Source: Candidatus Thalassarchaeum betae (GTDB taxonomy: Archaea; Thermoplasmatota; Poseidoniia; Poseidoniales; Thalassarchaeaceae). Taken from it: a stretch of DNA of 63,577 nt. The translations under genes and the position numbers were made by a program. Of this stretch, positions 1-63,577 are shown piece by piece. Below the pieces are notes generated by a model, which saw only the letters and a list, made by a program, of their open reading frames with translations, was not told the DNA's origin and made no database searches. The stretch's first letter is position 1, and the number at the start of each line of letters is the position of its first letter. The DNA lies in NCBI GenBank assembly GCA_003193925.1, contig PSPG01000009.1, forward strand, positions 1-63,577, written 5' to 3'.

Positions 1-3000
1 CTGCTGTTGACCGGGTAGACCATGATGTCGAGGGTGTCGTTCTTGCCGTCGACATTCAGATCGACCGGCATCGGGCTCAGCCACTCTGCATCGAGGTTGA
101 ACGTCCAGTTGCCCGCCGGCAGGACCATCTGGAACTGCCCGGTGGGTGCTACCTGCCCGCGCCAGCGCACATCGGTGTCGATGTTGTCGGCGGTCACCGT
201 CACCGGCTCCCAGCCACCGTAGGAGGCGTGGTACGGGTTGTCCAGCCTGTTGATGTTGACCTGTCCCTCCACGGCGTAGCCGGGCCTTGCGATCATGGTG
301 ATGTTGTCAACCAGCTCCGAGCCCACCACGGGCCCGTCCTCGGTGACCGTGAACCTCGTGCCGTTGACCATGTTGAGTTGGGCTCCGTGGAGCTGTACGG
401 TCGCATCGACCTCAGCGCCCTCGGGCAGCACGACGCTGAAGCCACCGCTGCCGTTGGTCTCTGATATGATGCTGAAGTCGCCCCAGTGGAACTCGACCGC
501 GACGTAATCCAGTATCTTGCCCTCTTCGGGCTCCATCAGCTGCGACTCGAGGTCCTCTTCGTAGTACACGTTGCCGACTATGAGGTGACTGGTGTGGAAC
601 TCGTAGTCTGCGGTGATGTCCTCATCATCGATTTTAATCTGCTCCCACACCTGGAGTTCCTCCGAGAGTGTGTGATTCATTATCCAGGTCCCATGCACCA
701 GTTCGACCATGTAAATATCAGACTCATTGTCGAATTGCGCCGTGATGGGCTCTCCTGTCCCGTTCTTCAGATGCAGGGTGACATTCAGGTCGGGCACATT
801 GGCGCCGTCGTGTAATAGCCGGAATGTCAGATCAGAGGTCTCGGGCACTGGGGAAGGGAACTCGTAGGCCGAGTCGAATTCCGAGTCGAATACGTAGTCC
901 CTTGACAGTTCTGGGAAGCCGTCGTCGTCGAGGTCGATTTGAGCGGTGTAGTTGCCCGGGATGATTGGCCCGAACTCGAAAGCGCCGTCCTCGTCGGGGA
1001 CTATCAGGCACGGGGCTGTGCCGACCTCGTAGCAGTCGAGGATCGCGTCAGAGGGCTCCGACTCGTAGTGGAGGAGCATGACCACTCCGCCTAACGGCTC
1101 GCCTGAGGTGTTGACCAGCGAGCCGGTGATTGAGCCTCCTGCGATGTCGACAGTGGATACCTCAGGATCGCCTACCAACGGGATTGAGAAGCCGTCGTCC
1201 AGCTCTATGCGTACGCCGTCTTCGAATATGACTGTCAGATCGTACTTGCCCGGCACCGCATCCACGATGTGGAACGTGCCGGGGTGTACCATCGGCCCGC
1301 TGAATATGCCCTCGCCCGAGGCGGAGGAGAAGGTGCCGTTGATGGTGCCGTACGAATCCAGTTCCTCCGTGGTGTCGACGGTGAACACTCCTGAGCCAAC
1401 CAGAGTAGAGTGGCTGAGAGTACGGATGAATGATGATGATCCATCAGATGTGTAGCGTCCAGTGGCGTTCATGGTGCCCTGAAGAAGATAATCGCCACCC
1501 TCTAGAAGACATACGGAGGAATTCACGGGCACAAAGGCATCTGTTAGAGTTGCATTTGCTGTGGAGGCCCCAGTTCCAGAGGTGTTGCCGAACGACACTG
1601 TGATTTCTTCGGCATCGGTGCTTAGATATCCCGTACCGCCATTAGTGATGATGATATCAGAGATTGAGTCGTTTGTGAGAACGACCTCGGCCGTTGCACC
1701 GGACCCGCTGCCCCCTTCGAACGATACAACGGTTGAATTGTTATACCCACTACCGCCGTTTTGGATAGGCATTGAATCGATGCCGTAGTCACAACTGCCG
1801 ATCTCGACATCGTCCGACACGGTGCCAGAGAGCGTCCCACTACCAGAGAACCGGCCATCGCCTGTCAGGCTGTGATTGTTGAACACCGTCTGGGTGTAGT
1901 TGCCAGTGAAGTCGCTGACAGTTACGATGCCCAGCGATGTCACAGTGCCCTCGCCGGTGAAAGTGACCTCGCCTATCCCTTGGAAGGTCAGATCGTAGCC
2001 CTCGACCACGCCGCTGGAGGTATTGACTGTGTAAGGCTCGAGTTGGACCTGGTCCCAAGAGGGGGAGATCTCGATGCTGACATTGGTCACCGGGTCGCCA
2101 TCGAAGAACTCGGCGCCCGACCAGATGAGCTTGCCAGTCGCGTGCGAGGGCGCCACGGAGAGATTCCCGTAAACTATCTCCTCGCCGTTGCTGTGACCGG
2201 CCGAGCTGGACACGTTGATGATGGTCTCGGAGAGCCAGGTCGAGCCCGAGACGTTGGCCAGGATGCCTGTAATCGGGTTGACGACGCGGTTCGTGCTGGT
2301 CTGCTCGAAGATGTCGTTCAAAGTCTGGCCGACGTCGGCTCTCATGATGACCGAGCGAGCCTCGTCGAGGTTGGGCTCGCCGATGAAAGCGGAGACCCTG
2401 AGCTTGCCTGGGGGAACGGTGAACGAGAAGTGCCCGTTCTCGTCAGCGTCGGTGACGCCTATAGGGATCCAATACGTGCGGTCGTCGCCGTCGGCGACGT
2501 GGCCATTCTCGTCAGCGTTCTCCTCGCCGCTGAAAGCATCGCGCTCGATCATGACCCTAGCGTTGGGTACGGGGCCGAAGCCGTCGAGTTCGACGGTGCC
2601 TTCGAGTGTCGCTCCGCTGTAGTACTTCATGATCTTGACCTGGGTGTTGGCCGAGCCGATGGTCGGGTTGGAGCAGTTCTCGTCGACCTTGGAGCCGTTT
2701 TCGAGGAGTTCGCACCTCTCACTGTCATACCAGTTGGAGATGACGAAGTGGTTCATCATGGCCCCGGGCAGGGGCATTGCCGACTCGAGGTAGGAGCCGG
2801 GCGTGCCAGTGGTGTAGAAGTGCGGCGCGGGCTGCTCGGCGTTGCCGGGCAGACCGAGGGTGGAGGTCCCGTAGCCGACGTAGAACCGTGCGACCATCGT
2901 CTCGAAGAAGGCGGGCTGCTGCTGGTAGTCGATGTCGACCAAACGGATGGTTGCGCTTTGGTCGTTTTGTTGGGTGTATTGATTTCGGGTGATGTCGTTG

Positions 3001-6000
3001 AGGTACTCCTGCTCGTACTCCTGCGCGGTGCGCGGGATGATCGGTCCGTCACCCCTCTGGGTGTCGTACACCGAGGTGATGTAATCCTTCATATCAAGTC
3101 CAGCAAGACCGGTCGGAGCGTGGAAGATCCCGGTGGTCTGCCCACGGTGGTACTCGTAGTCGGCGTAGTAAGCGCCGCCGAGCGGGTAGAGTCTGTTGTC
3201 TATGGCGAAGTACCTGATATCGTTGTTCCTCGTGATGGTCTCACCGAGGCTGCCCTCGTAGTTCTGGACGTCGTACTCGAGGTTCGTGATGCCGTGGTAG
3301 ATGTCGGCCAACTCGCTCATGTCGAAGGCGGTGATCAGGAAGGCCCTGCTGAGCGCCAGGCGCGCGTTGCTCCTGTGGAGGCCGGTGGACACGTCGTTGA
3401 AGTCGTCGATCAGGTCGCTGGTGTAGCGGTAGCCGCCGATGACGTAGTGAGTGGCCTCCATATCGAATGGGGATGACTTGAGGCGGGTCGCGTTGAAAAG
3501 TTCCAGAGCCTCTGTCTCGTTTGTGGTCGAGTTACCCATCTGGGTGCCACCGATCATGACGACCCACTCCTCATCGCCCGGTATTCCGTTGGAGTCCAGT
3601 TGGTGTCCGTGTAGCAACTCGACCTCGTTGTCGGTGGCCATGACGGCCATCGAGCGACCTAGGACGAACCCCTCGTCACCCACCCTGATGGAGAGAATGC
3701 TGTCGTACTCTTCGAGCTGTCCCTCGTCCAGGATGGTCGACAGGCTGGCAGCGAACTCGTCGGTGAAGCCACCGCCGTCGTTGTAGCGGCGGTCGCCTTG
3801 GGAGAGCGTGGCTATGAACAGCGCCACGGTGTCCTCCTGCCCCTTGGACAGCAGCATGCCTCCGCTGTTGGGGATCCCGGATTGGAAGTTGTCAGCGACG
3901 GTCGGGTGCTGGCCGGCCGCGAGAGCCTGGAAGCCGTAGTCCCACCAGGAGACGAAGGCGGGTCTCTGGCTGAAGCCAACGTCGGCATCCTGTTTGGATA
4001 GCCAGTCGTAGGCGAGATTCCACGAGCCGCTGTTGAACCCGGGCCCGAAGGTGCCCATGTACCAGAGCTGACCGGACTCTGGATTGTAGTCGGCGCTGTT
4101 GAGGATCGAGAGGCCGAGCGCCTCGAGCCTCATGATGTCCGGGGCGATGTCGTGAATCACCTGGTCGACATCGGTAGCCGAGGCCTCGCCCCGGGGGATC
4201 CCGGAGTCTATGCCGTATGTCGTGTGCTGGGATGCTAACAGCAAGAGGACGAGGAGCAGTGCAGGTACCGCTGAGTGCTTCTTGGTGGCCGGCCAGACGG
4301 ACTTGAGGCGGGTGCGGGGAGTGCCGATTCCCGAGCGTCGCCACTCCTTCGCGAAGCCAGTGAAGTCAGCGCTCTTCCACATCATGGCGATGCCGAGGCC
4401 GCCGACTACGGCCATCGCCGGCGTCGCGTTGAAGATGAATCTGCCAGCGGACCACGCCATGTACGTCGCAATCAGCACCCACAGCCCTAGCAGCAGGCTG
4501 CTCTGGCGCTCGCGCCGGGCCCCCCTCCACATCAGCAAAATCGCGCAGCCTACGGCGATGAGCGCCACTATCGGCCCGTACGAGGCGAACAGGACGCCTC
4601 TGCTGGGGGCCTGAGCCTCGCCGATGGTGGCGAATATCTTGTTCTTGGAGAAGTAGAAGCCGCCGGTGAATAGGATGTCCCAGCCATTGTAGATCTCGAG
4701 CTCCTGCAGCACGAATAGGATAGCCAGTATCCCTCCGATGAGCAGCGTGCCGGCACCGAGGGCGAGCAGCCAGGGCTTGTCTCGGAACGAGGATGAGACC
4801 CAGCCAAGAGCGAGGGTGAATCCGAGGATGTAGAACATCGGCTGGAAGCCGCTCGGGTCGAACAGCAGGTTCAGTCCCGGCCAACTGTAGAACGGCAAGG
4901 GAATCACAAACGCCGTAAGCAGCATCTGCAGCGCCGCCGAAGTGAGTGGCAGGCTGTCTCGGCGGCGGAACATGTTGAGGACTATCTGGCCCGCGAAGGC
5001 GAGGAACAGTATCCCTGGTCCGTAGACGAATCCCTTCCAGCCGAGGGCCACGGTGGCGAACGAGATACCAGATAGGGTCGCGTAGGCCATCGTGCGGGGA
5101 TTCCTGCGCCAAGACTCCCTCATGCCCGCAAGCAGGTACAGCGGGTTGGAGCTGGTTCGAGAGAACATGCGCTCGGTGCCCAAGCCGTCGATGGCCCGCA
5201 CCCAGAAGTAGAATGCGAGCGAGAGGAACAGGAGGGCGAAGGCATCGTGGTCGGCCAGCCCGAAGGTCGAGTGGGAGATGTGGCCCGGCATCAGGGCGAT
5301 GAGCCATGCAGTCACGATTCCCGCCGTGTTGCTGTGGATGTGCCTCGCGATGGCTGCGAGGGGCAGGACGATGAGCGCCCCGAAGATAGCGGGGAACGCC
5401 GCCACACTCCACCAGACCGCTTCGTCAGCTGGCATCTCGAGCAACCAGGACAGTCCCAGGCCGCCCAAGGCCAGCGACCACGAGAACAGAGGCGGTCGGG
5501 GGTTAATCGCTCCCATCGGGTAGGCGCGATCGTGGTCGAAGATGAAGTGGCTGCGCTCGGCGATGATGTAGTCGACGACGCGTTTCATGTACCACGGGTC
5601 GGAGCCTCCGGTCATGTCCCAAAGGCCCGTTCCAGTCGCGTTCATCGCAGGCAGAACGTTCCAGCCGATACGGACCGCTAGGCCGACAAACACGGCGAGT
5701 CCCAGCATGATCCCGTAGGAGTGCCGTCCCCACCACTTGCGCGGCTCGCTCGGCTCGTACCGAGGGGCGATGTCACCGAAGTAGCCTCGGGACGCCAGCA
5801 TGATTCCAGCGACATTCAGCCAGAATGCGATGAAGAGCCACGATAATGTGCCCATCAGGTCGTCGCCATTGAGCAGGTCGGGGAACTCATTGCCGATCTC
5901 GTGAAGGTGCCCGAAGGTGTACAGGATCCAGTTAACAGCGACCAGCGCGCCGATCACATGCCATCGCTCAGCGTGGCAGAACGCAACGAAGAGGATTGCC

Positions 6001-6785
6001 ACGGTGGCAAACAGAGCCCAGACCGAACCCAAGTACCTGTGCTGGGAGAAGGTCTCGATGTCGGAGATCTGCCCCAGCCAGACCAAGGGGATGGCTTGGA
6101 CCACTAAGATCAGTCCGAAGACGATCATCAGCACTCGGCCCGGAGTGTCCGGAAGTCCCTCAAACCAAGATCCGGTCCCGGTCGGGTCGAGTTTGTTCCT
6201 GAGCAGGAGGGCTGTCATCGCACCGGCGACAATCGAGACGGCCCAGAAGGCGAAGAAGACCGATGCGGCGGCTGCCCGCTCGACGTCAATCAGGTCAGTA
6301 GCGTTGCCGGTCCATGTGCTCAGGTCCATCACCGAGTTGGCGGCGTGAGTGACTCCGAAGTGGAATCCCAGCACGGTCGCCAGCAGGATCGTCGACTCCT
6401 CCCTCCGGCCAGACAATACCAGCAAGAGGGTGGCGATTCCGACGAAGGCGAAAGTGAAGGCACCGATGTTGCCGACGGATTCGAACAGGTTGTAGGCTAT
6501 CGAGATGACAGCTGCCGTTGCTACGAATCCGACCGATACAACCGCTACGCGGTACTTGGAGAGTTTTCCGAGGGAGGCAACAGCACCGATTCTGCCCAAA
6601 GCAGCGGCTAGAGCGGCCACGGCGGGGAGAATCAGGATTCGAGCATATCCATCATTTCCCATTGCTCCATTTGCAGCGTAATCGACCCCTAGAAACAGCA
6701 CTAGCAGGCTTGCCAGCACCACCGGGACCGAAGCGAGGCCTGAACTCGAAGGCCCGCTTTCTGATGCACCATTCATTGTGTTCAT
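1..6785 (-). CDS. aglB: Giant AglB/STT3 oligosaccharyltransferase with extra N-terminal membrane region and very long extracellular C-terminus; 3' end lies beyond the window
   Basis: Not in the ORF track because there is no stop in the window. Hand translation at several points gives one consistent minus frame. ATG 6785 follows a GGTGA SD. Motifs: GSDPWY (~5590), ADHD (~5250), TIGE (~4620), SWWDYG (3933-3950), VADNFQ. Confidence 0.92.
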   Translation of the reverse strand, partial: MNTMNGASESGPSSSGLASVPVVLASLLVLFLGVDYAANGAMGNDGYARILILPAVAALAAALGRIGAVASLGKLSKYRVAVVSVGFVATAAVISIAYNLFESVGNIGAFTFAFVGIATLLLVLSGRREESTILLATVLGFHFGVTHAANSVMDLSTWTGNATDLIDVERAAAASVFFAFWAVSIVAGAMTALLLRNKLDPTGTGSWFEGLPDTPGRVLMIVFGLILVVQAIPLVWLGQISDIETFSQHRYLGSVWALFATVAILFVAFCHAERWHVIGALVAVNWILYTFGHLHEIGNEFPDLLNGDDLMGTLSWLFIAFWLNVAGIMLASRGYFGDIAPRYEPSEPRKWWGRHSYGIMLGLAVFVGLAVRIGWNVLPAMNATGTGLWDMTGGSDPWYMKRVVDYIIAERSHFIFDHDRAYPMGAINPRPPLFSWSLALGGLGLSWLLEMPADEAVWWSVAAFPAIFGALIVLPLAAIARHIHSNTAGIVTAWLIALMPGHISHSTFGLADHDAFALLFLSLAFYFWVRAIDGLGTERMFSRTSSNPLYLLAGMRESWRRNPRTMAYATLSGISFATVALGWKGFVYGPGILFLAFAGQIVLNMFRRRDSLPLTSAALQMLLTAFVIPLPFYSWPGLNLLFDPSGFQPMFYILGFTLALGWVSSSFRDKPWLLALGAGTLLIGGILAILFVLQELEIYNGWDILFTGGFYFSKNKIFATIGEAQAPSRGVLFASYGPIVALIAVGCAILLMWRGARRERQSSLLLGLWVLIATYMAWSAGRFIFNATPAMAVVGGLGIAMMWKSADFTGFAKEWRRSGIGTPRTRLKSVWPATKKHSAVPALLLVLLLLASQHTTYGIDSGIPRGEASATDVDQVIHDIAPDIMRLEALGLSILNSADYNPESGQLWYMGTFGPGFNSGSWNLAYDWLSKQDADVGFSQRPAFVSWWDYGFQALAAGQHPTVADNFQSGIPNSGGMLLSKGQEDTVALFIATLSQGDRRYNDGGGFTDEFAASLSTILDEGQLEEYDSILSIRVGDEGFVLGRSMAVMATDNEVELLHGHQLDSNGIPGDEEWVVMIGGTQMGNSTTNETEALELFNATRLKSSPFDMEATHYVIGGYRYTSDLIDDFNDVSTGLHRSNARLALSRAFLITAFDMSELADIYHGITNLEYDVQNYEGSLGETITRNNDIRYFAIDNRLYPLGGAYYADYEYHRGQTTGIFHAPTGLAGLDMKDYITSVYDTQRGDGPIIPRTAQEYEQEYLNDITRNQYTQQNDQSATIRLVDIDYQQQPAFFETMVARFYVGYGTSTLGLPGNAEQPAPHFYTTGTPGSYLESAMPLPGAMMNHFVISNWYDSERCELLENGSKVDENCSNPTIGSANTQVKIMKYYSGATLEGTVELDGFGPVPNARVMIERDAFSGEENADENGHVADGDDRTYWIPIGVTDADENGHFSFTVPPGKLRVSAFIGEPNLDEARSVIMRADVGQTLNDIFEQTSTNRVVNPITGILANVSGSTWLSETIINVSSSAGHSNGEEIVYGNLSVAPSHATGKLIWSGAEFFDGDPVTNVSIEISPSWDQVQLEPYTVNTSSGVVEGYDLTFQGIGEVTFTGEGTVTSLGIVTVSDFTGNYTQTVFNNHSLTGDGRFSGSGTLSGTVSDDVEIGSCDYGIDSMPIQNGGSGYNNSTVVSFEGGSGSGATAEVVLTNDSISDIIITNGGTGYLSTDAEEITVSFGNTSGTGASTANATLTDAFVPVNSSVCLLEGGDYLLQGTMNATGRYTSDGSSSFIRTLSHSTLVGSGVFTVDTTEELDSYGTINGTFSSASGEGIFSGPMVHPGTFHIVDAVPGKYDLTVIFEDGVRIELDDGFSIPLVGDPEVSTVDIAGGSITGSLVNTSGEPLGGVVMLLHYESEPSDAILDCYEVGTAPCLIVPDEDGAFEFGPIIPGNYTAQIDLDDDGFPELSRDYVFDSEFDSAYEFPSPVPETSDLTFRLLHDGANVPDLNVTLHLKNGTGEPITAQFDNESDIYMVELVHGTWIMNHTLSEELQVWEQIKIDDEDITADYEFHTSHLIVGNVYYEEDLESQLMEPEEGKILDYVAVEFHWGDFSIISETNGSGGFSVVLPEGAEVDATVQLHGAQLNMVNGTRFTVTEDGPVVGSELVDNITMIARPGYAVEGQVNINRLDNPYHASYGGWEPVTVTADNIDTDVRWRGQVAPTGQFQMVLPAGNWTFNLDAEWLSPMPVDLNVDGKNDTLDIMVYPVNS

Positions 6786-6840
6786 CACCCATCACCGTCG
6801 TTCAGCCTGAAGGCTCAGCATCGCGCGATTTGACCGGCTG

Positions 6841-6846
6841 TTATAA
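6841..6846 (-). promoter_or_regulatory. Putative TATA box for aglB
   Basis: TTATAA about 56 nt upstream of the ATG, in the AT-rich purD-aglB gap. Confidence 0.45.
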
Positions 6847-6900
6847 CCATTCGGAGAATGGTTGCTGGCCGTGATTCATCAATTCTGAACCCAAAGCGCC

Positions 6901-8169
6901 CTACAGAGCCCGGTAGGCGATATCCGAGCGGAAGTGAGATCCTTCCAACTCAATGCATCTCATGACCTCGTATGCGACTCCGACAGCGCTGCGCAGGTCG
7001 GGAGCGATACCAGTAGCAGCGAGCACCCGGCCTCCGCTGGACACGAGGTTGCCGGAACCGTCGAACATGGTGCCCGCATAGTGAACGAACCCGCTGATCT
7101 CCCCTTCCCCTAGATCGACCTCGCTGCCGGAGATGACGCGCCCGGTCGCCGAGGATGCCGGATAACCCTCGGAAGCGAGGACCACAGTAGCCGCCGAGTG
7201 AGTGTGGAAGTCGACCTCGATCTCGCTGACCCTGCCCTCTGCGCATGCGAGCAGCAACTCCGCGAAATCGCTTGAGATCAGGGGCACGGTGACTTGCGTC
7301 TCCGGGTCCCCGAATCTCACGTTGAACTCTATGACCCTGGGTGCCCCCTCTGAGTCTATCATAAGACCTAGGTACAGACAGCCGCGATACGGAGTCACCT
7401 GATTCCTCAGGTGGTGATGCATCGGTTCGACGATCTCATCGACCACCCTCTGCAGAACCGTCGGGGTTGCGACCGGTGCGGGAGCATAGGCGCCCATGCC
7501 GCCGGTATTAGGTCCGGTGTCGCCTTCGCCGACCCTCTTGTGGTCCTGGCTCGCTGGCAGACAGACGTAGCCGGACTCGTCCATCACCACGAGCACGGAT
7601 GCCTCCTCACCGAAGAGGTGCTCCTCGAGCAGTACGAAACCGTCAGACTCCAGTCCCCGTGCCAGCGCGTCGGCTGCCTGCTGCCTGTCGAGTGTAACTG
7701 TGACTCCCTTGCCGGCCGCGAGCACGTCGCGCTTGACGACCCAGGGGGCCTCGAACAAGTCGAGCGCCGCATCGATCTCGTCGGCCGCCTCGACGACTAT
7801 ACAACCCCCGGTGGGCACGCCTAGGGACTGCATCACCCGCTTGGCGTGCAGCTTCGAGCCCTCGAGCCTGGCACCTTCCGAGTGCGGGCCGAAGCACGCT
7901 ATGCCCTTGGCTCGCAGAGAGTCGGCCAGCCCATCGACGAGTGGTGCCTCGGGGCCTACCACGACCAGTCCGGCGCCCAGTTCCTCAGCTAATGAGGCGA
8001 GCCCGTCGATGTCGCTGGAGGAGACATCGTGGTTGGTGCCGACCATCGCGGTGCCTGCGTTGCCGGGAGCCGTGTGCAGGGATGCGACCGACTCGCTGGC
8101 CGCCAAGCCGATGCCGAGGGCATGCTCGCGCCCACCGCCTCCGACGACCAGTACGGTCATTCCTGTCAT
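6901..8169 (-). CDS. purD: Phosphoribosylamine--glycine ligase
   Basis: GGGGREHAL, VVGPEAPL, LEGSK, QDHKR, GPNTGGMGAY, EFNVRFGDPE, GGRVL motifs. Confidence 0.97.
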   Translation of the reverse strand: MTGMTVLVVGGGGREHALGIGLAASESVASLHTAPGNAGTAMVGTNHDVSSSDIDGLASLAEELGAGLVVVGPEAPLVDGLADSLRAKGIACFGPHSEGARLEGSKLHAKRVMQSLGVPTGGCIVVEAADEIDAALDLFEAPWVVKRDVLAAGKGVTVTLDRQQAADALARGLESDGFVLLEEHLFGEEASVLVVMDESGYVCLPASQDHKRVGEGDTGPNTGGMGAYAPAPVATPTVLQRVVDEIVEPMHHHLRNQVTPYRGCLYLGLMIDSEGAPRVIEFNVRFGDPETQVTVPLISSDFAELLLACAEGRVSEIEVDFHTHSAATVVLASEGYPASSATGRVISGSEVDLGEGEISGFVHYAGTMFDGSGNLVSSGGRVLAATGIAPDLRSAVGVAYEVMRCIELEGSHFRSDIAYRAL

Positions 8170-8223
8170 GAACGTGCGCGGGGGGAGGTAGTCGATAATG
8201 GATTCCAGACCGACGGGGCAGGC

Positions 8224-8904
8224 TCAGTATGGCACGCTCTTGAGCCCGAGCCTGTATCCAAGTATGTTGGTCAGCCTGTGGATCACGGGGGTCAGCACCA
8301 GCAAGGCAACTATCTCCTCGTGCAGTTGCTCGTGGGTGATGATCTGACCATCGAACAGCAGGAATGCGGTGAGGAAGATGGCAACTGCGAAGGGTATGGT
8401 GTCCAGCAGCGGCGCCTCGGAGCTCTCGTCGCCCTCCCTCTTGAGGCCTCGGCGGCGCTTGATGAACGAGCCGGTGGCGTCGCCCAGCATGCAGGCGAGC
8501 CCGAGAACAAAGCCCATCGCGAAGGCGGCACCCCACTCGCCGCCCACCCAGAACCAGTCGTCGGGCCCGGTGAGCAAGGTCGGGTCGACGAACGGGCGGC
8601 CGTCGGGCAGCGTCCGCGCGCCCCACAACCAGTGTGCAAGCATCACCAGCAGGCCGCTGAACACAGCCCCTCCGAACAGCCCGTTCCATGTCTTGCCGTC
8701 CCCGAGCAAGCGGTAGCCGTCGGTCCAATTGCGTCCGCCGTCGATACTCACGCTCTCGAAGTCGAGCTTCTCGGGAATCCACTTCCCGAACAGCATCGCC
8801 CCGGTATTGGCGAGGTACGCCGGGCCGTACATCATAAGGACGGCGAGAATGTTGAGAATGAATCCGGAGGCGTCCGGAGCCGGGAAGGCTGCTGAGACAT
8901 CCAT
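8224..8904 (-). CDS. carS: CDP-archaeol synthase (DUF46)
   Basis: PAYLAN, IDGGR, LGDGKTW, GD..GSFIKRR, PLLD motifs, multi-TM. Start moved to ATG 8904. Confidence 0.9.
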   Translation of the reverse strand: MDVSAAFPAPDASGFILNILAVLMMYGPAYLANTGAMLFGKWIPEKLDFESVSIDGGRNWTDGYRLLGDGKTWNGLFGGAVFSGLLVMLAHWLWGARTLPDGRPFVDPTLLTGPDDWFWVGGEWGAAFAMGFVLGLACMLGDATGSFIKRRRGLKREGDESSEAPLLDTIPFAVAIFLTAFLLFDGQIITHEQLHEEIVALLVLTPVIHRLTNILGYRLGLKSVPY

Positions 8905-8992
8905 GGCCCTCCCACACACGGACAGCGGATGAACCCTATCCGACCATGACGTGCAAAACTATTCATGGCTGCGGGAATCACTGCGACCCAGT

Positions 8993-10750
8993 ATGCAACG
9001 CGCAGCCGTGCTGCAGGCCTCCCTGATGATTTCGGCAATCTTGCTGTCTTCGATTCCAACGGCCTCAGCCGATGGGCCGGATACCGTGATTGAGGCGAAT
9101 GTGACCTGGGCTGGCGACCAGTCGGTCGAGGGCACGGTCAGAATTGTCGGTGGCGGCCATCTCACCGTGGATCAGGCCGATCTCACCATGGCAGATGGGT
9201 CTAGCATCGTCATTGAGGCTGGGGGCATCCTGACACTGAGCCATGCAGGACTTCTCGCAGCCAACCCACCGACAGTGATCGCCAGCATGGGATACTGGGA
9301 CGAGGCGAACCGCTCCGCGTTCAAGGTCCCGGGGGAAGGCATAGACGGCCCGTTCGACGTCACTATGCTGGCGATGAACGGCGACAGCTACTTCGGAGAC
9401 GGCGCCCACATTGGTGGCGAAGCAATCAACCTCGGGACAGAGGATGCGAATGACGGCTCATCCCACACCTTCTCCTTCGAAGACGGAGCCGGGGACGTCT
9501 GGGTGGGACTCACCGGATTCTCGTCGACTTCGGTCACAGTCGCCTCGATCACGATAGTGGTCGAGAACGGAGGGAGCACGACCATCCTGGGCACTGACCT
9601 CGAGTCGGTGAACATGAAGACCGCTGGCGACCCTGGGTTCTCGATACAGGTCGATGGCACTCTGAGCTCAGTCGACTCCACTGTCTCCGGCGGACAGATA
9701 ACTGTCAGCGCCTCGATGAACGCTGACGATTCGACCTTCGACAGGGTGGGGCCCATCCTGCTGGAGGGAAGGGAGGCTGCCATTGACCTGAGGGGAGCCA
9801 CGACGTTCAGCGGCAGCCTCGATGACCACGATGTCAGAGGTGACGCCTACTCCACGATCTACTGGGGGGACGACGTAGCCGGGTCTGGCGGCCTGATCGA
9901 CAGATGGGAGCGCAGAGTCTCGGAGCAGTCGATACAGCTCGATGCGAAGTACGTCATCCTGAGTGTCGGCGGAATCGGTCCGAGCGAGGCGACACATGAG
10001 ATATTCAGCGACGAGAACGGCACCGCTCTAGTCGACGGCGGGCAGGAGAGAGTCGTCGAGATAGGCTACTCGGACGGCACCGTCTGGAGCGAGTCGGCGA
10101 CCATCGAGGTAATCTCCTACGTCACCGCATGGAACCCCGAGTCATCGGGGATCGGCAACTACGGTGGCGGGTCGGTTCCGCTGACCTGGGAGCAGACCAT
10201 CACCATGTCCTCGGGAGTCCCCTACATCGAGTGGGAGTCCCTCGACATCGAGGGCGAGGAAAGCAGCAAGTCGACTTCGCAATCGATGCCGGTCCACGCG
10301 CGCATGGCGAACAGAGGTACGGCCTCGGCGCTGCTGTACTTCACTTGCGATGCCACCGTGGCATCCATAGACGAAGATGGGAACGTCACCGAGACAGTGG
10401 CAGCAGCAGACATAGGCGGCTACCAAGGGGGCCGGATCGAGGCCGGCGAATCGGTCGAGATGCAGTTCGGCTGGAGGGGCTCCGAGGCCGGTCAGGCCTC
10501 CCTCACCTGCCGCATCCTGACCCCCACCCAACTGGTCGACGAGAACGCCTTCGGAGGAGGATCGATGACCACCGGAGTGATGACTTGGACCGAGCCGGTG
10601 GATGAGGACTCGCTCCCTATGCTGCCGCTCCTCGCCGCGCTCGTGGTGGCGATGGTGATCGCTGGTGCCTCTATGCTCAGGCGCGCGTCCGATGCCATCG
10701 TCGAGACCGAGGAAGAGATACTCAGTTACTCGCGGGACGAAGACGCCTAG
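8993..10750 (+). CDS. Hypothetical secreted, C-terminally anchored acidic surface protein (beta-rich, possible CARDB/Ig domain near C-terminus)
   Basis: Signal peptide (..PTASA), beta-strand-rich body, C-terminal TM helix followed by RR. Confidence 0.75.
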   Translation: MQRAAVLQASLMISAILLSSIPTASADGPDTVIEANVTWAGDQSVEGTVRIVGGGHLTVDQADLTMADGSSIVIEAGGILTLSHAGLLAANPPTVIASMGYWDEANRSAFKVPGEGIDGPFDVTMLAMNGDSYFGDGAHIGGEAINLGTEDANDGSSHTFSFEDGAGDVWVGLTGFSSTSVTVASITIVVENGGSTTILGTDLESVNMKTAGDPGFSIQVDGTLSSVDSTVSGGQITVSASMNADDSTFDRVGPILLEGREAAIDLRGATTFSGSLDDHDVRGDAYSTIYWGDDVAGSGGLIDRWERRVSEQSIQLDAKYVILSVGGIGPSEATHEIFSDENGTALVDGGQERVVEIGYSDGTVWSESATIEVISYVTAWNPESSGIGNYGGGSVPLTWEQTITMSSGVPYIEWESLDIEGEESSKSTSQSMPVHARMANRGTASALLYFTCDATVASIDEDGNVTETVAAADIGGYQGGRIEAGESVEMQFGWRGSEAGQASLTCRILTPTQLVDENAFGGGSMTTGVMTWTEPVDEDSLPMLPLLAALVVAMVIAGASMLRRASDAIVETEEEILSYSRDEDA

Positions 10751-10754
10751 AAGA

Positions 10755-11975
10755 CTAGTCGCAGTTCGTTGTCGAGGTCCACGCCTCGTTAGTCGGATCG
10801 CCGCCGGTCTCGCCGCCCTCTTCCGTGTAATCGTAGTAGGAGGTAAACGAAACCACGGAGCTATCGGACCACGGTGATTCCTGGGTGACCTCGGTGGTGA
10901 AGTGGTAGCAGCCGTAATCGCTGACCACCCAGTCCTCAATCGGGATGTACTTCGTGTTCAACTCGAACGAATCCACCGACCCGGGCATCGGGAGCTCTGA
11001 GCCCTCCTCCCCCACGAAGGCGCTGCCGCCGCCGAACTCACCGTTGTTCGAGTCCCACTCGGCAATCCCGTTCACCACTGTGACAGTGGGGTAGACGATG
11101 GTCGCGGTGGAGCCGTAGAAGAGTGTGGCAGAAACGGTGTAGTCGGCGTGCGGGAGTCCCCCGGGCGGATTGTCTCCCATCGCATCCAGTCCGGACCACG
11201 ACTTCAGAGCCACACCGATGATGCACGAATCCTTGGAATCGCTGCACTCACTTTCAGTTCCCATGGCTCCAGCGGTGGCACTCTGTACATCGTCGACGGT
11301 CCTCTGAAGGTGTTTCGACTGCAACTGCATCGAATCAGCTGAGCCCCCGACATCAACGCTCACTACGTACGGCGCGCTATCGGCAGCGTTGCCCTGATAC
11401 CACTCAGAGACCGTGAGGGAGATTAGCCCGTATTTGCCGTATCCGTCCTCCCGGTCTATCGCGAAGGAGATGGTGGACTCCCAGACGGTCGAGCCTTCGT
11501 AGGTGACGGTGACATCAGCGGAGTCCACCGAGGAGCCGAAAATGGCACCGGACTCCCTGATCTTCAAGGCGATCTGGGCCGAGTCGCCTGACAGGTCAGC
11601 ATCAGTGATGGTGATCTCGCCCGAAGACAGGCTCATTGCTGCATAGGGCGATGCGGCGAGGAGGATGTAAACCACAGCGATTACAGCCGTCTGCTTTCTT
11701 TCCATGGCATTCCACACCAAGTAGAATGACCCGGCGAAAATGAGGATTGGGACCAAACCGGCGAATGCATAATCGCTCTGTACCTTGGGATTCACCAGAA
11801 GCCATGAGAGCACCAGCGCGACTAGTGCAAGCCCTGCGCCCTGCTTCATAGGAGCCGACATGAATCCGGAGCCGTCCGGGCTGGCTACATCGGCAACGAC
11901 CACGGCACCGGTAACTTCCCCCTCTCCATCTGGTTGCTGTTCCAGAGCCTTCTCTAGCAGACCGCCGTTACTCAT
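10755..11975 (-). CDS. Hypothetical membrane protein (3 N-terminal TM helices plus acidic extracellular domain)
   Basis: Long ORF with host-like codon usage. ATG 11975 is preceded by GAGG. Confidence 0.75.
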   Translation of the reverse strand: MSNGGLLEKALEQQPDGEGEVTGAVVVADVASPDGSGFMSAPMKQGAGLALVALVLSWLLVNPKVQSDYAFAGLVPILIFAGSFYLVWNAMERKQTAVIAVVYILLAASPYAAMSLSSGEITITDADLSGDSAQIALKIRESGAIFGSSVDSADVTVTYEGSTVWESTISFAIDREDGYGKYGLISLTVSEWYQGNAADSAPYVVSVDVGGSADSMQLQSKHLQRTVDDVQSATAGAMGTESECSDSKDSCIIGVALKSWSGLDAMGDNPPGGLPHADYTVSATLFYGSTATIVYPTVTVVNGIAEWDSNNGEFGGGSAFVGEEGSELPMPGSVDSFELNTKYIPIEDWVVSDYGCYHFTTEVTQESPWSDSSVVSFTSYYDYTEEGGETGGDPTNEAWTSTTNCD

Positions 11976-12061
11976 CCAGAGCGCCTCACAGTACTGTATG
12001 CACGTCACACCTGTGGGTTATCAACCCGTTGACAGGAGGTGAGGAGGCGCCACTGTCTGAA

Positions 12062-12997
12062 TCATAACAGACGGGCGTCGAGGACTCTGGGCTCGTCCAG
12101 GTCATCGTCCTCGTCGTCCCTGTACCTGCCAGCGATGGCCACTGCGGCCAGAGTCGTAATCATCATGGTGCTCATCAGCTCGAAGCCCGGCAGGTACACG
12201 CCTCTGATGTATATCGTCATGGTTTGTATCTGGTAATTCGGTATGCCTTCGGTTCTCACAGAATACTCAGACGTGGCTTTGAACATCAGTGAGAAGTACT
12301 TGTCAGTCCAACCTTGGTTCTTCGGGGTCCTCATCTGCACCCTGATCTTCTCCGCGGGAGCCACCGATTCAATCTCGACCGAGACTAGCGGTATGCTGAG
12401 TTGGAAGCCCTCGTCGTTCAAGTCGTCGTAGTTCTGGACCTCGATGTTGAACCTGTCCATCGCGTTGCCGTCATTGTAGACATCGAAGACGAGCATGTAG
12501 TCGACCTTGGGCCTGAGCTGCAGGAAGGCGACGTCGGAGGCGACTCGGAGGCGGCTGAACTGCCTGATTATTGCAAGCACCTTGTAGGTGGTCGGTGTTC
12601 CGACCCAGGTGATGCCGTCGGCCTGAACGACCTCGGCGGTGATGCTGATGATCTGCGAGCCCTCGGGCATCCTCAACTCGGCTCTGGCGACGACCTGGAA
12701 GGCGACGTCGGACTGGGCGCCGACGGTCATGGAGGCCGGGCCGGCTGCAGCCAGTGCGCCCGACTGGATTTGGACGTTCACCTTCTCCTGGTGGATTGTC
12801 GGGTTCTCCAGAGTGCAGTCGATTATGGTGATCCTCGTGGCACCCGGGTAGACATCGATCGGCTGCGGCTGAACGCAACTCAGAGTAATGTCGGGAACAG
12901 GCCCTTGGGCCTGAACCGCGGCGGCCCCGGTCCATGTGCTCAGAAAATAAACTGCCAGGATCATCAACGCTGGTCTGACCGAACGTGCCTTAGCCAT
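12062..12997 (-). CDS. Secreted Ig-like surface protein with PGF-type C-terminal anchor (choice-of-anchor T-like)
   Basis: Signal peptide from MAKARS. C-terminus LPGF + TM + RYR. The track start at 13120 overlaps a tRNA and is rejected. Confidence 0.75.
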   Translation of the reverse strand: MAKARSVRPALMILAVYFLSTWTGAAAVQAQGPVPDITLSCVQPQPIDVYPGATRITIIDCTLENPTIHQEKVNVQIQSGALAAAGPASMTVGAQSDVAFQVVARAELRMPEGSQIISITAEVVQADGITWVGTPTTYKVLAIIRQFSRLRVASDVAFLQLRPKVDYMLVFDVYNDGNAMDRFNIEVQNYDDLNDEGFQLSIPLVSVEIESVAPAEKIRVQMRTPKNQGWTDKYFSLMFKATSEYSVRTEGIPNYQIQTMTIYIRGVYLPGFELMSTMMITTLAAVAIAGRYRDDEDDDLDEPRVLDARLL

Positions 12998-13089
12998 TGC
13001 AATTCGGCCCACTTGGACTGTATTTGAGGGTTCGCACGTAGCGTACGCACAAAACGTCGATTGAAACGCGGTCTGGGGCGAGGGGGAGG

Positions 13090-13163
13090 TGGACCCGACC
13101 GGATTTGAACCGATGACCACTCGGTTATGAGCCGAGCGCTCTAACCAACTGAGCTACGGGTCC
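13090..13163 (-). tRNA. tRNA with CAT anticodon, most likely tRNA-Ile2 (agmatidine-modified) rather than Met
   Basis: GGACCCG/CGGGTCC acceptor stem, CTCGG-CTCATAA-CCGAG anticodon arm, TTCAAAT T-loop. Resembles archaeal tRNA-Ile2. Confidence 0.93.
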
Positions 13164-13274
13164 CTGCACTCCCTCCGGTGCTTTGCGAAATGAACCTTGT
13201 CTTCATGCCCCGGACACGCCCAGCACCGCGCCGCGCTCTCAACCTTGAAGCACGGAGCCCGCACGTGAGGGGGC

Positions 13275-14825
13275 ATGGCGAAGCTTTGGGTGATGTTCTT
13301 CACATCGCTTCTCCTTGTCTCGGCGATGAACTTCTACGCTGTGGTAAGGGAACCAGACATGATAGAGATTGACGAGATACGGAACTACCCTCGAGAGACG
13401 GTGAAGATTGAGGGTGTGCTTACCAGCTACATCCGCGATCCGTACGGGGAGGGTGCCGACAGGATAGACCTGCAGGTGCAGGAGGTCGACGGGCATTCGG
13501 TCGCCAAGGTGCGCTGGAACGTGGATTGGAACAACGATATCCCCCCGATCGGCACGGTGGTCACCGTAGAGGGGGAGGTGTCGGAATGGAATGGCAGGAT
13601 ATGGCTGCAGTCGAACGGTTACGGCGCCATAGTGGCCAAGGGCGAAGTCATAGAGTTCACCGAGACGAAGTTGGTGGAGGTCGGGCAGAACCCGGAAGCC
13701 TTCGCCAACATGTCGTTAACGATAGACGGGTGGCTAAGCGAGTCCCTCGCTCCTGACGTCACCTACCACTCGCTGTACCTGATGGATAACCAGGTCTACG
13801 GCGGCGCCGACCACCTGCTGTACATGCAGGTCGAGGGACGCGTCATGGAGTGGGTCGAAGCCGGCAGCCACGTCGTCGTCAACGGCTGGTTGCAGTTCGA
13901 CGAGCGCTCCTACAGATGGAGGATCCTAGTCCAAGCCACCGGAGTAGAGGTGCTCTCACAGGGCGAGACCGTCTACCTCGACTGGGAGACCGAGCCGTAC
14001 ACCCTAACCTATGAGGTAGGTAAACTGGTCATCGTGGATGGCACTGTGGTGAATGACGGCGATGAGTGGTGGATCCTCGGAGATGCCCCGACCGACCGAC
14101 TCTGCATGCTGCCCTCCCCCGATGACCTCGAGAACGATATCTCAGGGCAGTCTGGCGATTGGGGCGGCAGGCTCGCATGGTCGACCGACGAGGCCGAGGT
14201 CTGCCTCGACAGGGGATACGTCGAGGCACTGCAACACCCTGCAGGGCAGTTCGGCGACGACATCACCTCGATGAAGGAGGTCGTCGAAGATCCCTTCGCA
14301 TACATCGGCAACAGCTACCAGTTCGAGGGTTGGATCACCGATCCGATCTCGCCGGACTACGACAAGGGCTACGTCGGCGACGGTCCGGGTTACTACGATC
14401 GCGAGACGAAACTCAGGATTGAATTCGTGGGAGAGCACGTTGAGTGGATCGAGGCCGACCAGGCGATTCGGTTCAACGCCACCGTGCTGTGGTCGGAGGG
14501 GGAGGGCAGGATCGTCCTCGAGGCGCGCTCCTGGTTGCTCGGCGAGGCTCCGGACCCCTCGGTACTGAACTGGGGCGACGGTTACAACTCATGGAAGTGG
14601 GACATCGGCAAGCTCGTGCGGATCACCGGCGAAGCGGAGATGGACGAGGACGGCGGCCAGTGGATTTCCCGCTCTGGCTCCGATGAGAGGGTGTGCCTGC
14701 TGGGTGACGGCAGCGAGGCCAGCCAGCAGGAGCAGATCGGCGAGCCCATCGACTGGGTCGGCCGACTTACCATGACTGAAGACTCGATTGACAACTCCGC
14801 TCAATTCTGCATCGACATCCGATGA
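13275..14825 (+). CDS. Membrane-anchored exported protein with about five tandem OB-fold-like repeats
   Basis: N-terminal TM. Recurrent V.I.G..(S/T) starts and G..V.V.G....W/F.G segments, e.g. PPIGTVVTVEGEVSEWNG and EAGSHVVVNGWLQF. Confidence 0.7.
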   Translation: MAKLWVMFFTSLLLVSAMNFYAVVREPDMIEIDEIRNYPRETVKIEGVLTSYIRDPYGEGADRIDLQVQEVDGHSVAKVRWNVDWNNDIPPIGTVVTVEGEVSEWNGRIWLQSNGYGAIVAKGEVIEFTETKLVEVGQNPEAFANMSLTIDGWLSESLAPDVTYHSLYLMDNQVYGGADHLLYMQVEGRVMEWVEAGSHVVVNGWLQFDERSYRWRILVQATGVEVLSQGETVYLDWETEPYTLTYEVGKLVIVDGTVVNDGDEWWILGDAPTDRLCMLPSPDDLENDISGQSGDWGGRLAWSTDEAEVCLDRGYVEALQHPAGQFGDDITSMKEVVEDPFAYIGNSYQFEGWITDPISPDYDKGYVGDGPGYYDRETKLRIEFVGEHVEWIEADQAIRFNATVLWSEGEGRIVLEARSWLLGEAPDPSVLNWGDGYNSWKWDIGKLVRITGEAEMDEDGGQWISRSGSDERVCLLGDGSEASQQEQIGEPIDWVGRLTMTEDSIDNSAQFCIDIR

Positions 14826-14834
14826 GGTGATCCC

Positions 14835-16490
14835 TTGGACCCCATGGTTGTCGACTTCGGGTGGCTGATTGGCTCCTACCTGATTGGCATCATGCTGGGT
14901 TGCCTGACCGGGCTGATTCCCGGCTTCCACGTGAACAACGTGGCTCTGATCGCTCTGAGCCTCTCTCCGGTGGCCGTAGCCGTAGGGGTCCCGTTGGACG
15001 CGGTCGCTGGCATCATCGTGGCCTGCGGCACCGTCCACACATTCCTCAACTACATCCCGAGCGCCCTGATCGGCGCGCCGGATGACAACATGGCGCTCGC
15101 TCTCCTGCCCGGACACAGGATGCTGATCTCCGGGCAGGCCGCGCAAGGAGTGGCTTACTCCGCGCGAGGCTCGCAGATGGGCATGCTGATGTCAATACCG
15201 CTGCTCATCGTCGCAAGGCTGCTGTTCGGAGAGGATCCCGGGCTCGGGCTGTACGAGTCGAGTCGTGACGTCCTGCCTTGGCTGCTGCTCATCATCTCGA
15301 TATTCCTTATCATGACCGAGACGACTAGGCTGCCTTGGCCCGACTGGGCGCAGAGGCTGACCGGGAAACTGGTGATTCCGCTGCCGCGGAAGATCGAGTT
15401 CAACATACCCGTTGGAAAACTCAACATCCACCGCAGGTGGGAGAATCTGGACCTGAGGCTCGGCTCCAGCTCAAGGACCGCGGGCATGCTGGCGGCGACG
15501 TTCTTCTTCCTTCTGACCGGGTTCTACGGCTGGGCTGTGTTCGAGTTGCCCGGCCGCTCTCCAATCGGCATGCCCTCGGCCACCCTGCTGTTCCCCGGGC
15601 TGGTGGGCCTGTTCGGATTAGCGAACCTGATCGACATCTACGTCACCACCTCGGAGATTCCCCCTCAGGAGGCGAACTGGGAGATGCCCCCGATGAAGCC
15701 CCTCGCAATACCCACCTTCCTATCGGCGGTCGTCTCGTCCGTGATGGCCATCCTGCCGGGGATGACCGCCGCCCAAGCCACCGTGGTGGTGATGAGCATG
15801 CGCAACTTATGGGGTCGCCTGACCGACCCTGACTACATCCCGGCTGACTTCGAGCATGGGATGGAGCCGGGCTTCGTGCCGTACGCCTCCCCCTTGGACC
15901 TCGACGACCTCGACGAGCTCTCTGACGAGGAACGAGAGATCTTCGGCGAGGCACTGACCGAGGCGGGGGTGAGCCCAGACCTCGACCTGGGTGCGCAGAG
16001 CCAGCAGCAGGACCTCGAGGTCATCGCCGTGCTGTCCTCGGTGAACACCGCTGTCACAGTCATGGTCCTCGGGTTCCTGTACATGGTCGGCAGGCCTCGC
16101 TCGGGTGCCGCACTGGCTCTCAACATGATGTACCCGATAGACATGTGGAACACCGTCGAGCCGCCGGCTGACTTCATCCGCCTGCTCGGCATCACGATCG
16201 CCTCGGGGCTGTTCGCAGTCCCCGTGATGATCAAGGTCGGCAAGGCGATGCTCAGGATGCACGAGATCGTCCCGCTGAGGACAGTGGTGATCTCGGTCAC
16301 CGGATTCATCTCGATACTCGTCTGGCTATCCACCGGATGGATAGGATTGGGGGTTCTGATCATCGGCACTGGGATGGGTCTGATGCCACCCCGTATAGGC
16401 ATCAGGCGCAGCCACGCGATGGGCATCATCCTAGTCCCAATCATGATTTACACCTTCGCTCGAGAATTCGACGCATTCGGCTTCATTTGA
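14835..16490 (+). CDS. TctA-like (DUF112) tripartite tricarboxylate transporter-family permease
   Basis: G.LTGLIPGFHVN, HTFLNYIPS..IGAPD, LLPGHRML..G, RSG, G..RSHAMG motifs. TTG start with GAGGTGA SD overlapping the upstream stop. Confidence 0.88.
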   Translation: MDPMVVDFGWLIGSYLIGIMLGCLTGLIPGFHVNNVALIALSLSPVAVAVGVPLDAVAGIIVACGTVHTFLNYIPSALIGAPDDNMALALLPGHRMLISGQAAQGVAYSARGSQMGMLMSIPLLIVARLLFGEDPGLGLYESSRDVLPWLLLIISIFLIMTETTRLPWPDWAQRLTGKLVIPLPRKIEFNIPVGKLNIHRRWENLDLRLGSSSRTAGMLAATFFFLLTGFYGWAVFELPGRSPIGMPSATLLFPGLVGLFGLANLIDIYVTTSEIPPQEANWEMPPMKPLAIPTFLSAVVSSVMAILPGMTAAQATVVVMSMRNLWGRLTDPDYIPADFEHGMEPGFVPYASPLDLDDLDELSDEEREIFGEALTEAGVSPDLDLGAQSQQQDLEVIAVLSSVNTAVTVMVLGFLYMVGRPRSGAALALNMMYPIDMWNTVEPPADFIRLLGITIASGLFAVPVMIKVGKAMLRMHEIVPLRTVVISVTGFISILVWLSTGWIGLGVLIIGTGMGLMPPRIGIRRSHAMGIILVPIMIYTFAREFDAFGFI

Positions 16491-16577
16491 GCCTCAGTGA
16501 CGCGTTTATTTCATTCTGAAAGGTAGTGCAACACTTATCTCACACATCCCCGTGTGCGCGCGTAGAGAGTGCATACC

Positions 16578-19343
16578 ATGAACCGCAACAAATCGATAGC
16601 ATTGATGCTCACAGGAATAATACTGGTCAGCCTGAACATGTTTATCTTGACCGGAGTCGTGTCAAGTAATGTCCAAGCCGGCGTCGAGGACCTGATTGTC
16701 GACGGGAGGGACGAGGCTTCTGATTGGGAGGACGAAGAGTGGCTCGTCCAGACCAGCGAGAGAGTCTACTTCGCCTACAACTTGACGAATCAGGATGCTA
16801 GCCTCAACGATGAAATCGCCGTGTTTGAGAAGGTGGGACCGTTCATCTACGCCGTCACGACGACCAAGGAGATTCTTGACTTCGACGCTGACGCGGGCAC
16901 GATCACATACTCCGAGTACGACTCATTCGAATGGTGCGAAAACTGCACATGGACGGATGATGACGGCAACGAACACGCATCGGTCTCGGGTGAGACCAAC
17001 CTGACCAACGCCAACATCCTGTGGAACACCCAGAGGATGGCCGGATTAGCAACTGCAATCACCTACGGCGAGATCTTCGCCAAGGCCGGCTTCGCCCAGC
17101 AGATGCAGATCAACGACCTGCAGAACAGGGCGCCCAGCATCTGGGCCGCCGAGTACGCAGAGACGCTGATTGCAGGTGCTGCTGCGCAGATTAACTCAAC
17201 GGGCATCGACATGCCCACTGCTGAAGCGATGGCCCCGGCGGCCGTGCTCAGGGGGGCCTACGACGGCTGGCTCGCCCAGAGCGGTGCGAGTGACGCCAAC
17301 CCCGACTTCGCCAGTTACGCCGACGTCATACTGTACAGCGCCGTCGACCCGTCTACGGGATCCTGCATAGCCCTGATAGGTGACTCCGCCTGCAAGGATG
17401 GCAGTACGTCACTCCATCCAGACCACGGTATCGGCCATATGCTGGTGGCAGGGATGGGTGAGCCGAGCGAGGCCACGACGCCGGTACGAGCGGCCCTGTA
17501 CGGATACTCCGGTGCGAGTGCTGAGGAAATGGCTGCGATTGACTGGGCCGTCTACGCCATGGCCGGCACCAACTTCGTCATGATGGGCGGTGGGGAAGAC
17601 CTTGACTCGATTGACGATTGGCGAGAGCGCCTGGTTGAGGTCAGCGGGGTCGACATCGCGAACCCCGTCGCCTTGAACAACGTGCTCTTCGGCACTGAGG
17701 AGTCCAATGAAATCGGGCAGATTTCCGACGGGATGCTCTCGGAGAGCGACTTCCAAGGAATCCCGCTCTTCGGCGTAGCCCTGTTCCTTCTGGGCGCTCA
17801 GGGGGATGCGTTCAGCACGATGGTGTCGTACAGTATCGGGCTGACCCAACTGCTCGGCCTGGCCGACTGGGGAGGCGAATGGATCGGCATGCTCGGCACA
17901 CCTCGTGAATTCCCGATGATCCTCGTGGGGGGATCAGGTGCAATGGACGCCGACCAGTGGTGGATGATCTCGTTCTGCGGCGTGGAGCCCCTTGCGGGAG
18001 GTTACCTCTCCATCGGCCTCAACAGGGGCGACTACGAGGGTACTGTGGACCTGCCCCCCGAGAAGTGCCTCGAGATAGAATACACCTCGGACTATGCCCT
18101 GACCGGCGACTTCGCCACCGAGTTCATCTACGCCGAGTTCTCTGGAGTGACGCTTCCGAGGGGTTCCGAAGGACCCGAGATGGGGGGTGTCGAGTCGGTG
18201 TGGGACGATGCCTATGTCGCAGGCCTCTACGGCATCTCGGAGAGCGAGGCCTCCGCCCTCAGGAGTTGGGTCAAGGACCTCATGTTCGAGCAGGTGATCG
18301 GAGCGCTGCTGGCCTTCCAGTACGGTGCCTCGGCCTGGACCACCCAGTCAATCAACAACTGGCTGTACGGCTGGAGCGACTCGGTTCTGACTGGACTCTA
18401 CGGGGAGGAAAACAGCTGGGTCAAACTTGAGACCAACGAGACCTACTACGGTTCAGGCGGCAAGAGCACCGGCGACTTCTCGGTCTATGTGATGAGTATT
18501 CCTTCGAGTGCGGATGACTTGGGAACCGCCGACCACGCCCTCATGCAGGGCTACATCAACTCTGACGGAGACGGGCTGTGCGACTTCAAGCTCGACGCTG
18601 ACGGCAACGCCGAGTACGCAGTCGAGTGCGAGGCCAACGAGACCTACGGCATGACGGAGCACCTACCGTGGAGAGCCCCCCACAACGAAAAGAGAGTGTA
18701 TGGCCTGCTCTCAGACCATGTAGGGAATTCCAACACCGAGATCACTGGAACCATAGGAGGCATCGCAAATGCGGATGAGCCATTCAGCGTCAATCTAGTT
18801 GGGTACGCCATTGCACAGACCGAGGTCGGAGATACGGTGACCTACAAGGGAATCGAGATGGTCGAGCATCACATCGAGTTGGACCCTGCTGAGAACCAAA
18901 TCCAAGCCAAGCTGATTGGATTTAATCTTGGTCATGTCGCGGTGCTACCCGGCGCTCTGCCGATCTACTTCGGCTCGACTGTCGACATCAAGGTGGAGCC
19001 GGTGACCAACGTCGCCATGTACGGCAAGTCGGTATCTACGTTCTACCTCGACCTCAGATGGGCGGGTGCGATGAACCCGGACTTCAGCGCGTCCTATGTC
19101 CAGCCTGTATTCGAGATCCACACCCTCAGCGAGATCGGTGATGATGATGCTGCCTCGTTCAAGTGCACCGTCATAGACCACATGGGCACTATGTGGTGGA
19201 CCGACTTCGGTGGCGAAGGCGACTGCGAGCTCGAGGCCCTGACAACCTTCTCCTACATCGCTGCGGCGCTCTATGTCGCCGGCATCGGCCTGCTCGCCTA
19301 CGGCGGGATGGGGATTGCTGCGGCCTCTAGAAAGATAGAGTAG
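16578..19343 (+). CDS. CD36/scavenger receptor class B-like protein with two terminal TM helices and a large internal insertion
   Basis: YFAYNLTN..EKVGPFIY..K....GTITYSEYDSFEW, TNANIL, TQSINNWLYGWSDSVL and IKVEPVTN occur in CD36-family order. TM helices at both ends. Alternative GTG start at 16569. Confidence 0.65.
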   Translation: MNRNKSIALMLTGIILVSLNMFILTGVVSSNVQAGVEDLIVDGRDEASDWEDEEWLVQTSERVYFAYNLTNQDASLNDEIAVFEKVGPFIYAVTTTKEILDFDADAGTITYSEYDSFEWCENCTWTDDDGNEHASVSGETNLTNANILWNTQRMAGLATAITYGEIFAKAGFAQQMQINDLQNRAPSIWAAEYAETLIAGAAAQINSTGIDMPTAEAMAPAAVLRGAYDGWLAQSGASDANPDFASYADVILYSAVDPSTGSCIALIGDSACKDGSTSLHPDHGIGHMLVAGMGEPSEATTPVRAALYGYSGASAEEMAAIDWAVYAMAGTNFVMMGGGEDLDSIDDWRERLVEVSGVDIANPVALNNVLFGTEESNEIGQISDGMLSESDFQGIPLFGVALFLLGAQGDAFSTMVSYSIGLTQLLGLADWGGEWIGMLGTPREFPMILVGGSGAMDADQWWMISFCGVEPLAGGYLSIGLNRGDYEGTVDLPPEKCLEIEYTSDYALTGDFATEFIYAEFSGVTLPRGSEGPEMGGVESVWDDAYVAGLYGISESEASALRSWVKDLMFEQVIGALLAFQYGASAWTTQSINNWLYGWSDSVLTGLYGEENSWVKLETNETYYGSGGKSTGDFSVYVMSIPSSADDLGTADHALMQGYINSDGDGLCDFKLDADGNAEYAVECEANETYGMTEHLPWRAPHNEKRVYGLLSDHVGNSNTEITGTIGGIANADEPFSVNLVGYAIAQTEVGDTVTYKGIEMVEHHIELDPAENQIQAKLIGFNLGHVAVLPGALPIYFGSTVDIKVEPVTNVAMYGKSVSTFYLDLRWAGAMNPDFSASYVQPVFEIHTLSEIGDDDAASFKCTVIDHMGTMWWTDFGGEGDCELEALTTFSYIAAALYVAGIGLLAYGGMGIAAASRKIE

Positions 19344-19440
19344 CGACGCTGTGTCTCAGTTCCCGCAATCAGCCGGCTACGCCGGCTGCGTGTCCGCGTG
19401 CACGAAGGGTTGAACCCATGTCGGCGGGCAGCCTCGCGCC

Positions 19441-22400
19441 ATGAGTGGTCGCTCTAGACGGGCCGCAGCGGCCCTCTCACTGGCCATCCTGGTGCTGACG
19501 TCGCTGTCGCCGGTTCTGATTGACGGGCTGAGCGAGACGACCCCTTCGAAAGACTCCTCCAGCCGCTCCACGGCCTGCTCGGCAGTCTGCATCAACGAGA
19601 TGATGCCGAACGCAGACGGCCTGGACCAAGGCGTGTTCCCGAACGGCGAGTGGGTCGAGCTATACAACTCCGGCTCGGTCGATGTCAGCTTGGAGAACTG
19701 GACTCTCGAGGACGTCGGAGGCTGGATACACCCCCTCGACTCTGGAACCTGGGTCGGCTTCGACCAGCTCACAGCGCCATACGTCCTGAGCGCAGGGACC
19801 TACGCTGTGATCGCCGAGAACGAGTTCGGCACCCTGCGCCTGAACAATGCCGGCGAGACCCTCCACCTGAAGAACGCCGGCGGCGGATTGGTGCACACAG
19901 TGACTTCCGGCGAGGCCTCTAACGGGGTCTCGAAGATACCGAATCCGTCCGATGCGACAGCAGACTGGATAGACTCGGAGGAGAACACCCCGGGAGCGGA
20001 GAACTCCGAGGCGACCGGTGGCGGTGAGGAGGGTTCGACGCCGATCTCGCTGACTCGGATCATGACCATGCCCTTCGATGCCGAGGTCACCGGCATGTAC
20101 GTCGATGCGAATGGCAACTTCTTCGTCAACGCGATGCATCCCGATGACAGCTACATGGATGCGACAGTTGGCGTCGTCAAGAGCGTCGACTGGAACAACC
20201 TGCCCGACAGCATCCCCGAACTGGCGCTTCCGGCGGACATAGCCGAGAGGACGAGCATCAGGCTCTCCTACGGCCAGTACCAGCACCTCATCCAGAATGG
20301 CGATGCGCTGTCCGAGGGCGGAGTTGCGGGAGGCATCTACTCCGCGGACGACGGGGAACTGCTCTTCGTCAGCGAGAGGCCGGACTTCAACGCCTTCGTC
20401 CCACTCAACCCCCAAGGCACCAGAGGCTATCTGTACACCACCTGGGAGGACCGCCCGGCCGGAATCAGCCAGATTCTGATCGAGTGGAACAGCGCGGCGA
20501 GCAGCTGGGACGTGCTCGGTGGGATGATGCGGGACCTCAGCGCGGTAAACGGCGGCTGGGTGCTGTGCTTCGGGACGATGAGCCCGTGGGGCACGCCGCT
20601 CGCCTCCGAGGAGCTGTACTTCGACGACACTGAGGACTGGAACGACCCGACTTACAGTTACCATTCAGATCAGGTGGAACTGGAGGACTACCTCGGTTAC
20701 TACCCCAACCCCTACGACTATGGCTACATCGTCGAGATCGAGAACCCAGCCACAGCCTCAGGCGACCTCGTCAAACACATGGCCATGGGTCGCTTCTCGC
20801 ACGAGAACGCGCAGGTGATGCCTGACGAGAGGACAGTCTACCTCTCTGACGACGGTTATGACACGGTGCTGTTCAAGTTCGTCGCAGAAACCGCAGGCGA
20901 CCTCAGTGCGGGTACGCTGTACGCTGCCAAAGTCACGCAGGACGACAGCGGCGACTCAGCCATCACCGGATTCGACGTCGAGTGGGTGATGCTCGCCTCA
21001 TCCTCCAATTCGGTCATAGGGACATGGGTTGACCAGTATGACGGTATTGCCGTCTCTGACTATGTCAATGGTCAGAACTCGTACATCACCGACTCCGAAA
21101 TCAACGACTGGGCCGAGGGGCGCTTGAACGATGACCTCGACGGTGATGGCACCATCGAGTCTGCCGCCGATAATAGGGTCGCCTTCCTAGAGTCGCGCAA
21201 GGCGGCCGCGGCCATCGGAGCAAGTGACGAGTGGAACAAAATGGAGGGGATCGTCTTCAATCCGAACGCGCCCGGCTACCTGTACCTCGCGATTTCGGAC
21301 GTTCGCTATGACATGAGCGACGGGCACGGTGACATCGACGTCTCGGAGAACCGCTGTGGCATCGTCTACAGGATGCCGGTCGGGGCGGGCTGGGACGTCA
21401 GTAGGATCGAGCCCGCAATAGTTGGCGGATCATACTCGAGCGGAGCCTCGCCCGACCAGTGCGATGCGAACAACATCGCCGGCCCGGACAACCTCGCCGT
21501 GCTCGACGACGGGCGGGTGCTCGTCGGAGAGGACACCGGCAAGCACCAGAACAACATGGTATGGCTGTGGAAGCCGCCGGTCGAGCCGGTCGAGTGGGAC
21601 GGCGAGTACACGCTGAAGTTCACTCGAATCATGCCAGCCGAGGTCCCGGACAGGGACAACGACTGGCTCGAGATCGCCAACACCGGTGACTCGCCGGTCA
21701 GCCTCGCTGGCTGGACCATAGAGCGAATCCGCTCGACCGAGCCGTGGGTCTCCATGGTCAACGACCTGAGCATCGATGCCGGCACCTCGGTGGTCCTGAC
21801 TGAGAACCCAGCCAATCTGCTCGCCGACGGAGGCATCGTGGCGCTCGACGGCAACGTCGCGCTGAACAACATGCCGTGGCTTGTTGACTCGGGCAGCGCG
21901 CTACAACTCAAGGCGCCCGACGGAACGGTGGTCGATGCCATCGCCTTTGGGGGCGGCATCGCCGAAATCGACGGCTGGACGGGACCCGCGATCTCGGTGC
22001 CGGGCGATGGCTCACCGGGGCTCATCCTGATGCGCGGCTCGGGCTGCGGGGACTACCCTGACACCGACTCGGGCGCTGACTGGGAGGAGAGGTGGATTCG
22101 AATCGGGGCCTCGACCTTCTGCGACGGCGGGCACTTCACCACCGAGGCCGATTCGACTGCATCCGCCTCAATAGGCCCCGACACGGCCTTCAACGACCTG
22201 ATACAGTGGGTCGGCTCCGCTGAGGACTCGATCCACCTGCACGTCTACCAGTTCATGAGCCCGGACCTCACTCACGCCCTGCTGGACGCGATAGACAGCG
22301 GCGTGAGCGTCACCCTGTTGCTGGAGGAGGGCATCTTGGACGGTAGCAGCACCGTGAACAACCAGAGGGGCCATGCCCAGAGCCTCCACGACGCGGGAGC

Positions 22401-24021
22401 GACAGTGCTCTGGATGGAGGACCCCACCCTGATTAGCTCGCCCTACGCCTACATCCACAGCAAAGTGGCGGTCAGAGACGCCGAGAGCGTCTGGATATCA
22501 TCCGGCAACTGGAAGGACACGAGTGTGCCGCCCGACGCGGTGGGCAACCGCGAGTGGTCGATCATTCTGAACTCCGAGACTGCAGCCCAGCTAGTCCTGT
22601 CCCGGATGGCCTGGGACGAGAACCCCAACCACCTCCACATCAAGCCTCACGGCTCGCAGCACGCGCCGACCTTCGACTGGACCTTGGACGGGCCGGTGCA
22701 CGACGGCAGCACGACTGCGACGCCTTCCCACCAAGGACCGTTCAACGCCCAGCTGATGACCTGCCCGGACGACTGCGTAGACGGTATAGTCGCCATGATC
22801 GGCTCCGCCGACACCTCCATCGAGCTCTCGGTGCAGTACCTCGACCTCGACTGGTACTGGGGCTTCGGGGACAATCCGATCATCACCGCGCTGCACGAAG
22901 CGGCGCGTCGAGGCGTCAGCATCCGGCTGATGCTCAACGGCTACTACGCCGAGTGGGATGATGAGATCCGCGACACCATACACATGTTCAACACCGACTG
23001 GAACGCCACCGAGGGGCTGGATGCGACAGCGCGTCTGATGGCGTACTCGGACAGTATCGTGAAACTGCACAACAAGGGTGCGGTCATAGACGGTGAGAGT
23101 GTCCTCGTCGGCAGCATGAACTGGGGCTCGAGCGCGGCCCTGAGGAACCGGGAGATGGGCGTGCTGATCCACCACGAGGAACTGGCCTCCGACTACCTAA
23201 CCTCCTTCGAGGAGGACTGGAACCGCCTCGATCCGACCACCGACTCGGACGGCGACCTGATGCCCGACTGGTGGGAAGAGCAGTACGGGCTGAACCGGCA
23301 CTCAGCTGCCGTGCTGGGCACGGCACTCAGCGAGCAGTCTCTGGACCCTGACGGGGACGGGCTCGACAACCTGCAGGAATACCAGCTAGGTGGTGACCCA
23401 ATGAACAACGACACCGACGGCGACTGCATCACAGACGGCGAGGAGGTGGCATTCGCGCAGAGCGTGATGCGCTCGCCGTCGATTGCGATGACCTCGACAG
23501 ACGTAGACGAGAACGGCGTGCCTGACGGCGAGCAGTACGGCTGCAAGCCTGTCGACAACGGCACAGACGGGGTTGACGACGGCGTAGACGGCGGCGTAGA
23601 GGATGACGGCGATAGCGATGACGACGACGGAGGATTGCTCAATATCAGAGAGGACCCGCTGTCCCGGCCAGGTGCGACATTCCTGTTCTGGGTGATGGTG
23701 ATATCGGCGATCTGCCTAGCCCTAGCCGGAGCCTCGATGTTCCTACAGCCACGAAGGAGCACTGACGAGGTGCTTGTGGACGACTCGGGATACAGGTTCG
23801 ACGACCCCGAGGCCTCCAAGGCGATTCTCAAGGGGACCAGTTTCGACGAAGACGCCGAGGACGCCCGCGCTCGCACGAAGGGTCGCGACGACGGCTCGCA
23901 CGGAGCCATCAGGCTCGATGGCTTCGGCTTCGAATCGACAACGCGCGACGAGGTCCAGTGGATGCTGGACCAGGGGCGCACGATGGAAGAAGTGAGAGCC
24001 GAGCTCGGAGAGGAGGAGTGA
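19441..24021 (+). CDS. Surface multidomain enzyme: lamin-tail domain, PhoX alkaline phosphatase, lamin-tail domain, two phospholipase D (HKD) domains, Ca-binding DxDGD repeats, TM anchor
   Basis: INEMMPN..EWVELYN (LTD). CFGTMSPWGTPLASEE, GRFSHEN, PDNL, GEDT (PhoX). HSKVAVRD..SSGN and HNKGAVID..GSMN (PLD). Confidence 0.85.
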   Translation: MSGRSRRAAAALSLAILVLTSLSPVLIDGLSETTPSKDSSSRSTACSAVCINEMMPNADGLDQGVFPNGEWVELYNSGSVDVSLENWTLEDVGGWIHPLDSGTWVGFDQLTAPYVLSAGTYAVIAENEFGTLRLNNAGETLHLKNAGGGLVHTVTSGEASNGVSKIPNPSDATADWIDSEENTPGAENSEATGGGEEGSTPISLTRIMTMPFDAEVTGMYVDANGNFFVNAMHPDDSYMDATVGVVKSVDWNNLPDSIPELALPADIAERTSIRLSYGQYQHLIQNGDALSEGGVAGGIYSADDGELLFVSERPDFNAFVPLNPQGTRGYLYTTWEDRPAGISQILIEWNSAASSWDVLGGMMRDLSAVNGGWVLCFGTMSPWGTPLASEELYFDDTEDWNDPTYSYHSDQVELEDYLGYYPNPYDYGYIVEIENPATASGDLVKHMAMGRFSHENAQVMPDERTVYLSDDGYDTVLFKFVAETAGDLSAGTLYAAKVTQDDSGDSAITGFDVEWVMLASSSNSVIGTWVDQYDGIAVSDYVNGQNSYITDSEINDWAEGRLNDDLDGDGTIESAADNRVAFLESRKAAAAIGASDEWNKMEGIVFNPNAPGYLYLAISDVRYDMSDGHGDIDVSENRCGIVYRMPVGAGWDVSRIEPAIVGGSYSSGASPDQCDANNIAGPDNLAVLDDGRVLVGEDTGKHQNNMVWLWKPPVEPVEWDGEYTLKFTRIMPAEVPDRDNDWLEIANTGDSPVSLAGWTIERIRSTEPWVSMVNDLSIDAGTSVVLTENPANLLADGGIVALDGNVALNNMPWLVDSGSALQLKAPDGTVVDAIAFGGGIAEIDGWTGPAISVPGDGSPGLILMRGSGCGDYPDTDSGADWEERWIRIGASTFCDGGHFTTEADSTASASIGPDTAFNDLIQWVGSAEDSIHLHVYQFMSPDLTHALLDAIDSGVSVTLLLEEGILDGSSTVNNQRGHAQSLHDAGATVLWMEDPTLISSPYAYIHSKVAVRDAESVWISSGNWKDTSVPPDAVGNREWSIILNSETAAQLVLSRMAWDENPNHLHIKPHGSQHAPTFDWTLDGPVHDGSTTATPSHQGPFNAQLMTCPDDCVDGIVAMIGSADTSIELSVQYLDLDWYWGFGDNPIITALHEAARRGVSIRLMLNGYYAEWDDEIRDTIHMFNTDWNATEGLDATARLMAYSDSIVKLHNKGAVIDGESVLVGSMNWGSSAALRNREMGVLIHHEELASDYLTSFEEDWNRLDPTTDSDGDLMPDWWEEQYGLNRHSAAVLGTALSEQSLDPDGDGLDNLQEYQLGGDPMNNDTDGDCITDGEEVAFAQSVMRSPSIAMTSTDVDENGVPDGEQYGCKPVDNGTDGVDDGVDGGVEDDGDSDDDDGGLLNIREDPLSRPGATFLFWVMVISAICLALAGASMFLQPRRSTDEVLVDDSGYRFDDPEASKAILKGTSFDEDAEDARARTKGRDDGSHGAIRLDGFGFESTTRDEVQWMLDQGRTMEEVRAELGEEE

Positions 24022-25298
24022 TGTCCAAGGCCATCCACGACCTCGTGCGGGGGGTCGTGGACGGCTCCCTCTCCGATGACGAAGTAATCCACTGGCTGCG
24101 TGCCGTCTTTGAGGGCGGGCTCTCCGAGGGAGATACGATTGCCCTCACTGAGGCGATGAGAGACTCCGGTGAGGTCCTCGAGTGGGGGTCTGAGATTGCG
24201 AATCTGGTCGTCGACAAGCACTCGACTGGCGGCGTCGGCGACAAGGTGTCGATAGTGCTCGCGCCCGCTCTGGCCGCCTGCGGCCTGAGGGTCCCTATGA
24301 TCTCAGGGCGCGGACTGGGCCACACCGGGGGCACTCTGGACAAGTTGGGGAGCATCCCGGGGCTCAGTGTTGAGCGCTCGGCCGATGAGATACGTCAGCA
24401 GGTCGAGCGTCTCGGGGTCGCGATGGTCGGCCAGACGGACGCTCTGGTCCCCGCCGACCGCAGGATGTACGCTCTCAGGGATGTCACAGGCACTTTGGCA
24501 TCCATCCCGCTGATTACCTCGTCAATCGTCTCGAAAAAGGCTGCTGAGGGCCTGTCGGCCCTGATATTGGATGTCAAGTTCGGAAGAGCTGCGTTCATGG
24601 TCGAACGCGCCGACGCGGCCGAACTCGCGCGCTCTATGGTTGACGTGGCCAACGGCATGGGGGTATCGACCAAGGCGGTGCTGACCACGATGGATCAGCC
24701 CCTGGGCTGCGCGGTCGGAAACTCGCTGGAGGTGCTCGAGAGCGTCGAGACCCTGTGCGGTAACGGGCCGGAGGACCTCGAGGAACTGGTCTGCGTACAG
24801 GGAGGCCTCCTGCTGGAGGCCGCGGGGCTGGCGGACGGCATGCAGACCGGCGCCCTGATGATCCACGACAGCCTGCAGGACGGCTCGGCCCTCGAGTGCT
24901 TCCGTAAGATGGTAGAGGCGCAGGGCGGTGATGCCTCGATCCTCGAGAGCGATGCCTCGCTGATGAGGGGGCTCGGGCTGATGGATCCCGATCTGCTGAC
25001 CACCGAGCTGTGCGCGGGCGCCGATGGTTGGGTCGAGGACATCGATGCGATGGTGATAGCCGAGGCCTGCCTCGGTATGGGGGCTGGGCGCAAGGAACTG
25101 GGTGACGAGATCGACCGTGCGGTCGGTGCGATACTCGAGGTCCAGGTGGGAGACCGCCTCGAAGAGGGCGAGCCCTGGGTCGTCCTGTATCACCGCGATG
25201 AGGTAGCCCCGCAGACGCTGGAGGTCCTCTTGGGCGCAATCACCCTATCCGATGAAGAAGTGAAGCCGGTATCACGAATCGCGGAGATGATTGAATGA
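24021..25298 (+). CDS. deoA: Thymidine/pyrimidine-nucleoside phosphorylase
   Basis: DKHSTGGVGDK, SGRGLGHTGGTLDKL, YALRDVT, SIVSKK, DVKFG. ATG 24021 overlaps the upstream stop (TGATG). Confidence 0.93.
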   Translation: MSKAIHDLVRGVVDGSLSDDEVIHWLRAVFEGGLSEGDTIALTEAMRDSGEVLEWGSEIANLVVDKHSTGGVGDKVSIVLAPALAACGLRVPMISGRGLGHTGGTLDKLGSIPGLSVERSADEIRQQVERLGVAMVGQTDALVPADRRMYALRDVTGTLASIPLITSSIVSKKAAEGLSALILDVKFGRAAFMVERADAAELARSMVDVANGMGVSTKAVLTTMDQPLGCAVGNSLEVLESVETLCGNGPEDLEELVCVQGGLLLEAAGLADGMQTGALMIHDSLQDGSALECFRKMVEAQGGDASILESDASLMRGLGLMDPDLLTTELCAGADGWVEDIDAMVIAEACLGMGAGRKELGDEIDRAVGAILEVQVGDRLEEGEPWVVLYHRDEVAPQTLEVLLGAITLSDEEVKPVSRIAEMIE

Positions 25299-26365
25299 GG
25301 CTGAGGCACATCGACCGCATGCGGGCCATAGCCGTGCTGTGCATGGTCGAGGTCCACACTGCCGCGATCGTACCCCCGGAGGGAGTCACTGTGGGCCATC
25401 CCGCCGCCTTCGTCGCCGCCGCCATCGGCGGCATGGCCGCGCCGATGTTCATCGCCATCTCAGGCTGGGGGATCCACCTGAGCGCTACCCGCAGGGCAGC
25501 AGACCCCGAGCATGATGCGAACCGCTGGATTAGCTGGCTGCTGCCGCGAGTGCTCCTCCTGGGTCTGTGCCAACTGCTGGTCAACCTGCTACTAAACGCT
25601 GACCGAGGCGGCCGCTTCGAATGGCACACGCCAGGTGTGCTGACGCTGCTCGCCATCGCCGCCCTGCTGGCGCCGGCCCTGGTCCGGCTCTCCATGCGGA
25701 CGCGCGCTGCGCTGATGCTGCTGATGGTGGCAGCCCCGCTGGCAATCGGAGATGCCTCCGGGCCCGACTGGTCATGGTGGGAGAGAGTCGACTCACAGGG
25801 CGCCTCTGAGTGGCTGGCCCGACTCCTGTGGAACGGCACTTACCCGGCTGTGCCCTGGTTGGGCTACGTCCTGCTCGGCTCCATAATACACGACTTGGGC
25901 GAGCGGCCGGGGGTGCGAGAGAGGAACATCGCCATCGGGCTGGCTGCTACCACGGTCACCGTGTTCATCGCCGTCCTCGAGGACATAGACTGGGCGCTGA
26001 CCTCAGGGGACGCGGTCCTGACCTTCTTCCCCGCAAACACACCCTTCCTAATCGTCTCGGGGACATTCGTGCTGCTCGCACACAGACTGCTCGAGGGGGC
26101 TGAGTCGAGCGGTGGCGAGCCGGCCTTAGGCGACAGTCTGGCCGCTCTGGAGCCGGCAGGCCGGATCACGCTGACGATCTACGTCGCCCACTTCGCTGTG
26201 CTGGGGGCGGTGGCATCGCTGATGGAGGGTGAGGCAAGGCTCAATCTGGTCCCCGCATTCGCTCTGACCATCGCCCACACGCTGGTATGGATACCGCTGG
26301 CTGTCTGGCACCAGCGCCACATCCCTAACCTGTCATTCGAGGCGCTGTTGAGCAGAATCAACTAG
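25295..26365 (+). CDS. DUF1624 / HGSNAT-like membrane acyltransferase-family protein
   Basis: R..IDRMRAIAVLCM..VH, AAPMF...SG, YP.VPW.GY, G...LTIYVAH, multi-TM. ATGA overlap with deoA. Confidence 0.75.
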   Translation: MRLRHIDRMRAIAVLCMVEVHTAAIVPPEGVTVGHPAAFVAAAIGGMAAPMFIAISGWGIHLSATRRAADPEHDANRWISWLLPRVLLLGLCQLLVNLLLNADRGGRFEWHTPGVLTLLAIAALLAPALVRLSMRTRAALMLLMVAAPLAIGDASGPDWSWWERVDSQGASEWLARLLWNGTYPAVPWLGYVLLGSIIHDLGERPGVRERNIAIGLAATTVTVFIAVLEDIDWALTSGDAVLTFFPANTPFLIVSGTFVLLAHRLLEGAESSGGEPALGDSLAALEPAGRITLTIYVAHFAVLGAVASLMEGEARLNLVPAFALTIAHTLVWIPLAVWHQRHIPNLSFEALLSRIN

Positions 26366-29300
26366 GGTCCACGGCAATCGGGCCGAACCAGACCTCGACT
26401 TCCTCGTTCGAGGCCATGATGCGCACGTAGTGCGTGCCGTCGCCGGTGAAGGTGATGTTGGCCGAGCCCGGACCGACCTCGGGCGTACCCACCGAGATGC
26501 TGTACGGCCAGAGTTGGCTGTTATTACCCATGTCAGTCTGTCCGTAGTACACCATCAGGCTCGTGTTTGTGCCATTGTCGTAGACATCCCAGACTATCTG
26601 CGCTGCGCTGCTGGTGACGTTGGTCGAGGTTAGGTTGCGCAGTATGGCATCGTAGACGAAGAAGTCGCCGCGCAGCGGGTCGTCGACCCACACGGGCAAG
26701 TGGTCGAGGGCGTCGTAGGTCGCCTGCGTCAGCGGGAAACCCCATGCTGCGTGGTAGGGTGCGAGGTTGTAGCCGGTGGCGTTCGATAGATGCATGACCC
26801 ACGCGTTGAACTCCTCGACGTCCCCCCTCGGAACCTCGGCCGAAGGAAGCGTGTAGTAGACCGTCAATGCCTCGGTTATCGGACCCCAACCCCACTCCTC
26901 CTTCACAATGAGGAACGTGTCCAAGGCCACCCAGGTGGACCAGTTCGATATGTTCGAGCCGTCCTCGAAATATGCCCGTTGGGGGTTCGCTGGGCGCAGA
27001 TTTGGCGGATTGACGAGTTGCTCCATCAAGTAGACGCTGGCGAAGTTGCAACCGGTCTCCGTGGTTCCAGGCAGGGTGGAAGGCATCCACTGGTGGTTGT
27101 GACCGAGTTCATGGAACATACCCCAATCGCCGTTCTCGCTCATGTACGAGACGTTGACTACTCCCGCGACACTCAGGTCGTGCGCCATGAACGGGTAGCC
27201 GGAATGCATCCAGCCTGCGGAGATCTGAGCGTCGAAGACTGCCCTCTCGACCCTCGGCCATGGTGTGTAGCCGTAAATCTCGTGCTCCATCGCAAGCGCT
27301 TGGTCCCACCAGTCCATCAGGTCTTGGGGGTTGTCGAGATCCCTGATCTCGTGACTCGGCACAGTCAGGATGAACTGGCCGCTGCCGATCTCAGCCCACG
27401 GGGCTGGGTCGTGCCGGAACTGCTGCTGCCACTGGAATATGTCGGTCTCGCCGTGGATGTACCTCGGTGCCTTGACCGCGTTCGAGATGGTCACATCGAA
27501 GTCGCCCAGCGTCGAGCCGGCTTGGATTCCGAGGTATATCGGCCCGCCGAAGGCGTTGCCGACCTCCATCGTGGCGCTGTCGACGTACCACCAACGGGCA
27601 ATCTGCGGGTGCCTGTGTAACTGGCTCTTCCCCCACAGGCTGTCACTGTGGGCGCCGACCAGCACATAGGTTCCCGAGCCGACGATTCCGGGGGGCAGGG
27701 TCACGGTGACCACCTCGCCCGGTGCTGCGTACAGACCGGTGGTCATGCGCACGTGCGAGCGTGCGCCCGAGTAGCCGAAGTTACTGGGTAGGCCGCTCTG
27801 ATTGCCGTCGATGGAGAAGGTGCGGGTGATTCGCGTGGCGTTCGTCGGCACCTCACCTGGGAACTCAACGTGGCTCGGGTGTGCAGGCAGCTCGTTTGCC
27901 GGGAGGTTCTGAGTCAGAGAGGCCTCGACCCTCAGTATGGTGTCGGCCACCGGGTCCTCCCCTAGGTTGTGGCCGACGTTCTGCCAGAGGGTGCCGTACT
28001 GGATCACCGTCCAGCCGGTGGCGTTGACGACCTCGCGCAGAGGGACCCAGAAGCCGTGGAAGTCCAGAGCCACGACGCCAGTGCAGATAGAGAGGGTGGC
28101 GTCGGCAATGGCCGCGTCGGCCACCGATAGGGTCTGATTGTCGATGCGGTCCGCACGAATCGCCTCGATGGCGGCTTGAGGGCGGGTCAGCTCATGCGGT
28201 ACGACTCTGAAGTCGACGTTGTTGGAGCCCCAGGCGTCGGAGACGAACAGCCCCGTCGTCTTGGCGATCTTGTTGCCCGGGTAGTTGTGGGACACATCGC
28301 TGTTCGAGTAGGACCAGTACCAAGCGTGGCCGCCCATGATCAGGCCACCGCCAGCGAGCATGAAGTCGACGAGGTTCTGGTTGTCGGCATCGTCGTGGCC
28401 GTTCCAGAACTCGTCGAGCAGGCAGTCGATTCCAGATAGGTCGTCAGGGGTGACAGAGAGATGGACCGTATGCCCCTCGCCCTGCAACTCGTCCTCGAAG
28501 TCGTCGTACCCCGCACCGTAGGCCAGACCGACGTTGGCATTCTCGCCGCAGACCCATTCGACTCCCTGTAGCGAGAACGCGGTCTCCTTCGGGCCGGCGC
28601 CATCGACCCAGCTCTCATGGCCGTAGCCCAGCATCTTGCCGCGGCCGACGTGACTGGCTGAGATCACCGGGATGGTATCTCCGTAGCCGCTCTGGGTGAA
28701 GCCCACCGGGAATGCCCACTCGCCTATCGGCAGGATGGGCGAGGGCCAACCGCCCCAATTCGTGTTGCCCATTCCATGACGCAGGTCATCTTGGTCTGCT
28801 GTCAGATCATGCACTGCAATCCACAGGTTGAGTCCGGCCACGCCGCCGGTGTTGTTGGCCCAGATGGTGTACTGGGTCCAGTCGGCGCGCTCGTCAGGCG
28901 TCCCCTCGATGGTGCCGTTGGACAGCAGTGTGAGCCCGGACGGCAAAGGAGGGTCAACTTCCCAAGTCTCGATATCAGGGCCTTCATTGGTTGCGGGGAT
29001 GATGATGCTCTCGTTGGCCTTGAACGCGAACTCCGTGCCTGGCCACGAGATGGCGTCAGGCGGCAGGCTGGTCACCCTGAATTGGACAAGAGTAGAGGTG
29101 GTGCCGCCCGAGTTATTGGCCCAGATCCTGTGATAGGTCCACGGTTGCAAGTAGGTGGCAGACCCACTGATTACACCTGTGGAGAAATTGAACGAGAAGC
29201 CGAATGGGAGAGTCGGGTCGATCTCCCAGTAGTCCGGCGAGCCTCCCTCCCAAGTCGGGCTGATCTCTCCGATGTCGTCGCCCTCCCTGAGGTCGAACTG

Positions 29301-30329
29301 GTAGGGATCATAATGCAGGTCGGTCACTGCTAGATCCCTGACTGCGATGAGGATGGTCGTCGAAAGCGAGCCGCCTGTGTTTTCAGCGGTGATCACGTGC
29401 TCCCTGAGCTGGTGCACCGAGGTCGGGGTGCCGCGGAGGGAGCCGTCCGCCTGATGCAGTTCGACGCCGTCGGGAAGCGTCGGTTCGACCGACCACTCGG
29501 TGACCTCGCCGCCCGAAGTGGCCGGGATGATCTGCACGACCTCGCCGATGGTCCAGTAGAACGGGTGGCCCTCGTAGGACAGGGCGGACGGCGCCTCGTG
29601 CAGGGTGATGATCCGGATCGATACCTCCGCAGAGCCGCCGGTGTTGGATGCCGTCACAGTGTGGTTGGAGTCGTCGAGGACGTCAGCATCACCGGAGATG
29701 GAACCGTCCCCGAGCAGGCTCAGCCCCTCGGGCAGTGGCGGGTCGGCGGACCAGGACTCGGCAGGGCCGCCCAGCACGAGGGGCGCGTTCATCGAGCAGG
29801 GGTTGCCCAAGGAGCAGTGCAGCACGTCGGCGATGTAGTGGATCGAGGTAGGTGCCGGGGCGACCACGGTGATGTCGAGCGTCGCGGAGGTAGAGCCCAT
29901 CGGATTGGCGCCGATGATGGTGTACCTCGTGTCCTGTGACTCTTCGGTGGCTGTGCCCGAGATGACTCCGGAGTCATCCAGCGAGAGGCCGTCTGGAAGA
30001 CGGGGATTTACCATCCAGTCGTGGGGGCCGTCACCTGTGAAGCTCGGTGTCAGAGCCTGCATCTCTATGCCGACTACGAGAAGAACGGAGTCCTCACCGT
30101 AGTCGAGGCCATCGGGACGATGCATCAGTCTGCACACGTCCCCGGTGAAGATCTGTTGAGCGGTGCAGTCATCCTCGGTGATGACGTGGACGTAGCAGTC
30201 AGGGTGCGATGGTTGCTCGACACAGTCAATCTCCTCGGGAGTCTGATTATCGGGTCCTAACAGCCCGAGGCAGCCCGAGCTCAGCATCAGCACCGAGAGC
30301 AGGAGGGCGGCGTTCCTCTTCGGCTGCAC
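26358..30329 (-). CDS. Lipoprotein M60-family metallopeptidase with about five putative-Ig repeats, a TCAF-like domain and a C-terminal Fn3-like domain
   Basis: LSSGC lipobox, W.V.P.LP.GL....G.I.G repeats, TGLYAAPGE, APWAE, WGMFHELGHN..TETGCN. GTG start at 30329. Confidence 0.88.
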   Translation of the reverse strand: MQPKRNAALLLSVLMLSSGCLGLLGPDNQTPEEIDCVEQPSHPDCYVHVITEDDCTAQQIFTGDVCRLMHRPDGLDYGEDSVLLVVGIEMQALTPSFTGDGPHDWMVNPRLPDGLSLDDSGVISGTATEESQDTRYTIIGANPMGSTSATLDITVVAPAPTSIHYIADVLHCSLGNPCSMNAPLVLGGPAESWSADPPLPEGLSLLGDGSISGDADVLDDSNHTVTASNTGGSAEVSIRIITLHEAPSALSYEGHPFYWTIGEVVQIIPATSGGEVTEWSVEPTLPDGVELHQADGSLRGTPTSVHQLREHVITAENTGGSLSTTILIAVRDLAVTDLHYDPYQFDLREGDDIGEISPTWEGGSPDYWEIDPTLPFGFSFNFSTGVISGSATYLQPWTYHRIWANNSGGTTSTLVQFRVTSLPPDAISWPGTEFAFKANESIIIPATNEGPDIETWEVDPPLPSGLTLLSNGTIEGTPDERADWTQYTIWANNTGGVAGLNLWIAVHDLTADQDDLRHGMGNTNWGGWPSPILPIGEWAFPVGFTQSGYGDTIPVISASHVGRGKMLGYGHESWVDGAGPKETAFSLQGVEWVCGENANVGLAYGAGYDDFEDELQGEGHTVHLSVTPDDLSGIDCLLDEFWNGHDDADNQNLVDFMLAGGGLIMGGHAWYWSYSNSDVSHNYPGNKIAKTTGLFVSDAWGSNNVDFRVVPHELTRPQAAIEAIRADRIDNQTLSVADAAIADATLSICTGVVALDFHGFWVPLREVVNATGWTVIQYGTLWQNVGHNLGEDPVADTILRVEASLTQNLPANELPAHPSHVEFPGEVPTNATRITRTFSIDGNQSGLPSNFGYSGARSHVRMTTGLYAAPGEVVTVTLPPGIVGSGTYVLVGAHSDSLWGKSQLHRHPQIARWWYVDSATMEVGNAFGGPIYLGIQAGSTLGDFDVTISNAVKAPRYIHGETDIFQWQQQFRHDPAPWAEIGSGQFILTVPSHEIRDLDNPQDLMDWWDQALAMEHEIYGYTPWPRVERAVFDAQISAGWMHSGYPFMAHDLSVAGVVNVSYMSENGDWGMFHELGHNHQWMPSTLPGTTETGCNFASVYLMEQLVNPPNLRPANPQRAYFEDGSNISNWSTWVALDTFLIVKEEWGWGPITEALTVYYTLPSAEVPRGDVEEFNAWVMHLSNATGYNLAPYHAAWGFPLTQATYDALDHLPVWVDDPLRGDFFVYDAILRNLTSTNVTSSAAQIVWDVYDNGTNTSLMVYYGQTDMGNNSQLWPYSISVGTPEVGPGSANITFTGDGTHYVRIMASNEEVEVWFGPIAVDPS

Positions 30330-30394
30330 GAGGACTGTCGGGGGCCCGTCGATGAATAAGTGTGCGGAAGTCGTGCTCCCAAGGGGGAGCACGC

Positions 30395-31675
30395 TCACGC
30401 GAGGCCCGGATAGGCCGGTCCTGTCTCGAAGCAATACTGCACAGTATGGAACTCGGCCTTGAAGCCGGCGACGTCTCCTCGGATGGCTGCCGGGTCCTCT
30501 CCGGTGATCAGAGCCCTCGCGAAGAAGCGGGCCACGTCCTGCATCTCGTCGGTTCCCATACCGACTCGAGTGAGCTCGGGCACGCCCAGTCTGAGGCCGC
30601 TCGGCGACATCGCCTTGGTGTCCCCGGGAAGCATGTTCATGTTGGTGATGATACCAGCCTCCTCGAGCAGGGCGGCGGCGTCCCTCCCTGCCCCTGAGTC
30701 GCTCTCTCCATGGCGAGTCAGTACCTGGTGACTGGCAGTGTAGTCGCGCTCCTCAGCGAGTACGTCGAAGCCCTCGGCGGCAAGAGCGGTTCCCAGCGCC
30801 TTGGCGTTTGCCACGATGTCGCGGGCATAGTCGGTGCCGAACTCCTCGAACTCCGCCAGAGCGACCGCCTTACCGGCCACGTGGTGCAGGTGGTAGGAAG
30901 AGCAGACTCCGGGAAAGATCGCGCTGTTCAGGCGACGCTGGAACTTGGCATCGTCAGAGTCCGAGAGGAGGAAGCCTCCCTGAGGCCCGGGGAAGGTCTT
31001 GTGGCTGCTCCCGGTCATCACGTCGGCGCCCTCGCGGAGAGGGTCCTGAAACTGGTTACCGGCAATCAGCCCGAGGACGTGCGCGGCGTCGTACATCACC
31101 TTCGCGCCGACCTCGTGGGCGGCGGCGGCGAGCTCCTCGAGAGGAGTTGGGAACAAGAAGACCGACTGGCCGAACAGGGCGATGTTTGGCTCGGTCTCAC
31201 GAATCAGCTCGGCGGCAGCGTCGATGTCGGGCTCCATGCGGCTCTCTACCCAAGGATAGGTCACGAGGCTCAGGCCCCTCAGTCCGACGGCTCCCATGCG
31301 CGCGTGCGAGATGTGACCGCCGTCGGCCGTCGAGACCGCGGTGATGGTGTCCCCGGGCTTTGCCAGAGCCTTCAGACCGGCCATGTTCGACACCGTGCCC
31401 GAGGTCGACTGGATGTTGGCGAAACTGCAGCCGAAGACGCGCTGGGCGGAGGCAATGCCGATCTCCTCGATGGTGTCGAAGTCGTCGCAACCCTGGTAGT
31501 ACCTCCTGCCCGGGAGGCCCTCGGCGTAACGGCCATGCAGATCAGAGTCACAGGCCTTGCGGACCAGGGGGCTGAGGATGTTCTCGCTAGCGATCATAGG
31601 CAGGCTGTCGCGGTAGTGGCGGCCCGAGTCCTCGACAGCCTCCAATATCCTCGAGGCTTCAGCGCGAGCGCCCAT
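30395..31675 (-). CDS. glyA: Serine hydroxymethyltransferase
   Basis: MIASEN, YAEGLPG.RYYQG, GGHISH, YDAAH, SSHKTFPGPQGG, SGLRLG. Confidence 0.96.
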   Translation of the reverse strand: MGARAEASRILEAVEDSGRHYRDSLPMIASENILSPLVRKACDSDLHGRYAEGLPGRRYYQGCDDFDTIEEIGIASAQRVFGCSFANIQSTSGTVSNMAGLKALAKPGDTITAVSTADGGHISHARMGAVGLRGLSLVTYPWVESRMEPDIDAAAELIRETEPNIALFGQSVFLFPTPLEELAAAAHEVGAKVMYDAAHVLGLIAGNQFQDPLREGADVMTGSSHKTFPGPQGGFLLSDSDDAKFQRRLNSAIFPGVCSSYHLHHVAGKAVALAEFEEFGTDYARDIVANAKALGTALAAEGFDVLAEERDYTASHQVLTRHGESDSGAGRDAAALLEEAGIITNMNMLPGDTKAMSPSGLRLGVPELTRVGMGTDEMQDVARFFARALITGEDPAAIRGDVAGFKAEFHTVQYCFETGPAYPGLA

Positions 31676-31783
31676 GCACCTGCATCGACAACAGGTCAAA
31701 GAGGTTAGCGGATGGGGTGTCTACGGGGACGATTCTGACTTTTCAGGGAAGAGTATTTTGAATCAGGGGGGACATGGCACCCC

Positions 31784-34120
31784 ATGAGCCGACGCGCTAC
31801 GCTCACAACGATGATGATTGCACTGCTGCTCGTAGCAGTACCCTACACCACCCTGGCAACCGATTCCGATGGTGACGGGACCGATGATGCCGATGACGAC
31901 TTCCCGTACAACCCGTGTGCGGACACGGACACCGACGGGGATGGAATGCCGGACACCGTAATCAGCGGATGCTCGTCACAGTCGGTGGACGGCTACACCT
32001 CCTTCGAGGACCCTTTCACCATCGCGAGCGTGAAGTACACCGATACCGGGAACGAGTCGGTCAGCAGGTACCTGTGGAACAACGCCAACGAGCCTCACAT
32101 CGCGCATAACCAGACCAACGGCACTGAGATGGGCTTCACCCTGTACTACACCTCGACCGGCGGCGTCGGCCTGACCGATGGCGACTACTTCGGCACGATC
32201 AACTACACCGGGACTGTCGGCAACTTCACCGACGGGAACAACGGCTACCAGATGTCGGACGTCGATGGCATCGCCACCCTGGCTCTCGATGATATCACCG
32301 CGGAGACGATGACATTCGACTTCTTCCTGCAGGACACCGGATACGAGACCTCAAACCCGGTGGACTACCTCGTCATCAGGTTCGTGGGCGCGAACAGCGA
32401 TATCGAGATCGTCAACACCACAGGCTACGACATCGACACCGACAACTCGTCATGGCTCGACACGTGGACGACGATGACGGTGATGATAGCAGCTGCCGGG
32501 CACGGTCATCTCGAAGTCGAATTCGCCTCGAACTCTGCTCTTGAGGCCCTGTATCTCGACAACATCCAGTTCACCTCGACGGTGGTGCTCACGGCTGACT
32601 TGGATGACGACGGCGACGGCTGGCTAGACAGCGAGGAGGTCGACTGCGGGACAGACCCCCTAGACGGCAACGATGTCCCTGCTGACGCTGATTCCAACGG
32701 CATCTGCGACGCCCTCGAGGGCGATGACTTCGACGGTGACGGGATTCCTAACGACCAGGACCCCGACGACGACAACGACGGGGTCGACGACGTCGATGAC
32801 GACTTCCCATTGAATCCCAACGAAACCACAGACACCGACGGCGACGGCGTGGGGGACAACGCTGACGAGGACGACGACAACGACGGCTGGACAGACGAGA
32901 ATGAAGTCGGCTGCGGCACCGACCCGCTGGACAACTCATCGGTCCCCGCTGACTACGACAGCGACACCATCTGCGACTCACTCGATCCCGACGACGACAA
33001 CGATGGGGTGGATGACGCGGATGATGCGTTTCCATACGATGGAACTGAGTGGGACGACACGGACGGCGACGGTAAGGGCGACAACGCGGACGATGATGAC
33101 GATAACGACGGATGGAGCGATGCGGGTGAGTCAGCCTGCGGCACCGACTCGAAAGATTCGGGGTCCGTTCCGGCGGATCTCGACGGCGATGGAACATGCG
33201 ACTCACTGGATGAGGACGATGACGGTGACGGCTGGAGCGATGCCGATGAGTCGGATTGCGGCACGGACTCGAACGATGGCAATTCAATGCCGTCGGACTC
33301 GGATTCAGATGGAGTGTGTGACATCATGGACGACGACACCGACAACGACGGCTGGAGCGATGCTGTCGAGTCGGACTGTGGTAGTGACCAGATGGACCCC
33401 GATTCGGTGCCTGCTGATTTAGACGGAGATTTGCAGTGCGACGCAGCGGATGAGGACATAGACGGTGACGGTTACGACAACGCTGATGACGAGTTCCCCC
33501 GCGACGCAACTGAGTGGATCGACAGCGACGGGGACGGAACCGGGGACAACGCGGATACCGATGACGACGGGGATGGTTGGGAAGATTCGGACGATGAGTT
33601 CCCCAGTGACTCCTCTGAATGGGTAGATAGTGACGGCGACGGAATCGGGGACAACGCGGATTCAGATGATGATGATGACGGGTGGTCCGACGCATCTGAA
33701 TCTGACTGCGGCAGTAACGGCAAGGACGAGGACTCGGTGCCTGCCGACTTCGACGGCGATGGCCAGTGCGACGACCTCGACCCGGACGACGACGGTGACG
33801 GCGTCGCAGACGGAGATGATGCGAGCCCGAATGACCCGAGCGAATGGGACGACACCGACGGCGACGGGATCGGCGACAACGCCGACCTGGACGACGACGA
33901 CGACGGCTGGTCGGACACCGAGGAGGGCGAATGCGGCACCGACCAGTACGACAGCGACAGCACGCCCGTGGATTATGACAGCAACGGGGTGTGTGATGCC
34001 AACGACCCAATCGTAGAGTCGGAACCAGAGGGAGGCGGTGGAGTCCCCGGATTCACCGGGATAGTGGGCGTGCTGGCGCTCCTGGGGGCGGCCCTCGGAG
34101 CAAGGAGCAGGAGACAGTAG
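31784..34120 (+). CDS. Thrombospondin type-3-like Ca-binding repeat surface protein with PGF-type anchor
   Basis: Many D.DGDG.GDNAD.DDD.DG and E..CG(T/S)D..D..S.P.D.D.DG.CD repeats. C-terminus VPGF + TM + RSRR. Confidence 0.9.
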   Translation: MSRRATLTTMMIALLLVAVPYTTLATDSDGDGTDDADDDFPYNPCADTDTDGDGMPDTVISGCSSQSVDGYTSFEDPFTIASVKYTDTGNESVSRYLWNNANEPHIAHNQTNGTEMGFTLYYTSTGGVGLTDGDYFGTINYTGTVGNFTDGNNGYQMSDVDGIATLALDDITAETMTFDFFLQDTGYETSNPVDYLVIRFVGANSDIEIVNTTGYDIDTDNSSWLDTWTTMTVMIAAAGHGHLEVEFASNSALEALYLDNIQFTSTVVLTADLDDDGDGWLDSEEVDCGTDPLDGNDVPADADSNGICDALEGDDFDGDGIPNDQDPDDDNDGVDDVDDDFPLNPNETTDTDGDGVGDNADEDDDNDGWTDENEVGCGTDPLDNSSVPADYDSDTICDSLDPDDDNDGVDDADDAFPYDGTEWDDTDGDGKGDNADDDDDNDGWSDAGESACGTDSKDSGSVPADLDGDGTCDSLDEDDDGDGWSDADESDCGTDSNDGNSMPSDSDSDGVCDIMDDDTDNDGWSDAVESDCGSDQMDPDSVPADLDGDLQCDAADEDIDGDGYDNADDEFPRDATEWIDSDGDGTGDNADTDDDGDGWEDSDDEFPSDSSEWVDSDGDGIGDNADSDDDDDGWSDASESDCGSNGKDEDSVPADFDGDGQCDDLDPDDDGDGVADGDDASPNDPSEWDDTDGDGIGDNADLDDDDDGWSDTEEGECGTDQYDSDSTPVDYDSNGVCDANDPIVESEPEGGGGVPGFTGIVGVLALLGAALGARSRRQ

Positions 34121-34151
34121 GAATCAAAGGCGCGTCTGTTGGCCTCGGCCC

Positions 34152-36857
34152 ATGCCACCGGGCAGAGGCTCACGCGTGGCGCTCCTCGTAGTGCTGATTC
34201 TGCTGATAGCGATTCCCGTCGACAGCTTCGCCAACAGCAGCGGGAGGACCGGAGCATCGAGCACTGGGTGCACCTGCCACTACAACACCGTCTCGGTCAG
34301 CCCGACACTCTCGGGTCTGCCCAGCGTCGGCTACATCGGCAACACCACCTACAACCTCTCCATAGGTGGCAGCGGAGGGCCCAGCGGGACCGAGGGCGGG
34401 TTCAACCTCGCTGCGACTCAGGGCTCGTTCTCCGAGCCTGGGAGCAACGTGCAACTCTCATCGGGCGAGGTGACGCACTCGAACTCCAACTCGAGGTCGT
34501 GGACGGTCAACTGGACCTCTCCGGCTAACGGCTCGGGCGATGTGACGTTCAACCTGGCAGTCAACTTCGTCAACGGGAACGGGCTCAATACGGGCGACGG
34601 CTGGGGCACTGCTGCTTGGACGATCTCCGAGGCTGACTCGGACAGCGATGGCTGGACGGACGCCGAGGAGGTGGCGTGCGGCACCAACCCGAACGACTCG
34701 GGTGACGTGCCGAGCGACACCGATGGCGACGGTACCTGCAACGGCGTCGACACCGACGACGACGGAGACGGCTGGTCCGACTCGGACGAGGCGGACTGCG
34801 CCACCGACTCGAACAACTCCACATCCACACCCGTCGACACGGACAACGACGGAATCTGCAACTACCTCGACGATGACGATGACGGAGACGGCACGCCCGA
34901 CGACGAGGACGACTTCCCCCTCGACGCGGGAGAGGACACCGACACGGACAATGATGGGGTCGGCGACAATGCTGACACCGACGACGACAACGACGGCTGG
35001 AACGACACCGCCGAGGCCGACTGCGGCACCAACTCGACCGATCCAAACTCGGTCCCACTGGACACCGACGGGGATGGACTCTGCGACATCGTGGATGAGG
35101 ACGACGACGACGACGGCACGCCCGACGACCAGGACGACTTCCCCCTGGACCCCGAAGAGGACACGGACACGGACGGGGACGGCATCGGGAACAACGCGGA
35201 CACGGATGACGACGGCGACGGCTGGGACGATGCCACCGAGGCTGCCTGCGGCACCAATTCGACCGACTCTGACTCCGTTCCGACAGACACCGATGGCGAT
35301 GGCACCTGCGACACCCTTGACACCGACGATGACGACGACGGCTGGAACGACACCGCCGAGGTCGACTGCGGCACAGAGCCCCTCAATGGCACCTCTACGC
35401 CAATCGACACCGACGGCGACGGAATATGCAATTGGCTCGACGACGACGACGACGGAGACGGCACGCCGGATGCGAGCGACGCCTTCCCGCTCGACCCGAG
35501 CGAGGACACCGACACCGACATGGACGGAATCGGGAACAATGCCGACCTGGATGACGACGGCGACGGCACCAACGACACTGCCGACGCCTTCCCGCTCGAC
35601 CCGAGCGAGGACACCGACACCGACATGGACGGAATCGGGAACAATGCCGACCTGGATGACGATGGGGACTCCTGGAACGATGTCAACGAGACTGCCTGCG
35701 GCACCGACCCGTTGGACGCGCTGTCAGTTCCCGGTGACTTGGACAACGACACCTGGTGCGACTCCCTCGACCCCGATGACGATGGGGATGGAGTAGACGA
35801 CGTTGCCGACGCATACCCCGCAGATCCGACGGAGTGGAGAGATACCGACGGCGACGGCACCGGTGACAACGCCGACCTCGACGACGACGGCGACGGCTGG
35901 AGCGACGATGACGAGGGTCTCTGCGGCACGGAGCCCCTCGATGCCGCGTCAGCCCCCGTGGACACCGACAGCGACAGCTTGTGCGACTCCATCGATGATG
36001 ATGATGATGATGACGGCACACCCGACGCGAGCGACGCCTTCCCGCTCGACCGATGGGAGGACTCTGACTTCGACGGTGACGGGGTTGGCGACAACGCCGA
36101 CCCAGACGACGATGACGACGGCTGGTCGGACGCGGACGAGTTCGCCTGCGGGACCATCAGCATGAACCCGTCCGCATTCCCGAGCGACACTGACGGGGAC
36201 GGCCTGTGCGATGCGCTAGACGAGGACGACGACGGAGACGGATTCGCTGACTCTGACGATGTGTTCCCGCTCGACGCGGCCGAGCATGCCGATTTCGACG
36301 GCGACGGAGTGGGTGACAACGCCGACCCAGACGACGATGATGACGGCGTCGATGACGCAGACGATGCCTTCCCGTTCGACGACTCCGAGTGGGATGACAC
36401 AGACAACGATGGTACAGGGGACAACGGCGATACGGACGACGACGGAGACGGCGTAGACGATTGGGCAGACGCCTTCCCGAAGGACGCCTCGGAGCAATCG
36501 GACTACGACGGCGATGGCATCGGTGACAACTCGGACGATGATGATGACGGCGACGGCGTGGTCGACAGCGCCGATGCATATCCCTTCGATGGCTCGGAGA
36601 GCTCAGACGCAGACGGCGACGGGATCGGCGACAACGCGGACCTCGACGATGACGGCGACGGCTGGTCAGACCACGACGAGAGCCAGTGCGGAACGGGCTC
36701 GAAGGACCCCTCGGACGTGCCTCAAGACAGCGATGGCGACGGCATCTGCGACTCGCTGGACGTGGTCGTAGACCCAGCTGAAGGCGGGCTTCCCGGATTC
36801 GGGCTGATTTCGGCTCTGGCCGCGCTCGCTCTCGCTGCTCTCGCTCGCAGGGATTGA
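34152..36857 (+). CDS. Reeler-like (choice-of-anchor V-like) N-terminal domain plus TSP3-like repeats with PGF-type anchor
   Basis: SSG.TG...GCTCH, GGFNL, THS, W.VNWTSP..GSG.V.F, then long Asp-rich repeats. C-terminus LPGF + TM + RR. Confidence 0.88.
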   Translation: MPPGRGSRVALLVVLILLIAIPVDSFANSSGRTGASSTGCTCHYNTVSVSPTLSGLPSVGYIGNTTYNLSIGGSGGPSGTEGGFNLAATQGSFSEPGSNVQLSSGEVTHSNSNSRSWTVNWTSPANGSGDVTFNLAVNFVNGNGLNTGDGWGTAAWTISEADSDSDGWTDAEEVACGTNPNDSGDVPSDTDGDGTCNGVDTDDDGDGWSDSDEADCATDSNNSTSTPVDTDNDGICNYLDDDDDGDGTPDDEDDFPLDAGEDTDTDNDGVGDNADTDDDNDGWNDTAEADCGTNSTDPNSVPLDTDGDGLCDIVDEDDDDDGTPDDQDDFPLDPEEDTDTDGDGIGNNADTDDDGDGWDDATEAACGTNSTDSDSVPTDTDGDGTCDTLDTDDDDDGWNDTAEVDCGTEPLNGTSTPIDTDGDGICNWLDDDDDGDGTPDASDAFPLDPSEDTDTDMDGIGNNADLDDDGDGTNDTADAFPLDPSEDTDTDMDGIGNNADLDDDGDSWNDVNETACGTDPLDALSVPGDLDNDTWCDSLDPDDDGDGVDDVADAYPADPTEWRDTDGDGTGDNADLDDDGDGWSDDDEGLCGTEPLDAASAPVDTDSDSLCDSIDDDDDDDGTPDASDAFPLDRWEDSDFDGDGVGDNADPDDDDDGWSDADEFACGTISMNPSAFPSDTDGDGLCDALDEDDDGDGFADSDDVFPLDAAEHADFDGDGVGDNADPDDDDDGVDDADDAFPFDDSEWDDTDNDGTGDNGDTDDDGDGVDDWADAFPKDASEQSDYDGDGIGDNSDDDDDGDGVVDSADAYPFDGSESSDADGDGIGDNADLDDDGDGWSDHDESQCGTGSKDPSDVPQDSDGDGICDSLDVVVDPAEGGLPGFGLISALAALALAALARRD
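35477..35662 (+). repeat. Exact 81-nt direct repeat with 105-nt period inside the TSP3 gene
   Basis: 35477-35557 is identical to 35582-35662. Confidence 0.9.
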
Positions 36858-36933
36858 TGGCGCCGACAGCAGGACTCGAACCTGCGACCTGTGGATTAAC
36901 AGTCCACCGCTCCACCAACTAAGCTATGTCGGC
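36858..36933 (-). tRNA. tRNA-Asn(GTT), CCA encoded
   Basis: GCCGACA/TGTCGGC acceptor stem, GTGGA-CTGTTAA-TCCAC anticodon arm, GGTTCGAGTCC. Confidence 0.97.
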
Positions 36934-36974
36934 CCAGTCTGCGGCCTGCTCCCCCATTCATCAATGAATCGGAC

Positions 36975-37931
36975 TTATTCCCACTCGATTGTGCCGGGGG
37001 GCTTGTGTGTGATGTCATACACGACACGGTTGACTTGCCCCTTCAGGGAGTTTGTGATCTCGGTGCTGATTGCAGCTAGGATATCGTGGGGGATCGGTGA
37101 GTAGCTCGCGCTCATCCCATCGAGGCTTGTCACCGCACGGACCACCACTGTCTCGCCGTGCACACGGGCGTCCCCGTGGACGCCCACGCTCTTGACCGGG
37201 AGCAATGCTGCGAAGTACTGCCAGGGGAGTTCGCACTTGCCTTCGGCTGCCGCGGCCTGCAGCTGGGTCTCGACGATGTGACAGGCCTCGCGGCAGGCCG
37301 TGACCCTGTCCGGGGTGATTTCACCGAGAATCCGGACGGCGAGGCCGGGGCCGGGGAACGGCTGACGCTCGCTGGAGGCTATCCCGAGTTCGCGCGCGAT
37401 CGCGCGGACCTCATCCTTGTAGAACTCGCGCAGCGGCTCGACTATGACCAGATTGACGTCATCGGGCAGGCCGCCGACGTTGTGGTGCGACTTGATGACG
37501 TCACGCTCGCCGCCGCCGGACTCTATCCAATCTGGTGCGATAGTGCCCTGAATCAGGAACTTCGCGCCACACTGTGCCTGCTCGGCCTCGAAGACTCGGA
37601 TGAACTGCTCACCGATGACCATACGCTTGGCCTCGGGTTCGGTGATGCCTGCGAGGTTGCTGAGGAAGCGCTCTGAGGCGTCGACCACCTCGAGCTCGAT
37701 GCCTAGGTCGGCGAAAATGCCGGCGACCTCCCCAGATTCGTGCTTGCGCATCAGGCCGGTGTCGACGTAGACGCAGTGAAGCAGGCTGCCGACCGCACGG
37801 TGGGCGAGGACTGCGGCAACCGTGCTGTCGACGCCGCCCGAGCAGGCGATGATAGCGGTGTCGTCGATCTGTGACTGGAGAGCCTCCACCGCCTCGTCGA
37901 CCAGCATCTGTGTCTGCATCAAGCGGCTCAC
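36975..37931 (-). CDS. guaAB: GMP synthase subunit B (ATPPase)
   Basis: SGGVDS, VDTGLMRK, PEAKR..IG, QGTIAPDWIES, IKSHHNVGGLP, RQPFPGPGLAVR, KPPGTIEWE. No glutaminase domain. Confidence 0.96.
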   Translation of the reverse strand: MSRLMQTQMLVDEAVEALQSQIDDTAIIACSGGVDSTVAAVLAHRAVGSLLHCVYVDTGLMRKHESGEVAGIFADLGIELEVVDASERFLSNLAGITEPEAKRMVIGEQFIRVFEAEQAQCGAKFLIQGTIAPDWIESGGGERDVIKSHHNVGGLPDDVNLVIVEPLREFYKDEVRAIARELGIASSERQPFPGPGLAVRILGEITPDRVTACREACHIVETQLQAAAAEGKCELPWQYFAALLPVKSVGVHGDARVHGETVVVRAVTSLDGMSASYSPIPHDILAAISTEITNSLKGQVNRVVYDITHKPPGTIEWE

Positions 37932-38401
37932 TCCCTCAGCGACTCATCATCGGCGATGACCCTCTCGGTGCGCGACCTACGCCACTCGGTGAAGTTGGCG
38001 GCGAGGTCGGCATCGTTCATCGCCAGCATCTGAATCGCTAGCACTGCGGCGTTGTCGCCGCGGTCGACACCGACGGTGGCCACGGGCATGCCGGGAGGCA
38101 TCTGGACTATCGACAGGAGGCTGTCAAGGGGGACCTTGCCGCCTACTGGGACGCCAATCACAGGCAAGGTGGTCATCGCAGCGACCACCCCTGGCAGGGC
38201 GGCTGCCATACCGGCCATGCCGATGAAAATCTTGCATCCGTCGTCGATGGCGGAACTGACGATGCCCTCGAGGTACTTGGGCGCGCGGTGGGCCGATGCG
38301 ACCCTGACTTCGTGGGAGATACCGAATTCCGAGAGCACTGCGGTGCACTTGTCCGAAATGGGGAGGTCAGACTTCGATCCAAGTAGGATGCAGACGTCCA
38401 T
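37928..38401 (-). CDS. purE: N5-CAIR mutase / AIR carboxylase
   Basis: LGSKSD, ASAHRAP, AGMAAALPG, PVIGVP, SIVQMPPGMPVATV. Start moved to ATG 38401. Confidence 0.95.
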   Translation of the reverse strand: MDVCILLGSKSDLPISDKCTAVLSEFGISHEVRVASAHRAPKYLEGIVSSAIDDGCKIFIGMAGMAAALPGVVAAMTTLPVIGVPVGGKVPLDSLLSIVQMPPGMPVATVGVDRGDNAAVLAIQMLAMNDADLAANFTEWRRSRTERVIADDESLRE

Positions 38402-38456
38402 GCACTGTCGGGTCGTGGCCGGTTCAAATGCCTGCCGTCGCAAGGCTGGAGGAGCA

Positions 38457-39365
38457 TCACTCCTCTTCATCGGGGACAATCAGTCTCATTGGCCATTCCA
38501 GTCCATCGTACTCGATTGGGGGCCTTGAGAGAATCCTGTGAATCTCCGAGTCGGCTGCCTTGCGCTCGAAGAACGGGTCTTGGACGAAACCCGAGCGGTG
38601 CACCAGCGTCAGTCCCAGGAAGCAATCGCCATCGCGACTGATGCCACCGACGGCCAGATGACCGTGCTCGCATTGGGCTCTGCCTAGGGGTCCGGTGGTC
38701 CAATTCGCCGAAATCACCTCCCAGGAAGGGCCGAGGAGGCTTGAGGAATTCCAGTCGGATGCCTCGATCGGCAGCAGCCAGCGTGCTGGGGGGGTGGTCA
38801 AGATGTCTTGTATGAGCCCTATGGAACGGAACCAAGCTAGCCAGAACAGCGCGTAGGAGACCCAGCCGACCAGAGGGTCCACGACGATGTGGACCATGAA
38901 CACCAGTGCAGCCAGGGCGAAGGTCTGCCAGTCGAAGGGCAGTGAGAGCAGCCCACCCTCGGACATCGACTGGGCGTTCCGAGCCAGGTAAAGTGGGACC
39001 AGTACCAAGGCCCAGGAGATGGAGAATAACAGGGCTGCAACCTCCTGGTCGTTCGGTACCCTGTCGGGGAAGACGAGGGGCGCAGCGGTCAGCACGAGGA
39101 AGAACGGTGACCATGCCAGGGGTATGAGGATCGATGAGCTGATGGGCTCGTGACGCTGGCGGATCCAGCCCCTGCCGCCCTTCCTCGGAGAGCTGCTGAC
39201 CCAAGTGTCCGGAGGAGAGGTCTCTCCGGTCCTGAGGTCGGGGGGCCTCTCGCCCTTTCCCAACTTCCACCACTGGGAATTGCCCAGCAGCCAGTCGCGG
39301 TCCAGTCCTGCTTCCACAGGACTCGCAGAGGTCAACCGGTCTTCTCCGCTTCGGCTGGCTCTCAC
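38457..39365 (-). CDS. Hypothetical membrane protein (about 4 TM) coupled to gcvPB
   Basis: 3' part of track ORF 38457..39875. GTG at 39365 overlaps the gcvPB stop (GTGA). The upstream part is an overlap artefact. Confidence 0.7.
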   Translation of the reverse strand: MRASRSGEDRLTSASPVEAGLDRDWLLGNSQWWKLGKGERPPDLRTGETSPPDTWVSSSPRKGGRGWIRQRHEPISSSILIPLAWSPFFLVLTAAPLVFPDRVPNDQEVAALLFSISWALVLVPLYLARNAQSMSEGGLLSLPFDWQTFALAALVFMVHIVVDPLVGWVSYALFWLAWFRSIGLIQDILTTPPARWLLPIEASDWNSSSLLGPSWEVISANWTTGPLGRAQCEHGHLAVGGISRDGDCFLGLTLVHRSGFVQDPFFERKAADSEIHRILSRPPIEYDGLEWPMRLIVPDEEE

Positions 39366-40873
39366 TCGGGTCCGGGATGCCTTAGAACGAGGTTCCGTGC
39401 CGCCCACACCTCGTCGACCCGCCGCACGGCGGTGGTGTGCGGCGCGGTGGTGACGATATCCGGGTCCTCCGAGAGGATCTTGTGGAAGTCCGCGGCGAAG
39501 CGGTCTAGGACCTCCTTTGACTCGGTCTCTGTCGGCTCGATCATCAGGCACTCGGGGACGATCATCGGGAAGTACAGCGTCGGGGCCATCACACCGTAGT
39601 CGAGGAGTCTCTTCGCGATGTCTCTGCCCGTCACCCCAACCGCGTCCTTGAGGGGGCTCATGGACAGGGTGAACTCGTGCATGACGATGTCTGCGGGAGC
39701 CCCGTCGAGCGGCATTGCGTGCATGCCTGCCGCTGTCTCGGAGTCGGGATTCATGATGCGGTGGCGCAGGTAGTTGGCGTTGAGCACGGCGTGCTCGCTC
39801 ATCCTCTCCAGCTCGCGCCCGTACCTGCGGTAGAACGCCCAGGCACGAACCACCGCACCGGAGTTGCCGTGCCACTGCTGGACCTTGCCTATGCTCGCCT
39901 CGCCGACGTCGCGCCAGTGGTACCAGTATCCGTCACCGACCCCCGCGGGGTCGCCCCCAGTCCGCTCCCTGCGGTCTGCCACCGGCGAGGGCAGGAAGGG
40001 CGCTAGGTGCGATTTCACCCCGATCGGTCCGCTACCGGGACCGCCACCGCCGTGCGGCTGGCTGAAGGTCTTGTGCAGGTTGTAGTGGACGGCATCGAAG
40101 CCCATCCTGCCCGGATCGGTCTTGCCGAGGATGGCGTTGAAGTTGGCGCCGTCGTAGTACATCTGGCCGCCGGCACCGTGGACGATCTCAGTGACCTCAC
40201 AGATATCCGGCTCGAAGAGCCCGAGTGTCGAGGGATTGGTGACCATCATCGCAGCGGTGTCATCCCCGACGACCTCCCTGAGTGCTGCGAGGTCTAAGCG
40301 GCCGTCGGCACCGCTGGGGATCTCGATGATATCGTATCCGCACATCGCTGCGGAAGCGGGGTTGGTACCGTGCGCCGAGTCGGGCACGATGACCTTGTCT
40401 CGGTGGCCCTCGCCGATGCTGCGGTGGTACTCCTGGATGCAGCGCATCGATGTGAACTCGCCCTGGGCACCCGCGACCGGCTGGAGAGTGACCTCGTCCA
40501 TGCCGGAGCAGATGGCGAGCATCTCCTGCATCTCGTAGAAGATGGCTAGGAGGCCCTGGATCTGATGCTCGGGCTGCAGTGGGTGGATCCGGTCTATGCC
40601 CGGGAGCTGCACTATCCTCTCGTTGAGCCGGGGGTTGTGCTTCATAGTGCACGAGCCCAACGGGTAGAACCCGGTGTCGATGCCGAAGTTGCGGCTCGAC
40701 AGCCAGGTGTAGTGACGAACCAGCTCGGGCTCGCTGGCTCTAGGCCACGCTGGGGGCGATTTCCTGCGCATGACCTCGGGGACCGTGGACCAAGAGGCCT
40801 CGGAGTTCAACATAGGCTCGGGCTGGGACCAGCCCGCGCCCTCGGCGCCCTTGAATGCGAACAAATCGCTCAT
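39362..40873 (-). CDS. gcvPB: Glycine dehydrogenase subunit 2
   Basis: YPLGSCTMK, QPVAGAQGE, SAHGTNPASA, NLHKTFSQPHGGGGPG, MIEPTETES. Confidence 0.96.
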   Translation of the reverse strand: MSDLFAFKGAEGAGWSQPEPMLNSEASWSTVPEVMRRKSPPAWPRASEPELVRHYTWLSSRNFGIDTGFYPLGSCTMKHNPRLNERIVQLPGIDRIHPLQPEHQIQGLLAIFYEMQEMLAICSGMDEVTLQPVAGAQGEFTSMRCIQEYHRSIGEGHRDKVIVPDSAHGTNPASAAMCGYDIIEIPSGADGRLDLAALREVVGDDTAAMMVTNPSTLGLFEPDICEVTEIVHGAGGQMYYDGANFNAILGKTDPGRMGFDAVHYNLHKTFSQPHGGGGPGSGPIGVKSHLAPFLPSPVADRRERTGGDPAGVGDGYWYHWRDVGEASIGKVQQWHGNSGAVVRAWAFYRRYGRELERMSEHAVLNANYLRHRIMNPDSETAAGMHAMPLDGAPADIVMHEFTLSMSPLKDAVGVTGRDIAKRLLDYGVMAPTLYFPMIVPECLMIEPTETESKEVLDRFAADFHKILSEDPDIVTTAPHTTAVRRVDEVWAARNLVLRHPGPE

Positions 40874-42237
40874 GCGCCTGCCTCCTCAACCCAAGACGAC
40901 AGGCCTGTGACCAGAGCGGCGATGTCGGACTCGCTGGTGCGCTCGTCCGCACCGATGAGCAGGCAGGTCGACATGAAGTCCCACCACACACCGAGATCGA
41001 AACCCCCCAGCACCCCTTCGGAATCCAAGTGTGCCAGCGCGTCGGACGCCTCACCGGGTAACTTTACTGCGAACTCGCGGAAGTTGCTCGCACCGGGGTC
41101 GACCAATTCGATGCCGACAATCGCAGTGACGGCGGTCTTCGTGGCCTCGGTCGCAGCGGCGACCCTGAGAGCCAGCCTCTCGAGTCCGCGCGGGCCGAGC
41201 AGCGCCATGTGCATGGCGCCCATCAATGCGATGAGCGTCTCGTTCGAACAGATGTTCGACGTCGCGCGATGTCTGCGGATGTGCTGTTCGCGCGTAGACA
41301 GAGTGAGCGTGAATGCGCGCTTGCCGTCGACGTCCCTCGACAGCCCGACTATCCTGCCCGGCATCTGCCGGGTGTATCTCTCGCCGGCAGCGAAGATGCC
41401 GTAAATCGGCCCACCTGCGGTGGGTCCTATGCCGAATGGCTGGCCCTCGCCGACGACTATGTCAGCGCCCCAGGTTCCAGGTGGCTCGACGATCCCCAGA
41501 GAGACGGCGTCCACGCCGACGATGAGAGCGGTCTCCTCGCCGATGGCTTCCTTGAGCTGCATCAGACCCGGATCCAGGATCCCGAAGGAGCTAGGCTGTT
41601 CGACGTACACCGCGCAGCATCCGGCAGCCGCAGCAGCCGATTCCAGGTCTAAATGGCCGTCATGAAGGTGCTCGATCATCCTGATCTCGATTCCGCTTCC
41701 CTGAGTGTAGTTGCGAATCACCTCAAGCCTCTCGGGAGGCACGAAGCACGAGATGTAGACCACGCTCTTCTGCACGGCCTTGCGACCGTGGACCCGTACT
41801 GCACATGTGATTGCCTCGGCAGCCGCCGTCGAGGCGTCGTACATCGAGACGTTCGCTACCGGCAGGCCTACCAATTCGCTGACCATGGTCTGGAACTCCC
41901 ACATCGCCTGCAGCATGCCTTGGCTGACCTCGGGCTGGTAAGGGGTGTAGGAAGTCAGGAACTCGCCGCGCGTCGCGAGCATTCCGACCATGGTGGGGAC
42001 GAAGTTCCGGACTAGGCCAGCCGCGAGGAAACTGGGCCTCTGGTCGAGGGTCACATTGGCGTTCAGCAACCGCTGGGCGTCGGCCCAAATCTCCTCCTCG
42101 GACTGCGGCGCGCGCAGTGGTAGCGGAGCGTCGTGACGGATGGCTTCGGGTATGTTGGAGAACAGCTCGTCGATGGACTTCATGCCCATGGATTCGAGCA
42201 TCTCCTGCTCGCGTCCGAGATTCGGCAATTGGTCCAC
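40870..42237 (-). CDS. gcvPA: Glycine dehydrogenase subunit 1
   Basis: EFLTSYTPYQPEVSQG, NVSMYD, MPGRIVG, REQHIRRHRATSNICSN. Start uncertain (GTG 42237). Confidence 0.95.
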   Translation of the reverse strand: MDQLPNLGREQEMLESMGMKSIDELFSNIPEAIRHDAPLPLRAPQSEEEIWADAQRLLNANVTLDQRPSFLAAGLVRNFVPTMVGMLATRGEFLTSYTPYQPEVSQGMLQAMWEFQTMVSELVGLPVANVSMYDASTAAAEAITCAVRVHGRKAVQKSVVYISCFVPPERLEVIRNYTQGSGIEIRMIEHLHDGHLDLESAAAAAGCCAVYVEQPSSFGILDPGLMQLKEAIGEETALIVGVDAVSLGIVEPPGTWGADIVVGEGQPFGIGPTAGGPIYGIFAAGERYTRQMPGRIVGLSRDVDGKRAFTLTLSTREQHIRRHRATSNICSNETLIALMGAMHMALLGPRGLERLALRVAAATEATKTAVTAIVGIELVDPGASNFREFAVKLPGEASDALAHLDSEGVLGGFDLGVWWDFMSTCLLIGADERTSESDIAALVTGLSSWVEEAGA

Positions 42238-42361
42238 TGCATCCGGCTCCCGCCTCTCGGCGGCTCGAAGGGGATTAACGAGAGTCTTCAATGTTCGTCG
42301 GATTGGGCAGGGCCGGTCACCGACACACTCTTATTGGCCGGACGGAGTCAGTATCGATAGC

Positions 42362-43207
42362 ATGAAGGTAGCAATCTCAGCCTCGGATGCGTTCGTAGCA
42401 CCGTACATTACCGAGATGCTCGGCGACTCTGCCGTGGTAGTCCCTGACGAAGCCCTACAGGACTCCGCGTCACTGGACGGGATGCTCTCCCCATGCAGGG
42501 CGCTGATTCACATCAACTCGCGTCCTGCAGACACCTCCGTGGAGCGCACCGACAGAGAGGCTTACATCTCCATGAGGGAGGGCTCGAGACCGATTCTTGA
42601 CGCCGTCGACCGCCATGGCGGATTGCACCTGGTCATCCTAGGCACTCTCCGCGTCCATCCCCAGTGGCGTCCCGGCGACCCGTACTACGGACTCGAGTCG
42701 ACGCTGGCCCCGCGCGACGTGGCAGCGGAAGGGCAGTTGTGGATGGAGGAGAACGCGTTGGAAAGAGCGGAGACTGAACGTCCCGTCAGCATCATCCGAA
42801 CCTCTAACGTCCAAGGCGTACCCCTGAACGGTCCGCCGGGCAACGGTTTGCTCCATCGCTGGGCGGAGGAGTGCCAGATTGGCTGGATCAACATCCCAGG
42901 AGACGGCTCAGACGTCAAGGACTTCATCCACGTGCAGGACCTCGCCCGGGTCGTGGAGGCGGTCTTGGACGATCCGCCCCCGACCAGAGAGAGCGTCGCA
43001 GTCGGCTCGGGCAAGGGCATATCCATGGCCGACCTCGCAGCCGTCTACCAGAGCAACACTGGATGTGATACCGAGTTCGGCCAGAGCGACGCCGGCGAGG
43101 TGTTCGGGATAGTGGATGCCTGGGTCCTCGAGGAGAGGTTCGGGTTCAGGCCTCGGATCAGTCTCGAGGAGATGATGAGCGAGGCCTTCGAGGCCGTCGC
43201 TCGCTAA
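42362..43207 (+). CDS. NAD-dependent epimerase/dehydratase-like (extended SDR) protein, degenerate
   Basis: IIRTSNVQG, GDGSDVKDFIHVQDLA, VGSGKG.S, GFRP..SLEE. ATG 42362. Confidence 0.75.
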   Translation: MKVAISASDAFVAPYITEMLGDSAVVVPDEALQDSASLDGMLSPCRALIHINSRPADTSVERTDREAYISMREGSRPILDAVDRHGGLHLVILGTLRVHPQWRPGDPYYGLESTLAPRDVAAEGQLWMEENALERAETERPVSIIRTSNVQGVPLNGPPGNGLLHRWAEECQIGWINIPGDGSDVKDFIHVQDLARVVEAVLDDPPPTRESVAVGSGKGISMADLAAVYQSNTGCDTEFGQSDAGEVFGIVDAWVLEERFGFRPRISLEEMMSEAFEAVAR

Positions 43208-45459
43208 GCGTTGAGGATCAGGCGCTTGCGGATTCCGTTCCATCCGGCTATCGATGCCGTCAGTCTGTGCTCCGAGCCGCGTCGGTATGCCCCCGCATCG
43301 GCGTCGCTGCGCAGCCTGATCTCGATCTCGCCCACGTCGGCGACCTCGGCGACAATGGTGCTGCCGCCCCTGTAGGCGTCGTCCAACCCTATTCCGAATG
43401 TGCGCTCGGGCGCAGACGAGACCTTCATCGAGAAGTCATGCGGCTGCCCCTTGAGCGAGTCGACCAGTTTCCTCTGGTCACTCAGCATCCTCGCCTCAGC
43501 GAATGCAGCGACAATATCGCTGAGCCCTGCGGCGGCGGCCCGCGGGGCCTCGGAGGCATCGCCGGCCTGCTCCACGGCAGGCTGCCCGGTCTCAGTGGAC
43601 TCACGGGCGACCACAGCGTGCGAATGCTGCTTACGGGCGCGGACGGAGACCCTGTCGGGGACGGATACCCTCGGGGAGATGTTGACCCGATGGCTGTCGT
43701 GCCATTCCAATGAGCCTGAGCGCTCGGGGATGTTGACCCTGTCGGGGATGTCGACCTTGTCGGGGATGTCGACCTTGTCGGGGATGTGGACCTGTTCGGG
43801 GGCGGTGACGTGGTGCCTCTCGTGCCAACTATGAGAGCTGTCGTAGAGATATTCTTCGGATTCCGGCTCGGGCTCGAGCTCTGGGGGCGGCGGGGGCACC
43901 CGGTCCTGTGACTGATCCCTCATGTCCGCTGCGACCGCTCCAGCCACCCCTACAGCAGCTGCCCCGGCGGCGAGGGTCCCGGGGCTGGGCATCCTAGCCT
44001 CTATGCTGGCTTGGAAGGCGTCGGCACGGTCCCTCCACAACATACGCGCAGCGCTTTGCACCGAGAACGGCAGGTTGCCGATTTGCCCCTCTAACTCGGC
44101 ATCCGCGAGGGCCCTCGCGTCCTCGATGCTAACAGTGCTATTCTGAGCGGCCTGCTCCATGGCGTCTAGCACGCCTTCGAAGTTGGCAGCGAACTCGTCG
44201 AAGTCCCCGGACCAGCCTTCGGAGACCGAGATCCCGGTGCTGGCGAGAAGGCCGTAGCCGTTGTTGGCGAAGAAGCGCGCTTCGTAGTCCCCCTCTTCCA
44301 TTCCCCCAGAGAATGTGACTCTCCCCTCCCCCAGGCCTTGGCCCATGATTTGGGACCCGTTGACATAGAGCCAATTACCATAGTGATTGTCCCCATCAGA
44401 GGGCGCTTCTTTGCGATAGATGCCGATCCAGTCCTCGGCAGCCCCGGGTCCGTTGGAGAAGGAGACGGTGATCGGAGAGCCGGGCTTGAACCTGCCAGTC
44501 TCTGTGGATAGTGAGGCAGACGTGCTCACCGTGGAGCTCACCTCTACGGCGAAGGCCGCATAGGCCAGTTCGCGTCCGTTGAGGTCCGTGTCGTGCAGCC
44601 TCAGGGTCCACTGGCCGGGACCGGGGCTCGGGAGCGAGAAGGCGCCTCTCGTCCTGCCTTCGAGAAATTTGTAGCTGGAATCGTGCTCGTCGTTGACCGC
44701 CTCGTCGCCGTGTGGGATTTCCGCCGGGACGATTCCTATCCAGGCGTCATCGGACAGTTCGGGAACTATGAATGTGAAGTCGATGGACTCAGTGCTCTGG
44801 AAGGAGGACTTGGCCATCTTGAGCTCGATCCCCCCTGGGTCAGCGGAGTCGACCTCGGGAGCGCTCCCCCCGGAAGAGGAGATGGTTATCTTGCCTACGC
44901 CTACCCAGCGCCTCGTGCCAGTGGGCAGGCTGCCGTCCGACCTCGGTCGGGCCCAACCGCCCCTGTACCAGTCGTTGCTGCCATCTTGGTCACGGTCGTC
45001 GAGGCTCCAGGATGGTGCGCCGCCGCTGTTGGCGTTGTAGAAGTAGAGGCGGTTGCCTCGGTCGTTCTTGTACCAAGGCCTGCCGTTGATCTCGGAGTCC
45101 TGGAACTCGTATGCTCCGTTGTAGGAATCATTTGGGTGACCGGAGATGGAAACGCTGTCCCCCGCCGACAGGCCTTCGGATGGGCCGGTGTCCAAGAGAG
45201 CGAGCATCTCCTCCAAGTCGATCTTGCCGTCGGAATTGGTGTCAATGGCCCCCCACACCGCCCTGAGTATCATCGCGGGTGCCTGTTGGCCGGTTATCGA
45301 CTCGAGGGCGGCCTTGAACTCCGCCTCGGACAGAGAGCCGTCGCCGTTGAGGTCGTACTTGGAGAAAAGTGCCTCCGCGGTGACGCCTTTCCTGCGCATG
45401 ACCTCCTGCAGATTCTTGATCGCCACCGCCTCGATAGTACCTCGGGCGCCCTCTATCAT
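43204..45459 (-). CDS. EF-hand multidomain protein (2 EF-hands, two WIGI-type Ig/SKICH-like domains, low-complexity linker, possible C-terminal OB-fold)
   Basis: DLNGDGSLSEAE, DTNSDGKIDLEE, DAWIGIV, EDWIGIY..GDYEARFF. Confidence 0.8.
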   Translation of the reverse strand: MIEGARGTIEAVAIKNLQEVMRRKGVTAEALFSKYDLNGDGSLSEAEFKAALESITGQQAPAMILRAVWGAIDTNSDGKIDLEEMLALLDTGPSEGLSAGDSVSISGHPNDSYNGAYEFQDSEINGRPWYKNDRGNRLYFYNANSGGAPSWSLDDRDQDGSNDWYRGGWARPRSDGSLPTGTRRWVGVGKITISSSGGSAPEVDSADPGGIELKMAKSSFQSTESIDFTFIVPELSDDAWIGIVPAEIPHGDEAVNDEHDSSYKFLEGRTRGAFSLPSPGPGQWTLRLHDTDLNGRELAYAAFAVEVSSTVSTSASLSTETGRFKPGSPITVSFSNGPGAAEDWIGIYRKEAPSDGDNHYGNWLYVNGSQIMGQGLGEGRVTFSGGMEEGDYEARFFANNGYGLLASTGISVSEGWSGDFDEFAANFEGVLDAMEQAAQNSTVSIEDARALADAELEGQIGNLPFSVQSAARMLWRDRADAFQASIEARMPSPGTLAAGAAAVGVAGAVAADMRDQSQDRVPPPPPELEPEPESEEYLYDSSHSWHERHHVTAPEQVHIPDKVDIPDKVDIPDRVNIPERSGSLEWHDSHRVNISPRVSVPDRVSVRARKQHSHAVVARESTETGQPAVEQAGDASEAPRAAAAGLSDIVAAFAEARMLSDQRKLVDSLKGQPHDFSMKVSSAPERTFGIGLDDAYRGGSTIVAEVADVGEIEIRLRSDADAGAYRRGSEHRLTASIAGWNGIRKRLILNA
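43724..43801 (-). repeat. 18-nt tandem repeat, 4 copies, encoding V(H/D/N)IP(D/E)(K/R)
   Basis: tcggggatgtcgaccttg-type units at 43724, 43742, 43760 and 43778. Confidence 0.85.
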
Positions 45460-45528
45460 GGCTCGGGAAAAGGCTCTACAGCAATGAGGATTTTCCCGGC
45501 GACTCCTGACTCCATTGTCGCTTCTGAT

Positions 45529-46680
45529 CTAGACGAAAGGCGGTTGGCAGACTCGTGCCCTCACCCTCCTGCGGGGGCTCGCTTGGATCCAGACCTCCTG
45601 ACCTTGCTCGACTCCGTCGAGGTACGCCATGGCTATGCCCCTGCGCTCGAGGCTGGGAGAAGGGCCCCCGCTGGTGACGTAGCCGAGCGTCTCCGCTGCC
45701 TCGCCTTCACCGTTCAGCACGGCGTGTCCGGGTCTAGGCGATGGGCCCCGATCAAGGCACAGCAGGCCCTCCCACCTAGCTCCTGACTCGAGAGAGGCGA
45801 GTACCCTGTTCCTACCGACGAAGCCATGCTCGATATCCAGGCCGTATGGCACTGCGGTCTCGGCAGTGTCTCGCGCGAGGAAGTCCCCCGGCAGGTCTGC
45901 GTCTGGCTCTATGCCCAAGCCGGGCCAGAGGAAGTCTTGGCCCGACAGCAGGTACCCCTTCTCGAGGCGCAGGGTGTCCCTCGCGCCCAAGCCGACAGGG
46001 ACAAGGCCGGAAACCGCACCGGCCTCAAGTAGAGCTGACCACAGTCCGGGAGCGTCGCGGTTCTGGACGAAGATCTCCACCCCTGCCTCGCCGGTGTAAC
46101 CCGTACCCTGTATCCAACCGCCGATACCGAGGTCGTTAGCGGCGATGTCCTTGCATCGGAATCTGCCGACGGAATTACCCTCGCCCAAAACCTCCGTCAG
46201 GATGGCGGACGAAGACGGCCCTTGCAAAGCCAGTATGCTGGTCTTGTCGGACAGGTCTTCGATGGAGATCGAGGCGTCTTCGGGGAGCAGGTTGGTGAAC
46301 CAGTCTAGCATCACCTCGACCATGGATGCATTCGGGACGCCGAGCACCTCGGTATCTGACTTGACGGCGAAGATCATGTCGTCGATGATGCGGCCATCGT
46401 GATCCAGGAAGTGAGTGTACCCGCATCTCCCGCTTGCGAAGTTCAAGTACTCCTGAGTCGCAATGCCGCTCAACCATGACCGCACGCCCTCGCCCAAGAA
46501 TCGGAAGAAGCCCATGTGGGAGACGTCGAACAGCCCGGCAGCGCTTCTGGTCGCCAGATGCTCCTCCTGAATCGAGGAGAACCATATCGGCAGCTCGAAA
46601 CCGTGGAAGTCGACCATCTTGGCGTCCGTCTCGAGGTGAGACGCGTACAGGGCGGTCCTCTTCGGCGAGCCTCCTGACAC
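45529..46680 (-). CDS. gcvT: Glycine cleavage aminomethyltransferase T
   Basis: KRTALY, MVDFHG, GLFDVSHMG, TGYTGEAG.E, GLGARDTLRLEKG. Start moved to GTG 46680. Confidence 0.95.
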   Translation of the reverse strand: MSGGSPKRTALYASHLETDAKMVDFHGFELPIWFSSIQEEHLATRSAAGLFDVSHMGFFRFLGEGVRSWLSGIATQEYLNFASGRCGYTHFLDHDGRIIDDMIFAVKSDTEVLGVPNASMVEVMLDWFTNLLPEDASISIEDLSDKTSILALQGPSSSAILTEVLGEGNSVGRFRCKDIAANDLGIGGWIQGTGYTGEAGVEIFVQNRDAPGLWSALLEAGAVSGLVPVGLGARDTLRLEKGYLLSGQDFLWPGLGIEPDADLPGDFLARDTAETAVPYGLDIEHGFVGRNRVLASLESGARWEGLLCLDRGPSPRPGHAVLNGEGEAAETLGYVTSGGPSPSLERRGIAMAYLDGVEQGQEVWIQASPRRRVRARVCQPPFV

Positions 46681-46716
46681 GCGCAGAAGGAAAGCCGAGC
46701 GGTGCAAGAAGTTGTG

Positions 46717-46880
46717 GGCCAGTGTTTCCCGCCTCCCTACAACGGATAATCCCACACACCCCCCCACCGAAGGTGGAGGGGGGGTGTGTGTCCCTGCAAC
46801 CGGAGAGTTTGGATTGGCCGAGGTGGATCCTAAGAAGGGAAGTCCTGCCCTGTCCCTTCTCATTGGATGAAAGTCCGATG
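46717..46880 (+). other. Cluster of strong hairpins in the gcvT/tfb divergent intergenic region (candidate structured RNA or regulatory element)
   Basis: Inverted repeats at 46753-46790, 46833-46860 and 46861-46880, the last with a GAAA tetraloop. Confidence 0.45.
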
Positions 46881-46922
46881 GAGAAAACTTGCGAGCAGCG
46901 GTGAAAGAATGAACGTACAAGA

Positions 46923-46937
46923 GAAAGACTTAAATAA
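46923..46937 (+). promoter_or_regulatory. Putative BRE-TATA for tfb
   Basis: GAAAAGAC-TTAAATA about 35 nt upstream of ATG 46972. Confidence 0.5.
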
Positions 46938-46971
46938 GAAAGACTCTACTATACAACTGCGAGTTGAGAAG

Positions 46972-47982
46972 ATGGAACGAGCCACTGCTAGGCAGGCCAG
47001 CGATTCTGAGCGCACTTCCCGGAAGCGAAGCCGCTCTAAGCCGATTCGGCCTGCTCGACGCCCCTCTAGGGAGCGTGGCACAGAGTCCGTGGCAGGCCCG
47101 TGCAAGGTGTGCGGAGCCAATTCATGGGACACCGACGAGATCCGAGGAGAGACCTCGTGCTCCGAGTGCGGCTACGTAGCTGCAGAGAACATGATCGACC
47201 CTGGCGCCGAGTGGATAAACCACTCTGACGGCGATGACCGGAGCCGGGTCGGCGCACCTACCACACTCACACTCTCCGACAAAGGCCTGTCCACCGAGAT
47301 TCGACGCTCCGACCTGACTGCTGGGGCTGCCAGGCGCCACGGCATGAGCGGCAAGGGCCTGCGCGAGTGGAGGCGCCGGCAGCGCATCGATCAGCGCAGC
47401 AAGACCAGGGACAGCAGGAGTCGCAACCTCTCGAAGGCGATGCAGTTCATCCGCGACCGCGGGGACCTACCGTCTCAAATCGAGCAGGAGGCGGCCTCGC
47501 TGTACAGGCACTCTGTCGAGCGCGGCCTCGTCACCGGGCGGAGCATCCGTGGCGTCTCCGCGGCTTGCGTCTACATCGCCGCCAGAGAGGCCAAAATCCC
47601 TCGTAGGATTGAGGACATAGCCGCCGCCTTCGACATGATCAAGCCGGTCGAGGAGAAGGAGCTCAAGCGAACCATCAGACTCGTTGCAAGGATGCTCGGA
47701 ACGCACCACATCACCAGCCCTGACGAGTACTTCGAGAAGTTCCACTCCGACCTCGGCCTCCCGCCTTATGTGCTAGGGGAGGTCAGGGACCTGTGGGACA
47801 TGGTCAAGGACGACCTGTCGTGGCAGGGCAAGAAGCCCTCAGGCATCGCAGGTGTGATTATCTACAAGGCGTCCCAGAGCAGTTCCTCACCGAGAACGCA
47901 GAGCGAGGTCTGCGGGGTCTCTGGCATCAGTGAGGTCACCCTGCGCGGTCTGCTGAAGATACTGAACCAGCTTACAGCGTAG
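46972..47982 (+). CDS. tfb: Transcription initiation factor IIB (TFB), divergent, with Arg-rich N-terminal extension
   Basis: CKVC..CSECG Zn ribbon, IDPGAEW, RVGAP, DKGLSTEI, GRSI..V.AACVYIA, GKKPSG, RTQ.EV....SEVTLR. Confidence 0.93.
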   Translation: MERATARQASDSERTSRKRSRSKPIRPARRPSRERGTESVAGPCKVCGANSWDTDEIRGETSCSECGYVAAENMIDPGAEWINHSDGDDRSRVGAPTTLTLSDKGLSTEIRRSDLTAGAARRHGMSGKGLREWRRRQRIDQRSKTRDSRSRNLSKAMQFIRDRGDLPSQIEQEAASLYRHSVERGLVTGRSIRGVSAACVYIAAREAKIPRRIEDIAAAFDMIKPVEEKELKRTIRLVARMLGTHHITSPDEYFEKFHSDLGLPPYVLGEVRDLWDMVKDDLSWQGKKPSGIAGVIIYKASQSSSSPRTQSEVCGVSGISEVTLRGLLKILNQLTA

Positions 47983-47989
47983 AGTGAGA

Positions 47990-48066
47990 TGGTGGACGCT
48001 GGGGGATTTGAACCCCCGGCCCCCTGGTTGCAAACCAGGTGCTCTTCCAAGCTGAGCTAAGCGCCC
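47990..48066 (-). tRNA. tRNA-Ala(TGC), CCA encoded
   Basis: GGGCGCT/AGCGTCC acceptor stem with G3:U70, CCTGG-TTTGCAA-CCAGG anticodon arm. Confidence 0.97.
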
Positions 48067-48117
48067 TACGAGCGGTCGAATCGGCTGAGGTTCTTGAGTG
48101 CAACCGTCGAGAGGGAC

Positions 48118-48711
48118 TCACTTCTCCTCGGTTGAGTCCATCAGTCTAGGCAGGATGATCAAGATTCCGATGAGCGATGCCAGCAGCAGGAGGACCAGGG
48201 AGCCATTACCATCGCCGGACTCATGCTCCTCATCGCTGCCAGTGGGCAGTTCCCCGGTAGGCGGCGAGTGCACGTCAAGCGCGTAGTTGACGTAGAAGGC
48301 CCGACTGGAGATGCCAGAGTTTGAACTTATCTGGTGCATCATCGATATGTTGCCGGGCAGCAGGCCGTTCTCAGGAGCAAGAAGCACCAACTCGGTGACC
48401 ATGCACCCCTCATCGACCTTGGAGCCGTTCGCGGCCCGCTCGCACGATGCGTTGAGCCATTGTGTGGCGAACTCGAAGTAGCCGTCTCCGTCGGCATCTA
48501 TCTCTACCCGGTGGCTGACGCCCTCCCTGTCATCCACGTTCATGAAGAAGATCGAGTCGGTCTCCACCAGAATCCCAGCCTCGACGGAGTTCGGCGAGGA
48601 GCCGTCCTCCCTGAGCAGGAAGGTGAACTCCTGTGGGTCATGGGCCGCAACGCCTTGCGGCACCATCAGCAGCGCTGCCAGTACGAGGCTCAGCGGTGTG
48701 AGGGAACGCAT
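48118..48711 (-). CDS. Secreted, TM-anchored cupredoxin-like protein with predicted mature N-terminal His
   Basis: Signal peptide ..GVAA|HD, P....I....D.IFF.N......H, C-terminal TM. Paralogue of 52554..53081. Confidence 0.65.
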   Translation of the reverse strand: MRSLTPLSLVLAALLMVPQGVAAHDPQEFTFLLREDGSSPNSVEAGILVETDSIFFMNVDDREGVSHRVEIDADGDGYFEFATQWLNASCERAANGSKVDEGCMVTELVLLAPENGLLPGNISMMHQISSNSGISSRAFYVNYALDVHSPPTGELPTGSDEEHESGDGNGSLVLLLLASLIGILIILPRLMDSTEEK

Positions 48712-48735
48712 GGCACTCCGCAGTGCGGCGATGGC

Positions 48736-48740
48736 TTCAA
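48736..48740. promoter_or_regulatory. Centred bidirectional TATA-like element (TTCAA/TTGAA)
   Basis: Exactly 24 nt separate it from each of the divergent ATGs at 48711 (-) and 48765 (+). Confidence 0.5.
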
Positions 48741-48764
48741 CATGACCCGTTGACTGGCGCGAGC

Positions 48765-50510
48765 ATGGACACTCAGCGTGTCGCGCTGGCGGTCGGGCTC
48801 GCAGCCTGCGTTTTGGTCGCCGGCGCGGCCTCCTTCATGCTGATTCGAGACTCGAGCGAGCTCGAGAGCGAGGGCACGACGATGTTGGATCCACTGCTGC
48901 AGGATGAGGAGCACGACCACAGGAACGCCAGCTATCATATCCTGTATACCGAGAACGTCCAACCGGTATCGTACAACGAGTTGACGGACACCGGCAACGC
49001 CGAGATTCAAGTCGCCGATTCTCCCGACGGCAAGACCTACGCTTACATCGCCGGTTGGACCGAGATGCACATCGTCGACGTCACCGACCCCTCGAACACC
49101 ACGGTCACCGGCGTATACTACGACCCGAACACGCAGGTCTTCGATGTCAAGTATCTCGAGTACAACGGACGGGAGTACGTCATCCTCCAGAATCAGATCA
49201 TCGATCCGGGCGCCGCCGACCCGAACGTAGGCAATTGGGAGGACCCAGTGCAGGTCTCGGTAACCCTGGTCGACGTCACAGACAAGAGCAATCCGAGCTT
49301 CGTCGACTTTTGGTACGACGCCGACCATCCCAGCGGGCCTCACAACCTGTACACTCACATGATCGACAACGAGTGGTACATCTTCGTCGCGAACCCCGAC
49401 TACGAGTCTTGCGACGTCGGCCAAGGAGATGCCTGCGGCGGCATCACCATCGCGCACCTCAACTTCGCCGGCTTCGGCGACCTGCCAAGGATAGTCAAGA
49501 TCGGCGAGGCAGAGGTCTCGTGGGAGACCACGCGTGGAGGGTGGATCTACATCCACGACATGACGGTGCAGACCTGGCCCAGCGACATCGCGGACGACCC
49601 GCGCAACGGTCGGACCTACATCTACGGGGCCTATTGGGAGGCCGGACTCCGGATCTTCGATGTAAGCGACGTGCCGCACCCGAACAAGGACATGGTCGAG
49701 TACCTGTGGTACGGCTCGCTGTGCCGCCTCTCGGGCGGCACCCAGGCCGGCTGCACATGGCGCGCCCCCGAGGTCGGGATGTGGATGGACTTCGAGGATT
49801 TCGACGGCGACGGCGAGCCTGACAGCGGCACCACTGGCAATGAGAACGGTGGCCGGGCCTCGTACATCCACTACGCCGAGCCGTTCGACAAGATGGTCGA
49901 TGCCAGCCATCTCGGATATCCTCAGGGCAAGCGCCACCTGACGCTACTGGCGACCGAGGTCCTCGAGACCACGGTTGGGACTGGGATGGTGTATCTTCTG
50001 GACACCACGAGCTACGAGGAGGTCAACGGGAACCTCCGCTTCCTGCCGAGTCTGATACACGGCTGGGAGAACCCGTTCGCTTGGGACCATCACATCCCAG
50101 GGGGGGAGGAGTGGCTGCTGTTCAGCCCCCACAACGCGGACACGCAGATCTTCCAGACGGGGCTTCCCGGGCTCCCGGACAACAGCCACGGCGGTGCCTG
50201 GGATGGCCGTATCTACCTCTCGAGCTATCACGCCGGGCTGTGGGTCATCGACGTTGAGACGCTGATGGCGGCAGGTCTCGAGGAGGGCAACAAGACCGAT
50301 GTTCACATGGCCGCGACAGTCGGCTACCACGTGCCCCACTCACAGGACGGCGTGGCTCCGGACAGCTCATTCTATGACTTCGGATGGACTCCCTTCCTAT
50401 GGGCTGCGGAGCACCACGAGGGTTACACCTACCTGTCCTGCATCACCAGCGGGATGTACATCGTCCAACTGGACATAGACAAGCCGTATGGCAGCCTCCT
50501 AGAGCCCTGA
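48765..50510 (+). CDS. LVIVD-like His-rich beta-propeller surface protein A
   Basis: N-terminal TM, IVDVTDP, LVDVTDKSNP, AGLRIFDVS, GPHN, YIHD, YIHY, SPHN, YHAG. Confidence 0.8.
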   Translation: MDTQRVALAVGLAACVLVAGAASFMLIRDSSELESEGTTMLDPLLQDEEHDHRNASYHILYTENVQPVSYNELTDTGNAEIQVADSPDGKTYAYIAGWTEMHIVDVTDPSNTTVTGVYYDPNTQVFDVKYLEYNGREYVILQNQIIDPGAADPNVGNWEDPVQVSVTLVDVTDKSNPSFVDFWYDADHPSGPHNLYTHMIDNEWYIFVANPDYESCDVGQGDACGGITIAHLNFAGFGDLPRIVKIGEAEVSWETTRGGWIYIHDMTVQTWPSDIADDPRNGRTYIYGAYWEAGLRIFDVSDVPHPNKDMVEYLWYGSLCRLSGGTQAGCTWRAPEVGMWMDFEDFDGDGEPDSGTTGNENGGRASYIHYAEPFDKMVDASHLGYPQGKRHLTLLATEVLETTVGTGMVYLLDTTSYEEVNGNLRFLPSLIHGWENPFAWDHHIPGGEEWLLFSPHNADTQIFQTGLPGLPDNSHGGAWDGRIYLSSYHAGLWVIDVETLMAAGLEEGNKTDVHMAATVGYHVPHSQDGVAPDSSFYDFGWTPFLWAAEHHEGYTYLSCITSGMYIVQLDIDKPYGSLLEP

Positions 50511-50591
50511 TTCGCCCTAGCGCGTAGCGCAGGGCGACCGGTGCATTCAACAACCGACTGAATTCGTCGGCTGGGTGACCGAGGCCTCGCC

Positions 50592-52544
50592 GTGTTCGGA
50601 ATCCGCAACGTCCCGCCGCTACTGATTGTCGCCCTGATGGTGCTTGCACCGCTCTCAGGCTGCCTGTCGTTCATCACCGGCGAGGATTCTGACGACGATG
50701 GCTGGACTTGGGTCGACCCGGTCGTCGAGATCGAGGACGCCAACCACTCTCACAACGACATGCTGGCCCACAGGCTGTCCACCCCCAACGCCAAGCTGAT
50801 AGACTACCACAACCTCAACTGCGACGGCGAGGTGAAGCCTCCGGCCGAGCTCGACAATACCGCAGGACGTCCCTGTTATCCAGAGTGGAAGAACGTCGGA
50901 CCGACTCCCGGGGACAACTCCGAGATCGCCATCGAGGGCAACTTCGACGAGGACTGCGAGATCTACGCCGACGGCAGCGGCGGGTGCTATGCCTACGTCT
51001 CGAGTTACAACCAATTCGAGATCCTCGACATCAGCAATCCCAACGACATACAGATGCTGTCGACGTACTACGCCGAGATTGCTCGCATCATCGACATCAA
51101 AGTCACCTCTGACAACAACTGGGTCCTGGTCAACCACGAGTTGACTAACAGCGAATTGGACCCGATTCCCAACGACGACGACGCCAACAGCGGAATGAAT
51201 CGCCTCGATGTCATATACGTCGGCGACAAGACCAGCCCCATCAAGGTCGCAGAGTGGAACAACCCCCCAGCCGGCTTCCACAACCAGGACCTCCACGTCT
51301 ACTGCGACTGGGAGCCTGCCAACCCACTGTGGTCCGGCGAGGAGTGTCACCTGTTCCTGTTCGGTGCCGACCCCTACCCCGAGGTGGTCGCAGGAGGCGG
51401 CCCGGTGAAGGGCACTCAGGTGTTCTACGTGCCTCTGGGCTTCGAGTCGTGGATTCCCAACCAGAACGACGAGGAGCAGAACTCCAGCCGCGAGATTCTG
51501 CGCTGGGGTGCCTACACGCCCGAATCCTCCACCACTTGCGGTGGCTCGGTCTTCAATCACGACCACGTCTTCTTCATCCACCCCCTCACCAAGCAGAAGT
51601 TGATCATCGCTTCCTACTGGGATGCCGGTCTGCGCATAGTCGACGTCTCCGAGCCGCCAGATGTGGCCGACCCGAACGGCATCGCCTGGCCCCAGGAGAT
51701 CGGGCGTTGGATGGGATGCGCATCGGATGACAGCGGATGGTACGGGCCTGAGGGCGGGGGACACGCTGACATGTCGTCGGACGAGTGGCTGGATGCGGCT
51801 CAGGGCAACGGCAACATACACTACGCTGTGCCATTCGACAACCTGATCTGCAATGGAATAAGCGAATACGACCCGGTAGCCGAGTGGCCGAAGGAATGCG
51901 GCTCCGGACCTAGCGACGCGACCTACGGGGAGAACTGGAGGCACTACACTCTCATATCGCCTGAATACGGCTCCAACGACAACCACACGGGATACATATG
52001 GACAATCGACACCACAGATCCGAGCAAGCCATTCCTGGTCTCGAAGTGGAGGCTGCCCGGCGAGGGCATGAAGGCTAACGGGAGCAGCCACCCACAGCAC
52101 TGGATACCGGGGGGCTACATCTACAGCCCCCACAATGGGGACACCGGGACGAGTGGTCACGCCTACTGGGCGCACTACCACGCTGGCTCCTGGGCCACCG
52201 ACCACGGGCAGGCTTGGGATGAGTTGGTCTGGGAGAACGGCTACCCCGAGCCCGATCGCGGGTTCACAGCGATAGTCGAACTCGCCCCCACTCACACGGT
52301 GGGCTACTACCTGCCCTCCGGCCCGGAGTGGCTGGACAACGCCTCCGCAGCGATGGGTTACGACATGGCTGACTGCTGGGCCTCGTGCATGATACCGTTC
52401 GACTGGGGCCTGCAGTACGACCCACGGGGCTTTGTATACATCTCCGAGATGGTGAGCGGGATCTACGTCGTGCAGTTCGACGAGGACTATGATCCTCGAT
52501 ACCACTACCCGGCACTCTGGCAGGTCGAGGCCAGTGACGACTGA
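50592..52544 (+). CDS. LVIVD-like His-rich beta-propeller lipoprotein B (paralogue of A)
   Basis: LSGC lipobox, ILDISNP, AGLRIVDVS, IDTTDP, GFHN, FNHD, NIHY, SPHN, YHAG. Confidence 0.8.
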   Translation: MFGIRNVPPLLIVALMVLAPLSGCLSFITGEDSDDDGWTWVDPVVEIEDANHSHNDMLAHRLSTPNAKLIDYHNLNCDGEVKPPAELDNTAGRPCYPEWKNVGPTPGDNSEIAIEGNFDEDCEIYADGSGGCYAYVSSYNQFEILDISNPNDIQMLSTYYAEIARIIDIKVTSDNNWVLVNHELTNSELDPIPNDDDANSGMNRLDVIYVGDKTSPIKVAEWNNPPAGFHNQDLHVYCDWEPANPLWSGEECHLFLFGADPYPEVVAGGGPVKGTQVFYVPLGFESWIPNQNDEEQNSSREILRWGAYTPESSTTCGGSVFNHDHVFFIHPLTKQKLIIASYWDAGLRIVDVSEPPDVADPNGIAWPQEIGRWMGCASDDSGWYGPEGGGHADMSSDEWLDAAQGNGNIHYAVPFDNLICNGISEYDPVAEWPKECGSGPSDATYGENWRHYTLISPEYGSNDNHTGYIWTIDTTDPSKPFLVSKWRLPGEGMKANGSSHPQHWIPGGYIYSPHNGDTGTSGHAYWAHYHAGSWATDHGQAWDELVWENGYPEPDRGFTAIVELAPTHTVGYYLPSGPEWLDNASAAMGYDMADCWASCMIPFDWGLQYDPRGFVYISEMVSGIYVVQFDEDYDPRYHYPALWQVEASDD

Positions 52545-52553
52545 GGAGATCCC

Positions 52554-53081
52554 ATGCGCGTGAAGGCGCTCGCCGTAATCTTAGCACTGACTCTGCTGAT
52601 GCCGACTGCAGCAGCGCATGGTGCGAACACGTTCTCGTTCATCATGAGGAGCCAATCGATAGACCCGAACTCAGCTCAGGTCATACAGAACGACACGCTG
52701 ATCTTCTACAACACCGCTGAGCACAATCGGGCTGTCCTAATCGATATTGACGGTGATGGCCTCGACGAGGTGAATTGCGAGGCCGGGCCATCCGACTCCT
52801 CATCCATGGAGGACGAGTGTTGGATTTGGCTCGACCCCGCCAACTGGACAGCAGGAGTGTATGAGGCCAAACTGATGGAGAATGGCACGCTCTGGGGCAC
52901 AGTCGAGTTTACGATAGTGCTCGATGACCACACGGAGACACTGTCCCCAGACGACCACGACGACCACGACCACGACGAGGGCGGCGCAGAGGGGGAACTG
53001 CTGAACGCTGCTGTCCTGCTGGCCGGTGCGGCGGTCTTCGTCTGGGTGATTCGCAACGTGAAGGGGGACGAAGAGGGATGA
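52554..53081 (+). CDS. Secreted cupredoxin-like protein with mature N-terminal His and His/Asp-rich linker
   Basis: ..TAAA|HG, IDPNSAQVIQNDTLIFYN..H, DHDDHDHD, C-terminal TM. GAGGAG SD overlaps the upstream stop. Confidence 0.7.
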   Translation: MRVKALAVILALTLLMPTAAAHGANTFSFIMRSQSIDPNSAQVIQNDTLIFYNTAEHNRAVLIDIDGDGLDEVNCEAGPSDSSSMEDECWIWLDPANWTAGVYEAKLMENGTLWGTVEFTIVLDDHTETLSPDDHDDHDHDEGGAEGELLNAAVLLAGAAVFVWVIRNVKGDEEG

Positions 53082-53716
53082 GAAGGGGTGTCGTCGCAAT
53101 CATGCTGACTGTCATGCTCATGCTATCCGGCTGCCTCGGCTCTGGTTCTGATGAAATCGAGTTATTTGGCTTCGAGTACCGGGATCCCCCCGAAGCACCG
53201 GGCTTCAATCTGACTAACCAGCACGGTGAGCCGGTGAGCCTCCCGGACTTCGGGGGCAAGGTCGTAGTCGTGGCCTTCGTCTACACCCACTGCCCCGATG
53301 TCTGCACCGTCATCTCCTCGAATCTGGCATGGGTGGATGCAAACCTCGGGGACTACTCAGAGGAGGTCATCCTGCTCTCGGTCACCATAGACCCTGCCAG
53401 AGACACCGTGTCACTCCTGGCGAATTGGACCGAGACAAGGGGGTACGACTGGGACCACCTGACAGGGAATCACACGGAACTCGAGCTCATGTGGGAGGCG
53501 TGGCACGTCGGAGTGGACGACGAGCACATCGAGAACATCACCTCATCCGAGGAGGCGGGAAACGAGTCCGAAGACGGCCCACATGACTACACCCTCGGCC
53601 ACTCGATCGTCACTTTCATCCTCGACAAGGACACGAGGAAGAGGGTGGCGTACTCAGGGACCGACTGGAACATCGAGGAGTTCCTGCACGATATCCAAGC
53701 CCTCGCGGACGAGTAA
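53078..53716 (+). CDS. SCO1/SenC copper chaperone lipoprotein
   Basis: LSGC lipobox, F.LTNQ.G, F.YTHCPDVC, TIDPARDT, Y..GHS. ATGA overlap with the upstream gene. Confidence 0.92.
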   Translation: MRRGVVAIMLTVMLMLSGCLGSGSDEIELFGFEYRDPPEAPGFNLTNQHGEPVSLPDFGGKVVVVAFVYTHCPDVCTVISSNLAWVDANLGDYSEEVILLSVTIDPARDTVSLLANWTETRGYDWDHLTGNHTELELMWEAWHVGVDDEHIENITSSEEAGNESEDGPHDYTLGHSIVTFILDKDTRKRVAYSGTDWNIEEFLHDIQALADE

Positions 53717-53783
53717 TCACCAGCGATGAAAATATCATCGCCGACAAAGAACTGATTATATCCTATTGATAATGCCTATTGGC

Positions 53784-55805
53784 ATGGCCGATGATGGGGT
53801 TGCGCGCTCCCTGTTCCTCGCAGGACTGATGCTTGTCAGCGTCTTTCTGGGGGTGCTGTTCTTCGATATCCAGGATGAGGGGGGGAATCTAGCGCCCGTC
53901 ATCGAGGGGGATATCCCGCCGAACATCCTCATCGGCAGCGTCGACTCCGTTTTCTTGCGCATATACGATGAGGAGATGGCCGGGCTGACCCTAGAAGTCA
54001 GCCTCGACGGGGACGAGATTGACGACGAGCTGGACTCGGACGGCAAACTCGTCATCGACATCTCGCAACTCGGCGTCGGCAGCCACACGATCAAGGTAGT
54101 CGCGATCGACAGCCTCGGGCAGGAGTCGAAATGGACCGCCGCCTTCATGATCGAATACCCCGATGAGGGCTACACGGTCATCGTCGTCAGCACCAACGAG
54201 ATAGTCGTCGAGCAGGGCAACAGCACCACGGTATCAGGAGTCTTGGTCCACCAGAGCATGGGCACCTGCGAACTCGAGTGGTCCGACGGTAACATCAGCC
54301 AGTTCAGCCTGACCCTCCCCTTCGACGTCGAGGGCAGGTTCGACCTCGGATTCTCGAACATCCAGGAGAACCTGACGATCTCGATTCTCGGCACCTGCGG
54401 CACCTGGGTGGACTCCAGCGAGCTCGAGGTGATCGGCATCGTCGTCACCGAGCCGGACCCGGTGCGCGGCTGCACCGACCCGGAGGCCAGCAACCACGAC
54501 GAGAATGCCGAGGAGGACGACGGTTCTTGTGAGTATGACGAGCCCGAGCCCACTACGGGATGCACCGACCCTGCGGCAAACAACTACGACGAGAATGCCG
54601 AGGAGGACGACGACTCGTGCGAGTACGACGAGGAGCCTCGTGCCGAGACCGGTTCAGACGAGTGGTGGTCTCAGATCCTGCACTGCGACGATTCGAGCAC
54701 CCCTCTGGTTGACGACTACAACACCACCGGACATGACGGCTGGCTGTGCTCGCTGAGCTTTTCCACCAATGAGACCCATATCCAAATCGTTACCAACGGC
54801 CTGCCCAATCACGACTTCCATTCAGGACCGGGATGCTGCGCCAGCCAGCAGGACACCGCCTGGGTAATCCCCCTCGAGCCTACTAACGAAACCGAGTGCA
54901 ACCCGATTGCCTCCTCCGAAGGCTGCACGATGGCTCCCGAGAGGGGGCCTGTCGCCTTCGCAGTCAACGGAGTCGCCATCTACGGGCCCGAGGACGGACC
55001 CGGAGGAGATGCGGTAGCAGGACAGGAGGGTGCCTACGAGGAGGACCGTCAGAATGTCTGGCTGGGCCTGTGCCATGGTCACTCCGGGCCGGGTGGCGAG
55101 TACCACTACCATGCAGACGGCAACTGCATCCACTGGCACCCCGAAGGCGAACAGACCTGGCTGAATTACAGCATTGAGTCATCCAGGAACGTGACGGAGC
55201 ACTCCCCCATAGTCGGCTTCGCCCTCGATGGCTACCCGATCTACGGCTTCGTCGGCTGGGACGATGACGGCGAAGTCGTCGAGGTGACCTCCTCCTACCG
55301 GCTCAAGGACGGCGAGACCGGCTACAACGGAATCGACGACTACGAGTACATCGCTGACCTAGGCGACTTAGACGCCTGCAATGGCCAGTGGGGCCCCACG
55401 CCCGACTACCCCGACGGCATCTACCACTACCACACCACCTGGGTCAACGGGGAAGGCGGAATCGGATTCCCTTACTTCCTCCTCTGCTACCAGGGGGTAG
55501 TCGAGGAAGGTGAAGACCCCTGTGCCGGGTTTGGAGTGACCTGGGGGCCGGGCATAGGCCCGCCTCCCGAGGGCTGCGACCAAGGACCGGGGGGCGGCGG
55601 TCAAGGCGGCGGTGGTCAAGGCGGGGGGCAGCAGTCCTCATCGACGAGCAGCCTGATTGCCATACCCGCAGAGTCGCCGCCACCGATCAGCGGAGCCGCT
55701 CTGCTGATCGCAGTAGCAGCAGTCGGGATCAGAGCATTGGCATCCGGCGAAGCCGCTCGAGGTCAGGCTGGTACAACTCGCGGATGTCATCCAGTTCCAG
55801 TATGA
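53784..55805 (+). CDS. YHYH-domain surface protein with Ig-like N-terminus and two GCTD..DD.SC repeats
   Basis: NGLPNH, G.VA..VNGV, C.GH....YHYH, HSPIVGFALDGYPIYG, DLDACNG, YHYH.T...FPY. Confidence 0.88.
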   Translation: MADDGVARSLFLAGLMLVSVFLGVLFFDIQDEGGNLAPVIEGDIPPNILIGSVDSVFLRIYDEEMAGLTLEVSLDGDEIDDELDSDGKLVIDISQLGVGSHTIKVVAIDSLGQESKWTAAFMIEYPDEGYTVIVVSTNEIVVEQGNSTTVSGVLVHQSMGTCELEWSDGNISQFSLTLPFDVEGRFDLGFSNIQENLTISILGTCGTWVDSSELEVIGIVVTEPDPVRGCTDPEASNHDENAEEDDGSCEYDEPEPTTGCTDPAANNYDENAEEDDDSCEYDEEPRAETGSDEWWSQILHCDDSSTPLVDDYNTTGHDGWLCSLSFSTNETHIQIVTNGLPNHDFHSGPGCCASQQDTAWVIPLEPTNETECNPIASSEGCTMAPERGPVAFAVNGVAIYGPEDGPGGDAVAGQEGAYEEDRQNVWLGLCHGHSGPGGEYHYHADGNCIHWHPEGEQTWLNYSIESSRNVTEHSPIVGFALDGYPIYGFVGWDDDGEVVEVTSSYRLKDGETGYNGIDDYEYIADLGDLDACNGQWGPTPDYPDGIYHYHTTWVNGEGGIGFPYFLLCYQGVVEEGEDPCAGFGVTWGPGIGPPPEGCDQGPGGGGQGGGGQGGGQQSSSTSSLIAIPAESPPPISGAALLIAVAAVGIRALASGEAARGQAGTTRGCHPVPV

Positions 55806-57219
55806 GCATGGCGAGGCGCTCTAGCCCCATGCCCCAAGCGCACACCGGCCACTCCGTTCCGAGCGGCTCGGTCACCTCGGGTCGGAAGATCCCAGAGCCA
55901 CCTAGCTCCATCCACTCACCCCTCCACAGCACTTCGACCTCCACGCTCGGCTCGGTGTATGGGAAGTAGGCGGGCCGGACGCGTACGTCCGGGTAGCCCA
56001 TCTTGGCGTAGAACGTCTTGAGCGTCGATATCAGCATCGGCAGGTTCGCGTCCGGCTCGTGGATGATGCCCTCAATCTGGTGGAACTCGGGGAGATGGGT
56101 GCGGTCAATCGACTCCTGCCGGAACACCCGACCTATCCCGAAGACCCTGCATGGCTCGTGGGGGTTGTCGGCGATGTGACGGATGGTGTTCACCGTCGTG
56201 TGAGTCCTCAGAAGCGCCTTCTGAGCCTCGTCCCTGTCGAAAGTGCCGCCCCATCCCCTGCTTCCGGTGTCATGGCCGTGCTCGTGCACGCTGGCCCACA
56301 AGTCGAGGTACTCGTCCTCGACCTCGACCTTCTCAGGCTCGGACAGGTAGAAGGTGTCCTGCATCGTCCTCGCGGGATGCGACTGGGGTATGAACAGAGC
56401 GTCCATGTTCCACCCGGCTGATTGCACGTACGGGCCCTCGATCTCAGAGAAGCCCATCTCGAGGAAGACCGAGCGGATTCGCTCGATCAACGCCTGCATC
56501 GGGTGCGGCCTGCCGCCCAAGGGGACGGGCGCTGGTGCATTGACATCGAACGGCTTGAACTTGGCATCCCTCCACGAGTCACCCTGCAGCATCTCGGGGG
56601 TGACATCGCCGACGAGCTCGACCTCCTCCAGCCCGGACTCGTCCTCAGACGAACCTGCTTCCGTCAGGCTCCAACTCCGAGAGACGTGCTCCTCGGTTGC
56701 GATCAGGCCCTTGCGGCCGGAGAAGTGGCTGACCATCTCAGCGTCGAGGGAAGCAGCATCGAGGGGCCCGTCAGCGAGGCTCTGGATGAAGGACGTCCTC
56801 TGCTCGATGCCTGCGACCACCGCGCCTTCGTCGGCTGTTGCCAAGGCACCGGCCTCCACCTTGATACCGAGAGCCTTGAGCAAGCCAACGCCAGGGCCGG
56901 CCTCGTGGCGCTCGAATGCGGCCGACAGACCGGCCATGGTCCTTTCAGTGGGCTTCTGCTCGGACATCCAGTCCCAGAGGCGGGCCTCCAACAGCCCGTC
57001 TGCGACCGCCTTGGCACCCTCGTCGCCAAGGGACACAATCCGACCGCGCTCCTCGGCGACCTCGACGAGTCCGGCCTCGGCGAGCCCGGCTCCGGCGCCT
57101 GCGACATGGACCTGATCGGACCAACCGGTGGCTTCGAGAAGCTCGTCCAGAGACCAAGCCCGGGAAGGCTCTGGGAGCATCGCTCGCAGCATCCGGCGCT
57201 CGTTGTTGCCCAGTTCCAC
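55729..57219 (-). CDS. pheS: Phenylalanyl-tRNA synthetase alpha subunit (long archaeal type)
   Basis: WNMDALFIPQSHPARTMQDTF, LLRTHTT, FRQESIDRTHLPEFHQ, YFPYTEPS, AWGMGLERL. Confidence 0.97.
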   Translation of the reverse strand: MELGNNERRMLRAMLPEPSRAWSLDELLEATGWSDQVHVAGAGAGLAEAGLVEVAEERGRIVSLGDEGAKAVADGLLEARLWDWMSEQKPTERTMAGLSAAFERHEAGPGVGLLKALGIKVEAGALATADEGAVVAGIEQRTSFIQSLADGPLDAASLDAEMVSHFSGRKGLIATEEHVSRSWSLTEAGSSEDESGLEEVELVGDVTPEMLQGDSWRDAKFKPFDVNAPAPVPLGGRPHPMQALIERIRSVFLEMGFSEIEGPYVQSAGWNMDALFIPQSHPARTMQDTFYLSEPEKVEVEDEYLDLWASVHEHGHDTGSRGWGGTFDRDEAQKALLRTHTTVNTIRHIADNPHEPCRVFGIGRVFRQESIDRTHLPEFHQIEGIIHEPDANLPMLISTLKTFYAKMGYPDVRVRPAYFPYTEPSVEVEVLWRGEWMELGGSGIFRPEVTEPLGTEWPVCAWGMGLERLAMLILELDDIRELYQPDLERLRRMPML

Positions 57220-57293
57220 GTCACTGCCTCGGACTTTGACGAATTAGGCCGTCCACTTGACGCTTGCCGATGCGCCGTCCTGCTAGGAGGGGG

Positions 57294-57704
57294 TTACTCC
57301 TCCTCGGATTCCCACAGGAGGGTTTCGCATTCGCTGCATGAGTGGGACTTCGGCTTCGGGCCGTCTACCCAATCGACGCCCCCGCACCTGCCGCAGAGGA
57401 TCGATGTCCTGACCGGGCTCTCAAGGGTGGTGTCGACTCGGTACATGACCCGGCCAGCGTCTGGCATCTTGCCAGCCTCCGGCTCCCATGCGGCTACCTC
57501 CTCGGGGTCGACATTCTCCTCACCGGCCATCCCGAGACCGGCAATCAGGAGGGCGATTCCCGCTATTGCTAGGGGTGCTGCTACTGCCAGCGCGAAGGGC
57601 GACTCTCCGGAGGTCAGGAACACGCCGCTGCCGAGCGCTATGCACGACCAGGCGGCCAGCACAGTGTTCAGCCTGCGGTTGCGCCCGGTGGGGGCTGGCG
57701 GCAT
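57294..57704 (-). CDS. Small 2-TM membrane protein with C-terminal Zn ribbon
   Basis: Two hydrophobic helices, CGRC...CSEC. ATG 57704 has TTCAT 24 nt upstream. Confidence 0.7.
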   Translation of the reverse strand: MPPAPTGRNRRLNTVLAAWSCIALGSGVFLTSGESPFALAVAAPLAIAGIALLIAGLGMAGEENVDPEEVAAWEPEAGKMPDAGRVMYRVDTTLESPVRTSILCGRCGGVDWVDGPKPKSHSCSECETLLWESEEE

Positions 57705-57800
57705 GCCCGGCCGTGTGGGGGCCGGCGCATGAATATGGCCCCTGAGACCCGATTTCGGCGATGTAGGGTTCAAGAGTCCGAGTCCGTCGTCTTAGGGCGC

Positions 57801-57877
57801 GCCTCAGTAGCTCAGCCCGGTAGAGCATCTGATTTGTAATCAGACGGTCGGGGGTTCGACTCCCTCCTGAGGCTCCA
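57801..57877 (+). tRNA. tRNA-Thr(TGT), CCA encoded
   Basis: GCCTCAG/CTGAGGC acceptor stem, TCTGA-TTTGTAA-TCAGA anticodon arm, U73 discriminator. Confidence 0.97.
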
Positions 57878-57916
57878 AGTTGCGTCTGTGAAAGGTCAAA
57901 GAGCGGAGTGCTCCGG

Positions 57917-58777
57917 ATGGCTGTCGTGAGCGCAGATATCTTCGACGGCAAAGCGCTCGGGCGCAGGCTCGAAGAGGGGTTGTCCGACCGTGTCTCTGCA
58001 CTGGGCGAGCGAGGCGTCACCCCGCACCTCGCCGTGGTCATCGCAGGGGATGATCATGCGAGTCACGTCTACGTCCGCAACAAGCAGATGGCATGTGAGA
58101 GGTGCGGTATCTCCAGCACGCGCATCGATCTGCCCGCGACCGCAACTCAGGAGGACATCTTAGGCATCGTAGCCGAGATGAACGCCGACGACTCGGTTCA
58201 CGGGATACTGGTCCAGAGCCCGGCACCCGAGGGTGTCGACGAGTTGGCCATCGCCGAGGCGATCGACCCGGCCAAAGACGTCGACGGCTTCCACCCTAGG
58301 AACCTAGGAAAACTGGTGCAGGGAGTCTCTGACGGGCTTCTGCCATGCACTCCCGCGGGTGTGATGAGAATGCTGGAGGAGAGCGGTGTGGAGCTCAGTG
58401 GCGCGAAGGCGGTGGTTCTTGGACGCTCACGCATCATCGGGATGCCGATGGCGCTGATGCTGGCCCAGCGCGGCGTCGACTCCACAGTCACAATCGCCCA
58501 CTCCAAGACCCACGATACTGCCGCGTTGTGCCGTGAGGCGGACATCGTTGTTGCAGCGATTGGTCGGCCGCACACCGTGAAGTCCGATTGGATCAAACCG
58601 GGCGCTGTCGTTGTCGATGTCGGAATCTCCAGAGTCGATGGCGGGGGCCTCGCAGGTGATGTTGACCCGGGTGTGGCTGAGGTTGCGGGCTGGCTGACGC
58701 CGGTGCCGGGTGGGGTCGGCCCGATGACCATCGCGATGCTGATGTCAAACACGGTCAGGGCCGCTGAGATGTCCTAG
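57917..58777 (+). CDS. folD: Bifunctional methylene-THF dehydrogenase/cyclohydrolase
   Basis: YVRNK, HGILVQ, KDVDGFHP, PCTPAG, GRSRIIG, TPVPGGVGPMT. Start may instead be GTG 57926. Confidence 0.96.
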   Translation: MAVVSADIFDGKALGRRLEEGLSDRVSALGERGVTPHLAVVIAGDDHASHVYVRNKQMACERCGISSTRIDLPATATQEDILGIVAEMNADDSVHGILVQSPAPEGVDELAIAEAIDPAKDVDGFHPRNLGKLVQGVSDGLLPCTPAGVMRMLEESGVELSGAKAVVLGRSRIIGMPMALMLAQRGVDSTVTIAHSKTHDTAALCREADIVVAAIGRPHTVKSDWIKPGAVVVDVGISRVDGGGLAGDVDPGVAEVAGWLTPVPGGVGPMTIAMLMSNTVRAAEMS

Positions 58778-59091
58778 AAGATACCCAAATCCATCTGAGC
58801 GTCCTCGGATGCGTGCACCCTTGGATCCCATGGGGGGGAGAACGTGAGGTTGACGTGGACACTCTCGACGCCCTCGGTCGCGAGAGCTGACCGATGTACT
58901 GCGGCCATGATCTCTGGTGCAACCGGGCAACCTGGACTCGTCAAGGTCATGTCGATCTCTGCGTGGGTCCCATCGTCATTCTCCTCGACCCTGATGCCGT
59001 AAATCAGCCCTAGCTCGATTACAGAGAGTTTCATCTCGGGGTCCTCGACATCCTTCAGCGAGTCTATGATATCGGATTCGTGCACCATCAC
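58774..59091 (-). CDS. Metal-sulfur cluster assembly factor (DUF59/SufT-like)
   Basis: DPEM..S..ELGLIY, MTLTSPGCP, F.PPW. Confidence 0.9.
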   Translation of the reverse strand: MMVHESDIIDSLKDVEDPEMKLSVIELGLIYGIRVEENDDGTHAEIDMTLTSPGCPVAPEIMAAVHRSALATEGVESVHVNLTFSPPWDPRVHASEDAQMDLGIF

Positions 59092-59097
59092 AGCACC

Positions 59098-59526
59098 TCA
59101 CAGGAGCAGGGCCGCCTCCTCGCGGACCCGCTTGAACATGTTCAGGAAGCCATTTGCCCTGCTCGGGGTCAGGGAGGAGCGGATACCCATCGAGTCGGCG
59201 TAGTCCGGCTCCAAGTCGGCCACTTCCGCGGGATTCATCCCGTTGACCGCCATCGCAGTCACAGCCATCAGGCCCTGGACTATCTGTGCATCAGCCCCGC
59301 CTCGGAGGATGAAGCCTCCTTCCCCGTCAACATAGCAGATCACGTGGGCCCGAGACTGACAGCCGTGGATCTGGTTGTCGTCGGTCCACTCCTCGACGGG
59401 GAGTGGGGTCGGATGCCGCTTGGCGTACTCGAAGAGCAACTCGTAGCGCTCCATCGCATCGAAGCACTCCTGGAACTCCTCGACCACGTCGTCGAGGTGC
59501 GCAGGCCACTTCCTGCCTTCCAACAT
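59098..59526 (-). CDS. sufE: Fe-S sulfur transfer protein SufE
   Basis: RYELL, IHGCQS, DAQIVQGL, SLTPSRANG. Confidence 0.92.
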   Translation of the reverse strand: MLEGRKWPAHLDDVVEEFQECFDAMERYELLFEYAKRHPTPLPVEEWTDDNQIHGCQSRAHVICYVDGEGGFILRGGADAQIVQGLMAVTAMAVNGMNPAEVADLEPDYADSMGIRSSLTPSRANGFLNMFKRVREEAALLL

Positions 59527-59571
59527 GGTGATGCGTCCTAGCGCCCCGCCTTGAACATGACTAGATGGTAA

Positions 59572-60798
59572 TCACGAGAAGCGCTCTACCAGGTGCTGTA
59601 GGTACTCGACGAAGGCCTCTGCCTCGTCCATCGTGTTGTAAATCCAGAACGAGGCGCGGTTCGTCGAGGGCACGCCGAGCGCGTCCATCAGAGGCTGGGC
59701 GCAGTGGTGTCCGGTCCTGACTGCGAAGCCCCCCTCGTCCAGCAGAAGCGCGAGGTCCAGCGACTGGATGCTCTCGTGCAGGAACGAGACCGCCCCGCTG
59801 CTGTCCTCCCTCTCTGGCTCGCCGTAGATACGGATTCCTGGAATCTCACGCATCTGCGCCGCTGTCCATGAGGCTACGTGGTTGATGTGCTCGTGCACCT
59901 CCCTCATGTCGAACTGGTCCAGCCACTCGACGGCCGCCCCCCATCCAATCGCCTCGGCGATCCTGGGCGTGCCGGTCTCGAACCTCGCATGGCCTTCCTG
60001 GAAGGTGCTGCCCTCGGTACTGACTGACTTGATTACGAGACCGCCTGTCAGGAACGGGCCCATCTGCTCCATCGCATCGGACTTTGCCAAGAGACATCCG
60101 ATACCAGTGGGGCCGGCCATCTTGTGCGCCGATATAGCGACGAAGTCAGCCCCCAGTTGATCGAAGTTGACCCTTTCGTGCGGAGCACCCTGCGCACAGT
60201 CCAGAAGGACTCTCGCTCCAGCGGCGTGCGACATCTCGATGATGTCCTCGATGGGGTTCCGGACTCCCAGCACGTTGCTGGTGTGCACCACGCACACGAG
60301 CGATGCGTCGGCGACCGCTACCTCCAAGGCATCCATGTCCAGAGTGAACGACTCGATGTCAATCGGGACGTATCTGACCTCGATGCCCCTCTCGATGGAG
60401 AGTTGCTGCCAAGGGACGATATCGGCATGGTGCTCCATCTCCGTCAGTACGATGACATCGCCCTCGCCGAGGTTCTCACGAGCCCATGCATATGCTACGA
60501 GGTTGATCGCCTCGGTCGCCCCGCTGGTGTAGATCAACCTGTCGGGCGAGGTACCGAAGTACGTGGCAATGAGCGCACGGGCGTTCTCGAGCGCGGTCGT
60601 CGCCTCGTCTGCCAGAGTGTGATTCGAGCGGTGCGCGTTGGAGTTGTACTCCTCGTAGTAGTGGGTCATGGCGTCGATGACGCACTGCGGCTTCTGCGAA
60701 GTCGCTGCATTGTCGAAGTAGACCAGTTGCTTGCCATTCGGCAGGCGACGCTTGAGAATAGGGAAATCAGCTCGTATCGCCTCGATATCCAAAGCCAT
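59572..60798 (-). CDS. sufS: Cysteine desulfurase (class II)
   Basis: YFDNAATSQKP, EMEHHA, SAHKM.GPTG, FETGTP, RTGHHCAQP. Confidence 0.95.
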   Translation of the reverse strand: MALDIEAIRADFPILKRRLPNGKQLVYFDNAATSQKPQCVIDAMTHYYEEYNSNAHRSNHTLADEATTALENARALIATYFGTSPDRLIYTSGATEAINLVAYAWARENLGEGDVIVLTEMEHHADIVPWQQLSIERGIEVRYVPIDIESFTLDMDALEVAVADASLVCVVHTSNVLGVRNPIEDIIEMSHAAGARVLLDCAQGAPHERVNFDQLGADFVAISAHKMAGPTGIGCLLAKSDAMEQMGPFLTGGLVIKSVSTEGSTFQEGHARFETGTPRIAEAIGWGAAVEWLDQFDMREVHEHINHVASWTAAQMREIPGIRIYGEPEREDSSGAVSFLHESIQSLDLALLLDEGGFAVRTGHHCAQPLMDALGVPSTNRASFWIYNTMDEAEAFVEYLQHLVERFS

Positions 60799-60909
60799 AG
60801 CCGTTCCTCCTATTCACTCCAATCAACGGCCCGATATCAACTCGCGCACGTGGAAACGAAGCAACCGTGGCAGGGAAATGCAATAACGTGTCGTTTCCTA
60901 CAGACGTAC

Positions 60910-62925
60910 ATGCGCAGGAGCGTCGCAGGCGTACTCCTGAGTTCACTGATGGTGCTTTCCCTGGCGATGCCGGCCGCCGCCCAATCCGAGTCTCCCCCGG
61001 AGTGGTCAGCCGCTGTTTCTGCAGGTGGGTGGTGGGAGGATCAGATCACGGACATAGCCGTGGACCCCTCCTCGGGCGACATCTTCGTCGTAGGGGCGTT
61101 TCACTACGACATGTACCTCGGTCCGTTCTACCTGACCTCGGTCCAGCACGCCACCGCAGGCAACACCAGCGACATCTTCGTCGCCAAGCTGTCCGGCTCG
61201 GAGTGGAAGTGGGCGGTCTCGGCGGGCGGCGAGGACTACGACTGGGCGAGTTCGATAGCCGTCGATTCGTCCGGTGATGCCTACATCACTGGCGGATTCC
61301 GGTCGAACAACTCCACCTTCGACCCGTTCGTGCTGACGAACGCTGACCATACCCCGCGGGTCTGGGGGCAGTCGGAGCCGACTTCCGACGGCTTCGTCGC
61401 CAAGATCGACGCGGAGGGCTCCTGGCAGTGGGCCGAGCGGATATCCGGCAATATGACCGATGAGGGCTCGCAGGTCTCGGTCGGACCGAATGACCAGATT
61501 GTGGTATCTGGTGTGTTCAGCTCGACCGCCATCCAGTTCGGCGGAGGCAAGTCGTTGACCAACACAGGCAGCCCGAGCAGCACGGACATCTTCGTCATCA
61601 AGTTCGACTCGAACGGGACTCACCTCTGGGACGCCCAGGTGATGGGCTGGGGTAACGAGGTCGTCACCGGGATGGCTATCCACGGGTACGGCGACGTCAT
61701 GCTCACCGGTTACTTCACCGATCAGGCAGCTTACTTCACTCCACACAAAGCCGCCAACTCGAAAACTGGCCACTCAGAGGCCTTCGTCGCGAGGCTCTCG
61801 CCCTCGGGGTTCTGGTCATGGGTCATCGCGGCCGGAGGGGGTGGTGGCGACGAGGGGAAAGGGATTGATGTCGATTCCAATGGCAACTCGTACGTCATCG
61901 GGCGCTTCAGCTCGGATGCCATCGAGTTCAGGGATGCTGACAACAACACGAGCACGAAAGTGGTCAACACGGTCCAGACAGGGTCCACGGACGTCTTCGT
62001 CGCCAAGGTCGACGGCGCGGGCAACTGGCTGTGGGCCGTCGGCATCGAGGGTGATGGCACGGATTATGCGGGCGGCATCACTGTCGTCGACGATGGCGCG
62101 GTAGTCGCCGGAGGCTTCTACTCGCTGAACTACGTGTTCGGCTCGACCACGCTCCAGCACTCTGCTGCCGCCGCGCACGCTGACATGTACGTGGCGGGAA
62201 TCTCTGAGAACGGCACCTGGAACTGGGCAATCTCCGGGGGCATGGCGGGGTGGCCCGAGTACTTCGCGCTGGAGCACCACGACGGCTCGATCCACGTCGC
62301 AGGCTCGTTCTCGGTGGGTAAGGCCACCTTGGGCGAGCACGACATGCACAACTGGGACGAGAACAGCTCCTTCCAGTGGCCAGACGCATTCGTCGCTACC
62401 CTCGAGTTCCCCCCTCCCGTGCCCGGTTGCACTGATTCGCTAGCGACCAACTACGACTCGAACGCGGATGTGGACGATGGCTCGTGCGAGTACGCCCCGG
62501 ACACCGATGGGGATGGCATCAGAGACAACGTCGATACTGATGACGATGGCGATGGCCATACTGATGATAGGGAGGAGGCGTGCGGATCGGATCCACTAGA
62601 TCCCCAGTCGGTGCCTTCAGACAACGACGAGGATGGCTTCTGCGACGACTTGGACGATGACGACGATGACGATGGTCTGCTTGACGATGAGGAGGCAGCC
62701 TACGGGGCCGACCCGCTGAATCCTGACTCGGATGGTGACGGCCACATGGACGGGGACGAGGTGGATGGCGGTTACGACCCTATGGACCCCGAAGACTTCG
62801 CTAGGCCACTATGCTGCGGGCCCACTCCCTTCGAATCCCTGTTCACGATGGGCGCCCCCGTGATTGTGCTCCTATTCGTAGCCGTCCTTATCCTGAGAAG
62901 TAGAAAACATCCTGAAAACGAGTGA
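60910..62925 (+). CDS. SBBP-like beta-propeller repeat surface protein with GCTD repeat, TSP3-like repeats and TM anchor
   Basis: Repeated D.FVAK....G.W.WA...GG...D....I.VD..G..Y..G.F. True start ATG 60910; the track start overlaps sufS. Confidence 0.85.
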   Translation: MRRSVAGVLLSSLMVLSLAMPAAAQSESPPEWSAAVSAGGWWEDQITDIAVDPSSGDIFVVGAFHYDMYLGPFYLTSVQHATAGNTSDIFVAKLSGSEWKWAVSAGGEDYDWASSIAVDSSGDAYITGGFRSNNSTFDPFVLTNADHTPRVWGQSEPTSDGFVAKIDAEGSWQWAERISGNMTDEGSQVSVGPNDQIVVSGVFSSTAIQFGGGKSLTNTGSPSSTDIFVIKFDSNGTHLWDAQVMGWGNEVVTGMAIHGYGDVMLTGYFTDQAAYFTPHKAANSKTGHSEAFVARLSPSGFWSWVIAAGGGGGDEGKGIDVDSNGNSYVIGRFSSDAIEFRDADNNTSTKVVNTVQTGSTDVFVAKVDGAGNWLWAVGIEGDGTDYAGGITVVDDGAVVAGGFYSLNYVFGSTTLQHSAAAAHADMYVAGISENGTWNWAISGGMAGWPEYFALEHHDGSIHVAGSFSVGKATLGEHDMHNWDENSSFQWPDAFVATLEFPPPVPGCTDSLATNYDSNADVDDGSCEYAPDTDGDGIRDNVDTDDDGDGHTDDREEACGSDPLDPQSVPSDNDEDGFCDDLDDDDDDDGLLDDEEAAYGADPLNPDSDGDGHMDGDEVDGGYDPMDPEDFARPLCCGPTPFESLFTMGAPVIVLLFVAVLILRSRKHPENE

Positions 62926-62978
62926 TTCGCGCTAATCCTAGGGACATTTATTGCCGTACACCCACGTGCGTCGTGCAC

Positions 62979-63428
62979 ATGGCAGGGCCCACGGGACAGG
63001 ACATGGTCGAGCGGCTGGGCAGCCAAGACCTGAACAGGGACGGGGAAATTATCAATCTCGCAATCGTGGGCTCGAGCAGGTTCTACGACTTCTGGGTCTT
63101 CGAGGATGTGGTCGGTAGATGGGTCGATGAGAACGGCTATCCGGACCTCATCATCGTAGGTGGGGCGAGCGGTGTCGACTACATGGCAGAGCGCTGGGCC
63201 GACAACAACTCGATACCCATCGCCGTGTTCACCGAGGAGTGGGGCGACCCCAACAGGAGCCTGCAGGACAAGGGGCGCGCAGAAGCTCCCAACACTCTCA
63301 CTGCGAAGATCCTGAACGGCGCTTCGCACATCCTGGCGATGCCCTCATCCACTAGCAAATGGACTAGGATAGTGATAGAGCAAGCGGGCGAGCTGGGGAT
63401 CCCCACCGACGTTCACGAAGTCGACTGA
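62979..63428 (+). CDS. SLOG-superfamily (DUF2493/YspA-like) protein
   Basis: LAIVGSSRF.D, IIVGGA.GVD.MAERWA, ILA.P...S.WT...I..A. Start ATG 62979. Confidence 0.75.
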   Translation: MAGPTGQDMVERLGSQDLNRDGEIINLAIVGSSRFYDFWVFEDVVGRWVDENGYPDLIIVGGASGVDYMAERWADNNSIPIAVFTEEWGDPNRSLQDKGRAEAPNTLTAKILNGASHILAMPSSTSKWTRIVIEQAGELGIPTDVHEVD

Positions 63429-63550
63429 TGATGGTGCTCGTGCCGGGAGATGAGCACGTTTCCTCCGGAAACGAAGGGTTCGTTCTCACGAGGACATAGC
63501 CCGGCCACTGACGAACCAACCGTTCAAGGCTGGCACCTCCTGTCAGGGTC

Positions 63551-63577
63551 ATGGGAAAACTCGAATTTATGGGAATA
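63551..63577 (+). CDS. Possible start of a gene truncated by the window edge
   Basis: ATG with an open frame to the end of the window and TTCAA 23 nt upstream, as seen at other starts. Confidence 0.3.

Follow-up and report, generated by a model that had tools for sequence, protein, structure and literature searches.

Organization of the locus

The window is the whole stretch of DNA that was analysed, positions 1 to 63,577 (63,577 nt) of contig PSPG01000009.1 of Candidatus Thalassarchaeum betae, an archaeon of the marine plankton. Six consecutive plus-strand open reading frames occupy positions 13275..26365, and the ORF calls bear out each of the genes that a preliminary description had placed in a row there. 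Its domain assignments are essentially right by the Pfam and NCBIfam profiles with which families were assigned, the label 'OB' on g1 being the weakest. The features of the locus are listed below.

13239..13250, plus strand: AT-richer box CAACCTTGAAGC, about 30 nt 5' of the g1 ATG; possible TATA-like promoter element of archaeal type
13275..14825, plus strand: g1, OB-repeat protein, 516 aa
14835..16490, plus strand: g2, TctA-like (DUF112) permease, 551 aa
16541..16553, plus strand: conserved box CAACACTTATCTC, about 30 nt 5' of the g3 ATG; may serve the CD36-like gene as its own promoter
16578..19343, plus strand: g3, CD36-like surface protein (Pfam CD36, PDB profile, Foldseek)
19370..19388, plus strand: hairpin CAGCCGGC-TAC-GCCGGCTG, 3' of the g3 stop codon; putative terminator or stabilizing element for the g3 unit
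19406..19418, plus strand: conserved box GAAGGGTTGAACC, 23-35 nt 5' of the g4 ATG; candidate g4-g5-g6 promoter
19441..24021, plus strand: g4, LTD-PhoX-LTD-PLD surface-anchored enzyme, 1526 aa (Pfam, NCBIfam)
19567..19908, plus strand: LTD1 of g4, residues 43-156 (best Pfam LTD stretch)
20038..21573, plus strand: PhoX cassette of g4, residues 200-711 (alignment of PhoX+ and PhoX- proteins)
21643..22020, plus strand: LTD2 of g4, about residues 735-860, with inferred boundaries (second Pfam LTD stretch, alignment)
22078..23250, plus strand: PLD core of g4 (two HxKxxxxD...GSxN motifs)
24021..25298, plus strand: g5, DeoA-type thymidine / pyrimidine-nucleoside phosphorylase, 425 aa (PRK05820)
25295..26365, plus strand: g6, acyltransferase-3 / HGSNAT-like membrane protein, 356 aa (Acyl_transf_3, HGSNAT_cat)

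The frame called for g3 extends over 16569-19343 (924 aa), with the probable ATG at 16578, and that called for g5 over 23958-25298, with the real ATG at 24021. Genes g1 and g2 are 9 nt apart, and gaps separate g2 from g3 (16491-16568) and g3 from g4 (19344-19440). The overlapping stop and start codons described earlier for the last three genes are TGATG at g4/g5 (one base) and ATGA at g5/g6 (four bases), and an SD-like run, GGAGAGGAGGAG, lies upstream of the g5 start.

The previous suggestion of three transcription units with promoters in both gaps is consistent with the conserved promoter-like boxes found about 30 nt before g1, g3 and g4. A box of the g1 type is found also before g3, g4, GARS and a TSP3 gene. 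CTTAT within the g3 box is invariant in seven loci from three genera, and so is CGAAGGGTT within the g4 box in six loci from three genera. The hairpin is conserved within the genus, and in locus L065 an A>G change is compensated by T>C. An RNA-library contig starts at 16577, near the g3 ATG, although contig ends cannot prove transcript starts. The RNA data consist of contigs, from which co-regulation is not readable.

Two interleaved gene sets

The locus is composed of two interleaved gene sets and is not a single six-gene system. Set A contains the OB-repeat protein g1, the TctA-like permease g2, the LTD-PhoX-LTD-PLD protein g4 and DeoA (g5), in an order that is kept across Poseidoniales; set B, the CD36-like g3 and the acyltransferase-3 (AT3) g6, is confined to five small-genome genera. 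All six genes occur in identical order at each of the 14 loci retrieved from three genera, although two of these loci end at a contig edge before g1/g2. The order g1-g2-PLD-deoA was found at 23 of 27 loci from three families, the remaining four being interrupted by contig ends; thus these genes are linked in relatives, where an unlinked arrangement had been named as evidence against a common system. Gene order alone is weak evidence because the wider neighbourhood (up1, up2 and SHMT) is likewise collinear within Poseidoniales. In family f3, two unrelated genes, encoding a BaxI-like protein and a 2OG-Fe(II) oxygenase, sit between PLD and deoA.

The pattern of gene loss separates the two sets. 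In four genomes that are 89-94% complete (G099, G172, G263 and G311), the PLD gene, g1, deoA and the TctA gene were each found in none of the four, and up1, the CD36-like gene, AT3, M60 and SHMT are retained in position. Since set A was lost while the CD36-like gene was kept in its middle, two separate deletions are required. Meanwhile, none of the 13 PLD-module loci from other genera carries the CD36-like gene or AT3, and none of the 20 PLD loci outside Poseidoniales carries the CD36-like gene. The idea that the six genes form one unit is therefore abandoned, because the set B genes vary independently of the others. Gene g3 is an independent, fast-diverging insertion: within the genus its identity is 48-84%, whereas adjacent genes share 71-94%. 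Gene g6 travels with the CD36-like gene, which AT3 directly follows in loci L078, L079 and L080, and is separate from the DNA module. The co-loss of set A is known from two genera only, possibly one lineage.

PLD and deoA are tied to the OB/TctA pair solely within Poseidoniales. Outside this order, neither deoA nor g1 was found near PLD (0 of 20 loci), and no PLD, deoA or PhoX near the OB/TctA pair (0 of 82 loci). LTD-PLD is present in 223 of 301 Thermoplasmatota genomes, mostly without OB/TctA or deoA close by, and in 9 of 20 loci its neighbour is a rhomboid protease. At 9 of 9 Thermoplasmatota loci outside Poseidoniales, a TctA-like gene is immediately preceded by a g1-like OB gene, and among further archaeal loci the two stand side by side in 38 of 63. 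There was no Methanococcus among the best 80 listed in the genome-collection scan.

Properties of the encoded proteins

The g4 protein comprises, in order, a signal peptide, LTD1, the PhoX cassette, LTD2, a two-HKD PLD core, an Asp-rich TSP3-like linker and, towards the C terminus, a TM helix (residues 1409-1437) with roughly 90 aa of cytoplasmic tail behind it. Pfam E-values were 9.1e-30 for LTD (two stretches), 2.8e-29 for PhoX and 2.4e-38 for PLDc_2 (two stretches). Alignment of PhoX+ and PhoX- proteins places the PhoX cassette as an in-frame insertion in the Gly/acidic linker that separates LTD1 from LTD2; the cassette is absent at no fewer than three places on the tree (>=3), shares 61-68% identity with the stand-alone PhoX of family f3 and matches Pseudomonas fluorescens PhoX (3zwu, 4e-11). 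The Cys of FQNC and the Glu of HENA, presumably catalytic positions of PhoX, are conserved. The HKD residues of the PLD core (H1006/K1008/D1013 and H1210/K1212/D1217) are invariant in 40 sequences. Judged from these motifs, both the PLD core and PhoX are probably catalytically competent. This agrees with the earlier view of a surface phosphodiesterase plus phosphomonoesterase, whose domains are fused in the g4 chain and translationally coupled to deoA.

In the PDB profile search, the PLD core matched SpPLD best (7e0m, 5.5e-23), followed by the nucleases Nuc (1e-20), Zucchini (1e-14), NucT (3e-13) and the PLD3/4 exonucleases (2e-12), and by a poxvirus nicking-joining enzyme (3e-13); lipid enzymes scored lower (Streptomyces PLD, 1.5e-8; PLD1, 6e-8). 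By profile the core thus groups with Nuc, NucT, Zucchini and PLD3/4, well above the lipid PLDs. SpPLD itself has nuclease-like loops and a substrate that its authors describe as unsettled (PMC8004604). With an AF2 model of the core (pLDDT 91.4), Foldseek returned 7e0m first and then PLD4/PLD3 with bound ssDNA; in this search nucleases and lipid PLDs differ little in E-value (4.8e-22 to 5e-18), and the best match is deposited as a phospholipase.

Protein g1 has a single N-terminal TM helix (residues 4-24), the rest being extracellular with four OB-like repeats. The OB match of the window protein is below the cut-off (E 0.0037), and PF01336 is matched by 9 of 20 g1 homologues (best E 3.7e-6). 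Protein g2 belongs to PF01970 (TctA/DUF112, E 5.2e-39) and is polytopic, with hydrophobic segments. Bacterial TctA proteins transport carboxylates. We propose that g1 is a DNA- or oligonucleotide-binding partner of g2, and g2 an importer of DNA or its breakdown products. Complex prediction for g2 with g1 residues 1-240 hints weakly at a physical complex: the score was 0.41 (runs 0.41, 0.47 and 0.41) against 0.00 for the best of three controls, at least 86% of contacts agreed between runs, and the partner pLDDT was at least 72. As calibrated, the mark lets through 116 of 157 solved complexes along with 2 of 215 mismatched pairs; of those that pass, only 18 of the solved complexes but both mismatches have scores of 0.60 or less.

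Protein g5 is cytoplasmic and scores 453 bits with PRK05820 (cut-off 269). Elsewhere in the genome, which is 92% complete, a DeoC-family match (122.8 bits) and PiT (369 bits) were found, but no thymidine kinase, PstS, PhoU or SNase, a combination that favours a catabolic role of DeoA over salvage.

In set B, g3 has TM helices at both termini and contains a helical insertion of about 430 aa. Its Pfam CD36 match (E 3.9e-9, 35.9 bits; cut-off 26.5) spans residues 49-127 only. LIMP-2 was its only PDB profile match, in two collinear segments, and the Foldseek top ten were all SCARB2/LIMP-2/CD36, found with a poor query model (pLDDT 58). Protein g6 matched Acyl_transf_3 (7e-20) and HGSNAT_cat (8e-16), presumably the family once named DUF1624.

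Possible function and known systems

We consider it reasonably probable that the four genes of set A form a module for the use of extracellular DNA, with g3 and g6 as unrelated insertions. The earlier proposal of DNA use is thus favoured for set A, by the nuclease-leaning PLD core, the fused PhoX and the coupled deoA, and given up for the six genes together. We infer that DNA is the substrate, that the permease carries DNA or its products and that the purpose is nutritional. The g4 protein would be tethered at the cell surface by its C-terminal helix and a long acidic linker of calcium-binding type; its PLD core would cleave nucleic acid, and PhoX would remove phosphate from DNA ends or freed nucleotides, the phosphate entering the cell through the PiT carrier. 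The single-pass g1, with its four OB repeats, may keep DNA or oligonucleotides at the membrane beside g2, which would import them or their products. In the cytoplasm, DeoA, from the same message as g4, would split thymidine or deoxyuridine into base and deoxyribose-1-phosphate, and the DeoC-family aldolase would process the sugar further. The CD36-like and acyltransferase genes, unrelated surface genes, may have been inserted at one common site in five small-genome Thalassarchaeaceae genera. All surface proteins of the locus are strongly acidic (D+E 14-18%, K+R 4-7%), which is unusual for DNA binders and counts against DNA use.

DNA use is preferred to the lipid hypothesis of the preliminary description, which we regard as quite improbable. 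In the form considered here, the CD36-like protein binds particles of lipid or vesicles, PLD strips head groups, PhoX frees phosphate and the TctA-like protein imports organic acids or head-group products. The adjacency of g3 and the PLD-bearing g4, the deposition of the top PDB match as a phospholipase, the automatic JGI name ('phosphatidylserine / phosphatidylglycerophosphate / cardiolipin synthase-like enzyme') and fatty-acid degradation genes reported in MGII (PMC6461757) speak for it. However, the CD36-like gene varies independently of PLD, being retained in 4/4 PLD-less genomes and missing at the 13 and 20 PLD loci given above, which removes the phyletic basis for a CD36-like protein that feeds PLD. 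In addition, g3 is set off by a promoter-like box and a hairpin of its own, lipid PLDs rank below nucleases in the profile search, by 10 or more orders of magnitude in the comparison with Nuc, and deoA and the OB protein are left without a role. With a phospholipid, PLD cleavage would leave the phosphate on phosphatidic acid, which stays in the membrane and would suit a soluble PhoX poorly, whereas cleavage of DNA would give phosphomonoester ends and nucleotides.

The same proteins might serve natural transformation, g1-g2 importing DNA for recombination and PLD processing it (e.g. to one strand), with deoA and PhoX as bystanders. The OB/TctA pair is widespread without catabolic neighbours, and an OB protein, a TctA-like protein and an anchored nuclease are all reported as essential for transformation in Methanococcus maripaludis (PMC10133366). 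We nevertheless think this unlikely, as the fusion of PhoX into g4, the translational coupling of deoA to g4 and the joint loss of deoA with g1, g2 and PLD indicate DNA consumption. The two uses are not mutually exclusive: E. coli homologues of competence genes are reportedly required for growth on DNA (Palchevskiy and Finkel). It is similarly doubtful that the genes are collinear neighbours with no joint function, LTD-PLD being a general Thermoplasmatota surface phosphodiesterase for another polymer or the cell's own envelope and deoA serving ordinary pyrimidine metabolism. The broad occurrence of LTD-PLD, its rhomboid neighbour, the collinear up1, up2 and SHMT and the intervening genes of f3 would fit, but two gene pairs that flank a retained CD36-like gene were lost jointly, g4 and deoA overlap, the PhoX insertion is specific to the g4-type protein, and g1/g2 pairing is conserved beyond Poseidoniales.

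New here are the PhoX cassette of g4, the coupling of g4 to deoA, the pattern of joint loss and the insertion of the CD36-like gene. The g3 protein shares with CD36/LIMP-2/SCARB, its sole or top PDB matches, a hairpin topology with terminal TM helices, but it matches 77 of 463 profile positions, carries the large insertion and has an archaeal host. The PLD core shares HKD chemistry with Nuc, NucT, Zucchini and PLD3/PLD4, its closest relatives by profile, and a two-HKD single-chain fold with PLD3/4; unlike these nucleases, with which identity in structural alignment is 14-18%, g4 is extracellular, multi-domain and membrane-tethered.

In M. maripaludis, the OB-fold protein MMJJ_13020 (one TM helix), the TctA-like MMJJ_13030 (11 TM helices) and the lipid-anchored thermonuclease MMJJ_16440 are reported as essential for DNA uptake, as is a TctA-like protein in two methanogens, DNA transport by the archaeal TctA-like protein being a hypothesis in that paper too (PMC10133366). 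By architecture, both systems have an adjacent single-pass OB-fold protein and TctA-like permease plus a surface-anchored nuclease, and both lack a TctB/TctC partner, no TctC having been found in this genome. By this analogy, which the preliminary description did not draw, g1-g2 may best be read as a DNA-binding anchor and channel. Here, in contrast to M. maripaludis as described there, the OB protein has four repeats, a PLD-type nuclease is encoded beside the pair, and PhoX and DeoA are attached, with feeding as the likely purpose. In Haloferax volcanii, the surface thermonuclease Hvo_1477, which has a lamin-tail domain, is required for growth on DNA as phosphorus source (PMC3929857). Like it, g4 is an archaeal surface-attached nuclease-like protein with a lamin-tail domain, but Hvo_1477 is a 327-aa lipoprotein of staphylococcal-nuclease fold, whereas g4 is far longer, with a C-terminal anchor, PLD fold and fused PhoX. 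Bacillus subtilis YhcR reportedly combines OB folds, nuclease and nucleotidase within one anchored protein. With EddA/EddB, Pseudomonas aeruginosa uses DNA as nutrient by way of an extracellular DNase and an alkaline phosphatase acting as a pair (PMC3572637). The enzyme families of both bacterial systems are unrelated to those found here, where a single archaeal polypeptide carries both PLD and PhoX.

Arrangement of the six-gene block and its variation among relatives

The genome that carries the window is archaeal, 1.48 Mb in size and 92% complete. As the preliminary description had it, ORF calls fill 13275-26365 with six plus-strand genes, here named g1 (OB-repeat protein), g2 (TctA-like, DUF112 permease), g3 (CD36-like), g4 (LTD-PhoX-LTD-PLD, 1526 aa), g5 (deoA) and g6 (acyltransferase-3 (AT3)/HGSNAT-like). 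TFIIB and STT3 genes lie near the block. Homologues in public databases carry the names Candidatus Thalassarchaeum or Thalassarchaeaceae, a part of Marine Group II.

Features of the block and the wider window
3-6788, minus: STT3-containing ORF, >2262 aa, giant surface protein
13088-13163, minus: tRNA-Met, upstream border of the six-ORF block
13275-26365, plus: six ORFs, between tRNA-Met and the convergent M60-peptidase gene
26358-30434, minus: M60-like peptidase, 1358 aa, with He_PIG domains, giant surface protein, convergent with the block

Pfam and NCBIfam gave TctA, CD36, two LTD with PhoX and two PLDc_2, thymidine/pyrimidine-nucleoside phosphorylase and acyltransferase-3/HGSNAT, in agreement with the domains first read from the sequence; for g1, the window protein itself gives a weak OB match (E 0.0037), and the call holds in 9 of 20 homologues. 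The g4 stop and the deoA start have one base in common (TGATG), and deoA and g6 overlap by ATGA. A single N-terminal hydrophobic helix is present in g1, one helix at either end in g3, and a signal-type helix plus a C-terminal helix (residues 1409-1437) in g4; g2 and g6 are polytopic. Elsewhere in the window, ARAGORN calls tRNA-Gln (plus) and tRNA-Ala (minus) that overlap at 47973-48066, and Rfam backs the minus-strand tRNA only.

The six genes had been read as one surface system, and this was not borne out when the window proteins were compared with 27 PLD-carrying loci of the order. Twenty-three of these 27 loci, drawn from three families, show g1-TctA-PLD-deoA in this order on one strand; the remaining four stop at a contig edge. 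The CD36-like gene lies between TctA and PLD in all 14 loci of three small-genome genera and in none of the 13 loci of other genera or families. Those 14 loci also have AT3 after deoA, as does one more locus at 39% identity. In family f3, BaxI-like and 2OG-Fe(II) oxygenase genes separate PLD from deoA, and a 738-aa PhoX is encoded elsewhere on its own. Two further genera are represented by four genomes (89-94% complete): the PLD core, g1, deoA and TctA were each found in 0/4, and the upstream neighbour gene up1 is present in 4/4. At that spot, three of these genomes carry up1, the CD36-like gene and AT3, with M60 and SHMT then following in the two loci that reach far enough; the fourth carries up1 and the CD36-like gene. 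According to the synteny and loss patterns, therefore, {g1, g2, g4, g5} and {g3, g6} vary independently, and the CD36-like g3 and the AT3 gene g6 are independent insertions. Loss of the four-gene set around a kept g3 requires two deletions. This co-loss is the best evidence here for mutual dependence of g1, g2, g4 and g5, and it may represent just one or two events.

Among the loci checked, M60 is present in the genera with CD36-like and AT3 genes and absent from the other genera of family f1. Locus L036, from the single-contig f3 genome G026, shows several further features. At 13401-16477, BaxI-like and DIOX_N/2OG-Fe(II) oxygenase genes lie between PLD and deoA, and the stop of the oxygenase gene (14190-15161) overlaps the deoA start (15158-16477) by 4 nt; that an oxygenase coupled to thymidine phosphorylase could modify the released pyrimidine base is pure speculation. 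Between up1 and g1, f3 has an HD + HD_assoc_2 gene (3707-5014 in L036, minus strand) divergent from g1; we read it as dNTP-triphosphohydrolase-like, which would add a nucleotide-metabolism gene to the locus. At 8465-13404, the LTD-PLD gene is split over overlapping frames of 553 aa and 1123 aa, perhaps through a frameshift or misassembly.

The LTD-PhoX-LTD-PLD protein and the DeoA phosphorylase

The PLD part of g4 is a two-motif member of the PLD superfamily: PLDc_2 matches in two stretches (E 2.4e-38), and the H, K, D, S and N of both HxK(x)4D...GSxN motifs are invariant or nearly so in 40 aligned sequences from the phylum. An AF2 model of the core (pLDDT 91.4, pTM 0.92) shows the bilobed alpha/beta PLD fold, with 178 PDB matches at E <= 0.001 and TM of about 0.66-0.69 to PLD3/4 and 7e0m.

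PDB sequence-profile matches of the PLD part of g4
SpPLD (7e0m): E 5.5e-23
Nuc: E 1e-20
Zucchini: E 1e-14
NucT: E 3e-13
Poxvirus nicking-joining enzyme: E 3e-13
PLD3/4 exonucleases: E 2e-12 and weaker
Streptomyces PLD: E 1.5e-8
PLD1: E 6e-8

The genes had been proposed to act either on DNA or on lipid particles captured by the CD36-like protein, from which PLD and PhoX would remove headgroup and phosphate. In the profile ranking, nucleases stand at 1e-20 to 2e-12, whereas lipid PLDs are at 1.5e-8 or weaker. The fold ranking places 7e0m and PLD4/PLD3 first with lipid PLDs close, and fold scores do not part nucleases from lipid PLDs. For the top profile match, SpPLD, the authors emphasise nuclease-like loops and raise the nuclease question (PMC8004604). 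The sequence rankings, together with the phyletic pattern, disfavour the lipid model.

Among 301 genomes of the phylum, 223 encode LTD-PLD proteins. Outside the order, 9 of 20 loci have a rhomboid protease gene beside the LTD-PLD gene, and 5 have a signal-peptide peptidase nearby, which suggests that intramembrane proteolysis acts on the C-terminally anchored PLD protein and sheds it. The rhomboid protease gene immediately follows LTD-PLD, often with overlapping ends, in L043, L044, L051, L052, L055, L056, L059, L060 and L061. In most relatives across the order, the signal peptide of LTD-PLD proteins is followed by (A/S)RST(A/E)C(S/T)G.(V/I)C(I/L)NE (19441-19600 in the window), a motif that may serve in processing or in disulfide formation. 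A twin-arginine export signal considered for g4 was dropped, because the RR of the window protein is not conserved in relatives.

The PhoX assignment (PF05787) scores 103.1 bits against a cut-off of 24 and covers profile positions 152-454 of 515; the profile search also matched this part to the solved PhoX 3zwu/4amf (4e-11), which phmmer with the whole of g4 against PDB had missed. The Cys of FQNC and the Glu of HENA, which we take to be metal-site/active-site residues as in the P. fluorescens PhoX structure, align without variation across nine fused and stand-alone PhoX sequences. The cassette occupies residues 200-711, in the linker between both LTDs, and PhoX is found in 15 of 81 genomes of the family, in fused form in three genera (6/7, 2/7 and 3/7 genomes) and as a separate protein in two more. 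In a tree built from the LTD2-PLD stretch, the PhoX-less forms require at least three changes, and one such form is sister to a PhoX-bearing form with branch lengths of 0.03-0.05. The PhoX+LTD+PLD architecture makes up 24 clusters among 5.8 billion proteins, all at at least 68% identity and with automatic names only. In addition, the LTD-PhoX module is also fused to a different catalytic domain, since protein P0254 (1443 aa; 69% identity over 48% of g4 residues 200-1270) combines PhoX and LTD with two amidohydrolase domains.

The product of g5 is a thymidine/pyrimidine-nucleoside phosphorylase with three domains by Pfam and full-length matches of 453.4 bits to PRK05820 (cut-off 269) and 440.2 bits to TIGR02644 (cut-off 409); the specific TP and PyNP equivalogs of NCBIfam are under their cut-offs. 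The same genome has a DeoC-family gene, a PNP/UDP-family gene and a PiT/PHO4 phosphate carrier, the last within a 729-aa frame. Thymidine kinase, PstS, PhoU, TctC (PF03401) and SNase were not found in it, which at 92% completeness is no proof of absence. Since thymidine kinase was not found, a catabolic role of DeoA is likelier than one in salvage.

CD36-like and acyltransferase genes, and proposed transcription units

The CD36 profile (PF01130) matches g3 at 35.9 bits (cut-off 26.5) over residues 49-127 only, and the protein has a TM helix near each terminus (residues 5-32 and 887-916, with numbering from the ATG at 16578). The top 10 Foldseek matches all belong to the CD36 family (E 0.009-0.09, TM about 0.1/0.23), a hint only, as they come from a poor model (pLDDT 58); PDB profile matches reach E 0.2. 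The annotation that this archaeal gene carries is automatic only. The gene (16578-19343) and its homologues in L023-L030, L063-L068 and L077-L080 are far more variable than their neighbours. Inside one genus, CD36-like identity is 48-84% versus 71-94% for the flanking genes, as if under diversifying selection or exchange of divergent alleles. The other gene of this set, g6, scores 71.8 bits to PF01757 (cut-off 31) with several hydrophobic segments, as an acyltransferase-3.

A scan with sigma-70 promoter and intrinsic-terminator models, which are inapplicable to archaea, gave counts close to the shuffled expectation and was uninformative; the spacers were therefore read by eye and by alignment. 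A+T-richer boxes lie about 30 nt upstream of the ATGs of g1, g3 and g4, and boxes of a similar kind precede other genes in the window. The g3 box (CTTAT) is invariant in seven loci and the g4 box (CGAAGGGTT) in six loci from three genera; past the g3 stop there is a conserved hairpin with one compensatory change. The boxes and the hairpin would fit the three transcription units guessed beforehand, g1-g2, g3 and g4-g5-g6, and would also fit g3 as a self-contained insertion.

Four RNA-library runs from four studies were available as contigs, with pieces at at least 99% identity on g1, g3, g4 and g5. All four cover g3, and one contig (19250-19462) spans the g3/g4 spacer, with just 22 nt on the g4 side. 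DNA carry-over is possible in such contigs, which neither rank genes nor show transcript ends and support no inference on co-expression or on uncovered parts.

Probable DNA harvesting and comparison with known systems

A surface system of g1, g2, g4 and g5 most likely harvests extracellular DNA, for which we infer the substrate, the cargo of the permease and the role in nutrition versus transformation. The scavenging block of the preliminary description stands as an observation, and its DNA interpretation probably holds for these four genes; g3 and g6 fall away as members.

Seawater contains much organic phosphorus, nitrogen and carbon in the form of dissolved DNA. Marine Group II (MGII) archaea are abundant and uncultured, and their substrates are deduced from genomes. 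The literature searched contained no paper tying MGII/Poseidoniales to an extracellular nuclease, phospholipase, PhoX, CD36 or such a system, and none connecting CD36 with Thalassarchaea. A conserved nuclease-phosphatase anchored at the surface and linked to a candidate DNA/nucleoside import pair and to DeoA would give MGII a concrete, testable route of DNA use. In a wider reading, which we regard in all its parts as tentative and rather unlikely, the planktonic archaea most abundant in surface ocean waters would feed on dissolved DNA via a dedicated machine. A tethered surface PLD nuclease with a plug-in PhoX would pass its products to an OB/TctA-like channel, the putative archaeal counterpart of the bacterial ComEC route, serving nutrition; the PhoX cassette would be gained and lost in frame with phosphorus supply, and the CD36-family gene in the same hot spot would encode a fast-evolving surface protein, either a lipid scavenger or a virus receptor. 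The in-frame presence or absence of PhoX is a natural marker that could be mapped against phosphate concentration in ocean metagenomes, and the archaeal CD36-family gene is a separate curiosity.

The locus adds independent evidence for a role that is still hypothetical, the transport of DNA or DNA fragments through the membrane by archaeal TctA-like proteins. As a TctA membrane subunit, g2 scores 134.5 bits to PF01970 (cut-off 28.9); it is labelled TctA-like rather than a member of the TTT system because TctC was not found and its upstream partner is an OB-repeat protein instead. This partner, g1, is a single-TM protein whose gene is separated from g2 by 9 nt. The complex prediction for g2 with g1 residues 1-240 scored 0.41 (best of three controls 0.00), a pass so low that with this tool it is more often wrong than right unless the guess is already likely, and it weakly suggests a g1-g2 complex.

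The g1 profile finds full-length relatives only inside the order (17 of 21 genomes in f1, 41 of 42 in f3) and weak matches to 207-233-aa OB proteins in nine other genomes of the phylum, in all nine of which a TctA-like gene directly follows on the same strand. By the criterion used, a g1-like OB frame lies directly upstream of the TctA-like gene in 38 of 63 further archaeal loci, found by TctA-like alignment among 80 loci retained and with 700 nt or more available upstream in each; three more were left out only because their stop-to-stop frames overlapped too far. PLD, deoA and PhoX occur in 0/82 OB/TctA loci within the available flanks, and Methanococcus is not among the 80 best loci of the TctA-like genome-collection scan. 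In an atlas search with g1, OB-fold proteins make up the nearest named clusters; a bacterial OB+DUF4131 cluster, at only 0.84, is no more than a lead.

The H. volcanii nuclease required for growth on DNA has a lamin-tail domain, as g4 does. In M. maripaludis, a single-TM OB-fold protein, the adjacent TctA-like protein and a lipid-anchored thermonuclease are all essential for natural transformation. The same holds for a TctA-like homologue in another methanogen, and the authors' candidate for the DNA transporter is the TctA-like protein (PMC10133366). By that description, M. maripaludis MMJJ_13020/13030 and g1-g2 are alike in gene architecture, a single-TM OB protein beside a TctA-like protein.
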